Shown here: piece by piece, positions 1 through 33,356 of the stretch
Layout of the letters: each line of letters opens with the position of its first letter
Position numbering within the stretch: the stretch's first letter is position 1
Assembly: GCA_037442925.1 (NCBI GenBank)
Contig: JBBIPG010000019.1
Coordinates: 1 to 33,356 of the forward strand
From: Candidatus Fraserbacteria bacterium
GTDB taxonomy: Bacteria > Bipolaricaulota > Bipolaricaulia > RBG-16-55-9
DNA length: 33,356 nt
Reading direction: 5' to 3'
The notes under the pieces: generated by a model
The model's database searches: none
Told to the model about the DNA's origin: nothing
The model's input: the letters and a program-made list of their open reading frames with translations, nothing else
Translations under genes and position numbers: made by a program

Positions 1-1
1 C

Positions 2-448
2 CAGAGCACCCCAAGAGCGCATGTCGTTGAGTGGATTCCCATCGACCAGCTTTGGGATCATGAGGAGGTCGAAACTGAGAGAGTACAGTCTCTGGCAAAC
101 GAGATCCAAAAGCGCCGACGTGTTGCTCCGCTGTTGGTCGAGAAGACGCATGGTGTCATCTTGGATGGCCACCACCGCAAAGAAGCTCTCAAACTTCTGG
201 GCTTCCAGAGTGTCCCATGCCTGTGGGTGGATTATGCCTACGTTCAACTTGGCAGCTGGCGCTCTGACCTATCACCGACGAAAAGGGAAGTCATTCATCG
301 AGCTCTACGAGGCGAACGGTTCCCGCCGAAGACCACGCGACATACCCACGACTTCCAGATCGACGAAGTAGCGCTCGAGACGCTCAGCGAACAACAGATC
401 ATCGCTGCACCAGAAAGTCGGAGAAACCGACCGACTTCGTCGGCGTGA
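2..448 (+). CDS. ParB/Sulfiredoxin-like domain protein (SerK/SbnI-like fold), 5'-truncated by window edge
   Basis: Frame is open from position 2: ...IPIDQLWDHEEVE...APLLVEKTHGVILDGHHRKEALKLLG...VPCLWVDY...FPPKTTRH. HEE, LDGHHR and TTRH motifs match stand-alone ParB/Srx proteins. Confidence 0.75.
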   Translation, partial: QSTPRAHVVEWIPIDQLWDHEEVETERVQSLANEIQKRRRVAPLLVEKTHGVILDGHHRKEALKLLGFQSVPCLWVDYAYVQLGSWRSDLSPTKREVIHRALRGERFPPKTTRHTHDFQIDEVALETLSEQQIIAAPESRRNRPTSSA

Positions 449-1379
449 TGCGGAAGAATGGCGTCGTATAGCGCAACAGGACCTGGGCTCGGGGGTCATC
501 GCTGGCAACGATGGATGCCTGCAGCACCAGCTCAGGGTTCTCACCCAACCATCCTTTGAAGAACTCATCCTTGAAAGTCACATGCTTGAAGACGGCGCGC
601 ACTTCATACGCCATGTACTCCCGGCGACCCAAAGGCGTATCCACAGGCACTGTCGTCTGACGGACGACTTCCGCACGGACTCGGAAGAACGGGTCCTCAC
701 CCCACCGCATCAGCTCGTGATAGAAGACGTTGAACTCCCAGACTTGGCCGATACGTAGAGGCTTGCTGTACAAATGGTAGACCCAGTCGGAGATCGTCAT
801 GGCCGGCCCGGACCAGGGGATGACCGCCTCAAAGATCCCCTCGTAACTAGGCAATCGGATCTCCATCATCAACGGTTGGCTGCCCGGAACCGGCCGATAG
901 TACCCGTCTCCCTGATAGTCTGGACGCGCGGGATCGAGGAAGTCGAAACTGATCGTGAAGCGCGTCTCGCGCAGGGCGAAGTTATCTAAAAAATTCGTCC
1001 AGTCGATGGTGATGACGTTGCCGACCTTGATCTGAACCAGTTGATGTAGACTCAGGCCTCCGTCGCCTTGGAGAATGCTGTCTTCTGTGGTGGTGATGCC
1101 ATTGAGGTCTTGGTATACCAGTCGACGCGGGTATGGGTCCTGGGAGTCAGCGAGGCCGTCTTCATCTGTGTCTGCTTTGAGTGGGTTTGTGAAGTACACA
1201 AAATACTCATCGCCATCCCATAGTCCATCACTGTCGGTGTCGGGGTTATTGGGATCGGTGCCCAAGATCCTCTCTTGATCCACCGTCAGTCCGTCATTGT
1301 CGGAATCCTGAGCCAAAGCGTCCACGCCTGATCCCATCAGCAGGACACCCATCAAGAACACCAGTAACACGTAGCGCAT
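399..1379 (-). CDS. Secreted protein with N-terminal TSP3-like Ca-binding repeats (DxDxDGLxD)
   Basis: Signal peptide MRYVLLVFLMGVLLMGSGVDALA, then DSDNDGLT, DTDSDGLWDGDE and DTDEDGLAD. RBS AGGAGG favours the ATG at 1379 over the GTG at 1385. Confidence 0.75.
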   Translation of the reverse strand: MRYVLLVFLMGVLLMGSGVDALAQDSDNDGLTVDQERILGTDPNNPDTDSDGLWDGDEYFVYFTNPLKADTDEDGLADSQDPYPRRLVYQDLNGITTTEDSILQGDGGLSLHQLVQIKVGNVITIDWTNFLDNFALRETRFTISFDFLDPARPDYQGDGYYRPVPGSQPLMMEIRLPSYEGIFEAVIPWSGPAMTISDWVYHLYSKPLRIGQVWEFNVFYHELMRWGEDPFFRVRAEVVRQTTVPVDTPLGRREYMAYEVRAVFKHVTFKDEFFKGWLGENPELVLQASIVASDDPRAQVLLRYTTPFFRITPTKSVGFSDFLVQR

Positions 1380-1394
1380 AGACACCTCCTCATA

Positions 1395-4055
1395 TCATGA
1401 TTCCTCCTTTGGGTTGGGTGATGGAGCCGCCCTCACCAGCAGCTCGGCTTTTTGTGAAGCAGTCCGCGCCGGTGTGTCAGCGCGGCCAGTCAGTGCCAGA
1501 AGCGCCGGGAAGAAGAGAGCCGTGGCGAGAAAGGCATAGAAGACGGCAAGGCCCACCAGCAAGCCGAAGTCACGGGTCCACGTAATGGTGCTGAGCATGA
1601 GCACAAAGAAGGCTGAGGCCGTCGTAAAGAACGCAGCGAAGAGGGCTTCACCCGTGCGCGCTGTCGCCTTCACTAAATCTTTTTCTTCGATGAAGCGCTG
1701 CAGCAGATGAATGGCGTAGCCGACTCCTAAGCCAATGCTGATCGCGGCTACGATCGCCGTCGAGGCATTGAGCTCAATCCCCAATAGATTCACCGTGCCC
1801 AGAAGGAAGCCTGTCACGAGCACCATGGGGAAGAGCGCCATGGCTCCCCAGACCGCTGAACGGAGCAAGAGCACGATCACGCCCAAGCACAAGGCGAACG
1901 CGATGAACACCGACAGAGTGAGTGATCGATGCAGCGACTCCAGCTCCAGTTGCTCTAAGAACGGCGCACCTGTTAGCTGTACGCTAAGACCAAGGCGTTC
2001 GAGCTTGGTCATGACCGGCTCTAAGCGTTTCTCGAGGTCTTCAGCCACACGGCGAATTCCGGTCTGGTCGGAGAACTTCATCGTGTTGACGCGCACCACG
2101 GATGCTTCATAATTCGAGCTACCAGCTTGTTTGATGTAGGCTTCCGCTCGCTGCCGCAGGGAGTCTCTGGCGAAGATCTCATCTAAGATCCAGTGGTACG
2201 CTGCGTCCGGGCTCTGTATGAAGCGTTCCATGAATCCCTGGGCCAGTTGGGAGTTGGCGGCGCGCACGTCGTCGATGTAGTGGGCGATACTGGTAATCCT
2301 GTGCGCATAGGGTGAGGCGGCTAAGGCCTCGGGAACTTCTTTCAAGAGCAACCTCATGACCTCCAAGCGCGCGACATCTCCTCTGAGATAGATTTGCACT
2401 TCATCGTAGGTGCGGAACTCCTGATTGATCTGGGTATAGACCTTGACGACGGGATAATCGGAAGGCATGATCCGTCGGTAATCGACCGTATAGGTCTGTA
2501 ACGAGCGGCCTTCCCAGTACCCGAAGGCCCCCAAGGCCAAACTGAAGATGAGCGCGACGATGGCCGCCGTCCGCCAGCGGAATAGACCCGTGTAGCAGGC
2601 AAGCCAGCGGCTGATGATGCTCTCCTTTGGGTGGCCAAAGAAGAGGCGCTCATGCGGCCAAGGCTCGACGCGCGGGCCTTCCTTGAACAGTTGTTTGGCC
2701 GCCGGGATGAGCGTCACCGTGACGATGAGGGCGCTCATCATCGAGAGAGCAGCGAGCAGACCAAACCAGCGCACCGGAGGGCTGGGCGCAAAGAGCAATG
2801 ATGCAAAGCCCACCACCGTGGTGAGTGTGGTAAGCAGGAGCGCACGCCCCGTTCGCGCCAGTGCAATGTCCATCGCCTCTGGTCCTTCATGCCGCTTGCA
2901 ACGCTCTTCTTCATAGCGATGCAAGAGATGGATCGAGTAGTCATCGCCAATCCCCAAGAGCAGCGGCACGACGGCTGCCATCAGGAAATTCAGCGGCACC
3001 CCCGTAAGTCCCAACAAGCCGAAGGCCCACACTCCCGAGATGCTCACGACCGCAAGAGTCAAGTAGAGGCTGGCCAGCCGGCGATACGACCCCACGATCA
3101 GCCCGATCAGTAATACACTCAGCAGGATACTGATCGGCAGCGTCACAGTCGGAAAGAGCTCTGGGCTGAAGGCCACGGCGGCCACGCCGATGAGCACGAT
3201 CAGTAATACACTCAGCAGGATACTGATCGGCAGCGTCACAGTCGGAAAGAGCTCTGGGCTGAAGGCCACGGCGGCCACGCCGATGAGCACGATCAAGACG
3301 AGCGCCAGATCTCCAGGGCGTGTGAGACGAAAGACCCAAGCCAACGTAAGAGCTACCAGCACCAATACAATAGGCGTCAGGCGTCGAATGTCGCGCTGGG
3401 TCGTCTGTTGGAAGACACCTAGGGTCTCACCATAACTGGCCAAGCCGATCTCCAGAGCCACAGCGCGTTGCTTAAGAGGTGCAAGCTTCTGCTCCGCCGC
3501 GCGCGCGACCTTCACGATATCGGCGTCTTTGGCAATCGTCGCCAGCGCCACGGCTGTGCCCTCCTGAGAAGTGAACTTCTTGAGCAGCGCCATGCGCTGA
3601 AAGGCCATGCGGATGATCTCTTCGAACGAGTAGCCCAGTTCGTCTCCAGCGAGGGGGAGGCTATAGAAGCGAGGATCGCCACCGCGCAGCTGTGAGCGCA
3701 CGAATTTAATAAAATCGGGAATACCCTCGGCAGAGATGACGCCGGGGACAGTCCGCAGCGCCTGTAGAACCTCTTCCATCTCGATCACGGACTGCGGACT
3801 GTCCACGCGATAGCCCGGAAGGGGTGCAAACCGGACTGCTATCAGATGGGAGAAACTCCCGACGCCAAACTCCTTTTCGATCTGGCGGGAGGCTTCCACG
3901 CGCGGGTGCTCCGGCACAAAGGACGACGGGTCATAGGCCACCTCAAGCCGCGGCAGTTGTGCTCCCAAGAAGAGGGTGATGAGCGCCAACCCCATCAAGA
4001 CGGCCTTGGGGTAACGTCGTGACAGCTGACTGATCCCGCCGAGCAGAGGCTCCAT
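1395..4055 (-). CDS. MMPL/RND-superfamily exporter
   Basis: 886 aa with two halves, each a TM segment, a large loop and a TM bundle. Motifs GIGDDYSIH...RY.EE, TG.ALLLTTLTTVVGF and GLGVGYAIH. Confidence 0.9.
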   Translation of the reverse strand: MEPLLGGISQLSRRYPKAVLMGLALITLFLGAQLPRLEVAYDPSSFVPEHPRVEASRQIEKEFGVGSFSHLIAVRFAPLPGYRVDSPQSVIEMEEVLQALRTVPGVISAEGIPDFIKFVRSQLRGGDPRFYSLPLAGDELGYSFEEIIRMAFQRMALLKKFTSQEGTAVALATIAKDADIVKVARAAEQKLAPLKQRAVALEIGLASYGETLGVFQQTTQRDIRRLTPIVLVLVALTLAWVFRLTRPGDLALVLIVLIGVAAVAFSPELFPTVTLPISILLSVLLIVLIGVAAVAFSPELFPTVTLPISILLSVLLIGLIVGSYRRLASLYLTLAVVSISGVWAFGLLGLTGVPLNFLMAAVVPLLLGIGDDYSIHLLHRYEEERCKRHEGPEAMDIALARTGRALLLTTLTTVVGFASLLFAPSPPVRWFGLLAALSMMSALIVTVTLIPAAKQLFKEGPRVEPWPHERLFFGHPKESIISRWLACYTGLFRWRTAAIVALIFSLALGAFGYWEGRSLQTYTVDYRRIMPSDYPVVKVYTQINQEFRTYDEVQIYLRGDVARLEVMRLLLKEVPEALAASPYAHRITSIAHYIDDVRAANSQLAQGFMERFIQSPDAAYHWILDEIFARDSLRQRAEAYIKQAGSSNYEASVVRVNTMKFSDQTGIRRVAEDLEKRLEPVMTKLERLGLSVQLTGAPFLEQLELESLHRSLTLSVFIAFALCLGVIVLLLRSAVWGAMALFPMVLVTGFLLGTVNLLGIELNASTAIVAAISIGLGVGYAIHLLQRFIEEKDLVKATARTGEALFAAFFTTASAFFVLMLSTITWTRDFGLLVGLAVFYAFLATALFFPALLALTGRADTPARTASQKAELLVRAAPSPNPKEES
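3104..3295. repeat. Perfect 93-bp tandem duplication (31 aa, in frame) inside the MMPL gene
   Basis: Copies start at 3104 and 3197. CGATCA occurs at 3104, 3197 and 3290. The peptide LIVLIGVAAVAFSPELFPTVTLPISILLSVL appears twice. Confidence 0.97.
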
Positions 4056-4068
4056 GACGGAATGTGAT

Positions 4069-5031
4069 TTAGAACGGCATCACCAGCGAGAGCAGCCCCA
4101 CCAGTCCGCGTAGGCTTGTCGTTACATCGCCGACCAGTACCCGGCGGGTGCGCTGGACGTTCACAAGCTGTGCCTGGTAAAGACCTTGAGCTAAGTACGG
4201 GCTGTTGCCGGCTGCCATGCGATCCGCGGCCGCGATGGCAGCGGCTTCACTCTCAAAGCGCAGGACGAACTGACCAGCCACTTGACCACCAACTAGAGTG
4301 AGCGTGAAGCCCATCGCTTGCTCTGCGGCTTCGAGGGGACGATCTTGATTGGTGCTCGTCCGCACGAAGGCGACTTGGCCACCTCGCACTTGAATGGCGA
4401 TGTGCAGCTCGTCCATATGTCCCACTCCAAGCTCGCCCTTAAGTTTGGCTGCGATCTTCTCCGTTGTGGCCCGCAGACGGGCGCTGTCTGGTTTCCCCGG
4501 CGAGAAGGCAACTTCCGTGCCCACCCAGAGTGATCCCTCGGTGGGCAGGTAGGCCCACTCAATCGCCACCGGGCCGAAGGTTCCGCCGACAAACACCACG
4601 GGCAGATCTTTGATCTTTTCCAGTTCCCAATGGGTGTAAGGAGATCCCGGTGCGCCGGCAGCCGCGCGCAGGCCCTGCAGGGCTCCAAACGTCTGAGCGA
4701 AAGGCGGCCCCTCAATCAGCGAAAAGCTCGTGACATCGGGGCCTTCTCCATGGGCAACCCATAAGACTTGCTGGGGCGGGATGCGGAACAGACCAATCGT
4801 ACGCACGATCCCCGCCAACGGGTGGTTGGCTGCCGTGAGCGGTCCGATGACACCCTCACTGAGTTCCGCTTGCGTCAGGAAGGGCGCAAGATCCACAACG
4901 AGTAGCTTAGTAAATCCTGCCGGATAGCGGACCATCACCTCATCGATCCTAAGCGCAGTCCCGCTCAAGGCCGAAAGATGGAGCAACGACAAACCCAACA
5001 CGAGTAACAACACGGTGCGGCGCATATTCAT
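4069..5031 (-). CDS. Hypothetical secreted protein in the TetR-MMPL operon
   Basis: 320 aa, N-terminal signal peptide, AGGAGG RBS, ATGA overlap with the tetR stop. No recognised domain. Confidence 0.75.
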   Translation of the reverse strand: MNMRRTVLLLVLGLSLLHLSALSGTALRIDEVMVRYPAGFTKLLVVDLAPFLTQAELSEGVIGPLTAANHPLAGIVRTIGLFRIPPQQVLWVAHGEGPDVTSFSLIEGPPFAQTFGALQGLRAAAGAPGSPYTHWELEKIKDLPVVFVGGTFGPVAIEWAYLPTEGSLWVGTEVAFSPGKPDSARLRATTEKIAAKLKGELGVGHMDELHIAIQVRGGQVAFVRTSTNQDRPLEAAEQAMGFTLTLVGGQVAGQFVLRFESEAAAIAAADRMAAGNSPYLAQGLYQAQLVNVQRTRRVLVGDVTTSLRGLVGLLSLVMPF

Positions 5032-5672
5032 CCCTCCTGGATGTTCTTTTGAGCTTTGAGTTTGGTCGAAGCCTTCGGGAGATTGAACCCCATAAGAGCC
5101 TGGAAGGTGGTCGTCGCCTCCGTGAGCAAGAGATCCGGGGGCCGACCGGCGACCACCTCGAAGAGCAAGCCGTGCGAGTAGGTGCCCATCAGAGCTATGA
5201 ACGGCTTAACGGGCAGGCTATGACGCTGCAACACTCCGGAGATCGTGGCCTCCAGCTCATCCAGCCAGTGCAGGTGCGCAGTCACGAATTGGGCCAGAGC
5301 TCTGTGGGGCCGCGGCGAGGGTTCTCCCAGAACCATGTGGATCATATGGAATAGCTCCGGTCGGCGCTTGTACTGTGCGAGGAGTGCTTGGCTGATCCCC
5401 GTTGCGATCTCTGCCGGAGTCGTCTGATCGGCAGCGCCTTCGAGCAGACCGCGGAAGTACTCCCCCGACATGGACGCCACCAAACTCTCCAGCAGACTCT
5501 CTTTGGAAGGATAGTAGTAATAGATCGTGCCCTTGCCCAGCTGGGCCTCCGCCGCGATGGCTTCCATGGTCGCCGTGCGCAGGCCCTCGCGAGCGAAGAC
5601 CCGTAGGGCTGCCTTCAGGATATCTTTCGCCCGTTCCTCTTTCTCCTTGAGCCGGCGTTCCGCCACACCCAT
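5028..5672 (-). CDS. TetR/AcrR family transcriptional regulator
   Basis: HTH signature ILKAALRVFAREGLRTATMEAIAAEAQLGKGTIYYYYPSKESL. Confidence 0.95.
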   Translation of the reverse strand: MGVAERRLKEKEERAKDILKAALRVFAREGLRTATMEAIAAEAQLGKGTIYYYYPSKESLLESLVASMSGEYFRGLLEGAADQTTPAEIATGISQALLAQYKRRPELFHMIHMVLGEPSPRPHRALAQFVTAHLHWLDELEATISGVLQRHSLPVKPFIALMGTYSHGLLFEVVAGRPPDLLLTEATTTFQALMGFNLPKASTKLKAQKNIQEG

Positions 5673-5694
5673 GGTTTCGACCTCCCGGACGAAC

Positions 5695-5712
5695 TTCGAC
5701 CGTCTGGTCGAA
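5695..5712. promoter_or_regulatory. Putative TetR operator palindrome TTCGACC-gtct-GGTCGAA
   Basis: Perfect 7-bp inverted repeat between the minus-strand TATAAT (5715-5720) and the tetR start, the usual autorepression position. Confidence 0.7.
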
Positions 5713-5714
5713 AG

Positions 5715-5779
5715 ATTATATCCGAGCCTTGGAACAAGAGTCTATGATCGTCGTCAGGGGGGCTGATGAGGGCCATCAG
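5715..5779 (-). promoter_or_regulatory. tetR operon promoter: TATAAT plus two Crp/Fnr-like boxes
   Basis: ATTATA at 5715-5720. Boxes ATGATcgtcGTCAG at 5744-5757 and ATGAGggccATCAG at 5766-5779 (plus-strand text), centres 22 bp apart. Confidence 0.65.
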
Positions 5780-5855
5780 CCGTGTCCGCAAGGGGATCAG
5801 GGCACAAGTTGACCGGCATCATTGACAACGTGCACCGGATATGGCACAACTCATC

Positions 5856-5885
5856 TTGACTTAAAGAGATATTAAGATGTAAAAT
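5856..5885 (+). promoter_or_regulatory. Sigma70-type promoter for the hexaheme cytochrome
   Basis: TTGACT (5856-5861), 18 bp spacer, TAAAAT (5880-5885). RBS AGGAGGTGA follows. Confidence 0.6.
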
Positions 5886-5921
5886 AACGATAGAGAAAAA
5901 CCACAAAGGAGGTGAGTTACC

Positions 5922-6470
5922 TTGACCTCACGAAGAAAGAAAGTCGTGCTGTATCTGACCCTCTTCACCGTTCTGGGAGTAGCATTGGTCGTCATCGCCG
6001 CCGCGCCTCCCGCCATTCCAGCCACCCATCCGATCCCCATCACTTCAGACATGGATGCCGCTACGTGCTTCCAGTGTCACCTGAGCGTAGAGTTGCCTCC
6101 GGCTGCCTCAACGGCCTTCTGCACGGTCTGTCACCTCAACATTCACATTCGCTTCGCGAGCAATATGCCCGTAGCGCGCCCCGCTCCGCGGCCGCCGCAC
6201 CCCGTTGCCATGGACTGGACGTCCGCTGACTGTTCCACCTGCCACCGCCTGCAGCACAACGGCGCCAACCCCACTCACCAGATCAGCTCTAGCATGCGAA
6301 ACTCTTCGTTCTGTATCACGTGTCATACCGCGGGAGAGATCCAGCTAACGGGTGAGGAGAAGGTTGGAGATTTCTGCGCCCGCTGCCACAACCTGGGCGT
6401 CGTTCCGGAGCATCCGAGCGGTGAAGGGAAGACGGCTGAGTTCTGTCTCACGTGCCACGTCAGGGAATAA
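5922..6470 (+). CDS. Small hexaheme c-type cytochrome with N-terminal signal/anchor
   Basis: Six CxxCH motifs (CFQCH, CTVCH, CSTCH, CITCH, CARCH, CLTCH) in 182 aa. Strong RBS before a TTG start. Confidence 0.9.
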   Translation: MTSRRKKVVLYLTLFTVLGVALVVIAAAPPAIPATHPIPITSDMDAATCFQCHLSVELPPAASTAFCTVCHLNIHIRFASNMPVARPAPRPPHPVAMDWTSADCSTCHRLQHNGANPTHQISSSMRNSSFCITCHTAGEIQLTGEEKVGDFCARCHNLGVVPEHPSGEGKTAEFCLTCHVRE

Positions 6471-6483
6471 GCGAAGGACGCAT

Positions 6484-6522
6484 ACAACCCAACACAGCTT
6501 TCCAGAAGCTATGTTGGGTTGT
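6484..6522. terminator. Hairpin between convergent genes, probable bidirectional terminator
   Basis: ACAACCCAACACAGCTT-tccag-AAGCTATGTTGGGTTGT, 16 of 17 bp paired. Confidence 0.75.
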
Positions 6523-6534
6523 TGCTTTGCGGGT

Positions 6535-8019
6535 TCACTTCGGCTTGTGGCAGACCTGGCAGATATCTTCCGTGCGTCCCGCGTGATCGGCAGGGACCGG
6601 CTTCAACCCTTCCGGACCATGACAAGCCAGACACTGGCCCATGCCCACCAGACCATGAGGAATAGAAGGCGGAGCGGGGAGCGGTAACAACCCCACCCTC
6701 TGTTTGAGGTAGCGCACCAAAGAGGCAATCTCTTCCTCCGATAGCTCTCCACCCGCATCGCGCCCCATGCCGGGCATCCCCCCCGTGCCCTGGGAGATCG
6801 CGCGCGCCAGTTCCTCATCGCTCTTGCTGCCCAGCATCTCCTTGGAGGCGAGATTCGCCGTGGGGATCTGCGCTCCGGTAGGACCATGACACAGAGCACA
6901 AGACTGACTGTATATGGCACTGGGACTGCGCACGGTGGTCCCGGCCAACTCGTCCAGATATCTGGCTACTGCCAGGATCTCCTCGAAGGAGAGCGGCCCA
7001 CCTCGGGCGACGCTGAAGGCGGGCATTCCCGCTTTACCCTCACGAATCGTCTGTAGCACCTCTTCGTGCTCGAGCTTCCCGAAGAAGTCGGGATCATTCA
7101 GGCGAACCGTGGGCATCTTGTCGCCCTTGGGGCCGTGACAGCTGCTGCAATAGTTGTCAAAGAGAGTCTGACCAGAAGCCGCGATCCCTTCGGCCGAGAG
7201 CTGCAAGTAGGCAGTGAGCGCCCGGATCTCATCGTCGGTGAAAGGCCCGCCGAACTTCTGCCCGAAGGCCGGCATCCCACCGTGGCCCTCCTGGGCAATC
7301 TCCTTCAGAACTTCTTGGCCCTCTCTCTGGAGAAACTCCTTCGAGCGTAGCTCCACGCCCTCGACCTCATCCCCCCGGGCTCCGTGGCACTGGGCACAGT
7401 AGCGCTGGTAGAGGGAGCGGCCATCGCCCAACAGCCCGGCGGGGCGGATGACCGGCATCAGTCCTGCAGGCACACCCGCCGGATGGCACTTGCTGCAAGA
7501 TTCCACAGTGACCGCGTGGCACTGAGCACAATACCCCATCTGCGGGCGGTTGGTGGGCGAAGACCTGAGGTCATGAGCGATGTTCAAGTGGCAGTCCGTG
7601 CAACGGGTTCCTAACTCGACGTGGAGCTTGTGCGGGATGCGAATCTGAAGGGCATTGAACTTGAAACCCGTTTCATCCATGCGATTGGCCATCTCCTCGT
7701 GACAGCGAACGCAGTTGGGACCCACCCGATCCGGTTCAGCCATGAACCCTTGTCGATACCCTTCATACAAGAACTGATGCGGCTTACTGTGGCAGTCCAC
7801 GCAACGCACTTCGGCAAGAGACGGATGGACCAAGGAAGGAACGCCGCGGTTGGCCAGTCCTCCGTTCTCACCGTGGCAGGTGAGACAATACTCGGGATTA
7901 GAAGTCGTGTGGCGTGGCAGCCAGGAGGCAGCCCAAGCGGCGCTGCCCACAACCAGCAGCAGAACCAAACCCCATGCCCACAAGGGCATCCGCTTCCACC
8001 AAGGTGGCTCACGCCTCAT
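6535..8019 (-). CDS. Membrane-anchored 11-heme hybrid cytochrome c
   Basis: TM anchor, six closely spaced CxxCH, three class I domains (CxxCH...G(G/A)MP), and a C-terminal diheme PPSIPH..CLACH..H..CQVCH. Overlaps the stop of the Mo-family gene. Confidence 0.92.
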   Translation of the reverse strand: MRREPPWWKRMPLWAWGLVLLLVVGSAAWAASWLPRHTTSNPEYCLTCHGENGGLANRGVPSLVHPSLAEVRCVDCHSKPHQFLYEGYRQGFMAEPDRVGPNCVRCHEEMANRMDETGFKFNALQIRIPHKLHVELGTRCTDCHLNIAHDLRSSPTNRPQMGYCAQCHAVTVESCSKCHPAGVPAGLMPVIRPAGLLGDGRSLYQRYCAQCHGARGDEVEGVELRSKEFLQREGQEVLKEIAQEGHGGMPAFGQKFGGPFTDDEIRALTAYLQLSAEGIAASGQTLFDNYCSSCHGPKGDKMPTVRLNDPDFFGKLEHEEVLQTIREGKAGMPAFSVARGGPLSFEEILAVARYLDELAGTTVRSPSAIYSQSCALCHGPTGAQIPTANLASKEMLGSKSDEELARAISQGTGGMPGMGRDAGGELSEEEIASLVRYLKQRVGLLPLPAPPSIPHGLVGMGQCLACHGPEGLKPVPADHAGRTEDICQVCHKPK

Positions 8020-10244
8020 GGAGATCCCTCCTCTACTTTAACCAGCCGTACGACGGTGTCTTGCCAAGCCTGGCCTCCTGCCGCGGAGTCGGAGCGGATC
8101 GGTATCAAGGGCTGCACGTGGGTTCCGGCCTCCTTCCACCAGATGAGGGAGGTGTTGGGGTCCTGGCTGCGGAAGGCCCCACCTTGGGCGAGTCTTCCTA
8201 GTCCCCAGTGGCCCAGACCTCCGTGGATCGCGACCGTCTGCGGGTGAATCCCCTCCGTGGGGAAGGCCCGCACGCGGATCCGACCCACCTGGGATGAGAT
8301 CTCCACCCAATCGCCCTCATGAATTCTCATGCGCTTCGCCACCCCAGCATTGATCCATAGGGAGTTCCGGTGCTCGATCTCCATGAGCCACCAGAGTAAG
8401 GGGGTGACTCCGTCGTCTTGGACGGCAGTGTCAAATACGCTGAGCAGGAACTCGTCTTGTCCTAGCTGCTCATGTTCTGTCACGGCAAGATAGACCGGCA
8501 GCGCCGGTTGCTTGCGTAGAGCCAGAACAGACGAGAAGATCTCGAGTCGCTTCGAATCGGTCGAGAAGTCCCTTCCATAGTCGGGATGACCCGCCGGAGC
8601 CCAGATTCCGACCTCTGTGAGATGTTCGAGCCCTCCCTCGGCGGAGAGCTCCGGTATCGCCTGGGCCTGCTTTTCGACGTACTCTCTCATCGAGCCGAAA
8701 GGGAGAAATCTTCCCACTTCTACTCCCATCTGCTTGGCCAGCTCCAGCAGCACCTCCGGGATCGGGCGGGCTTCTCCCCAAGGGGAGATGACCGGCTGCT
8801 GGAGGGCCACGTAAGGGACGAGATCATAGGCCGGAGGGGAGTGGAGCTCCCAGCTCTCCAAGAAGGTAGCCGCCGGCAGGATGAGATCTGCCAGCTGGGC
8901 CGTCTCCGTCTGGAAGGAATCGCTCACCACCAGAAACGGGATCTTGTTTTCATCTTTCAAGATCTCTTGCACCATGTGCGGTTGGGGCTGCTCGAAGACG
9001 GGATTGGCTCGATCGATCCAGAGAAGCTCCGGGGAGGTTTCGCCCAACGAGATCTGAACGAAGAGCTCTTGAGGGGGAAGTGGGTTGATCGCTCCAGAAG
9101 GACGGGGCTCCGGGTCAGCGAGTTCATAGCGACGAGGCAGGCAGAGGCCGCCGCGCCGCTCCACATTGCCCGTAAGGGCCGCAAGCAGGAAGACCGCCCG
9201 CTCGTTCTGCAAGCCGTTCGCGCGCTGGGAGAGGCCGCCTCCGGTGAGGAGCAGCGCGGGATGCGTGGTGGCAAACTCGACGGCGATCCGACGGATATGT
9301 CCGGCTGCCACTCCACTGAATCTCTCCGCCGATTCGGGAGTATACGGGCGCAAGTGCTCTGCGAGTGCATCCATAGGCCAATTGGAGTGTTTCTCGAGAA
9401 ACTCCCGATCGTAGAGGCCCAGTTGCGTGATCACGTTGGCCATGGCCAATGCAACAGCTGCGTCGGTCCCTGACCGCAGGGGGAACCATTCGTCACTGCG
9501 GCCTGCCGTCCGGCTCAGTCTCGGGTCAAAGGTGACGAGTTTCGCCCCGCCGCGGCGGCCCTCGATGAGCCGTCGGATCAAGGGCACGTACATCTCATGC
9601 GACTCATACGGGTTGGCGCCGAAGTTTAAAATATATTTGGTCTGGGCGAGATCGGGAACATAGGAATCGGCTCCCCAGGTGAGCGAGAGGGCATAGGCTC
9701 GATTGGCAACTCTGAGCAGGCGAGCCTCGGAGACAGTCGGTCCGCCGAACGCTTGCAGAAAGCGCTGTGTGAGCGCATCTGACCTCTGGCTTGCGGGACC
9801 GCTCAAGAAGACGAACTGCTGCGCGTCGTTGTTGCGGATCTCTATGAGGCGGGAGGCGAGTTCGCTGACCGCTTCATCCCAGCTGATGGCCTGCCAGCGA
9901 CCGCTTCCTCGAGGTCCGGCACGTCGGAGAGGTCGCAGCAGTCGATCCGGCTGGAAGAGAAGCTGCACACCGGACAGTCCCTTGGGGCAGATCCCACCAC
10001 GGGCGTTTGGGTCTTTGGGATTGCCCTCGATCTTGACGACCACCCCATCTTCGAGAAAGGCTAAGATCCCGCAGCGGGCAGGGCAGAGGCGACAGACGGT
10101 CGGGACCGCAATGCGCGGCGCTCCCGTGGTTCGACCGACACTGCGGCCCCCTCGGGTGAGCTCTGTAGCCATCAGTCCATATTGAAAAACGAAGCCCGCT
10201 GTACCTGCCCAGAGAGCCCACTTCAAGAACTGCCTTCGGGTCAT
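8016..10244 (-). CDS. TAT-exported DMSO-reductase-superfamily (Psr/Ttr/Arr-like) large subunit
   Basis: TAT signal MTRRQFLK. FS0 motif CRLCPARC...ICPKG. Motifs DRLLRPLRR, W.AISWDEA, DPR.S.TA, TA.LADLILP, and C-terminal WIN...A...I..GD.V. Confidence 0.92.
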   Translation of the reverse strand: MTRRQFLKWALWAGTAGFVFQYGLMATELTRGGRSVGRTTGAPRIAVPTVCRLCPARCGILAFLEDGVVVKIEGNPKDPNARGGICPKGLSGVQLLFQPDRLLRPLRRAGPRGSGRWQAISWDEAVSELASRLIEIRNNDAQQFVFLSGPASQRSDALTQRFLQAFGGPTVSEARLLRVANRAYALSLTWGADSYVPDLAQTKYILNFGANPYESHEMYVPLIRRLIEGRRGGAKLVTFDPRLSRTAGRSDEWFPLRSGTDAAVALAMANVITQLGLYDREFLEKHSNWPMDALAEHLRPYTPESAERFSGVAAGHIRRIAVEFATTHPALLLTGGGLSQRANGLQNERAVFLLAALTGNVERRGGLCLPRRYELADPEPRPSGAINPLPPQELFVQISLGETSPELLWIDRANPVFEQPQPHMVQEILKDENKIPFLVVSDSFQTETAQLADLILPAATFLESWELHSPPAYDLVPYVALQQPVISPWGEARPIPEVLLELAKQMGVEVGRFLPFGSMREYVEKQAQAIPELSAEGGLEHLTEVGIWAPAGHPDYGRDFSTDSKRLEIFSSVLALRKQPALPVYLAVTEHEQLGQDEFLLSVFDTAVQDDGVTPLLWWLMEIEHRNSLWINAGVAKRMRIHEGDWVEISSQVGRIRVRAFPTEGIHPQTVAIHGGLGHWGLGRLAQGGAFRSQDPNTSLIWWKEAGTHVQPLIPIRSDSAAGGQAWQDTVVRLVKVEEGSP

Positions 10245-10257
10245 CTCTCTATCCTCC

Positions 10258-11166
10258 TCAGCTGAGCGGCAGGCTCTGGCCGCCGATCACCATGATGTAG
10301 CGCATGGCGAAGATCCCGATCATCACCAAGACCGCCGCGAGGGAAATCCAACCCATGCGACGATTGAAGTCCGGCAACGCCAAGATCGTCAAGGGCACCA
10401 GCGATCCCAATAAGAGCTCGACGCCCAAGAAGATCGGGCTGAAGTCGAGCGTGAGGATCAGGAGCGCTGCCTCCCGCGCCTCGGTATCTGCCGTCAGCAA
10501 CACAAGCACGTCCGAGAAGATCAAAAACAGATCGGCCAAGATCGCCGCCGCCAGAAGCCGACCCAAATCGACCATGATCTCATGGTATTGGGCACGTTCT
10601 TCCGGTGGCGCGAAGAGCCTGCGTATGGCCACAACCAAGATCATGAGGGCAATTCCCGACACCATCGCCGAGACCAAGAACAATATGGGCATGACAGCCG
10701 TGTTCCACAGGGCGCGCGCCTTGCTGAGTGCCAGAATAAAACCCGTATAGCCGTGGACAGAGATGGCTAGCGGAATTCCGATCAATCCGGTGATCTTCGT
10801 CCACTTGTCGTTCCCCCTGTGCATGAAGTAGCCGTAGATGAGGCAGTTGATGGGATAGATCGTGAGGAGGAAGCTGCCCCAGGTGACGGGTGATTTTATA
10901 TTGAGATAGGGGAAGAGGTGCCAGAAGCGCTCAGGCCGGCCCAAGTCAATGATCAAATTCAAAGGCGCCAGCACGAGCAGCACTGTCGCTAACACCACGC
11001 CGATAAACCCAATGGGCTTATATTTTTTCAGCCCAAATCCATAGGCCAACGTCGAGAGGATAAAGGAACCAGCACTCAGACCCGTGAAGTAGAAATAAAC
11101 GGCGATCCAGACTCCCAGCGGCGGCTCGTGCGCGACGTTATAGAGGACTTGAACTCCCTGTTCCAT
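10258..11166 (-). CDS. NrfD/PsrC-family quinol-interacting membrane anchor
   Basis: YFYFTGLSAG, DLGRPERFWH, SP.TWGS, YTGF.L, LWN motifs and about eight TM helices. Confidence 0.93.
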   Translation of the reverse strand: MEQGVQVLYNVAHEPPLGVWIAVYFYFTGLSAGSFILSTLAYGFGLKKYKPIGFIGVVLATVLLVLAPLNLIIDLGRPERFWHLFPYLNIKSPVTWGSFLLTIYPINCLIYGYFMHRGNDKWTKITGLIGIPLAISVHGYTGFILALSKARALWNTAVMPILFLVSAMVSGIALMILVVAIRRLFAPPEERAQYHEIMVDLGRLLAAAILADLFLIFSDVLVLLTADTEAREAALLILTLDFSPIFLGVELLLGSLVPLTILALPDFNRRMGWISLAAVLVMIGIFAMRYIMVIGGQSLPLS

Positions 11167-11172
11167 CTGCGT

Positions 11173-11832
11173 TCACTCCCCCGCCTGCGCGCGTGGGCGC
11201 AGGATCCCCAGCTTGGCCAGCCACCAGCGCACCCAGTCAACTTCCACCCGCTCTTCCGCCCCACCATAGGTGCGCATGGCGACCATATCGGCCCCGATGT
11301 AGAAGACATGAGGCAGCGTGTCCCTCTCCGGTTTGAGCACCTGGACGGCATTGGCAGCCAAGACCTTGGAGATCTCGCTTTCAGGGTCGTTGATGTCCCC
11401 GAAGATGAGAGCCCGCGTGGGACAGGCGTTCACGCAGGCGGGCTCTAAACCCACATCCACACGATGATGGCACCAGGTGCACTTCTGAACCACCCTCTTT
11501 AAGGGATCAAGATAACGCACGTCGTAGGGACAAGAAGCGATGCAATACTTGCAGCCAATGCACCGATGAGGATCTTGCATGACGATGCCATCCTCTCGTC
11601 GGAACGTGGCTTGGGTAGGACAGTTGCGCACGCAAATGGGATTCTCGCAGTTGTTGCAGAGCGCTGGCAGAAACGAGAGGCTGACGTTGGGGTAGCGGCC
11701 CTTCTGGACTACCTTGACCCAGTTGCGATAGACCCCCAAGGGGGTGCCCATCTCCGCCTTGCAGGCCACCTGGCAGGCATGGCAGCCGATGCATCTTCGT
11801 AAGTCCACTACCATGCCCCAACGGACGCTCAT
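11173..11832 (-). CDS. NrfC/PsrB/TtrB-type 4x[4Fe-4S] subunit
   Basis: CIGCHACQVAC, CNNCENPICVRNCP, CIGCKYCIASCPY, KCTWC...PACVNACP. Start placed at 11832 (RBS AGAGGA) because the ATG at 11853 overlaps the -10 element. Confidence 0.93.
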   Translation of the reverse strand: MSVRWGMVVDLRRCIGCHACQVACKAEMGTPLGVYRNWVKVVQKGRYPNVSLSFLPALCNNCENPICVRNCPTQATFRREDGIVMQDPHRCIGCKYCIASCPYDVRYLDPLKRVVQKCTWCHHRVDVGLEPACVNACPTRALIFGDINDPESEISKVLAANAVQVLKPERDTLPHVFYIGADMVAMRTYGGAEERVEVDWVRWWLAKLGILRPRAQAGE

Positions 11833-11851
11833 TGCGATCCTCTCTGCGGCC

Positions 11852-11915
11852 ATTCTAGGAAGGTCTTCAGCTCACTACGATGATCGGGATCAGCCATCGT
11901 TCTGATTCTGGTCAT
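11852..11915 (-). promoter_or_regulatory. Internal promoter for the B-C-A-cytochrome module: TAGAAT plus two Crp/Fnr-like boxes
   Basis: ATTCTA at 11852-11857. ATGATcgggATCAG at 11880-11893 and CTGATtctgGTCAT at 11902-11915. Confidence 0.7.
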
Positions 11916-11925
11916 GAGCCGTGCG

Positions 11926-13212
11926 CTAAAACGTGGCGAGTGCATAGTACGTGAGCCCCAATGCCGGAGGAATGAACAGGGCTGCCAGTTGGAGTTGCCC
12001 TACGGAGAGACCCAGCTCGTCCTTATAACCCGCTATAGACAGGATCAGAAAGAGGCTGATGAAGGCAATCCCCAAGGCTGTTCGCTTGGGCGCCTGCTCG
12101 GGAGATTCCAAGTAATGCTGCGGCTCCCGTCTCCGGTCGAGAAAGGGCCACAAGACAAAGAGGGCGAGAATCGCCCCCGGCAAGAGCACCCCGCCAATGT
12201 TCTCCGGGTTGATCACCGTGCCGGGCAGATGGGCTTCCATCCAGCCGGGGATCAGTTTTAAGAGCCCGTAGACCCAGAGGAAGTACCAGTCGGGCTTGAC
12301 GGACGGTGTTCCAGGCTGGGGTGGACCATAGATCTCAACGGGGTGCGCGGGAAAGAAGGCTGCCAGAAAGAGTAGCCCTCCCGTGAGCAGCAGGAAGAGT
12401 TGCGCCATCAAGACTGCCTGATGCGGCCACAGTGGCACGCCGATGAGCTTGCCCGCTGGGGCGCGTCCGCGGTTCGCTGCGGGCTCGGTATGCTTCTGCT
12501 CGATCATGATGAGTAGATGCAGGCCGATCAGGCCGAGGAGCAAGAGGGGCAGGAGCATGACGTGGAGCGCGTGAAAACGAGGGATGCTGCCCGGTGCCGG
12601 GAATTTTCCGGCAAACATGAGATCTGCTAAGTACGGCCCAGCCCAGGGGATAGAGCGCGCAATCTCGTAGCCGATCTTGGTCGCCGTCACCGCAAACTGG
12701 TCGAAGGGCAAGACGTACCCGACAAAGGAGGCCACCACCGTCAGACCCAAAAGCAAAAGACCTACAACCCAGTTGATCTCGCGGGGGTTCTTGTAGGCTC
12801 CGGTGAAAAACACTCTCAGCATGTGCAGGACAATCGCGGCGATCATGACGTGAGCCGCCCAGTGATGGAGCTGGCGGATGACGAAGCCAAACGGAGCCCG
12901 GTCGATCTTCACCACAGACACATAGGCTGCGGGGGCGTGTCCCTCCTCGAACTCGACGTGCTGGGTTGATGGCTCGTACATAAGCGCCAGGAAGATCCCT
13001 GTAATGACGAGCAAGACGAAGCAGAAGAGGGCGATCTCTCCTAGGAAGAAAGTCGAGTGGACCGGAAAGGCCTTGCGCAAGAATTTCTCTCTCAGACGGG
13101 TAAGACGTAGCCTCTCCTCCCACCCACTAGCCTCTGCTTGGGCAGTAGGCTTTGCTGTGGGCGGCTCCAGCGCACTTGCTGCTGTCTTGGGGTTCGACAT
13201 CTTTTCGTCCAT
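11926..13212 (-). CDS. fbcB: Cytochrome b of Rieske/cytb complex, copy A (unsplit, Thermus FbcB-like)
   Basis: RKAFPVHSTFFLGEI, heme-ligand His pairs (HHWAAH...LH and LHV...LH), PREINW, GY.LP.D, Qo motif KPDWY. Confidence 0.93.
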   Translation of the reverse strand: MDEKMSNPKTAASALEPPTAKPTAQAEASGWEERLRLTRLREKFLRKAFPVHSTFFLGEIALFCFVLLVITGIFLALMYEPSTQHVEFEEGHAPAAYVSVVKIDRAPFGFVIRQLHHWAAHVMIAAIVLHMLRVFFTGAYKNPREINWVVGLLLLGLTVVASFVGYVLPFDQFAVTATKIGYEIARSIPWAGPYLADLMFAGKFPAPGSIPRFHALHVMLLPLLLLGLIGLHLLIMIEQKHTEPAANRGRAPAGKLIGVPLWPHQAVLMAQLFLLLTGGLLFLAAFFPAHPVEIYGPPQPGTPSVKPDWYFLWVYGLLKLIPGWMEAHLPGTVINPENIGGVLLPGAILALFVLWPFLDRRREPQHYLESPEQAPKRTALGIAFISLFLILSIAGYKDELGLSVGQLQLAALFIPPALGLTYYALATF

Positions 13213-13219
13213 GGCTCCG

Positions 13220-13798
13220 TTAGGGGCCCACCCTTTCCGCGAAGCTACCGGCAGCCTCTAGCTCCCCTTGAGTATTGAAGCGGAGGGGGAGCTGAGGCAG
13301 CGGTCGAGGAGGCGGTCCTGAAACTACAATGGCTCCTCGCCCGGGATCATAGACTCCGGCATGGCAGGGGCAGAAGATTGCCTCCGAGCGCAGCTCGCTG
13401 AGCACCGTGCAGCCGAGGTGCGTGCAGATGGCGCTGTAGGCTACGAAACCCTCCGCCGTCCACTCCCGTCGCGTCGGCGACTCCAGCCTCGCTGGCTCCA
13501 GGCGTACGACGATCACGGTGTTCTCCTCAACGTCTTCCTTGCCCGCGGGCAGGGCGAGTGCGGCCTCGCTCACCCGAAGAGCGTCTCGGGTGATGCGCTC
13601 TCCCCGGCGCGGCCCCACGGCAAAGACCAACTTATCTCCTTCACCAATCATCTTGGTCGTCTGCTGCACCACCAGCGGCTTGAGCGAATTGACAGCCGAC
13701 AGCATCGCGAGCAGAGCACTTCCGGCCCCCAGACCCATAAGCCAGTGGAAGACCCGCCGGCGCGACAGACCTTTGGCCTTTGATTCTTCTCTTCTCAT
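13220..13798 (-). CDS. fbcF: Rieske [2Fe-2S] protein, copy A
   Basis: TAT-like LSRRRVF plus TM segment. CTHLGC, CPCHAGVYD and GPPPRPL. Confidence 0.95.
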   Translation of the reverse strand: MRREESKAKGLSRRRVFHWLMGLGAGSALLAMLSAVNSLKPLVVQQTTKMIGEGDKLVFAVGPRRGERITRDALRVSEAALALPAGKEDVEENTVIVVRLEPARLESPTRREWTAEGFVAYSAICTHLGCTVLSELRSEAIFCPCHAGVYDPGRGAIVVSGPPPRPLPQLPLRFNTQGELEAAGSFAERVGP

Positions 13799-13810
13799 CT
13801 CGTTAGCACC

Positions 13811-14173
13811 TCACCACGGAATACCGTCATCGCGGTCTTGGGTGACGGCCTCATGGGTGATGAAGTAACGACGGTAAAGCACGAGCATCAGCGCCAGACC
13901 CAGGAAGAGCACTCCCGCATCCAGTGCGAGCTGTCGCGGCGGAGCTGTGGCCAACTCCCCCATGAACTTGATGGCCCAGGCCATCACGAGAGCAGCCAAG
14001 CCCAGCGCCGCAATCAGCGACCAAACCGGTTCTGGTGGCCGCTCCGTCGGACCGGGCACCAGCTCTCGCCCCTCCAGCCAGACCGATAAGACCCCCTGCA
14101 CGCCGTAGAGCGCCAGAAGGAATCCCCAAGCGATCAGCGCGATCTGGTACGCGTCTAGGTGCGTAGGGATCAT
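13811..14173 (-). CDS. fbcX: FbcX-like 3-TM accessory subunit, copy A
   Basis: LYG..G..S.WLEG.EL.PG and C-terminal Y+++F...E......PW resemble Thermus FbcX as recalled, and it sits directly before the Rieske gene. Confidence 0.65.
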   Translation of the reverse strand: MIPTHLDAYQIALIAWGFLLALYGVQGVLSVWLEGRELVPGPTERPPEPVWSLIAALGLAALVMAWAIKFMGELATAPPRQLALDAGVLFLGLALMLVLYRRYFITHEAVTQDRDDGIPW

Positions 14174-14793
14174 GGCACCACCTCCTCAAAGAGATCGAGC
14201 ATGGTTGCGGAGCGGCTCTTGTGATAGCTCGTGAAATCGTCAGAATCGGAGTGAGCCAGAAGCACTCGCATCTTGCCAGGGACAATCGCTTGGTCGAAAG
14301 GGTCACCGGTGTCGAGCTTGCGTCGGAGCTCCACCACCGTGCCCTGCTCGCTTTCAGCACCTGCACTCTCTAAGATATCGTCACGTCCCCCCAGCTTCGC
14401 ATCTGCCGTATGCGAGACGAAATCGTTGGCGAAGTTGTCCTGCAGGTGTAGCCCTTCTGAATCCACATAAGTGATCAGGATGTCCGCGCCCTTCATCATG
14501 GGGCCTTCACCTCCGAGGCCTACAGCCACCCAGCCGCGATCGGGGCACCTCAGCCCGATGAAGATCTCATCTTCCACGATCGTCCAGTGGAGTTCCATGC
14601 CGGTCGCTTCATCGCGGTAGCTCTTGGTGTACTCACCCTCTTCAATGATCCCGTCGAGAGTGGCCGCGCGGAGCCCCAAGCGACGGGCCTGATCGGTCTC
14701 CCAGTTTCTGCGGAAGTCCAGGGTCAAAAGGGCAGCAATCCCGACAGCCAAGGCTAGTGCTATCAAGGGTAGCAACAGCCCGTTTCGCTGCAT
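14170..14793 (-). CDS. Membrane-anchored DOMON-domain protein, probable Met/His heme-b cytochrome
   Basis: N-terminal TM. GWVAVG, M.GADI, R.LDTGD.FD, ..AH.......YH are the DOMON core with candidate Met and His ligands. Confidence 0.85.
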   Translation of the reverse strand: MQRNGLLLPLIALALAVGIAALLTLDFRRNWETDQARRLGLRAATLDGIIEEGEYTKSYRDEATGMELHWTIVEDEIFIGLRCPDRGWVAVGLGGEGPMMKGADILITYVDSEGLHLQDNFANDFVSHTADAKLGGRDDILESAGAESEQGTVVELRRKLDTGDPFDQAIVPGKMRVLLAHSDSDDFTSYHKSRSATMLDLFEEVVP

Positions 14794-15641
14794 CAGGACT
14801 CCTTCTCCAGTGCTTCCACAGCCGCTTGTGCCAGCGCAAGCACCTGCTCAAGCTGGCTCTCTACCTGCTCGAGCCGGAAGGTGTGCCACCCCTCTTGGAT
14901 GGCGCGCATCCCCGCCTCTGCTTGAGCCAGGAGTTGCGCGGCAGATCCGGTGTCCACTTCATCCTGCTTGGCCGAGATCAGTTTCCGGATGAGCTCAAGC
15001 TGTTCCTGGGCTTGTCTTATGAGCGTGAGCAAGAAGCGGGCCTTCAGCGGCTCATCCGGTCGGATGCCCAGGCGCTCGTTATGGCAGGCCGTACACGTTG
15101 CTGCCAGCTCCTGTGGGCTTAGAATGGCGACGGCCATCGCCCCATGGCAGGTGACGCAGTTGGGTCCACGCCCCGTCTCCTGAAGTTGCTGATAGTGGAC
15201 GCTCTGCCGGAAGTAGGCCAGCTCCGCCGTGTGGCAGCGCCCGCAGGTCTCCGGGACCTTGGTGAAATAAAGAGGGCTTTGCGGGTCACGCGAGGGTCGA
15301 AGTCCCTGGTGAGCACGCTCCAGCTGGGCTTGGGTTGGGTCACCTCCGTGGCACTCGGAGCAGGAGACTCCCTGTTGCGCATGGAGGGAATCCTCCCAGT
15401 CGGCAAACGTATGCCCGATGAACGTCCGAGGCAGAGTGCGGTGGCACGTGACACAAGCACTTTCAGCCAGTTCTCCCGGTGGAGGCTTCGCCGTCTCAGT
15501 TCCGGGCGTGGGCACAACTGGAGCCTCGCCCGGCACCCGTTGGGGCGGAAGGCGGAAGCTGTAGAGAGTCAGCCCCACGGCCACCACCAGAAGAAGTGCC
15601 AAGCCCAGCAATCCATACCGTCGCAGCGTGCGCGTCTTCAT
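14793..15641 (-). CDS. Membrane-anchored pentaheme cytochrome c with C-terminal helical domain
   Basis: CVTCH, CSECH, CGRCH, CVTCH, CTACH. N-terminal TM and an Ala/Gln/Glu-rich helical tail. Confidence 0.9.
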   Translation of the reverse strand: MKTRTLRRYGLLGLALLLVVAVGLTLYSFRLPPQRVPGEAPVVPTPGTETAKPPPGELAESACVTCHRTLPRTFIGHTFADWEDSLHAQQGVSCSECHGGDPTQAQLERAHQGLRPSRDPQSPLYFTKVPETCGRCHTAELAYFRQSVHYQQLQETGRGPNCVTCHGAMAVAILSPQELAATCTACHNERLGIRPDEPLKARFLLTLIRQAQEQLELIRKLISAKQDEVDTGSAAQLLAQAEAGMRAIQEGWHTFRLEQVESQLEQVLALAQAAVEALEKES

Positions 15642-15683
15642 CCTCGAACTCCGATCTGCTATTAGGCCGTGCTCGCTAAGGCG

Positions 15684-15720
15684 CGGGCCGAGTGAGTTGC
15701 TCAGCCACCCACTCGACCCG
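15684..15720 (-). other. Intra-operon GC-rich stem-loop
   Basis: Minus-strand RNA CGGGUCGAGUGGGUGGC-UGA-GCAACUCACUCGGCCCG gives a 17-bp stem with two G-U pairs and one mismatch. No U-tract. Confidence 0.6.
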
Positions 15721-15746
15721 CCATTCCACGGGGCTTGTTGCCCTCG

Positions 15747-16253
15747 TTACTCCTTGCCCTTCTTGATGGTCATGGTCCCGGCCGGAGGCTTCGTGACGTC
15801 GAGGTTGAGCGCGTGGCACTGCGTGCAGAAGCCGCCGTAGTTGGTGAGGAAGGCGTTGTCCGCTGCGCCCGTGAAGTGGACCAAGTGGAGGTCCCGGCTG
15901 AGAGGCATCTTGCTATCTGCCGCGTGGCAGTTGAGACAGAAAGTCGGCAGTTCCTGGGAAGCTACCATGGCCGCCACGTCCGGATGCTTCCCGCTGACGG
16001 TGGCCTCTGGCCAAGCGGCCTTAACGAGGTCTACGATCTCTTGAGGAACACCTGCGGTCGCCCAGCTACCGATGATGGTGGAGAGCTTGAAGTTGTCCTT
16101 GTGACAGCTGACGCAGCCGTTGGGGGTCTCGTCTGTAGCCGTGATGCCCGGGATCTGCGGGACTTGTTGCTCCTGCGTGAAGACGGCGACACCGGCCCCA
16201 ACCCCAAGCAGCAGGGCTACCATGAGCACGAACGGTAGACTCTTTCTGAGCAT
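15747..16253 (-). CDS. Secreted triheme cytochrome c
   Basis: Signal peptide. CVSCH, CLNCH, CTQCH. RBS AAGGAGGTGA. Confidence 0.88.
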   Translation of the reverse strand: MLRKSLPFVLMVALLLGVGAGVAVFTQEQQVPQIPGITATDETPNGCVSCHKDNFKLSTIIGSWATAGVPQEIVDLVKAAWPEATVSGKHPDVAAMVASQELPTFCLNCHAADSKMPLSRDLHLVHFTGAADNAFLTNYGGFCTQCHALNLDVTKPPAGTMTIKKGKE

Positions 16254-16299
16254 GAGGTTTCACCTCCTTCCTTGAATACAACTAGTTCTCCATCTTAAG

Positions 16300-16340
16300 A
16301 TTCTATGATCTGAATCAAAATATGCAATGACCGATATCAG
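16300..16340 (-). promoter_or_regulatory. Two Crp/Fnr-like boxes and a TAGAAT in the divergent intergenic region
   Basis: ATGATctgaATCAA at 16305-16318, ATGACcgatATCAG at 16327-16340 (22 bp apart), ATTCTA at 16300-16305. Confidence 0.6.
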
Positions 16341-16362
16341 GCCACAATTGGGATCGTAGCCC

Positions 16363-16391
16363 TTCACAACCACGAGTCCGTGCACTATAAT
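16363..16391 (+). promoter_or_regulatory. Sigma70-type promoter for the 16415 cytochrome
   Basis: TTCACA (16363-16368), 17 bp spacer, TATAAT (16386-16391). Confidence 0.7.
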
Positions 16392-16414
16392 AAGACTAAA
16401 AGGGGTGATAATAG

Positions 16415-17524
16415 ATGATTCCAAGAAAGCTATGGCTGGGACTCCTGGTCGTGGCCATGGTCGGTTTCGTCACAGTGGCGGCCGGACCCTTTGAGGAATG
16501 GCAGAAGAGCAAACACTCGAACCGGCAAACGGCCATTGATGAAGCTACTGTCGAGAACCGGGGTGCGACGGCTGCCCACTGTGGCCGCTGTCACTCCCAG
16601 CAGGGCTTTGTGGCCTGGCTACCGCAGCTCAACGCGGGGAACCCCGGCAATATCGCGAAGCCCGACGGCAGCGCGGCCGATGTGGAGTATCTGACCAGCT
16701 TGGGGTTGACCGTGGATAAGGTAGAACCGATCACCTGCACGGCCTGCCACCGCGAGGACAACTTCCAGCTGCGGGTTCAGAACGACACAGCGCTACTGCC
16801 CGCAGGCTTCGCTGCCGAAGGCGTGGGCAAGGGAGCCCTCTGCATGACCTGCCACAATACGCGCAACGGACGGGTGACGTTTAGTGCTACAGAGCTACGG
16901 AGGTTCTCCGGTCCACACGAGGCTGCCCAAGCGGACGTGATCATGGGCAAGAACTCCTACTTCTTCGATGACACGGCCGATAATCCATCACCTCATGCGG
17001 TCTTCACCGGCGATGCCTGTGTGACCTGTCACCTGAAGCTGGGTGAGGAAGGACACGCCTTCGAGGTCAGTGAGACCGTTTGCGCCAACTGCCATGGTCC
17101 CGCCATGACGGCCGAGCGCGTCCAGGAGCCGACAGAGCACTTGCTCAATCAACTGCTGAATCAGATTTCCCAGAAGGCGCTTGAGGTCAAAGACAAGATC
17201 GCCACCGTGACCGCCTGGGATCCAGTAACGGATGCCTCTACAGAGAACACGCCTATCGAGGGGAGCAAGATCACTGCTGTGGAAGAAATCCTCACGATTC
17301 ACGGTCAAATGAGCTTCAAGTTCAAGATGGAGGACGGCAGCGCCGTTTACAGTCAGCTTGGGAACATCAAGGATGCGCAGGGCCAAGCGGTCTACGCACT
17401 CTCTGACCCGATCGCACGGGCTGCTTGGAACTACTTGCTCATCGAGTACGACGGCAGCTTGGGAGTACACTACCCGAGCTTCGCTCGCGACGTGTTGATT
17501 ACAACGACCAACGCACTGCGCTAG
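16415..17524 (+). CDS. Secreted pentaheme cytochrome c with C-terminal DGS.GVHYP helical region
   Basis: Signal peptide, W..S.H, then CGRCH, CTACH, CMTCH, CVTCH, CANCH. Confidence 0.9.
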   Translation: MIPRKLWLGLLVVAMVGFVTVAAGPFEEWQKSKHSNRQTAIDEATVENRGATAAHCGRCHSQQGFVAWLPQLNAGNPGNIAKPDGSAADVEYLTSLGLTVDKVEPITCTACHREDNFQLRVQNDTALLPAGFAAEGVGKGALCMTCHNTRNGRVTFSATELRRFSGPHEAAQADVIMGKNSYFFDDTADNPSPHAVFTGDACVTCHLKLGEEGHAFEVSETVCANCHGPAMTAERVQEPTEHLLNQLLNQISQKALEVKDKIATVTAWDPVTDASTENTPIEGSKITAVEEILTIHGQMSFKFKMEDGSAVYSQLGNIKDAQGQAVYALSDPIARAAWNYLLIEYDGSLGVHYPSFARDVLITTTNALR

Positions 17525-17547
17525 CGAGCACATAACAAGACAAATAC

Positions 17548-17580
17548 GGGAGGGAAGCACGTAGGACATGCTTCCCTCTC
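17548..17580. terminator. Hairpin between convergent genes
   Basis: GGGAGGGAAGCACGT-agg-ACATGCTTCCCTCTC, 13 of 15 Watson-Crick pairs. Confidence 0.7.
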
Positions 17581-17608
17581 TCTCACATTCTCTCTTGCAT
17601 TTGCTGGC

Positions 17609-18496
17609 TCATTTGCCGAGCCAGGGAGCAACGAACGGATCCACTCCTAACGCCTTCAAGAAGATGAGTACCAACAAGAGGATTCCAGTCCCCAGCGCAG
17701 TAAACCCGAAGGTGCGGGCCAGCTGTATCGCCCACGCCGGAGGAGGGGAAGCCCGGCGCTCCTCCAGCCTCCCTTCCCTCTGGAGCCTCTCGAATTCCGC
17801 CGGATGCTTGCTGCGGAACTCCCGCTCCGAGAGCACCCCTGTGAAGATGACTATATCAATTGGGAAACTCTCCGGGCGCAGATGCGTGTTGAAGAAGTGG
17901 ATGGCGAAGATGAAGCCCACGGCCAAAAGCGCCTCCTCACTGTGGACGATGAAGGCCGCATTGAGCAGCCAGCCGGGCAGGATGAGAGTGGCATAGTCCT
18001 TGAACCAGAGGAGGAGCCCGCTGGAGCCGATGATGGCTACTCCCCAGAAGACGGCCCAGTAATCGAACTTCTCGAAGTAGCTCCAGCGGTCGAAGGTCGG
18101 GGGCGTGGGTCGAAGCCCTACGTACCAGCCCAACTGCTGAAAGAAGTGCTTAAAATCGAGTCCGCGAGGGATCATGGAGTTGGGTCCAAAGACCCACTCC
18201 CGCTGGAAGAGCCACCATCCTTGCACGCGTTTCTCGCGGTATCGTCTCCAAAGGCTTATGAGGTGAACGAAAAAGTACCCAAATGTCACCAGAGCGAAGA
18301 AGCGATGGAAACCTCCGGCGGCTGGCACACCTCCCAAGAACCCTGCTAATACCTTGGCCCAGGAGGTCTCCGCATACTTGAGGATCAGTCCGGTAAGAGC
18401 TAATCCCAAAAAGCTGATCACTACGCTCACATGGAGGCCGATCTCGAACGGTCCGAAGCGCCGGTAGTAGATCTCTTGCTCATTATTGGGCTTCAT
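17609..18496 (-). CDS. FdnI/HydC-type di-heme cytochrome b (CbcL b-domain-like)
   Basis: RRF....GLH....SF.GLA.TGL.LKY, FHR, RW.Y.EKFDYWAVFWG, IVHSEEALLA.GFIF.IHFFNTHLRP..FP.D. Confidence 0.88.
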   Translation of the reverse strand: MKPNNEQEIYYRRFGPFEIGLHVSVVISFLGLALTGLILKYAETSWAKVLAGFLGGVPAAGGFHRFFALVTFGYFFVHLISLWRRYREKRVQGWWLFQREWVFGPNSMIPRGLDFKHFFQQLGWYVGLRPTPPTFDRWSYFEKFDYWAVFWGVAIIGSSGLLLWFKDYATLILPGWLLNAAFIVHSEEALLAVGFIFAIHFFNTHLRPESFPIDIVIFTGVLSEREFRSKHPAEFERLQREGRLEERRASPPPAWAIQLARTFGFTALGTGILLLVLIFLKALGVDPFVAPWLGK

Positions 18497-19718
18497 GGTT
18501 CTCCTCCTCCGTGCTTGTTTTGGGAGCAGCTTTCCGCTTGCCTCTCCGTGGCAGGAGCTTCAGGAGGGGAGCGACGGCTGGCACGACATAGCCACGCACT
18601 GCCCAAAGCAGCGTATGCGTTCCGAAGACGCTGAAGACGCCAAAGAGCAGGGCCGTCATGAAAAGCCAGATCCCATAGAGGGCGGGAGGAGCTGTTTGAG
18701 AGTCGGAGGGGCGCACATGGGGTAGGAAAGCGACGAAGTTCGCGTTGGCATAAGAGTGGCACGCTTGACACGTCGAGACGATGTTGGCAGCCGATAACGT
18801 TGACTCGGGGTCCTCAGGCGGGAGGATCTGGTGGTTCCCGTGGCAATCCGCGCACGTGGCCACGCCTGCATAGCCCAGAGTCGTCACTTGGCCGTGATAG
18901 CTCTCGCGATAGGTGTCAAACGCCTCGGGATGGCAGTCGGCACAGGCGAGCACCGAGGCAAGCTGAAAGGCCTTCTCTCGGGGTGGCTGGATGGCGTGGG
19001 TTTGATGGCAGTTGGTGCAGACCGGACCCTGCTCCAAAGGGAGCTTCCCGTGCACGCTCGCTTGGTATTCGTTGAGGACTCCGAGGTGGCAGCGGCCGCA
19101 GGTCTCGGGGATGCGGCTTGGGTAGAGTCGGGAGCGGGGATCGGAGTTAGGAAGAGTATCATGGGCTCCGTGACAGTCGGCGCAGGTGGCAGCCACCAAG
19201 AGACCGCTGCGTAATAGACCCTGACCGTGGACGCTCTCCAGGTACTGTTGATAGGCTTCGGGGACCGGGATCTGGTGAGCCACGGCCAGTTTCTCGTTGC
19301 CATGACAGCCTCCGCAGGTCTGGGGCAAGTTGAAAGGGAAGACCCGAGAGTTCGGATCGCTTGTAGGGCGGATGTCGTGGCCACCGTGGCAAGCGGCGCA
19401 GTTGGGGACATCGGGGACGCCTTGCAGAAGTCCGCGGCCATGGACGCTCTCCCAATAGGCTTGGGTCTTGGGATGACAAGTGGCGCAGATTTGGGGATCC
19501 GTAGGTTGTTCATGCGGAATCTGTTTCGCTCCTACATGACAGATTGTGCAGGACAAGCTCTTATGAACGGAAGACTGGAGCGGTTCAAGCGTGAGATCCC
19601 GGTGGCAGAGCCGGCAGCTCTCGGCTTCCTGCGGATTCTGCGCCGCCGGAGCAAGCCAGGCGATCAAGAAACCAACCGCCGCGATCAAAACCCCCAGCCA
19701 TCTCCATCCCTGTCTCAT
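18483..19718 (-). CDS. Undecaheme cytochrome c with C-terminal TM helix (CbcL c-domain-like)
   Basis: Eleven CxxCH with recurring Y..S.HG spacers and C-terminal FGTHTLLW. Overlaps the cytochrome b gene. Confidence 0.92.
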   Translation of the reverse strand: MRQGWRWLGVLIAAVGFLIAWLAPAAQNPQEAESCRLCHRDLTLEPLQSSVHKSLSCTICHVGAKQIPHEQPTDPQICATCHPKTQAYWESVHGRGLLQGVPDVPNCAACHGGHDIRPTSDPNSRVFPFNLPQTCGGCHGNEKLAVAHQIPVPEAYQQYLESVHGQGLLRSGLLVAATCADCHGAHDTLPNSDPRSRLYPSRIPETCGRCHLGVLNEYQASVHGKLPLEQGPVCTNCHQTHAIQPPREKAFQLASVLACADCHPEAFDTYRESYHGQVTTLGYAGVATCADCHGNHQILPPEDPESTLSAANIVSTCQACHSYANANFVAFLPHVRPSDSQTAPPALYGIWLFMTALLFGVFSVFGTHTLLWAVRGYVVPAVAPLLKLLPRRGKRKAAPKTSTEEENHEAQ

Positions 19719-19736
19719 GGAGCATCACCCACATCC

Positions 19737-19800
19737 ATTCTAACACCTCTATCAGCTCACCAATATGAGCTTACTCAGGAAGGCAGATGATCTACATCAT
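19737..19800 (-). promoter_or_regulatory. Internal promoter for the CbcL-like pair: TAGAAT plus two Crp/Fnr-like boxes
   Basis: ATTCTA at 19737-19742. ATGAGcttaCTCAG at 19765-19778 and ATGATctacATCAT at 19787-19800. Confidence 0.7.
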
Positions 19801-21617
19801 CAAAACGTGATGTGGCACTTCAAACAACCCTCGAAATTGGCAGCTCCCTCTGGTGGCACGTCCTTGCGGTGGCACGTCCCACAGAACTCGTGCCACAGGG
19901 TGGGGACGGCAGTCTCGTAGTTCATATAATCGAGATGATCCATCTTCTCAACGTTGGTGTGGCACAGCGTGCAGTTAAAGCCGAGATTGACGTGCAGCTC
20001 GTGTGAGAACTTCACCTTCTCAGAACTCGTAGGGATCTGGGCCGAGTGGCACTGCAGGCAGTCTTGCAGGCTGGCTCCCTCCAGTTGCGCTCGGGCCGGA
20101 TGGCAGTCGGTGCAGCGATTCACCTGGGCACCATGTTGGGGGTCTTGATAGCCCACCTCGTCATGACAGATAGCACACTCGAGACCGCGCCGGACAACGT
20201 GTGTCTCATGTTGAAACGTCCACTTGTCGATCTCTTTCGCAATCGTCTCGGCGTCGAGATGACAAGCGGTGCATCGAGTCTCATAAGGTACTTGGGCCCA
20301 GGGGGGCTCCAGCTCCAGCTCGATGCCCACCTCAAGAAGGGCGTTCTTCAGATCTTCGTATGCCTTAAGCAGAACCGCGGAAGCATAGCCAGGGTTGTGG
20401 ACGCCGTGGGCGTTCGCGACGAAGTCGATGTTCTCTTGAGCCTGAAGAGCGAGCTCGTTGGGCGGGATGAGAGCTTGCACTTTCTGGTTTAGGGATTGGA
20501 CAGCTTCCAGACGGGTGGAGAGCACCTGCTCCCAAGTCTGGTAGATCTTGAAAAACGGAGCGCCGTGACAGGACATGCAACTCACCTCGCTGGCCAGCTT
20601 GCGGCCTTCTTTGGAGATGAGGTGGCAGCTCTCGCAGCTGACGCCCGCCAAGTACATCGCCGCAGGCAAGGGTTCGACATCTTTGCCTCCAATGCCTATG
20701 TAGAGATCGCGTTGCGGAGAGTGGCTACCCCCGACGTGACACGTCTCACAGCGGGTGGCCACTGCTTCCAGTGCCTTGGGGATCTGGTGTTGGATCTCGA
20801 TGTGGCAGCTTAAGCACTCGACTTTGTGCTCTGTGACGTGCATGCGGTGGAGAAATTCTGTTTCATTGATGCGCGCCAGGCGTGTGGGCTCGTTGTGGCA
20901 AGTCAGGCAGCGGTCTGGGGGGACCTCGCCTGCGCCCTGTACCACGTTGGCGTGGCAGAGGGTGCACTCCATACCGAGCCGCTTGACTTCCGCGTGGTCG
21001 AAGCTCAGGCCCGCCGTGGTGATGATCTGTTCCGGCGTCTCGTGGCAGAGCGTGCAGCGCGCCGTATCCTCGTTGAGTCTAGTCTCTTTGAAGTGGCAGA
21101 GGAAGCAGCTGCTCTCGGTCACGGCGATGTGCTGCCCCTGGACAATCTGGCTGTGACAGGAGGTACAGCGGAGTTTCTTCTCGCGGCGCATCTCGGTAAG
21201 ATGCGGCCGGTGGTCGAAGAGCACATTCTCGAAGAGCTCACGCCCGACGAGCAATCGTTGCTCGTGGCAGCCCGGCCTAAGGCAGCTTTCGTCGGGCACC
21301 TCGGCCCAGGGGTTCGTGCCATAGGTGCCAGTAAAGTAGCTCACGACCATGGAGAGCGCTTCGTACTTCTTGCGGAACTCCGCACTAATCCCCGGAGGAA
21401 TGTGGCACTCGACGCAGGCCACGTCACGGTGTGTGGAGGTCTCCCAGGACTCATAGTAGGGTTTCATGAAGTGGCAGGTGCCACAGAAGGCTGGCTGGGA
21501 GCTGATTTCGACACCCACGAAGAGCGCGGCCACACCCAAAGGCAGCGCGATGAGGGCCAGCCACAGCAGACGTAGCAGCCAGGGATAAGTCCGCCATCGG
21601 CGCAAGATCTGCATCAT
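19800..21617 (-). CDS. Large multiheme cytochrome c (18 CxxCH plus one CX4CH) with NapC/NirT-like N-terminus
   Basis: N-terminal TM, then SQPAFCGTCH.M.PYYESW..STH..V.CVECH. Atypical CLRPGCH. Repeated F.H..H spacers. Confidence 0.93.
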   Translation of the reverse strand: MMQILRRWRTYPWLLRLLWLALIALPLGVAALFVGVEISSQPAFCGTCHFMKPYYESWETSTHRDVACVECHIPPGISAEFRKKYEALSMVVSYFTGTYGTNPWAEVPDESCLRPGCHEQRLLVGRELFENVLFDHRPHLTEMRREKKLRCTSCHSQIVQGQHIAVTESSCFLCHFKETRLNEDTARCTLCHETPEQIITTAGLSFDHAEVKRLGMECTLCHANVVQGAGEVPPDRCLTCHNEPTRLARINETEFLHRMHVTEHKVECLSCHIEIQHQIPKALEAVATRCETCHVGGSHSPQRDLYIGIGGKDVEPLPAAMYLAGVSCESCHLISKEGRKLASEVSCMSCHGAPFFKIYQTWEQVLSTRLEAVQSLNQKVQALIPPNELALQAQENIDFVANAHGVHNPGYASAVLLKAYEDLKNALLEVGIELELEPPWAQVPYETRCTACHLDAETIAKEIDKWTFQHETHVVRRGLECAICHDEVGYQDPQHGAQVNRCTDCHPARAQLEGASLQDCLQCHSAQIPTSSEKVKFSHELHVNLGFNCTLCHTNVEKMDHLDYMNYETAVPTLWHEFCGTCHRKDVPPEGAANFEGCLKCHITF

Positions 21618-21620
21618 CTC

Positions 21621-23105
21621 TCACCCCCGACGCCGCTCACGCCGATAGAGCAGGACGACCAATAGCGTCAGCGCGAGATATCCCCAGATGAGCGCCAGCC
21701 CCACAAGTCGCACGCCGCGCACGCCCAAGAGGCCGTGCAGTTGGCTGCGTACTTCCTCAGCGATTGAGCGCGCCCGACGCGTCAGCTCCTCGACCTTTGT
21801 CACATCCAGCGAGTGCTGCACCGGCAGCGCCTCAATGAGATAGGTGCGCGCCTCGATCATGCGCGAGCGATACGGCGCGATGTCATATGCCTGAGCCTCA
21901 GCCGCTTGGAGCGCCGCCTCCGCTTCCTCTAACGCCTGTCGAGCCCCCGCCAGCATGACCTCAAGCTTCTCCACATCCTTGGAATCCGGGAGATGACAGA
22001 GGTTGCAAACTCCCTCCATCGAGCGCCCCATGCCCACGGACGCCACCTCGTGATTACCATGGCAGCCAGCGCATTCAGCGATGCTTTGTTCTTCCATCGC
22101 TTTCTTGTGCACGCTGGCATCGAAGTAGCGCCGCTCATTGATATGGCATGTCCCACAGACTTTGGTGATGTCCTCGATGCCAGGGGGAATGGCCCCGTGG
22201 GTGCCATGACACGTGGCACAACTGGGAGCCTTCGTATTCCCCTGCTCAAGGAGCGCGACTCCGTGGACACCTCTCTGGAAGGCCTCGACTTCGTCGGCAG
22301 GCAGACCGTAAGGTTCCATAAGGGCAGGGTCACTGTGGCAGCGGCCGCACGTTTCGGGAACCCGTGCGACGTAGACGGAGCTGCGGGGATCAAGAGCCAG
22401 CAAGATCCGATGGGCCGTATGACAATCGGTGCAGACGGCGACGTTGGTATCTCCCTCTTTCCACCGCTGACCATGCTGGGATGTCAAGTATTCCGCGAAC
22501 TGATCGGTGCGCAGTCCGTAGGGTTTCATCTTTAGGGGATCGGCGTGGCAAGAGCCGCATAGTTGGGGAATCTGGTCTCGTGAAGGAATCCCCCGAAAAC
22601 CGAGCGCCCGGTCATGCGCCCTCTCCCGATCGAGTGTGGCTGGATCGCCCCCATGGCAAGCGACACAATCGACGTCGAAGAGGGCATGGACACTCTCAAG
22701 GTAGTCGACCTTGATCTCACTATGGCAGACGAGACAACTTGGCCCCCCTGTCTCTTGGTCAGCGCCAACTCGGACCAACAAGATTACCAAGGCAACCAAC
22801 AGCAGCCCCAGTAGCCGAATGGACGGACGTCGAGGTCGGCGGGAGCGCCTAAACATGGGGACAGCAAACAAGAGCACGAAGAAGGCTACGAAAATAAAGA
22901 GCGCCTGATTGGGGGTCAACTTCTCAAGAACGTAATAAAACGGAAGGAAGTACCACGGAGGCGAGGCAGCGACCGAACTGAGAGGATCGGCGGGTGGCCC
23001 CAGTGTAGGCACCCACAGGATCGCCAGGGTAAACAGTAGACCCAACGCCAGCAAGATGACGATCAGTCCATCGAGCAGGAGATCAGCGTATGTCCTCTTG
23101 GGCAT
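21621..23105 (-). CDS. Rieske/cytb subunit IV fused to a nonaheme cytochrome c with C-terminal TM
   Basis: N-terminus LGPPADP....PPWYFLPFY with three TMs, followed by nine CxxCH. RBS GGAGGT supports a start at 23105. Confidence 0.88.
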   Translation of the reverse strand: MPKRTYADLLLDGLIVILLALGLLFTLAILWVPTLGPPADPLSSVAASPPWYFLPFYYVLEKLTPNQALFIFVAFFVLLFAVPMFRRSRRPRRPSIRLLGLLLVALVILLVRVGADQETGGPSCLVCHSEIKVDYLESVHALFDVDCVACHGGDPATLDRERAHDRALGFRGIPSRDQIPQLCGSCHADPLKMKPYGLRTDQFAEYLTSQHGQRWKEGDTNVAVCTDCHTAHRILLALDPRSSVYVARVPETCGRCHSDPALMEPYGLPADEVEAFQRGVHGVALLEQGNTKAPSCATCHGTHGAIPPGIEDITKVCGTCHINERRYFDASVHKKAMEEQSIAECAGCHGNHEVASVGMGRSMEGVCNLCHLPDSKDVEKLEVMLAGARQALEEAEAALQAAEAQAYDIAPYRSRMIEARTYLIEALPVQHSLDVTKVEELTRRARSIAEEVRSQLHGLLGVRGVRLVGLALIWGYLALTLLVVLLYRRERRRG

Positions 23106-23772
23106 TGTTCGATACCTCCACGGGTTTGGCTGGCACATCTGGCTTTTGGGAGACGGGCGCAAAGAGGCCCTGGCGGGCAACGAAATAGAGATGGACGCCG
23201 ATCAAGAGAGTGGTCAACCAAGGCAAGAGTCCTACATGGAAGACATAGAAGCGCAGGAGCGCCCCCTCGCCCAGCTCCACGCCACCCCAAAGGAAGTCAA
23301 GAAAGGGTTTTCCAATGAGAGGTATCCGCTCGATGGCGCGACGTGCAGCATCCGTGGTCCAGAAAGCCTGTTGATCCCAGGGCAAGAGCAGCCCCGTGAA
23401 CCCGAAGGCCATCACAAGCAGAAGCAGTATGACGCCGATGGCCCAGTTGAGTTCTCGCTCGCGGTATGCGCCATACAGCCCGATCCGCAGCATGTGCAAC
23501 AAGGTCACGAGAATCAGCAAGTCCGCTCCCCAGCGATGCAGGCCACGCACGAGCCAGCCCAGTTGCGCTGTGCCCATGAGGTACTGAATGCTTGGGCGGG
23601 CTTCTGCTACTGTGGGCTGATAGTAGACCATGAGCAGGATGCCCGTGAGGATCTCGACCAAGAACAGGAACACCACCGCGCCACCCAGCAAGTGGCCCAG
23701 GTGGAATTGAGGCGGCAGAGGCAGCTCCAACTCCCGGCGGATGAGTCCGCGCGTGCGTTCCCAAAGAGCCAC
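23083..23772 (-). CDS. Cytochrome b6-type (split, N-terminal) subunit of the third Rieske/cytb complex
   Basis: TGILL..YYQP, RGLHRWGA...LH, RELNW, FTG.LLPWDQ, RFYVFH...H. GTG start directly after the Rieske stop. Confidence 0.92.
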   Translation of the reverse strand: MALWERTRGLIRRELELPLPPQFHLGHLLGGAVVFLFLVEILTGILLMVYYQPTVAEARPSIQYLMGTAQLGWLVRGLHRWGADLLILVTLLHMLRIGLYGAYRERELNWAIGVILLLLVMAFGFTGLLLPWDQQAFWTTDAARRAIERIPLIGKPFLDFLWGGVELGEGALLRFYVFHVGLLPWLTTLLIGVHLYFVARQGLFAPVSQKPDVPAKPVEVSNNAQEDIR

Positions 23773-23774
23773 GG

Positions 23775-24236
23775 TTATCCTTCCCTCCCGATGAAGATCT
23801 CCTCGCCTACGACCTCGACGCGCTGGCGGGGTAAAGGCCAACGCGGCAGGCCGGCCACGACGTTGCCGCTGACGTCGAAGAGTCCACCGTGGCAGGGGCA
23901 GCTTAGCAAACTGCGCTTCTCATCCCAGTTGACGATGCAACCTTTGTGAGTGCAAACGGCCGAAAGAGCGACAAAGCCATGCGGAAGGCGCAGGACCCAA
24001 ACGGGCTGTCCCTCAAGCAGGATTTGCTTTCCCTGACCCACGGCAAAATCGCGCACGGAGCCGACTCGAACACGCAGACGGCCAGGGTTGAACGCCTGCC
24101 GCTCCGGCGGGAAGATGAAGGCGATCACTCCACCCAGAAGGCTCAAGAAGCCCACGATCAGCGAGCCCTGAAGCAACCTGCTTAAGAAAGCTCGGCGCTC
24201 ACTGCTGGCTCCCTCTGGGGCTCTTGAGCTACGCAT
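23775..24236 (-). CDS. Rieske [2Fe-2S] protein, copy C
   Basis: ERRAFL TAT motif plus TM. CTHKGC and CPCHGGLFD. RBS AAGAGGGG favours a start at 24236. Confidence 0.93.
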   Translation of the reverse strand: MRSSRAPEGASSERRAFLSRLLQGSLIVGFLSLLGGVIAFIFPPERQAFNPGRLRVRVGSVRDFAVGQGKQILLEGQPVWVLRLPHGFVALSAVCTHKGCIVNWDEKRSLLSCPCHGGLFDVSGNVVAGLPRWPLPRQRVEVVGEEIFIGREG

Positions 24237-24269
24237 GCCTGTACCCCTCTTCTTACGTCCTGTCATCCC

Positions 24270-24356
24270 ATTCTAAAGCCCATCTCATATGAAACTCCAT
24301 GATGGAGATCAGCGGCAACATTGATCTCACTCACGAAGTATGCTGACTAGAGTCAT
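24270..24356 (-). promoter_or_regulatory. Promoter of complex C operon: TAGAAT plus three Crp/Fnr-like boxes at 22-bp period
   Basis: ATTCTA at 24270-24275. ATGATggagATCAG at 24299-24312, TTGATctcaCTCAC at 24321-24334, CTGACtagaGTCAT at 24343-24356. Confidence 0.7.
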
Positions 24357-24452
24357 TGATCTCAAGCGGGGAGAAGATGTATCGCTTAAGCTCAGCAAGC
24401 GAGACGGGCAGTGTCCCCATAGGAGAAATCTATCTCGAGCGCTTGAAGATGG

Positions 24453-24461
24453 TGTTATAAT
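24453..24461 (+). promoter_or_regulatory. Extended -10 promoter (TGnTATAAT) for the DsbB-DOMON operon
   Basis: TGTTATAAT, followed by RBS GGAGGAGGTGA and ATG at 24495. Confidence 0.6.
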
Positions 24462-24494
24462 AGTGGTCATGATCTTGGCAGGAGGAGGTGAGCG

Positions 24495-25637
24495 ATGCTC
24501 CAGACTCTATTCGCAGAATATGGTCTATACTTTGCTTGGCTTGTCTCTCTTGTCGCCACCGGCGGCAGCCTCTACTTCAGCGAAGTGATGGGGTTCATCC
24601 CGTGCGCACTCTGCTGGTATCAACGCATCTTCATGTACCCCCTTGTAATCCTTTTGGGGATGGCGAGCTTCCGCAGTGACCGCAGGATCGCGGGTTACGT
24701 CCTGCCGCTGAGCGTCATCGGCTTGAGCATCGCGTTTTATCATTACTTTCTTGTGGAACAAAAACTCTTGGGGGAATTGGAGTCGCCCCTATGTCAGGTG
24801 GGCGTGCCCTGCGACACCAAATACATCGAATGGCTCGGCTTCATCACCATTCCCTTCCTGTCGCTGGTGGCCTTTACCCTGATCACAATTTTGATGGTCT
24901 ATGTCCGCCGCGCCTTGCGAGCGGAACCTGAGACGTGGGTATCTCCGGCTTCCGAGGTGAAAGCTCCAACCGAAGTGAAAGAACCCGTATTTAAGAGTTC
25001 GATCAGATTGCCCGCTGTGGCTCTGCTCTTGGCCGCCGCAGGCACTTTGACACTGGGGTTCGATCTCAGCCGGAAGTATCCCGGCGACCCACCCACCACA
25101 TGGTCGGTGGAGCGTCTGGTAGAGGTTCCAGAAGCCTTGCAGATAGATGGTGTGCTGCAAGAAGGTGAGTACCAGAACAGGCTGAGTTCCTTCAGAATCA
25201 AGATGGATCTCTATTGGAGCGTCCGTGAGGATCGGGTCTATTTCGGGCTGAAGGCCCCTACCCAGGGCTGGGTTGCACTGGGGTTCAACAGCGCAGTCCC
25301 CTTGATGAGAGGAGCAGACATCATCATCGGCTATGTCAAGGATGGCCAACTCGCTCTGGAGGATAGCTACGCGAACTCACGCATCGGCCATCAGACCGAT
25401 ATTCAACTGGGTGGTCGCGATGACATTCTGGATAGAGCGAGCACTCAGGATGAAGGGGGAACGATCATCGAATTCTCTCGACGTTTGGATACCGGCGATA
25501 CGTTTGACATGCCCATTCGTCCGGCCGAGAAACTGATGATATTGCTTGCTTACGGGCAGCGAGATGATCTCATCAGTTACCACGATCGGATGAGAGCGCT
25601 CATGGCGAATATTGAATTGGTTCCGGAAGGCCGTTGA
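24495..25637 (+). CDS. DsbB/BdbC-type disulfide-bond formation protein fused to a DOMON domain
   Basis: GSLYFSEV.G..PCALCWYQRI.MYP, second Cys pair CQVGVPC, GFITIPFLS; then a linker, a TM, and DOMON (GWVALG, MRGADI, LDTGD.FD, SYH). Confidence 0.9.
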   Translation: MLQTLFAEYGLYFAWLVSLVATGGSLYFSEVMGFIPCALCWYQRIFMYPLVILLGMASFRSDRRIAGYVLPLSVIGLSIAFYHYFLVEQKLLGELESPLCQVGVPCDTKYIEWLGFITIPFLSLVAFTLITILMVYVRRALRAEPETWVSPASEVKAPTEVKEPVFKSSIRLPAVALLLAAAGTLTLGFDLSRKYPGDPPTTWSVERLVEVPEALQIDGVLQEGEYQNRLSSFRIKMDLYWSVREDRVYFGLKAPTQGWVALGFNSAVPLMRGADIIIGYVKDGQLALEDSYANSRIGHQTDIQLGGRDDILDRASTQDEGGTIIEFSRRLDTGDTFDMPIRPAEKLMILLAYGQRDDLISYHDRMRALMANIELVPEGR

Positions 25638-25999
25638 TGCTGACGCATTTGGAAGCCTACGAGATTGGGCTCGTGGCCTGGGTGGCGCTGCTGGCGGTCT
25701 GGGGGCTCCAGGGGTTGATCGCGGCCTATGTGGAAGACCCCAAGCCCACAGCGGCAGAGCGCAGACCCGTGAACGAATCCTGGAGCGCTCTCTTGGTGAT
25801 TCTTGCTTTGATTGGGCTGGAGATCTTCTGGGCCGTGCTCTTTGTAAGAGGAATCTTCGAAGGAGCGTCATCGAACACGTTGGCCTTATATGGGGTCTTG
25901 CTCACCTTCACTTTGGCAGCTGCATTGATCGTCTATCGGCGCGCCTTCGTGCCGGATGAGACTCTACTTCAAGAGCGCGATGAGGGAGTTCCCTGGTGA
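25637..25999 (+). CDS. fbcX: FbcX-like 3-TM accessory subunit, copy B
   Basis: Clear paralog of 13811-14173 (THL.AY.I.L.AW...YRR.F...E...Q.RD.G.PW). Confidence 0.7.
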   Translation: MLTHLEAYEIGLVAWVALLAVWGLQGLIAAYVEDPKPTAAERRPVNESWSALLVILALIGLEIFWAVLFVRGIFEGASSNTLALYGVLLTFTLAAALIVYRRAFVPDETLLQERDEGVPW

Positions 26000-26016
26000 C
26001 TAAGAAGGGAAAATCG

Positions 26017-26679
26017 ATGTCGACGGGTGACAAGCCCAGAAAGCCAAACACGGGAGAGCAACGAAGGTTTTCGCGTCGAGCGCTCGTGCAATGGGTGCTT
26101 GGCGTCGGAGCCGCCTTCGCTATGGGAGCCATGTCCATCGCGGCTCTCTCCATTCGACCCACGAAGCGGAATGCCAAACAGCAGGAGCCGGTAGCAGCAG
26201 GGGACCGCCTGGTCTTCGTGATCGGAGCCAACAAAGGGCAACCCATTCGCCGTGACAGCATCCCGGTGAACGAAGCCGTGCTCGCCTTCCCTGAGGGAAA
26301 GGATGGCAATCCAGACAACTTGATCCTGCTCTGCCATCTCGATCCCGTGAGCCTCGCACCGCCGACCATCCTCGCATGGACGGCAGAGGGTCTTGTGGCC
26401 TATAGTGCTATCTGTACCCATCTGGGCTGTACGGCCTCTACTCTTCAGAGGATGGAAGGGACGGACTTCCCCCAGCTGCTGTGCCCCTGTCACAGCGGCG
26501 TCTTTGACCCGCAGAGCGGTGCCATCGTCAAAGCCGGACCACCACCGCGTCCTCTGCCACAACTGCCCATCCAGATCGATAACCAGGGAGAGTTGATCGC
26601 TGCGGGCTGGTTCGAAGAGCCCCCTGGAGTCGTTCCCAAAGGGGAGCTACGGCGATGGCGAGAGAAGAACAAGAACTGA
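26017..26679 (+). CDS. fbcF: Rieske [2Fe-2S] protein, copy B
   Basis: FSRRAL plus TM. CTHLGC, CPCHSGVFD, GPPPRPLPQLP. Alternative GTG start at 25996. Confidence 0.94.
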   Translation: MSTGDKPRKPNTGEQRRFSRRALVQWVLGVGAAFAMGAMSIAALSIRPTKRNAKQQEPVAAGDRLVFVIGANKGQPIRRDSIPVNEAVLAFPEGKDGNPDNLILLCHLDPVSLAPPTILAWTAEGLVAYSAICTHLGCTASTLQRMEGTDFPQLLCPCHSGVFDPQSGAIVKAGPPPRPLPQLPIQIDNQGELIAAGWFEEPPGVVPKGELRRWREKNKN

Positions 26680-28004
26680 AGGCTCCCCAGGCAGAGTCCG
26701 CACCTGCCCCGAGTTGGTGGGACGAGCGCCTGGATTGGAGACGTTTTAAAGCCAAGTACCTGCGCAAAGCCTTCCCGGTGCATCCCGCGTTCTTTCTGGG
26801 TGAGATCGCACTCTTTAGTTTTGTTATATTGGTTCTCACGGGAATTCTGCTGGCATTGACCTACGAGCCCTCTGCACAGCTTGTCGAGCTAGAGGGCAAT
26901 CAAGTTCCAGCAGCCTACGCCAGCGTCGTCGAGAACGATGGCACTCCTCTGGGGCTCTTCGTGCGACAAGTGCATCACTGGGCTGCGCATGTGATGATTG
27001 CTGCCGCCATCTTGCATCTCTTGAGGATCTTCTTCACCGGTCTTTACAAGAAACCTCGTGAGATCAACTGGCTCGTGGGTCTTCTGCTTTTGGTCCTCGC
27101 TGTGTTTGCCTCCTTCTCCGGCTATCTCTTGCCCTTCGATGCGTTTTCCGTCACCGCCACGGGGATCGGCTATCACATCGCACGCTCTGTCCCGTGGATC
27201 GGGCCGCAGTTGGCTGATTTCATCTTTGCCGGAAGATTCCCGGCACCGGGGACGATCCCGCGCTTCTATGCCTATCACGTGATCCTCATCCCCTTGTTGA
27301 TCATGGGGTTGATTACCTTGCACCTCTGGATTCTGCTCAAGCAGCACCATAGCCAGGCGCCTTCTGCGCGGATCTATGTGGGCAACCGCAAGATTCTGGG
27401 TGTGCCGCTCTGGCCCCATCAAGCTCTGCTGATGACCGTGCTCTTCTTGGTATTATTGGGGATCTTGTTCGCGGTGGCCGGTCTTTTCCCAGTTCACCCG
27501 GTGGCATACTACGGCCCACCGGAGCCGGCCACACCCGTCGTCAAGCCCGACTGGTATTGGCTCTGGCTCTACGGGGCTCTCAAGCTGGTCCCCACCTGGT
27601 TCGACTTTGAGGCCTTCGGAACGACGATCAATCCAGAGAACCTGGGGGGAGTCCTTCTCCCGTTGCTGCTGGTGACCCTGCTCGTGCTCTTGCCCTTCGT
27701 GGATCGATCCCGCGAGCCGGTGCACTTTCTGGAGCCGTCGAGCGCACATCCCATACGAACAGCGCTGGGCATAGGAACTCTCACGTTTCTCCTGATGTTG
27801 ATGTTCGCAGCCTACAATGAGGAGCTAAGCTTATCCCTCGAAGTGCTTCGTGTAGGGGTTCTGCTTGTGCCGCTTCTGACTGGAGCTGTTACGTACTGGA
27901 GTCTCCGTGGACGCCACGCCAAAGTCTCGTTGCCCGGAAGAGAGAACCCGCTCGAACCTACGCAGTCGCAAGACCTGACCCAGATCATTGACAAATCCGA
28001 GTGA
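26655..28004 (+). CDS. fbcB: Cytochrome b of Rieske/cytb complex, copy B
   Basis: RKAFPVHPAFFLGEI, HHWAAH, PREINW, KPDWY. Paralog of 11926-13212. Confidence 0.93.
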   Translation: MAREEQELKAPQAESAPAPSWWDERLDWRRFKAKYLRKAFPVHPAFFLGEIALFSFVILVLTGILLALTYEPSAQLVELEGNQVPAAYASVVENDGTPLGLFVRQVHHWAAHVMIAAAILHLLRIFFTGLYKKPREINWLVGLLLLVLAVFASFSGYLLPFDAFSVTATGIGYHIARSVPWIGPQLADFIFAGRFPAPGTIPRFYAYHVILIPLLIMGLITLHLWILLKQHHSQAPSARIYVGNRKILGVPLWPHQALLMTVLFLVLLGILFAVAGLFPVHPVAYYGPPEPATPVVKPDWYWLWLYGALKLVPTWFDFEAFGTTINPENLGGVLLPLLLVTLLVLLPFVDRSREPVHFLEPSSAHPIRTALGIGTLTFLLMLMFAAYNEELSLSLEVLRVGVLLVPLLTGAVTYWSLRGRHAKVSLPGRENPLEPTQSQDLTQIIDKSE

Positions 28005-28017
28005 TGTAAGTTATACT
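27975..28017 (+). promoter_or_regulatory. Copper-operon promoter with a Crp/Fnr-like box, embedded in the 3' end of cytochrome b copy B
   Basis: CTGACccagATCAT at 27975-27988, TTGACA at 27988-27993, 18 bp spacer, TATACT at 28012-28017. Confidence 0.7.
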
Positions 28018-28041
28018 CCGAAACAAGGAGTGGATATCTTG

Positions 28042-28368
28042 ATGATCCTGCGAGTTGCTGCGGTTGCGGTAGCAGCCCTCCTTATGGTCAGTGGCGTGCC
28101 TCAACATGGAGGGCCGCTGGAATGCATGTCTTCTGGGCCGTTCGCGTCCGCGGATTCACAGGGTCAACACTCCACCAATCCTTCGACCGGCTGCAGCTCC
28201 CAGACGCATGCCACGCCCAGCTGGTGGGCGAATTGCTCTGGCTGCGGGACTACTCTGCTGGTAGATGACCTCTCCTCGCCTGAGGAGGCATTCAGGAGTA
28301 CTTGGCTGCTGGTCGTGGCTTTGAATCCCTTCCAAGCACCCTCCCCCCATTGGCGCCCTCCTGCCTAA
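28042..28368 (+). CDS. Putative DUF2946/CruR/CutF-like upstream ORF (signal peptide, CxxC, C-terminal RPP)
   Basis: RBS AAGGAG at 28025-28030 (TTG 28039 or ATG 28042). MILRVAAVAVAALLMVSG...ANCSGC...PSPHWRPPA*. Confidence 0.6.
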   Translation: MILRVAAVAVAALLMVSGVPQHGGPLECMSSGPFASADSQGQHSTNPSTGCSSQTHATPSWWANCSGCGTTLLVDDLSSPEEAFRSTWLLVVALNPFQAPSPHWRPPA

Positions 28369-28503
28369 GCCTCTAGTCCATCCCTTGATCGTTTCGTAGG
28401 CAGATTCACCCGTACAGAAGTAACAGAAGTAGAAGTCATCGTCACTCAGCACAAGAGGTAGTGATACGAGTGCAGCAGGTCAGGTGATGTAAGAGGAGAG
28501 CCC

Positions 28504-30906
28504 ATGATGACACAACACACGGATACGAAGGAAATGGCCAGCGTCGTCCTTTCCGTGCGCGGAATGAGCTGCGCGTCTTGTGTAGCGCATGTGGAGCTGG
28601 CGCTACGCGAACTGCCTGGGGTTTCTCACGTAGTTGTCAACCTCGCCACAGGCACAGCCAGAGTCGAGTACACACCGGGAGTGGTCTTGGTAGACCAGAT
28701 GAAGCAGGCGGTGCGCGACATCGGCTATGAAGTTACCGAGAAAGTCGAAGCCGAAGAGGTCGTTGATCGCGAGCGTGAGGAGCGCCAGCAGGAGATCCGT
28801 CGCCAAGGGCTCTATTTGCTCTTTGCCGCGCCCGTAAGCCTGATCATCATGCTGGGCACGTTTCGCGACTATTGGATCCTGCCCTACTTCGTGCCGGAGT
28901 GGCTGGGAAACAAGCTGCTCTTGGGGCTTCTGGCCACTCCCATCGTGCTGGGTCCGGGAAGGCAGTTTTTCGTCAACAGCTTCCGAGGTCTGCGGCACGG
29001 CGTCACGGACATGAACTTACTCTATGCGACCGGAATCGGCGCCGCATATCTTATTGCCGTCATCAATACGCTCTGGCCCGAGGCGGGCTTTGGTGGTAAA
29101 GGAGCGACGTTCTACGAATCCGCGGCGCTGCTTACGACCTTCATTGTGCTGGGCCGCTGGCTGGAGGCGCTCACCCGTGGGCGCACCAGCGAAGCGATTC
29201 GAAAACTCATGAGTCTCAAGCCCAAGGTGGCTCGCGTGCTGCGCAATGGGCAAGAGCTGGAACTCCCCGCCGACGACGTCCAAGTGGGAGATCTCGTGTC
29301 GGTGCGACCGGGTGAGTCCATACCGGTCGATGGCCTCGTTCTGGAAGGCTACTCCGCCGTGGATGAATCGATGATCACAGGTGAGTCCATCCCTGTTGAA
29401 AAGAAGACCGGCGATGAAGTGATCGGTGGCACTATGAACAAGACTGGGGCCTTCCAGTTCAAAGCGACCAAAGTAGGCAAAGAGACAGCCCTAGCACAAA
29501 TCATAAAGCTCGTCGAAGATGCCCAAGCCAGCAAAGCTCCCATTCAGAAACTGGCCGATTGGGTCGCGGGACACTTCATCTTGGGAGTGCACGCCCTGGC
29601 GCTACTCGTCTTTGCCTTCTGGTTCTTCTTGGGCTATAGCTACTTCTTCGATCCCAGCACGAGCTTCTTGCTCTCACCTCACAAGCTGGGGGAGATCGGG
29701 GTCTTTGGGTTCTCGTTATTGCTCTCGATCACGGTGCTCGTGATCTCTTGTCCGTGCGCTGTGGGCTTGGCCACTCCCAGTGCGATGATGGCAGGAGCCG
29801 GAAAGGCAGCAGAGCACGGTGTGCTCTTCAAAGGGGCCGATGCCATCGAGGCGACGAGCAAGCTCACGACGATCATCTTCGATAAGACCGGCACGCTCAC
29901 CAAGGGTGAGCCTTCGGTCACGGATGTATCTGTCAACGGATCGATGAACGGATTAATGGATGATGAACTACTGGCTCTGGCAGCCTCGGTGGAGAAGGGC
30001 AGTGAGCACCCCCTGGGCGAGGCCATCGTCCGTGCCACTCAGGAGCGAGGCTTAGCAATCGCTGATGTCGAGAGTTTCAATGCCATTCCCGGTCATGGCG
30101 TCGAAGCCCGCTGCCAGGATCACGAGGTTCTGCTCGGTAACCGCAAACTCATGAGCGATCGAGAGGTGGACATTCAGGGCCTGTTATGGCAGGCCGAGGC
30201 GCTAGAGCAAGAGGGCAAGACCGTGATGTTCGTGGCCGTGGATGGGAAAGCCGCGGGACTGATCGCGGTGGCGGACACACTCAAGGATTTCTCGAAGGAA
30301 GCTCTTGAGCGCCTGCACCGGCTGGGGCTCGAAGTTGTGATGATCACAGGGGATAACCAGCGCACGGCACAAGCGATCGCTCGACAAGTCGGCATTGATC
30401 GCGTCTTGGCAGAAGTCTTACCCCAGGACAAAGCGGAAGAAGTGAGAAAACTGCAAGCGCAAGGCAAGAGGGTCGCGATGGTCGGCGATGGCATCAACGA
30501 CGCGCCTGCCTTGGCCCAAGCGGATGTAGGCATTGCCATCGGCTCAGGCACGGACGTCGCCAAAGAAACCGGGCATGTGATCCTCATTAAAGAAGACTTG
30601 CGCGATGTCGTAGTCGCCCTAGAGGTTGCGAAGGCGACCATGCGTAAGGTGAAACAGAATCTCTTTTGGGCCTTTGGCTACAACACGGTCATGATCCCGG
30701 TGGCGGCAGGAGTCTTCTACCCCCTAGCAAAGCTCGTGGTCAGCCCGGAAATTGCGGCCTTCTTGATGGCGACCAGTTCCGTCTCGGTCACCCTCAACAC
30801 GCTGCTCTTGAAACGCTTTGCACCCACACTGAAGCGCGAGGAGCAGCAGCCAGCGCTAACGGCCGGACAATGGGCGACTACAACCGCGACGGGCATAAAG
30901 GAGTGA
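28504..30906 (+). CDS. copA: Cu(I)-exporting P1B-type ATPase
   Basis: HMA motif GMSCASC, TGES, CPC, DKTGT, SEHP, GDGIND, YN and MxxSS. Confidence 0.97.
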
Positions 30907-31127
30907 TGCCGGTGGAGCGAACGGAGCGAAACGTCGGGCGGGTGAGCACGCTCACGTGCATGGCGATCTCGGGTGCTCTAGCTTTGAGTTTCTTCGTTCT
31001 GGCTTCGCTTTTGGGGTATCCCGTGGTCGCTCGTGTCGGCGGAGCTGTCTGGGTCTTTCTGCTCAGCATGATCGTGAGCCTGCCCCTCGTCACATCGTAC
31101 TGGAAGCGACGTCATAAGGGTGACTGA
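30906..31127 (+). CDS. Small 2-TM membrane protein
   Basis: TGATG coupling with the copA stop. 73 aa, hydrophobic, basic C-terminus. Confidence 0.7.
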   Translation: MPVERTERNVGRVSTLTCMAISGALALSFFVLASLLGYPVVARVGGAVWVFLLSMIVSLPLVTSYWKRRHKGD

Positions 31128-31335
31128 GATGCAGCCGTTGCACGCGCAGTCGGATCATGGGTCGACGATGGGCCTGACGCTGCTCGTCTGGCTCTGCGCC
31201 TTGCCTTTGATCCTTCTGGTTGCGACTCCGTTGTGGGGCTGGAAAGTCGCGGGCTTGGCGGCGCTGGCGCTCTTGTTGATCTTGCTGCCCGTCTGCTGGG
31301 TCATTTGCACTTTCAGGGTTCAGCAAAGGAGATGA
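31120..31335 (+). CDS. Small 2-TM membrane protein with Cys residues (WLC, CWVIC)
   Basis: 71 aa, overlapping the upstream gene and ending next to the downstream start. Start could be ATG at 31129. Confidence 0.65.
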   Translation: MTEMQPLHAQSDHGSTMGLTLLVWLCALPLILLVATPLWGWKVAGLAALALLLILLPVCWVICTFRVQQRR

Positions 31336-31337
31336 AC

Positions 31338-32609
31338 ATGCTCTCGCGCCGTGAGTTCCTGAAGCGAATGGCTGGCGTCGGCAGCGCGCTCTTTAGTCTC
31401 ACTCAGCTACGAGCGCAGGCAACCACCTCTGAGGCGATTCGCATTGGCTTGCAGGCTGATCTCACGGGGACATTGGCCGACTACGGCTACTGGCATCGAA
31501 AGGTGGCCGAAGCTGCCGTGCGCAAGCTGAATGACGAGGGCGGCATCAGCGGGCGGTCAATGGAGCTATTCATCGAAGATACGGCCTCCGAGGCCGCTCA
31601 GGGAACTGACAAGATGCGCAAGCTACTGTTCCAAGACCAGGTGGACTTCGTCATGGGCTCGCAACACTCCGGTGTCTCGCTAGCATCACTGCCGCTGGCA
31701 GCCGAGGCCAAGACCGTCTACTTCCCGCTGGGTGAGGCTACCGAAATCACTGCTCAACTCGGCAACCGCTACAGCTTTAAGCTGAACCATACCGTGCGCT
31801 CGGATGTCTCTGCCACCTACCGATGGGCTGTGGAGAACCTCGGTCGACGCTGGACGCTGATGGTGGCAGACTACGCCTTTGGCCGCTCACACGCTGAGGA
31901 ATGGCCATCACGGTTGCGAGAGATTGAAGGCGAAGCAGTAGAGATCATCTATGTGCCCCTCGAGACGGTGGACTTCGTTCCTTACTTGAGCCGTGTGGAT
32001 CGCGTTCGCACGGATGTGCTCTTCCATGTCTTCCCGGGGGTCAACGGCTTGCGACTGCTTGTGCAAACTGCGGAGCTGGGACTCTTCGAGGATTTGCAGA
32101 TCTTTGGACCCATTTGCACGGTGGACGGCCTTGACATTGAGGCGTTCCCTCCGCTTCTGGGAAGCTGGTACATCTCCAAGCATCCGCGGCGCGCCCGTGA
32201 GATCTCCAGCGAGTTGCAAGAATTCGATCGTGCTTTTCGGCAAGCCATCGGAGTTGGGAGCGATGGTCGCGAACTGGGAACTGATCGCGCGACTACAGGT
32301 TCCCATCTGTGGTACACATGGGAGATCTTGCATCTCCTCAAGCAGGCCGTCGAGGCAACTGACTGGACCAGCAAGGCTGACAATCCCCATCTCGTTGGGT
32401 TTCTAGAGGGAGTACAGATGAAGGCTGGCTTCGGCTTCCCGCAGGGTGACAAGTTCCTGCGGAGAGAGGATCACCAGGGTTTTCACGCACACTACATCGA
32501 GCGGCTGGAAGCTGTCGGCAAGGAACTACAGCTGCGGGTGAAGGCCTCCATCCCCACGGAGCAAGCGGTCTACCCTGTGACGATCGACTATACGCAACAA
32601 GGGTTCTGA
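31338..32609 (+). CDS. TAT-exported LivJ/LivK-like (type I) solute-binding protein
   Basis: LSRREFLK. IRIG...DLTG..A..G......AV...N..GGI.GR..EL..EDT.S, DYAFG. RBS AAGGAG. Confidence 0.88.
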   Translation: MLSRREFLKRMAGVGSALFSLTQLRAQATTSEAIRIGLQADLTGTLADYGYWHRKVAEAAVRKLNDEGGISGRSMELFIEDTASEAAQGTDKMRKLLFQDQVDFVMGSQHSGVSLASLPLAAEAKTVYFPLGEATEITAQLGNRYSFKLNHTVRSDVSATYRWAVENLGRRWTLMVADYAFGRSHAEEWPSRLREIEGEAVEIIYVPLETVDFVPYLSRVDRVRTDVLFHVFPGVNGLRLLVQTAELGLFEDLQIFGPICTVDGLDIEAFPPLLGSWYISKHPRRAREISSELQEFDRAFRQAIGVGSDGRELGTDRATTGSHLWYTWEILHLLKQAVEATDWTSKADNPHLVGFLEGVQMKAGFGFPQGDKFLRREDHQGFHAHYIERLEAVGKELQLRVKASIPTEQAVYPVTIDYTQQGF

Positions 32610-32633
32610 AGCAGCGAAGAGAGGTGAAATGGA

Positions 32634-32861
32634 ATGGAGCACCATTCGGAACAGAGTCAGCAGATGGGATCTGGCGCGCAGCAAAGCGGATCCCCGTGGC
32701 GACGCTGGCTGTGGTTGGGAGGATGTGTGGCTCCCCTGGGAGCCGCCGTGGCCGTCTTAGCGTTTAACGTGCCAGTCAATGCGGTGCTGCTGGTCGGGCT
32801 ATTGGCTCTCTGCCCACTGGCGCATCTATTTCTGATGCGGGGCGGGGAGCACAAGCATTAA
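32634..32861 (+). CDS. DUF2933-like small membrane protein
   Basis: LLALCPLAHLFLMRGGEHKH matches the CPLxHxFM..GH pattern typical near Cu ATPases. Confidence 0.75.
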   Translation: MEHHSEQSQQMGSGAQQSGSPWRRWLWLGGCVAPLGAAVAVLAFNVPVNAVLLVGLLALCPLAHLFLMRGGEHKH

Positions 32862-32867
32862 GGAGAC

Positions 32868-33242
32868 ATGATGTGGTGTCATCTGTTATTGGCAATGCCG
32901 TTGTTAGCGCTGGCAGCCTTTCTCTTTCTGCCGCCTCCGTTGGCCTGGCCGACGACGGCTGCTCTGGTGGCCATTTCAGCCTTTCTGGGAGTGATGATGT
33001 GGCAAGCCATGCGTCAATCCGTGGCGACTGGTCCAGAGGCGATGAAGGGCAAGACGGCTCTGGTGCGCAGTTGGAGTGGCCGACAGGGTCAGATCAACTA
33101 TCACGGGGAACTCTGGAGCGCGCGGGGGCCTGAGGCACTGAAACCGGGTGAGTGGGTCGTGATCTCCGGGCTGGAAGGACTCAAAGCGATTGTGCAACGG
33201 ACAAATCCTATCGACCAAGGAGTCAACAGAAAGGTAGCATGA
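32868..33242 (+). CDS. NfeD-like C-terminal OB-fold membrane protein
   Basis: TG.EAM.GK...V.....GQI..HGELW.A......L.PG..V.I...EGL...V. Confidence 0.85.
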   Translation: MMWCHLLLAMPLLALAAFLFLPPPLAWPTTAALVAISAFLGVMMWQAMRQSVATGPEAMKGKTALVRSWSGRQGQINYHGELWSARGPEALKPGEWVVISGLEGLKAIVQRTNPIDQGVNRKVA

Positions 33243-33300
33243 AAATGGTTGTGCACCGCAGTAGAAGAGGAGCCACAATCTCGGACGGAGGTGCACGATC

Positions 33301-33356
33301 ATGCTGTATGTCGGAGTCGATCATCACAAGCGGTACTGTCAACTGGCCGTCGTGGA
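33301..33356 (+). mobile_element. N-terminus of an IS110-family transposase (truncated by window end)
   Basis: RBS GGAGGT, then MLYVGVDHHKRYCQLAVV, matching the DEDD IS110 start (YVG.D.HK....AV). Only 18 codons are visible. Confidence 0.7.

Follow-up and report, generated by a model that had tools for sequence, protein, structure and literature searches.

The window is a 33,356-nucleotide stretch of a Candidatus Fraserbacteria genome (contig JBBIPG010000019.1). Its minus strand, on which all features described here lie, carries a run of nine genes from 15641 to 6535 in which all intergenic gaps measure -4 to 72 bases; a promoter and terminator scan gave counts at chance level. The upstream part of the run encodes a five-heme cytochrome (14793..15641), a DOMON protein (14170..14793), a small membrane protein (13811..14173), a Rieske protein (13220..13798; PF00355), and the cytochrome b of a Rieske/cytochrome b complex (11926..13212). 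Then follow an NrfC/PsrB-type four-cluster Fe-S subunit (11173..11853), an NrfD/PsrC-type membrane subunit (10258..11166; PF03916, E 5e-46), a molybdopterin-family (CISM A-type) subunit that lacks the Mo-ligating cysteine (moB; 8016..10244), and a membrane-anchored 11-heme cytochrome (6535..8019), whose start shares 4 bases with the moB stop.

The 742-aa moB reading frame is open throughout. As the first-pass annotation had stated, its export and cluster motifs are intact: the twin-arginine motif TRRQFLK lies at 10221..10241, and the FS0 [4Fe-4S] motif (Cys51/54/58/86, then Lys88) at 9987..10094. Among 120 family members, a simple pattern recovers the Tat motif in 101, the FS0 motif is kept in all, and residue 88 is Lys or Arg in 118. 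An AlphaFold2 model of the subunit (mean pLDDT 90.5) has as its best Foldseek matches PsrA (2VPW, TM 0.80) and ArrA (6CZ7, TM 0.82).

Partner subunits

The NrfC-type protein has 16 cysteines that are invariant in 49/49 sequences, and none of 48 NrfC neighbours carries an RR (Tat) motif. The 302-aa NrfD subunit is of the short, approximately eight-helix type; a crude hydropathy count gives seven helices, compared with 9 to 10 in full-length Qrc/Act-type subunits (429 to 468 aa). Tyr24, Tyr140, and Arg289 are present in 60/60 sequences and Ser92 in 59/60, and a quinone site is predicted in this subunit.

The 11-heme cytochrome consists of a six-heme QrcA/ActA-like core (approximately aa 35 to 185), three class I monoheme domains, and two C-terminal hemes. 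The core matches a QrcA/ActA profile (probability 98.5, E 2.8e-15) and has ActA as its best PDB match (6LOD_A, E 5.9e-5), although CxxCH repeats may inflate cytochrome similarity. Across the family loci the cytochromes carry 6 to 21 hemes, and the N-terminal core of the window cytochrome has a match in 48 of the 52 cytochromes encoded downstream. A complex prediction combining subunit residues 48-734, NrfC 12-180, and cytochrome core 38-181 scored 0.00, which speaks neither for nor against such an assembly.

Distribution and gene neighborhood of the family

The 119 homologues of the subunit are 718 to 795 aa long and 43% to 82% identical, with many invariant columns. An alignment-based scan of genome contigs yielded 162 relatives, of which 80 were kept; the same kind of scan with a single protein as query found none. 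Excluded from locus counts were the 5/80 loci with pieces shorter than 600 aa (L035, L051, L054, L074, and L095), L089, in which the loop was not covered, and two ArxA-like paralogues. The order nrfC-nrfD-moB-cytochrome is conserved in named metagenome-assembled genomes from at least eight phyla. NrfD is encoded upstream of moB in 60/61 loci, and nrfC lies away from the other genes in 8/55. A multiheme gene stands directly downstream in 46 of the 50 Cys-less loci, compared with none of five Cys-bearing ones. Cytochrome b homologues occur in 13/69 Cys-less loci, and this gene is outside the conserved core. No substrate-related neighbor is conserved across loci; depending on the lineage, the neighbors include regulators, cytochrome b, ATP synthase, or heme genes.

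The gene for the chaperone TorD was found near 0/65 Cys-less loci (0/35 among those with 3 kb on both sides). It was found near 4/9 Cys-bearing loci, three of these four positives having seeded the TorD profile, and also at Arr-, Ttr-, and Psr-like loci; 5/9 Cys-bearing loci are also TorD-less within the neighborhood. Chaperones can act in trans, and the sole PF02613 match in the host genome adjoins narG.

Loss of the metal ligand

The former Mo-ligand loop (9699..9752) has Arg178 at the cysteine position. In phmmer alignments against PDB sequences, PsrA (2VPW) Cys173 and acetylene hydratase Cys141 both fall on Arg178, and the PsrA register is reproduced with the family profile; the ArrA cysteine falls one residue earlier, on Leu177. 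The segment had been described as free of both Cys and in-frame TGA, and this holds for the window and well beyond it: codon 178 is AGA (9713-9711), and position 178 is occupied by 16 different residues in the family, with Cys in 0, Ser in 8, and Asp in 4 of 120 members. In the sister lineage, 130 of 131 rows have Cys in this column. Asn181, in the same loop, is present in 119/120 family members.

Several substitutes for the lost ligand were considered. Selenocysteine recoding at 178 was rejected on the AGA codon and the variation among relatives. AGA is one base from TGA, but the ten closest relatives (66% to 82% identical) carry Q, W, K, R, or H at 178 and never Cys, which rules out a selenocysteine codon masked by a read error. 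A Ser or Asp ligand elsewhere in the loop was discarded as well, since neither exceeds 30/120 in any of columns 168 to 185. The idea that Asn181 and the ActB A-N motif are convergent was likewise dismissed, since the ActB Asn sits five residues later.

Remaining cofactor pocket

In domain IV (8403..8444), Asp605, Gln609, and Val613 replace Lys/Arg, His, and Arg; PsrA G-R605-S-P-V-H609-T-F-A-R613 aligns to F-D605-T-A-V-Q609-D-D-G-V613 of the window protein, which by alignment also has Gly336 and Gln711 among its pocket positions. The first-pass annotation reported that the usual R..H pattern was missing from this stretch. That is correct for the window protein but does not extend to the wider family, in which 72/120 members retain His609, and the yardstick itself needs adjustment, the closest Cys-bearing relatives reading K-W-N-V-H-T-Q-S-R. 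Complete loss of the domain IV motif is a trait of the window's own subclade, where residue 605 is Asp or Glu in 8/11 members. His341, present in 115/120 family members, is Arg in the window protein.

We scored five second-sphere residues (His174/Arg336/Lys605/His609/Arg613) as a signature. All five are gone from the window protein. The full signature is present in 116/120 Cys-bearing sisters, which are 59% to 100% alike, so that their counts are not independent, and ArrA-, ArxA-, and TtrA-like rows keep three to five residues. Two or fewer remain in 118/120 Cys-less rows and none in 10/11 rows of the window's subclade; the score is 0 to 1 in 19/20 QrcB-like rows and 1 in 7/7 ActB-like rows.

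Other parts of the pocket are retained. Asp240, Arg242, Gly259, Asp261, Glu447, and Glu463 are present in 120/120 family members, and Asn211 and Glu214 in 117/120. The guanine-binding and fold motifs, with residue roles transferred by alignment, are under stricter conservation than in QrcB or ActB: position 261 is Glu in 14/17 QrcB and 6/7 ActB rows and is changed in all ActB rows, and the bridging position 88 is Leu in 15/17 QrcB rows.

Phylogenetic position and origin

In five trees, the Cys-less family joins a Cys-bearing, TorD-linked lineage with support of 99 to 100 (SH-aLRT and SH-like values). QrcB and ActB join ArxA/ArrA at 99 to 100 in four of the five trees, those inspected on this point. 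A single clade of the Cys-less family, QrcB, and ActB is rejected (AU test, p 1.7e-10), and these phylogenies show a Cys-less family that arose apart from QrcB and ActB. A single origin of all Cys-less rows of this branch is rejected too (p 3.6e-11), and a single origin of the main Cys-less group is neither rejected nor established (p 0.18); there are at least two further Cys losses nested inside the Cys-bearing lineage.

The Cys-bearing sisters, for example WP_015451713.1 of Azoarcus sp. KH32C (pAZKH), are the nearest catalytic relatives (34% to 37% identity) and possibly represent the antimonate reductase AnrA family. They share with the Cys-less family the B-C-A gene order, a C-terminal F.S.DP...WW...DP.GG insert, and a T-F-K/Q-W-N-V-H motif. 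Unlike the Cys-less family, they retain Cys, His174, Arg336, Lys605, His609, and Arg613, often have torD adjoining, and have no multiheme gene directly after.

Comparison with known complexes

QrcABCD, the menaquinone reductase of Desulfobacterota (QrcB, NF041783), likewise combines a multiheme cytochrome, a cofactor-less CISM-like subunit, a four-cluster Fe-S subunit, and an NrfD-type membrane subunit, and the window cytochrome core is homologous to QrcA. However, the window order is C-D-B-A in Qrc terms rather than A-B-C-D, its NrfD has about 300 aa in place of the 10-helix QrcD type, and its family has an intact FS0 with the Lys/Arg bridge and cytochromes of variable heme number. The window proteins fall below the curated QrcB, QrcC, and QrcD cut-offs (216/440, 120/400, and 47/570 bits), and the subunit falls below every other NCBIfam cut-off shown (PhsA, 351 of 694 bits).

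Alternative complex III (ACIII; ActABCDEF) shares the CISM-like subunit without Mo ligand and the ActA-like heme wire, and the window host, too, encodes an aa3-type oxidase. The extra class I heme domains of the window cytochrome recall ActE as well as the mobile domain that holds the sixth heme in Flavobacterium ActA (PMC8552683). Unlike in ACIII, the A-type and Fe-S subunits are unfused, there is one short NrfD subunit, separate actD/E/F genes were not recognized among recurring neighbors, and the Tat subunit retains FS0. ActB traces to the ArxA/ArrA branch (our trees; PMC10100899). The first-pass annotation cited QrcB and ActB as cofactor-less members of this family, and PMC6303296, PMC13059093, and PMC8552683 report them as such. 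PsrA/PhsA, ArrA, and TtrA share the fold, FS0, Tat export, and NrfC/NrfD partners, and differ in having the Mo-ligating Cys and the domain IV basic residues.

Proposed function and alternative explanations

The first-pass annotation left two options: an independently evolved Qrc/ACIII-like oxidoreductase in B-C-A order, or an enzyme with an unusual ligand and substrate. A ligand loop in which neither Cys nor Ser nor Asp is conserved, the absence of TorD near the loci, the QrcA/ActA-like cytochrome encoded immediately after moB, and a tree in which QrcB and ActB lie elsewhere support the former; the latter is disfavored. The moB product has lost its metal-binding cysteine and is probably a non-catalytic subunit that binds no Mo. 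It likely exports and scaffolds a membrane complex of four subunits, for which electron transfer between quinone and c-type cytochromes is predicted. The complex is likely a separately evolved look-alike of Qrc and ACIII. Weighing against the Mo-free reading are the strict retention of the guanine-binding and fold motifs, of the bridging residue 88, and of His341 in most of the family, and a host that makes the cofactor.

In such a complex, the subunit would carry its signal-less NrfC-type partner through Tat, and FS0 would be a structural or dead-end cluster. Quinol would be oxidized at an outer-side site of the NrfD subunit, and electrons would pass from the proximal NrfC cluster into the six-heme core, a route that has been put forward for ACIII. 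In the window host, the onward step would run through the three class I monoheme domains, somewhat more plausibly than otherwise toward the aa3-type oxidase or another acceptor on the outer side; the opposite, Qrc-like flow is a less favored possibility. The origin likely lies in a Cys-bearing BCAD-type oxyanion reductase that lost catalysis, dropped TorD, and gained a cytochrome gene in the same place.

It is improbable that the subunit, though free of metal, still holds a guanine nucleotide or a metal-free pterin dinucleotide in either or both of the former cofactor sites, where it would aid folding or act as a redox relay beside FS0. The near-invariance of Asp240, Arg242, Asp261, Glu447, Asn211, and Glu214, with position 261 altered in every ActB row and the majority of QrcB rows, speaks for such a relic. 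However, Gly209, Asn414, Pro457, and Glu463 are present in all QrcB and ActB rows too, so that several guanine and fold motifs are structural, and domain IV has lost the basic residues on its phosphate side, an acidic residue standing at 605 in most of the window's subclade.

The missing Cys is by itself no proof of cofactor loss because AioA and IdrA bind Mo without an amino-acid ligand (PMC10100899), a precedent absent from the first-pass annotation. By this precedent, the subunit could be an active enzyme with ligand-free Mo/W-bis-PGD, or with Asn181 near the metal, and the cytochrome as electron partner. This is quite improbable, even with a complete fold, strong conservation of FS0, Lys88, both guanine motifs, and Asn181, and a host that makes the cofactor (MoaA over cut-off, with PF12804 genes adjoining), so that cofactor supply is no obstacle. 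Residues in the ligand column range without constraint from Gly to Trp, which is not the pattern of a catalytic site, and neither TorD nor a conserved substrate-related gene accompanies the loci. AioA also keeps basic residues where the window protein has Gly336 and Asp605 (Lys at 336 and G-R in domain IV in one ligand-free Thermus AioA, the domain IV alignment being loose), and it pairs with a Rieske small subunit. If the AioA register adopted here applies, AioA also has a His four residues before the ligand position, and an N-R match with AioA was set aside as a three-residue shift on that register. AioA belongs to a distant branch and has a [3Fe-4S] cluster (PMC10100899).

A decaying remnant or sequencing artifact, with the NrfCD pair and cytochrome working alone, is very improbable: modules that combine NrfCD with a multiheme protein but lack a Mo subunit are known (PMC9386147), moB is split at 2/80 loci (L053 and L054) with L074 a third, and only 1/60 related genomes has an orthologue, but the 119 homologues with their universal FS0 and many invariant columns, and an NrfC without an export signal of its own, argue against it.

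Implications

No description of this Cys-less family was found in the literature searched. Wells et al. (2023) count three independent cofactor losses in the superfamily (FhcB, Nqo3, and ActB), and Duarte et al. (2018) link subunits without the cofactor to NrfD proteins of the 10-helix group. The Cys-less family would add a further loss on another branch, alongside a short NrfD and a rebuilt four-part Qrc/ACIII layout. Since members are labeled at source as thiosulfate/polysulfide reductase or anaerobic selenocysteine-containing dehydrogenase, claims of sulfur respiration from genomes with such members may be mistaken.

Pocket residues that disappear by degrees, together with the repeated losses nested in the sister lineage, provide a natural series in which to study the passage from enzyme to respiratory scaffold. 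It is possible, though rather unlikely, that this one molybdoenzyme branch turned Qrc/ACIII-like at least three times and that the family is half-way, either metal-less with FS0 and a nucleotide or pterin, or holding ligand-free Mo/W in an Asn-lined pocket with an unrecognized substrate. If so, the origins of ACIII-type complexes could be traced stepwise through extant Cys-bearing sisters and staged intermediates. Among these sisters, the Azoarcus sp. KH32C copy is part of an arsenic island that also holds arsA, ACR3, and genes for a trio of binding protein, sensor, and regulator.

Ligand position and fold

The gene for the molybdopterin-family subunit (moB; 8016-10244, reverse strand) is open over 742 amino acids and encodes a twin-arginine motif and all four cysteines of the N-terminal [4Fe-4S] motif (FS0), both of which the first-pass annotation had reported as intact. 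The product matches PF00384, PF04879, and PF01568 and scores below all NCBIfam cut-offs shown (351 of 694 bits for PhsA; 216 of 440 bits for QrcB). Among proteins of solved structure, the closest is PsrA (2VPW, E 2e-58), in which Cys173 is the Mo ligand. In the alignment, Arg178 (codon AGA) pairs with this cysteine and with Cys141 of acetylene hydratase, and Leu177 pairs with the cysteine of ArrA. A protein search with the window subunit gave 2320 matches, and the best 120, one being the window's own cluster, define a family of 120 rows (the window and 119 others). Column 178 of this family holds 16 residue types, with serine in 8 rows, aspartate in 4, and cysteine in none; cysteine occurs at column 172 in 5/120, Asn181 is kept in 119/120, and FS0 in 120/120. 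The absence of a Psr-type cysteine, noticed in the first-pass annotation, is real: the subunit has an arginine at the position where that annotation would have taken Cys, Ser, or Asp, together with a conserved PGD pocket, as a refutation. The fold is ordinary (AlphaFold2 model from the 120-row alignment, mean pLDDT 90.5; TM 0.80 to PsrA and 0.82 to ArrA); the history is unusual.

Probable loss of the cofactor

Besides the cysteine, Arg150, His174, Arg336, Lys605, Arg613, and Asn711 are lost or variable in the family and invariant in the closest Cys-bearing lineage (the sisters). The signature His174/Arg336/Lys605/His609/Arg613 is complete in 116 of 120 sisters, which are close kin, and also holds in most deep Cys-bearing branches. 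Two residues or fewer remain in 118 of 120 family members, and none in the window subunit or in 10 of the 11 members of its subclade, in keeping with the earlier remark that its C-terminal cofactor-binding stretch lacks the usual R..H pattern. Nearly all rows of QrcB and ActB, which are indeed known cofactor-less subunits (PMC6303296, PMC13059093), retain zero or one.

A missing ligand need not mean a missing metal, as AioA holds Mo with no ligand from the protein (PMC10100899). AioA, however, has basic residues at these positions (one sequence, with a loose domain IV alignment), which speaks for cofactor loss in the family. Against cofactor loss, Asp240, Arg242, Asp261, Glu447, and Glu463 are kept in 120/120 family rows, Lys/Arg88 in 118/120, and His341 in 115/120, more strictly than in either QrcB or ActB. 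In addition, the host produces the cofactor, which its NarG, TtrA-like, and Fdh-like enzymes use. Several of the motifs are partly structural, however, since QrcB and ActB retain them too.

The locus has a bearing on this question as well, because TorD-type chaperones serve cofactor insertion (PMC4464133). With a TorD profile built for this analysis, no TorD gene was found in 65 Cys-less loci (35 of them with 3 kb on both sides). It was present in 4/9 Cys-bearing loci, three of which had seeded the profile, and, outside the seed set, in loci of the Arr-, Ttr-, and Psr-like kinds. The sole PF02613 match of the host genome adjoins narG.

Gene neighborhood and partner subunits

The subunit gene is one of nine that follow each other between 15641 and 6535, spaced -4 to 72 bases apart; in order, they encode a five-heme cytochrome, a DOMON protein, a small membrane protein, Rieske, cytochrome b, NrfC, NrfD, the subunit, and an 11-heme cytochrome. 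In Cys-less loci, the subunit gene is immediately preceded by nrfD in 60/61, and nrfC adjoins in 47/55. The next gene downstream encodes a multiheme protein in 46 of the 50 with enough flank, against 0/5 Cys-bearing loci. Cytochrome b is not part of the core, as it is nearby in just 13/69 loci.

The 11-heme cytochrome of the window carries three class I heme domains, and its N-terminal core is common to 48/52 downstream cytochromes. This core matches QrcA/ActA (hhalign 98.5%, E 2.8e-15) and, in the PDB, best ActA (6LOD_A, E 5.9e-5), matches that repeated CxxCH motifs may inflate. NrfC has 16 invariant cysteines and, in 48 loci, no Tat motif. NrfD (~300 amino acids) keeps Tyr24, Ser92, Tyr140, Thr141, and Arg289, which by eye correspond to residues that Table 2 of PMC8076601 lists for the quinone site and gate of W. 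succinogenes PsrC.

Taken from sequence, the subunit would most likely be a Mo-free scaffold bringing NrfC through Tat, with quinone most likely handled by NrfD at the outer side. By analogy with the route proposed for ACIII (PMC8552683), electrons would most likely reach the heme wire by way of NrfC's proximal cluster, and FS0 would most likely be a dead end for them. The three class I heme domains, together with an aa3-type oxidase, a second PF00115 protein, and a [NiFe] hydrogenase in the host genome, favor quinol oxidation, which we consider somewhat the more probable direction in this host. In other hosts, forms with six or twelve hemes may work in the Qrc direction. The family would function along the lines of Qrc or ACIII, with putative cytochrome binding and energy coupling, but belongs to neither.

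The window also holds a respiratory island (5922-28004) with three Rieske/cytochrome b pairs (13798-11926, 24266-23083, and 25996-28004); of the 10 ORFs in the genome that have at least three heme motifs, 8 lie here. It includes an 18-heme NapC-type protein (19800-21617), a cytochrome b561-like gene, a nine-heme cytochrome fused to a cytochrome b subunit IV-like domain (21621-23180; homologues near the operon in 6 loci), and a DsbB-DOMON fusion preceding the third pair (24495-25637). A near-consensus sigma-70 site (11 of 12; 16363-16411) lies between divergent cytochrome genes at 16253 and 16415, with overall site counts at chance level. An ExtKL-like five-heme protein is encoded upstream of the operon in L024, L044, and L077, with a Rieske/cytochrome b pair in the latter two.

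Origin of the Cys-less family

We constructed five trees (SH-aLRT/SH-like supports), with the ligand loop removed in four and kept in one. QrcB references were chosen by curated cut-off and ActB-like ones by fused architecture; PhsA, ArxA-like, and AioA references came from annotated plasmids, and ArrA- and TtrA-like ones were below cut-off. The ArxA label is a putative one, given on gene order. Placed among these relatives, as the first-pass annotation had proposed, the family joins the Cys-bearing lineage at 99-100 in all five trees, and, across the four inspected at that part, QrcB and ActB group with ArxA/ArrA with the same support. A single clade of all three was rejected by the AU test (40 rows, LG+G4; 366.7 log units, p 1.7e-10).

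A single clade for the main Cys-less group is not rejected (p 0.18); one also including L067 and L099 is (p 3.6e-11). With 50%-cluster representatives, the main group comprises 79 rows without the cysteine and a single row with it, P0250, which branches at the base (95, FastTree; 85-87 in another tree). P0250 keeps Arg336, Lys605, His609, and Arg613, but not His174, and is the nearest relative that is likely to be catalytic. Two further Cys-less groups, nested inside Cys-bearing clades (support 95-100), point to at least two more independent losses (L067, L099, P0257, P0290, P0289, and P0298). The cytochrome downstream of the L099 subunit has five hemes and is of a different type, by eye NapC-like. 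Split ActB1-like subunits without the cysteine (L101, L158, L172, L174, and L182), in A-B-C order, branch with fused ActB, not QrcB.

One member of the Cys-bearing lineage comes from a B, C, A, torD operon within an arsenic island on an Azoarcus KH32C plasmid, and may be AnrA. The lineage adjoins TtrA at 84-88 in two trees and has no resolved placement in two others. It may be the unnamed sister of TtrA, taken to use Cys, in section 8 of Wells et al. (PMC10100899).

Distribution of the family

An alignment-based scan of GTDB genomes confirmed 162 relatives, of which 80, every one titled a MAG, were kept. In 65 of these the subunit is Cys-less, and the taxa in their titles include Chloroflexota, Desulfobacterota, Methylomirabilota, Armatimonadota, Nitrospinota, Nitrospirota, Bacillota, and Cytophagia. 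A Bipolaricaulota MAG carries the closest named relative (67%), which makes this the probable phylum of the host; an orthologue occurs in only 1/60 related genomes, and none was found in a same-genus genome (80% complete).

The family is widespread and apparently undescribed: searches of the main texts of the open literature turned up no account of Cys-less subunits in B-C-A-cytochrome order, and the complex is absent from the list in the relevant part of PMC8076601. Duarte et al. associate cofactor-less subunits with NrfD proteins of the 10-helix type. Sequences of the family may be present in the tree of Wells et al., and Hug et al. (2013) may already have come across it: they mention octaheme genes that share operons with DMSO-reductase-family subunits in a genome of the Chloroflexi (PMC3971608).

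In a Desulfobacterota subclade (L053, L061, L062, L064, L066, L068, L070, L075, and L076), nrfD, moB, and the cytochrome gene lie directly behind ATP synthase F0 genes (atpI, a, c). In this subclade the Tat motif of the subunit is followed by L-x-G-C, which is lipoprotein-like, and nrfC is absent from the locus, with a close orthologue (E 1e-92 or better) elsewhere in 5/5 genomes searched.

Follow-up and report, generated by a model that had tools for sequence, protein, structure and literature searches.

The two Rieske/cytochrome b operons of the analyzed window, which is a 33,356-nt stretch of Candidatus Fraserbacteria DNA (contig JBBIPG010000019.1), carry a DOMON domain built into the membrane subunit FbcX. 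The most probable reading, to which we give a probability of about 0.6, is that in both copies this domain faces outward, binds heme b via a Met/His pair, and is the first to take up electrons from the Rieske cluster; sequence comparison and structural models point to it. The name FbcX is presumably that of the X subunit in the Thermus/Deinococcota complex. No other part of complex III varies as much, or has been mapped as little, as the acceptor of the Rieske electrons, and a 2017 survey left the acceptors of its newly defined subfamilies outside its scope (PMC5600118).

Two copies of the operon

The gene order DOMON-X-Rieske-cytochrome b occurs twice in the window (Table 1), at the positions given in the initial annotation. 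The overlap of the DOMON and X genes described there is also seen in both copies (ATGA in copy A, TTGA/TGATG in copy B). Identity between the copies is 44% for DOMON, ~40% for X, 48% for the Rieske protein, and ~58% for cytochrome b; judged by these sequences, they are old paralogues.

Table 1. Positions of the genes of both operon copies and of adjacent features in the window.
Feature	Position	Strand	Characteristics
NrfC/TtrB-like Fe-S protein, NrfD-family anchor, molybdopterin enzyme	8016..11853	-	downstream of copy A
Long cytochrome b, copy A	11926..13212	-	heme His 116, 130, 217, 232; FLGE and PDWY
Rieske protein A	13220..13798	-	SRRRV twin-Arg anchor, CTHLGC, CPCHAGVYD ("GY")
Subunit X, copy A	13811..14173	-	120 aa, 3 membrane helices (hydropathy)
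DOMON protein A	14170..14793	-	207 aa; PF03351 E 6e-17, above cut-off
Pentaheme cytochrome c, "P2" family	14793..15641	-	282 aa, 5 CxxCH, N-terminal hydrophobic helix
BdbC/DsbB-linker-FbcX helix 0-DOMON protein, copy B	24495..25637	+	380 aa; DOMON E 6e-21
Subunit X, copy B	25634/25637..25999	+	3 helices; weak DUF7318 and QcrA_N matches, both below cut-off
Rieske protein B	25996..26679	+	SRRAL, CTHLGC, CPCHSGVFD ("GF")
Long cytochrome b, copy B	26655..28004	+	four His, PDWY
Promoter-like site TTGACA-18-TATACT	27988..28017	+	11/12 consensus match; 3 sites found in scan vs 1.7 expected by chance

The copies have different neighbors. Copy A has a c-type gene of its own, overlooked in the initial annotation: the pentaheme cytochrome c directly precedes DOMON, and its stop codon overlaps the DOMON ATG by one base. 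The molybdopterin enzyme downstream of copy A is PhsA/QrcB-like, with scores below the cut-offs, and the NrfC/NrfD/molybdopterin genes are a possible partner module. Copy B had correctly been described as free of c-type cytochromes, with no CxxCH in any frame up to 1.5 kb on either side. Operon B likely consists of four genes and is bounded by a promoter-like site, recognized from its consensus match alone, that would start the next unit.

Also absent from the earlier description was the N-terminal part of the copy B DOMON protein, a BdbC/DsbB domain (aa 7-138; NF002849, 158.9 bits against a cut-off of 124) with the cysteine pairs Cys37/40 and Cys100/106. A genome of the same genus (G001) encodes the same BdbC-DOMON fusion, 79% identical and interrupted by N gaps only; a frameshift in its DOMON was ruled out as an N-gap artefact. 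Two of the 11 operons of the phylum, both belonging to a single genus, show the fusion, which is absent from the aligned DOMON-X fused proteins. Thioredoxin/DsbA-like genes are found near some loci (L138, L040).

The sequences assign to each copy an Actinobacteria/Thermus-type Rieske/cytochrome b complex with putative Q-cycle proton translocation. Both cytochromes b have the four heme-ligand histidines, of which His116 was read directly from the sequence in both copies, while His130/217/232 and the P-D pair are invariant in all 50 sequences compared. Both contain the quinol-oxidation motif P-[DE]-W-Y, and the full PDWY is present in all 23 DOMON-type cytochrome b rows; the PDWY of both copies and the FLGE of copy A are the same as in Thermus TTHA1930. 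The cytochrome b tree was built by a quick method. Both Rieske proteins contain the two cluster motifs and a twin-Arg anchor, and their genes precede cytochrome b. The nearest NCBIfam models for the Rieske protein and cytochrome b are those of the actinobacterial bcc complex, with scores below cut-off. A bc1/bcc complex in the strict sense has a c-type Rieske acceptor (c1, QcrC, or FbcC) encoded in its operon; copy B has no CxxCH nearby, and copy A has the P2 pentaheme only and no FbcC/QcrC-like gene. By the rule for GY- and GF-type Rieske proteins (PMC3509893), Rieske A ("GY") and B ("GF") are predicted to have low potentials of 120-160 mV. The futalosine family PF02621 was not found in the genome, which is 94% complete.

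DOMON as an insertion in FbcX

The initial annotation placed DOMON in the cytochrome c slot. Helix homology and single-ORF DOMON-X proteins point to a position within FbcX instead of a separate FbcC-like subunit. The anchor of DOMON protein A (aa 5-23) corresponds to helix 0 of FbcX, and a match to this helix was obtained with the anchors of 20 DOMON proteins encoded next to Rieske (hhalign 95%, E 4e-8); the N-termini of 19 other DOMON ORFs gave no match to it (hhalign 0.7%). Subunit X of copy A matches Oceanithermus DUF7318 proteins over helices 1-3 (hhalign 99.6%), and the DOMON protein (helix 0) and X (helices 1-3) together show profile homology to FbcX over helices 0-3 plus the C-terminal ...VPW end. 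The 27-bit cut-off of Pfam PF24002 is passed by Oceanithermus X (28.8 bits) and not reached in the window, with 21.9 bits for X of copy B and no match for copy A. In 19 loci (four genomes and 15 metagenome loci) DOMON and X form one ORF, which in the window is split in two. The model of the fused protein is helix-DOMON-three helices with low-confidence linkers; a fold search with it gave DOMON matches only, and ESM Atlas contained no match to X at >=0.9. As judged by these homologies, DOMON is an insertion in the first, likely outward-facing loop of FbcX/DUF7318, and the two genes of the window are halves of one protein.

The C-terminal part of X matches the N-terminal helices of actinobacterial QcrA, weakly by E-value (7q21_A, E 0.014; 7e1v_M, E 0.098). 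Since X has three helices and its C-terminus would lie inside, with QcrA continuing into the Rieske anchor, DOMON would be outside. Thus, the helix count, the QcrA homology, and the BdbC fusion suggest that the domain likely faces outward.

A synteny search in relatives, proposed in the initial annotation, revealed the DOMON-X-Rieske-cytochrome b order in other genomes, so this order is not due to chance. Among 184 genomes of the phylum, the X profile matches 10, in 11 loci, X always lying between DOMON and Rieske, and the Rieske type of the window occurs in the same 10 genomes. DOMON-X is also present in at least 15 metagenome Rieske loci (15 of 80 compared, taken from a total of 576, so that these counts are not frequencies), one of which is named Gemmatimonadales. 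A longer homologue search found three DOMON-X fusions. NrfC/NrfD/molybdoenzyme-like genes lie near two of the metagenome DOMON loci (L055 and L065), and one genome contains a tandem DOMON-DOMON arrangement (L137). In several other loci, e.g., L087, L089, L101, L102, L109, L111, and L117, the gene immediately upstream of FbcX is not DOMON and not a c-type cytochrome; hence, this family of complexes can manage without an operon-encoded acceptor.

Related operons without DOMON contain another occupant of the same place. Here, a pentaheme cytochrome, P1, is fused to the X helix at which DOMON is inserted. The C-terminal helix of P1 matches X helix 1 (hhalign 86%, E 5e-6), and the short X of these operons matches X helices 2-3 (hhalign 96%). 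Equating X helix 1 with the QcrC anchor was rejected as unsupported (hhalign 8%). P1 is present in 15 loci, none of which has DOMON, and no locus among those compared has both. Thus, the subunit displaced by DOMON, relative to the nearest DOMON-less operons, is probably the tethered P1. The pentaheme of copy A groups not with P1 but with the downstream pentaheme (P2) of the DOMON-less operons. P2 is found next to DOMON in copy A as well as at 12 of the 15 metagenome DOMON loci, and beside P1 in eight DOMON-less loci, where it would accordingly be a second carrier. Nine of the 11 phylum operons have no upstream pentaheme, and all keep DOMON with Met/His.

Heme ligands and the path of electrons

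Met/His ligation is characteristic of heme-b DOMON domains, whose heme potentials are about +100 to +250 mV. Both domains of the window retain M(K/R)GAD and the C-terminal SYH, as originally reported. In DOMON A these motifs (MKGAD and SYH) provide Met100 (14496-14494) and His191 (14223-14221) with a spacing of 91; in DOMON B (MRGAD and SYH) they provide Met271 (25305-25307) and His363 (25581-25583) with a spacing of 92. The heme ligands of plant CRR, Met89/His180, are also 91 residues apart (PMC10784552). The AF2 model of DOMON A (pLDDT 95) has the DOMON beta-sandwich fold (Foldseek, VIA), with Met100 in the loop before E103-111 and His191 in the loop before E193-200, as in heme-b DOMONs, where Met precedes the third core strand and His the last one. 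It matches EbdC (Z 13.9) and fungal cytochrome b domains (Z 13.8 and 13.1), and its best structural match is the dopamine beta-hydroxylase DOMON (Z 15.3), which is without heme ligands. PDB sequence searches with DOMON gave nothing significant, and therefore the equivalence of ligands to those of CDH is drawn from motif position and spacing.

Met and His are both kept in 26 of 26 intact Rieske-adjacent DOMONs, which are kin forming one weakly supported group in the tree and hence not independent, versus 13 of 27 others. Before tallying, the two G001 rows with N gaps were removed, along with a duplicate and an EB_dh fragment (26/28 and 14/29 rows before removal). The adjacent domains are ~30-56% identical to those of the window. 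A second histidine (128 in A, 299 in B) is also invariant in all 26, which makes the Met/His assignment uncertain. DOMON paralogues lacking Met or His in the same genomes include G000:C8. Taken together, motifs and model indicate that DOMON likely binds heme b through Met and His. A complex prediction for Rieske A, X A, and heme with DOMON A as partner, run without controls, scored 0.15 against a mark of 0.32.

In the proposed scheme, quinol would be oxidized at the PDWY site, one electron passing via the two b hemes (Q-cycle) and the other reaching the DOMON heme by way of the Rieske cluster with its low potential. DOMON would hang on flexible linkers between FbcX helices 0 and 1. In copy A, the electron would then likely proceed to the pentaheme P2 and on to periplasmic reductases or multiheme chains encoded nearby; in copy B, to a carrier encoded elsewhere (cupredoxin or c-type) and one of the two heme-copper oxidases of the genome. 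The original proposal that a DOMON heme-b protein replaces cytochrome c1/f as the Rieske acceptor thus survives in part. The acceptor role has strong comparative support from synteny, DOMON-X fusion, Met/His conservation, and exclusion of P1; "replaces" had to be corrected, because DOMON is inserted in FbcX and displaces P1, while P2 is kept in copy A and most metagenome DOMON loci.

A different, rather unlikely division of labor is that DOMON binds heme b in the complex without being the obligatory first acceptor: P2 or a soluble carrier would take the Rieske electrons, and DOMON would be a branch, a buffer, or a reverse-flow entry point for periplasmic donors. This would suit the frequent adjacency of P2 and DOMON, the tandem DOMONs, the copy A operon leading into the NrfC/NrfD/molybdoenzyme module, and FbcX of other lineages, which works with no tethered acceptor gene. 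However, most phylum operons keep the Met/His DOMON with no upstream pentaheme, P2 accompanies P1 as well, and it is the tethered P1 that DOMON displaces. Still less probable is a heme-free DOMON that would help FbcX as an auxiliary domain for ligand binding, docking, or assembly, although the top fold match is heme-less and one or the other residue is often missing from DOMON paralogues of the same genomes. Retention of both Met and His in every adjacent domain despite ~30-56% identity to those of the window, together with a Met-His spacing equal to that of plant CYBDOM ligands, argues against it, and a docking role leaves the exclusion of P1 unexplained. That DOMON is mainly an outlet for BdbC electrons in disulfide-bond formation, its place in the Rieske operon being secondary, is very improbable: the BdbC fusion in copy B and G001 and the neighboring thioredoxin/DsbA-like genes are in its favor, but the fusion was seen in one genus only, whereas the DOMON-FbcX link is far wider.

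The heme-b acceptor reading leads to a more general and more tentative view, to which we lean slightly less than to its opposite, of the first outward loop of FbcX as an exchangeable acceptor socket that may hold nothing (FbcC then being a separate protein or absent), a fused pentaheme cytochrome c, or a DOMON heme b. The DOMON form would then be a complex III with b hemes and Fe-S only, independent of cytochrome c maturation, found in bacteria of at least two phyla and convergent with CbsA of archaea; a single genus would have wired it to a disulfide-forming enzyme as well. If so, bacteria would have a heme-b acceptor without covalent heme attachment, FbcX would be a mount for swapping acceptors, and the soluble DOMON of 170 residues, which lends itself to expression, would make the long-standing idea of a b-type acceptor, raised for CbsA and the haloarchaeal Nar cluster, directly testable in bacteria.

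Comparison with known systems

The Thermus/Deinococcota FbcC-X-F-B operons (Oceanithermus L114, L126, and L130) share with the window a homologous 160-aa X (DUF7318) and the order X-Rieske-cytochrome b. There, a separate diheme cytochrome c precedes an uninterrupted X, whereas in the window DOMON occupies the first loop of X and the operon has no FbcC gene. In actinobacterial bcc QcrCAB (7q21, 7e1v), the N-terminal helices of QcrA weakly match X helices 2-3; the acceptor is the diheme QcrC, while in the window X is a separate gene.

Known heme-b DOMONs, namely the cytochrome domains of cellobiose and pyranose dehydrogenases, EbdC, and plant AIR12/CYBDOM, have the same fold (Z 13-14), and CRR has the same Met...His spacing of 91. 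Their partners are flavin, PQQ, and molybdenum enzymes or cytochrome b561 rather than Rieske proteins, and EbdC uses Met/Lys.

Archaea provide the likeness in function. CbsA is presumably an EB_dh/DOMON-like domain; EB_dh occurs in S. acidocaldarius, and PF09459 had no match in the genome of the window. In the crenarchaeal CbsAB-SoxLN(-OdsN) "cytochrome ba", b-type CbsA (+400 mV) is described as the analogue of cytochrome c1 and is accompanied by a hydrophobic protein, a Rieske protein, and cytochrome b (PMC5461723, PMC3189178). This system is archaeal and the DOMON of the window belongs to PF03351, so the two are alike only in how they would work. The Rieske/cytb-Nar cluster of haloarchaea has a cytochrome b of the Actinobacteria/Thermus clade, a low-potential GF Rieske, and no cytochrome c gene, and a periplasmic cytochrome b shuttle was hypothesized for it (PMC3509893). 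Haloferax volcanii has both DUF7318 and EB_dh. In the haloarchaeal cluster, a gene of its own, linked to NarGH, encodes the b-type protein, whereas in the window it is part of FbcX and the operon has no narGH. The literature covered contains no paper on a DOMON-X-Rieske-cytochrome b operon. Within the literature searched, a b-type acceptor for Rieske/cytochrome b complexes has been proposed for archaea only, in CbsA of Sulfolobales and the haloarchaeal Nar cluster, and its bacterial form would be new.

DOMON and FbcX

The initial annotation described two units with the order DOMON-X-Rieske-cytochrome b, where X is a small membrane subunit (FbcX/DUF7318). Both are found, with overlapping DOMON and X genes and the M(K/R)GAD and SYH motifs in each, and they are diverged paralogs. 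The DOMON gene, however, is not a separate unit but half of a split FbcX. DOMON and X form a single ORF in four genomes and at least 15 metagenome loci. X is homologous to a 160-residue DUF7318 protein that is encoded between a dihaem cytochrome c gene and the Rieske gene in Oceanithermus, which is the FbcX position. The Oceanithermus protein has four membrane helices, whereas X of the window has three, and the missing first helix is found at the N-terminus of the DOMON protein, as its anchor (profile probability 95%, versus 0.7% for a control comparison of this helix with the N-termini of DOMON ORFs found away from Rieske genes). Because of the fusions, the homology of X and the location of the first helix, the DOMON domain can be recognized as inserted into the first FbcX loop, and the overlapping genes of the window are a split form of the protein. 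The predicted fused protein (helix, DOMON, three helices; low-confidence linkers, pTM 0.51) agrees with this reading. The C-terminal part of X resembles the helices at the QcrA N-terminus in solved actinobacterial complexes (three of four matches, weak E-values), which supports X as a putative subunit of the Rieske/cytb complex; this match and helix counting would place DOMON on the outer side, together with the Rieske head.

Genomic context and distribution

The window is a respiratory island. Around and between the two copies lie a third Rieske/b6 operon, several multihaem cytochromes and a molybdoenzyme module. The initial annotation had overlooked a five-haem cytochrome c gene overlapping the start of the copy A DOMON gene and a complete BdbC/DsbB domain opening the copy B DOMON protein. 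The genome (2.07 Mb, 94% complete) contains six cytochrome b genes and two haem-copper oxidases.

Features of the window and related loci (L, extracted loci; G, genomes of the phylum set, G000 being that of the window; C, contigs; positions without prefix refer to the window)
Feature	Position	Strand	Remarks
Copy A	14793-11926	-	
Copy B	24495-28004	+	
BdbC/DsbB-DOMON fusion	24495-25637; L141:7946-9091	+; -	Only this genome and same-genus G001
Extended -10 element	24453-24461	+	Perfect TGnTATAAT, 34 bases before copy B start; read directly, absent from promoter-scan list
Copper-type P1B ATPase	28504-30906	+	After copy B; same neighbor after the operon in G001 and L036
Third Rieske operon, split	24266-17609	-	Rieske, short cytochrome b, subunit IV fused to 9-CxxCH cytochrome, 18-CxxCH and 11-CxxCH proteins, then b561-type protein; such a unit directly follows a copy-A-type operon in G026 (L133)
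NrfC/NrfD/molybdopterin enzyme, 11-CxxCH protein with three class I domains	11853-6535	-	Downstream of copy A; enzyme module scores below all family cut-offs
MMPL-family protein	1395-4055	-	Near-perfect internal repeat of ~34 residues (aa about 255-320), a real duplication or an assembly error
Copy-B-type cytochrome b	L143:1-1065 (G000:C61)		69% identical; cut by contig start
Third DOMON with Met and His	L142:2859-3401 (G000:C20)		Just before another molybdoenzyme-NrfC-NrfD unit
DOMON without His	L004:1375-2064 (G000:C8)		Between Crp-type regulator and proline dehydrogenase-like genes (named by sequence reading); setting recurs in several relatives
Rieske and short cytochrome b genes	L147 (G000:C17:28848-23007)		Run directly into RnfC/RnfD-like genes (named by sequence reading)
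Tandem DOMON-DOMON	L137:8233-9417 (G014)		
Tandem Rieske genes	L134:4378-5734 (G009)		
Rieske protein	L135 (G006)		SPCH replaces CPCH
Secreted stand-alone DOMON without Met	L166:8269-8871 (G035:C53)		Precedes cytochrome b of another type (7051-8172); window-type Rieske gene ~5 kb downstream, no X

The X profile matches 11 places in 10 of 184 phylum genomes, always between DOMON and Rieske genes. The Rieske profile retrieves the same 10 genomes, plus two extra copies (the tandem one in G009 and the one lacking X in G035). A metagenome scan with the Rieske alignment yielded 576 loci; at least 15 of the best 80, which were examined, encode the DOMON-X protein, and one protein from these loci bears the name Gemmatimonadales. 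DOMON-type cytochromes b, 23 of which entered a quick tree, form a single group (SH-aLRT 93). The DOMON-X Rieske system is real, and its conservation spans at least two phyla; the observation has a firmer footing than the initial annotation could know. The truncated cytochrome b at L143 may belong to a third DOMON-type operon missing from the assembly.

Displacement of a tethered cytochrome

In at least 15 of the best 80 of 576 metagenome loci, DOMON is absent and its place is taken by P1, a pentahaem cytochrome, followed by a short X consisting of helices 2-3. The C-terminal helix of P1 matches X helix 1, so P1 and DOMON are attached to the same helix; they occur together in no locus examined. 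P2, another pentahaem family, follows cytochrome b in eight of the P1 loci. The pentahaem beside DOMON (copy A, one more phylum genome, 12 of 15 metagenome loci) falls into the P2 family rather than P1, and 9 of 11 phylum operons, including copy B, have no upstream pentahaem. This pattern indicates that DOMON displaces the tethered cytochrome, P2, where it occurs, being best read as the next carrier. A counterexample is X with no acceptor gene directly upstream, as in a Thermomicrobiales locus. The operon P1-short X-Rieske-cytochrome b-P2 (L081, L090, L110, L115 and 11 more metagenome loci) may be an undescribed complex III type in its own right.

Probable electron route and known systems

The best explanation, with a probability of roughly 0.6, is that quinol would be oxidized in a Q-cycle and electrons would pass from the Rieske head to the haem of the tethered DOMON. 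The next carrier would be P2 in copy A and, for copy B, a protein whose gene lies outside the operon. The catalytic core of both copies is intact. A Met/His haem b in DOMON would plausibly be higher in potential than the Rieske centers, whose potential-setting residues are GY and GF. For the latter, the rule in PMC3509893 predicts 120-160 mV; for CbsA of Sulfolobales, PMC13741234 gives +400 mV. Two upstream cupredoxin genes in L037 and a downstream cytochrome cd1-like gene in L140 hint at varied electron outlets among relatives.

A DOMON without haem is rather unlikely. The DOMON A model (pLDDT 95) matches DBH (Z 15.3), EbdC (13.9) and fungal cytochrome b domains (13.8 and 13.1); because DBH, the best match, has no haem ligands (PMC4846438), fold alone does not demonstrate haem. 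Yet the candidate ligands Met100 and His191, in the loops that precede a core strand and the last strand, respectively, are 91 residues apart, exactly as are Met89/His180 of plant CRR (PMC10784552). The pair is conserved in each of the 26 intact Rieske-adjacent DOMON domains versus 13 of 27 others, a non-independent tally of related sequences. Lys replaces Met in three paralogs nested in the adjacent group yet outside the operon, a change that does not by itself imply that haem is lost. Somewhat less doubtful, though still improbable, is a DOMON haem that is not first in line after Rieske: pentahaems do neighbor some DOMON genes, but the cytochrome that DOMON displaces is the tethered P1. Service of DOMON to BdbC, suggested by the copy B fusion, is very improbable given the narrow occurrence of that fusion.

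The literature search, with several key reviews outside its reach, found no paper on DOMON in a bacterial Rieske/cytb operon, and the accessible text and four supplements of PMC5600118 do not mention it. The archaeal systems with proposed b-type Rieske acceptors (CbsA, the haloarchaeal Nar cluster) work alike, but the system of the window does not belong to them, since it uses a PF03351 domain instead of EB_dh and carries it as an insertion in FbcX. The DOMON-FbcX Rieske/cytb complex is a variant on a known theme.

Follow-up and report, generated by a model that had tools for sequence, protein, structure and literature searches.

Does a disulfide-forming membrane enzyme that is fused to an outward-facing DOMON domain, and whose gene heads a Rieske/cytochrome b operon, have an electron outlet of its own? 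To our knowledge, all characterised DsbB/VKOR enzymes pass their electrons to the quinone pool; through the fusion described here, protein folding may have gained a direct outlet for its electrons. The gene lies in a 33,356-nucleotide stretch of DNA, referred to below as the window. The original prediction described an intact BdbC/DsbB domain that continues in one frame through a transmembrane (TM) helix into a DOMON domain, translationally coupled to an fbcX-Rieske-cytb array. The fusion gene and its parts are the following.

24495..25637, plus strand: DsbB-DOMON fusion gene, 380 amino acids, ATG start (open reading frame, Pfam and NCBIfam)
24495..24914, plus strand: BdbC-type DsbB domain, residues 1-140, with four TM helices (C37-x-x-C40, R44, C100/C106)
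24915..25004, plus strand: cytoplasmic linker, residues 141-170 (homology to the tail of stand-alone DsbB and to the DOMON start)
25005..25070, plus strand: fifth TM helix, the DOMON protein's own N-terminal membrane anchor (AF2 helix 2-25, hydropathy and anchor alignment)
25107..25634, plus strand: extracytoplasmic DOMON beta-sandwich (AF2, Foldseek and conservation; candidate ligands H299, H363 and M237)

A Shine-Dalgarno sequence (GGAGGAGGTG) is found 5 nt 5' of the fusion ATG (24495), and a scan of positions 24267-24494 found neither a promoter nor a terminator. The open reading frame, the Pfam matches and other assemblies agree on a single frame that runs from DsbB through the hydrophobic helix five (~residues 172-192 in the AF2 model and by hydropathy) into DOMON. 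The fusion is also present at full length in P0001-P0004 (81-99% identity), each from a different source. A 27 kb contig from another study (X4) spans 24421-25700 with 117 substitutions and no indels inside the fusion frame, and 151-nt contigs of X2 and X3 span the domain junction (24898-25048); all three are assembled contigs, not raw reads. Thus, the frame is real and not an assembly artefact, and the region of about 24900-25100, for which reads had been asked, lies within the X4 contig, which has no indel there. An apparent frameshift in the genome G001, seen as a split match, was rejected, since the match is interrupted by a stretch of N in the assembly and not by a break of the frame. The fusion contains only four cysteines, all of them catalytic, and three histidines. 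A candidate internal start of the DOMON half is the in-frame GTG at codon 161, 13 nt past GAGGTG. Judged by its sequence, the gene encodes one polypeptide with two working halves.

The N-terminal half matches the Pfam DsbB family (PF02600) at residues 13-136, over profile positions 7-147 of 148 (E 1e-12, 49.1 bits vs. the cut-off of 22.1), as well as NCBIfam NF002849, 'disulfide oxidoreductase' of the BdbC type (158.9 bits vs. the cut-off of 124). Both motifs quoted in the prediction of an intact domain are present, PCALCWYQR (C37, C40, R44) and CQVGVPC (C100, C106), and the former aligns, weakly, with PCVLCIYER of E. coli DsbB, the only match of the whole fusion in a PDB sequence search (E 0.18). 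The Cys and Arg residues are conserved across the DsbB rows of the whole-fusion alignment A1, which was used solely for these rows and for the C-terminal X modules; in it the N-terminal halves of the DOMON-only rows are misplaced onto DsbB columns. With B. subtilis BdbC and E. coli DsbB the window protein shares the four-TM architecture of a thiol oxidase, in which loop 1 holds a CxxC, followed four residues on by an Arg, and loop 2 holds a further Cys pair; like them, it has a DsbA/BdbD-like partner of the thioredoxin fold. What sets it apart is a fifth TM helix followed by an extracytoplasmic DOMON of 190 residues, and the place of its gene at the head of a respiratory operon, away from the bdbD partner.

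The fusion is the sole PF02600 match in the 94.4%-complete genome, and a profile search of the same genome gave no match to VKOR. The N-terminal half can be assigned as a BdbC-type DsbB, the only one found in the genome. The single Thioredoxin_4/DSBA protein is encoded on another contig (C52 of G000), not beside the fusion, and this BdbD/DsbA-like protein is presumably the one that the fusion DsbB re-oxidises. Since R44 is retained, the ordinary use of quinone is likely kept. With regard to the quinone type, no MqnA/D match was found in the genome, and a MenA-like match is below the cut-off. The DsbB half shows a dN/dS of 0.065 vs. G001 at a dS of ~1, and over this distance both halves of the fusion are under purifying selection, with no reversion.

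The C-terminal half is a membrane-anchored, outward-facing DOMON protein. The Pfam DOMON family (PF03351) is matched by residues 237-354 (E 5.8e-21, 75.4 bits vs. the cut-off of 32.7), and NCBIfam gave no match to this part at E values up to 1. The AF2 model of the domain (pLDDT 90.4, pTM 0.82) contains 11 strands. Its top Foldseek match is the non-haem DOMON of dopamine beta-hydroxylase (DBH; 5.6e-7), followed by the haem-b domains of pyranose dehydrogenase, EBDH gamma, NxrC and CDH (1e-4 to 7e-3), and CBM9 sugar binders, also non-haem, are among the fold matches. A profile search of the PDB with the domain returned nothing significant, only NxrC at E 1.3. H299 and H363 are conserved in at least 90% of 24 diverse members. 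By our own counts, M237 is found in 19 of 21 close relatives and in 16 of the 24 members of the wider set. In solved haem-b DOMON/cytochrome domains the axial pair is Met/His or Met/Lys; the Met ligand position of the CDH-type DOMONs is conserved here in just 16/24 (own count). Several acidic residues are invariant (D121, D133, E157, D166 and D169 in the numbering of alignment A6). A putative redox cofactor of the DOMON would probably be haem b. The domain is 41% identical (E 1.8e-45) to the stand-alone DOMON encoded at 14170..14793 on the minus strand, in agreement with the paralogy proposed before.

The genes that follow the fusion, and those of the paralogous operon of the window, are listed below.

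25634..25999, plus strand: X, small protein of 120-121 amino acids with three TM helices (weak QcrA_N/DUF7318 matches, alignment A3)
25996..26679, plus strand: Rieske iron-sulfur protein, 227 amino acids (CTHLGC and CPCH boxes)
26655..28004, plus strand: cytochrome b, long, unsplit and QcrB-like, 449 amino acids (Pfam, NF050120)
11926..15641, minus strand: paralogous operon (multihaem c, DOMON, X paralogue, Rieske, cytochrome b)
14793-15641, minus strand: multihaem c of the paralogous operon, upstream of the stand-alone DOMON
14170-14793, minus strand: stand-alone DOMON of the paralogous operon
13811-14173, minus strand: X paralogue
13220-13798, minus strand: Rieske protein of the paralogous operon
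11926-13212, minus strand: cytochrome b of the paralogous operon

The predicted coupling of the fusion to an fbcX-like gene (X), Rieske and cytochrome b is seen in stop/start overlaps along the operon. The TGA of the fusion overlaps the ATG of X (TGATG, 25635-25639), the stop of X overlaps the GTG of the Rieske gene (GTGA, 25996-25999), and the Rieske and cytochrome b genes overlap by 25 nt. X is weakly similar to the N-terminal TM part of actinobacterial QcrA (NF050121 positions 23-98, E 0.0067), and its matches to QcrA_N (E 0.0035) and DUF7318 (E 1.9e-4) are both below the cut-off; among the control genomes the DUF7318 model was matched only by Haloferax volcanii. The Rieske protein covers positions 117-314 of QcrA NF050121 (E 2.7e-30, 106 bits vs. 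the cut-off of 275), and cytochrome b scores 304 bits with NF050120 vs. the cut-off of 500, both below. Taken from these scores, X and the Rieske protein appear to resemble a split QcrA and cytochrome b to resemble QcrB, as relatives and not as members. The Rieske CxHxGC/CxCH boxes and the N- and C-terminal domains of cytochrome b are found in one operon, as in Rieske/cytochrome b complexes of the bc1/bcc/b6f kind, and no CxxCH protein, that is, no c-type cytochrome, is encoded in 24495-28004. The position of X is, we assume, that of Thermus FbcX, a name for which a literature search gave no match, and the order of the operon presumably matches that of actinobacterial QcrCAB and Thermus FbcCXFB: an acceptor, a small TM protein or the N-terminal TM part of QcrA, a Rieske protein and a long cytochrome b. 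The DOMON would then stand in the cytochrome c position of qcrCAB and fbcCXFB, the difference being that QcrC/FbcC is a cytochrome c, whereas in the window the place is taken by a DOMON fused to DsbB, and that the QcrA/QcrB cut-offs are not reached.

The same order, DOMON-X-Rieske(-cytochrome b), recurs in 5 of 18 loci, and among the phylum's 30 best DOMON loci 8 have it; in G006 the synteny with the window operon extends to CopA. The DOMON and X form one reading frame in four lineages (G024, G035, G017, G011), and further DOMON-X fusions are P0007, P0076, P0156, P0230 and P0244. The DOMON occupies the cytochrome c1 slot of the operon across the phylum and is likely a subunit of the Rieske/cytochrome b complex. 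The locus strengthens the case for the DOMON as a true subunit of c1-less bacterial Rieske/cytochrome b complexes, as DsbB is a third kind of fusion partner, next to the several DOMON-X fusions and the conserved operon order. In this genus, DsbB is thus part of the same polypeptide as a likely subunit of a complex that oxidises quinol.

Outward b-type haem proteins have been proposed as c1 analogues of c1-less Rieske/cytochrome b complexes in archaea, namely in the Rieske/cytb-Nar cluster of haloarchaea (the available text of PMC3509893) and as CbsA in Sulfolobales (the available text of PMC5461723), where CbsB is described in the available parts of both papers as an uncharacterised hydrophobic protein. 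These complexes are archaeal and have no link to DsbB, in contrast to the bacterial, DsbB-linked operon of the window. PF03351 had no match in 14 control genomes, S. acidocaldarius included, and no sequence relation between CbsA and DOMON was detected. A literature search on DOMON with CbsA gave nothing relevant, and neither, among the matches listed, did one on haem-b DOMON in the bacterial periplasm or, judged by title and abstract, one on DOMON with Rieske.

The fusion was found in 2 of 41 related genomes and belongs to one genus of uncultured bacteria. At 90% identity it forms five clusters, and among the best 150 matches of an exhaustive search of 1.84 billion representative clusters a single representative, of clusters made at 50% identity, carries it. 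In all other relatives searched, DsbB and DOMON are separate and unlinked. Relatives have a stand-alone DOMON at the head of the DOMON-X-Rieske-cytb operon and the bdbD-dsbB pair elsewhere, and in 5 of 7 loci a Thioredoxin_4 gene directly precedes dsbB (locus L048 was left out of the Pfam scan of the dsbB neighbourhoods). At another locus, L031, DsbB is contained in a 326-aa frame with an N-terminal extension. The search for DsbB plus DOMON architectures that had been called for, with the possibility in mind that homologues are always split and unlinked, therefore gives a mixed answer: outside the genus this is nearly the case, but within it the fusion is present.

Since the relatives keep the DOMON-headed operon and a separate bdbD-dsbB pair, the DOMON, and not DsbB, is the ancestral head of the operon in the c1 slot, with dsbB as the newcomer. 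The DsbB proteins closest to that of the window (60-70% identity) stand alone, and in G000 an unrelated frame of 186 aa takes the syntenic place of dsbB between bdbD and nifU/rhodanese. The 150-aa stand-alone DsbB of G006 can be aligned to 24498-24968 of the window, so that up to ~residue 158 the linker corresponds by homology to the tail at the C-terminus of the stand-alone protein, and codon 165 of the fusion (GTA in the window, GTG in the X2-X4 contigs) is homologous to Met1 of the G006 stand-alone DOMON; ~6 residues are new. Between G000 and G001 the linker sequence varies. The gene dsbB left the ancestral bdbD-dsbB operon and arrived directly 5' of the DOMON gene, its stop codon was lost, and the two halves were joined with hardly anything between them. 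The fusion is of recent origin and narrow distribution.

DsbB has also been joined to a cytochrome c in Chloroflexota, and such fusions make up 99 of 120 among the matches listed (own count). Their common layout is DsbB-linker-TM5-CxxCH; they resemble the window protein in the DsbB (42-53% identity), the acidic linker, the fifth TM helix and the outward redox domain. They differ in that this domain is a CxxCH cytochrome c and not a DOMON, and in that the gene lies beside dsbA/bdbD and not beside Rieske/cytochrome b. In 6 of 7 scanned loci the gene is directly 3' of a Thioredoxin_4 gene, which marks these proteins as true DsbA/DsbB pairs with an added haem domain. As the nearest relatives of the window DsbB are stand-alone, the Chloroflexota fusions are of independent origin, and the joining of DsbB to an outward, putative haem domain seems to recur independently. 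A literature search found, among the matches listed, no account of the DsbB-cytochrome c fusions, which are known from database architectures, and no description of DsbB-DOMON proteins or of the present module. Among 71 DsbB loci of other bacteria, a set that includes 29 DsbB-cytochrome c fusions, none has a Rieske or cytochrome b gene in its flanks (up to 7 kb per side); selection thus does not in general favour linkage to a bc complex. Of the original proposal that oxidative folding is physically tied to a quinol-oxidising complex, the local part stands, with a real fusion, a sole DsbB and a DOMON in the operon, but as a general principle the proposal is not supported (2/41 genomes, 0/71 loci).

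We tentatively prefer the reading, at a probability of roughly 0.45, that the fused extracytoplasmic redox domain is the exit for the electrons of DsbB. The C-terminus of DsbB is cytoplasmic and the DOMON anchor returns the chain outward, which places the active-site loops of DsbB and the DOMON on the same outer face. The two Cys pairs would relay electrons from BdbD to the quinone bound by DsbB, from which they would reach a putative cofactor, probably haem b, in the tethered DOMON. The same cofactor would also take electrons from the Rieske centre and pass them onward, e.g. to one of two haem-copper oxidases, and disulfide formation would drain into the high-potential end of the chain, whatever the redox state of the quinone pool. 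In Chloroflexota, the DsbB-TM-cytochrome c fusions would use the same route. In its full extent, with the quinone pool bypassed by way of the fused haem domain (DOMON here, cytochrome c in Chloroflexota) and with this domain doubling in the present genus as a c1 substitute, so that folding and quinol oxidation meet at one redox centre, the proposal is unlikely.

It may instead be that the tether is neutral or merely convenient, a rearrangement having placed dsbB before the DOMON gene and the stop having been lost. DsbB would then reduce the quinone pool, the DOMON would serve Rieske/cytochrome b, and no electrons would flow between the halves; the gain would at most lie in expressing both together or in bringing quinol made by DsbB close to the Qo site. 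The restriction to one genus suits a tolerated accident, and so do the separation of both functions in all other relatives, the near end-to-end join, the different linkers of G000 and G001, and the retention of R44 with all quinone-side features of DsbB. The persistence of the fusion over a dS of ~1, with both halves under purifying selection, speaks against it, albeit this is also expected from selection on each half, and the numerous independent DsbB-haem fusions of Chloroflexota argue for usefulness. We regard this explanation as possible, if somewhat doubtful. The variant of the original prediction in which the tethered DsbB makes the Rieske disulfide on site found nothing specific in its favour. 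The extra Cys pair of bc-type Rieske boxes forms a stabilising disulfide, such boxes (CTHLGC/CPCH) are present in the Rieske protein of the operon, and the window contains three Rieske genes. However, the sole DsbB found in the genome must serve all substrates, DsbB enzymes oxidise DsbA/BdbD and not the substrates themselves, the BdbD-like gene is retained elsewhere, and relatives with the same operon mature their Rieske protein using an unlinked DsbB. A role as a dedicated maturation factor is very improbable.

The DOMON might also be a sugar-, metal- or envelope-binding or a structural module and no redox carrier, leaving the fusion with no meaning for electron transfer. This would agree with the CBM9 and DBH domains among its top fold matches, with the lack of a significant match in the PDB profile search, and with the many invariant Asp/Glu residues, which would suit a metal or sugar site. 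It is nevertheless improbable: the domain takes the cytochrome c slot of an operon that encodes no other acceptor for the Rieske centre, its two nearly invariant His are of the haem-ligating kind, its fold also matches haem-b DOMON and EB_dh proteins, and b-type c1 substitutes have been published, as far as the available text of PMC3509893 and PMC5461723 goes.

If electrons do leave through the fused domain, a DsbB with its own outward haem domain would represent a new way to sustain disulfide formation while the pool is in a reduced state or has a low potential, and the two natural architectures, DsbB-DOMON and DsbB-cytochrome c, make the idea directly testable. If the tether is accidental, the locus is still a clean, dated case of gene relocation and end-to-end fusion of topology-compatible membrane proteins. 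Two known architectures resemble the fusion. In the VKOR-thioredoxin proteins of cyanobacteria and actinobacteria an extra TM helix links a thiol oxidase of the membrane, in one protein, to an extracytoplasmic redox partner; that partner is upstream, on the substrate side, whereas the DOMON is proposed as a downstream acceptor. In eukaryotic CYBDOM proteins (cytochrome b561-DOMON) a redox module in the membrane supplies electrons to an outward haem-b DOMON, with no thiol chemistry, unlike in the window fusion.

The only DsbB found in the genome is intact and is fused to a DOMON domain, and the fusion heads a Rieske/cytochrome b operon. The gene has 380 open codons, with an ATG start preceded by GGAGGAGGTG. 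The features are as follows.

24495 to 25637, + strand: DsbB-DOMON fusion, followed by X, Rieske and cytochrome b genes up to 28004
residues 13-136 of the fusion: DsbB domain (Pfam, well over cut-off)
residues 237-354 of the fusion: DOMON domain (Pfam, well over cut-off)
25634 to 25999: protein X, three hydrophobic helices

The original prediction had described an intact BdbC/DsbB domain running in frame through a transmembrane (TM) helix into DOMON, with translational coupling to the genes behind it, and this was borne out. Both Pfam domains lie in the same 380-codon frame, the N-terminal half belongs to the BdbC-type NCBIfam family NF002849 (158.9 bits, cut-off 124), and the following genes are coupled by overlaps of TGATG, GTGA and then 25 nt. 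The protein contains exactly four cysteines, C37 and C40 (PCALCWYQR) and C100 and C106 (CQVGVPC), and three histidines (H83, H299 and H363). Because PCALCWYQR aligns, weakly (E 0.18), with PCVLCIYER of E. coli DsbB, R44 occupies what we take to be the position of the quinone-side Arg48. Past TM4 the chain continues with a basic RRALR and a linker rich in Pro and Glu; residues of about 172-192 then form a fifth hydrophobic helix, and DOMON comes last. The C-terminus of DsbB is cytoplasmic, and crossing the membrane through the fifth helix therefore brings DOMON to the outer face, where the DsbB cysteine loops also lie.

Continuity across the domain junction was likewise upheld, by contigs of sequencing runs, not raw reads. 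The linker (24898-25048) is bridged by 151-nt contigs of runs X2 and X3, while a 27-kb contig of run X4, from another study, spans 24421-25700 with 117 substitutions and just two indels, both outside the fusion frame (at 24450 and, 3 nt long, at 25644). The window itself may derive from another run, X1. Four further full-length fusions (database proteins P0001-P0004, 81-99% identity) come from assemblies of NCBI, Logan, ENA and JGI. In the same-genus genome G001 the fusion shows 79% identity and is interrupted solely by a run of N. Between this genome and that of the window (G000), dN/dS is 0.065 for the DsbB part and 0.15 for TM5 plus DOMON up to residue 318 (dS about 1 in both), and 0.11 for the linker, where dS is saturated; these values indicate purifying selection on both halves. 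Runs X2, X3 and X4 carry A>G at 24989, which changes codon 165 from GTA to GTG. This codon is the exact homologue of Met1 in the stand-alone DOMON of the related genome G006, and a separate DOMON product may be translated in these strains.

Among 41 genomes of the same class, DsbB and DOMON share one frame in G000 and G001 only; ten others carry a stand-alone DsbB (142-152 aa, 57-70% identity). The stand-alone dsbB directly follows a Thioredoxin_4 gene in five of the seven loci scanned (L029, L033, L036, L038, L039), and not in L031 and L034. The ancestral state appears most clearly in G006, with bdbD-dsbB, then nifU and rhodanese, on one contig (locus L029) and, on another (L028), a stand-alone DOMON-X-Rieske-cytochrome b operon with CopA next in line, just as in the window. 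G000 preserves the synteny of bdbD, nifU and rhodanese, but its dsbB slot holds an unrelated ORF.

G000 contig C52, locus L006, 917 to 1477, - strand: P0121, 186-aa Gly/Ala-rich membrane ORF, start overlapping the bdbD stop; no family in Pfam or NCBIfam

The 150-aa DsbB of G006 aligns with window 24498-24968, reaching residue ~158 of the fusion, and the start of its DOMON (MFKNSIKLP) matches VFKSSIRLP from residue 165; thus the two proteins are joined almost directly, through some six new residues. TM5 is the anchor helix that the DOMON protein already had. These comparisons indicate a recent, genus-level fusion produced by relocation.

The DOMON family as a whole occurs in 90 of the 184 genomes of the phylum. 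Of 18 fetched loci, 5 have X and Rieske behind DOMON, then cytochrome b where the locus extends that far. The 30 DOMON loci that score best in the phylum include 8 with the DOMON-X-Rieske order (L116, L117, L119, L122, L123, L124, L125, L128); lower-scoring members lie in other contexts, e.g. as tandem pairs or beside CopA. DOMON and X form a single ORF of 323-336 aa in genomes G024, G035, G017 and G011, and likewise in proteins P0007, P0076, P0156, P0230 and P0244, which argues that both proteins sit together. The two window copies of X show weak similarity to the N-terminal TM part of actinobacterial QcrA (E 0.0067 and 0.031). The Rieske protein aligns with positions 117-314 of QcrA, and cytochrome b scores 304 bits against QcrB; none of these matches reaches its curated cut-off. 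Thus the operon follows the qcrCAB or fbcCXFB order, with DOMON in the slot that holds cytochrome c in those operons; no CxxCH protein lies within 24495-28004. Published work proposes a b-type protein on the outer side as a substitute for c1 in the haloarchaeal Rieske/cytochrome b-Nar cluster (PMC3509893) and, in the form of CbsA, in the Sulfolobales cbsAB-soxNL cluster, where CbsB is an uncharacterised hydrophobic protein (PMC5461723). No sequence relation of DOMON to CbsA was found in the control genomes and NCBIfam.

Protein X also shows a weak DUF7318 match (window 25766-25978, 21.8 bits, cut-off 27). Among 14 control genomes this family occurs in Haloferax volcanii only, which fits the kinship of the haloarchaeal Nar-linked Rieske/cytochrome b cluster with the Actinobacteria/Thermus-Deinococcus type (PMC3509893). 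In genome G014 a tandem double DOMON (L037 8233-9414, one 394-aa ORF) heads a Rieske/cytochrome b operon. Adjacent DOMON gene pairs without Rieske/cytochrome b occur in G012, G023 and G020 (L042-L044), one of each pair having a C-terminal TM helix.

When 1.84 billion representatives were searched exhaustively with phmmer, 4975 matched at E up to 0.001. P0005 is the sole one of the best 150 to match both halves (residues 1-316); the rest match one half, DsbB or DOMON. Cytochrome c families accompany PF02600 in 99 of the 120 matches listed (manual count) from a search limited to 209-665 aa, a dominance partly due to this length window, which excludes stand-alone DsbB. The source names are Anaerolineae, Caldilineaceae, Ardenticatenaceae and Promineifilaceae. 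These proteins share the plan of the window fusion (DsbB, acidic linker, fifth TM helix, outward domain), but their outward domain carries CxxCH instead of being a DOMON. The window protein has its nearest DsbB relatives among stand-alone proteins, so both types of fusion originated independently. The DsbB-cytochrome c gene directly follows a Thioredoxin_4 gene in six of seven scanned loci, and P0048, a DsbB-cytochrome c protein, retrieved 71 loci whose flanks (up to 7 kb) contain no Rieske or cytochrome b match; in 29 of these loci the matched range extends into the cytochrome c part. These fusions are normal DsbA/DsbB pairs in which DsbB acquired a haem domain on the outside, and taking the electrons would be the simplest purpose of that domain. 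Other arrangements are a HAM1/RdgB (PF01725)-DsbB fusion of 334 aa (P0050) and a 277-aa protein of Deinobacterium chartae (P0012), in which a degenerate DsbB-like half without CxxC precedes an intact one.

AF2 modelled TM5 and DOMON together with confidence (pLDDT 90.4, pTM 0.82), as one helix and eleven strands. Foldseek matches in the PDB are the dopamine beta-hydroxylase DOMON (5.6e-7), the pyranose dehydrogenase cytochrome b domain (1.3e-4), EBDH gamma (2.0e-4), NxrC (5.2e-4), CBM9 modules (6e-4 to 2e-3) and CDH cytochrome domains (2e-3 to 8e-3). With matches so mixed, haem, sugar or no ligand at all would each suit the fold. Among 24 diverse DOMON members, H299 and H363 reach at least 90% conservation and several Asp/Glu are invariant, and M237 is present in 19 of 21 close relatives versus 16 of 24 of the wider set (manual counts). 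Haem b is the putative cofactor, as suggested by the position in the operon, the relatives in fold and both histidines; a non-redox DOMON, which would overlap with a fusion that is simply tolerated, is unlikely.

In the reading that we prefer, at a probability of roughly 0.45, electrons would pass from BdbD through both cysteine pairs of DsbB to the bound quinone, which would hand them to the DOMON cofactor; there they would meet the electrons of the Rieske centre and leave jointly towards a terminal oxidase. The genome holds two haem-copper oxidase genes, one Thioredoxin_4/DSBA (BdbD-like) gene, on C52, and four DOMON matches, two of them within the window. A substantial share of the probability goes to a tolerated tether, in which the halves would act independently or merely hand over quinol locally. 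The fusion is the sole PF02600 match in the assembly (2.07 Mb, 94.4% complete), which has no VKOR match, and a tethered DsbB dedicated to Rieske maturation seems very improbable.

In the literature searched, with most subscription journals outside the search, there was no mention of DsbB with DOMON and no pointer to DsbB-cytochrome c fusions, and DOMON subunits of Rieske/cytochrome b complexes were absent from the matches listed. The finding brings together known kinds: thiol oxidases of the DsbB family that have fused partners, and Rieske/cytochrome b complexes lacking c1. Though narrow in distribution, it hints at a new way out for the electrons of disulfide formation that can be tested and might be general.

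Giant repeat proteins of the same DOMON family occur among the phmmer matches P0122-P0146, with 7 matched stretches in P0122 (1378 aa), 12 in P0125 (2531 aa) and 20 in P0146 (4632 aa). Should the domain bind haem, such proteins may serve as long conduits for electrons outside the cell.

As a whole the window forms a respiratory island: three Rieske/cytochrome b operons, numerous multihaem cytochromes c and, directly downstream of the second long-cytochrome-b operon, a Mo-pterin/Fer4_11/NrfD set. It is dense at 6535-23180 and 23083-24266 (- strand), with a b6-type split Rieske/cytochrome b operon containing a petD-like/multihaem c fusion (21621-24266), a cytochrome b561-like gene and several multihaem cytochromes c, the largest of 605 aa. 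Between cytochrome b and CopA lies a small ORF (27988-28368, + strand; no Pfam family) with one hydrophobic N-terminal helix and four cysteines, including CSGC. It is conserved in position in G001 (46%) and G006 (40%), has a paralogue on G000 contig C61, and coincides at 27988-28017 with a sigma-70-like site (11/12 match).
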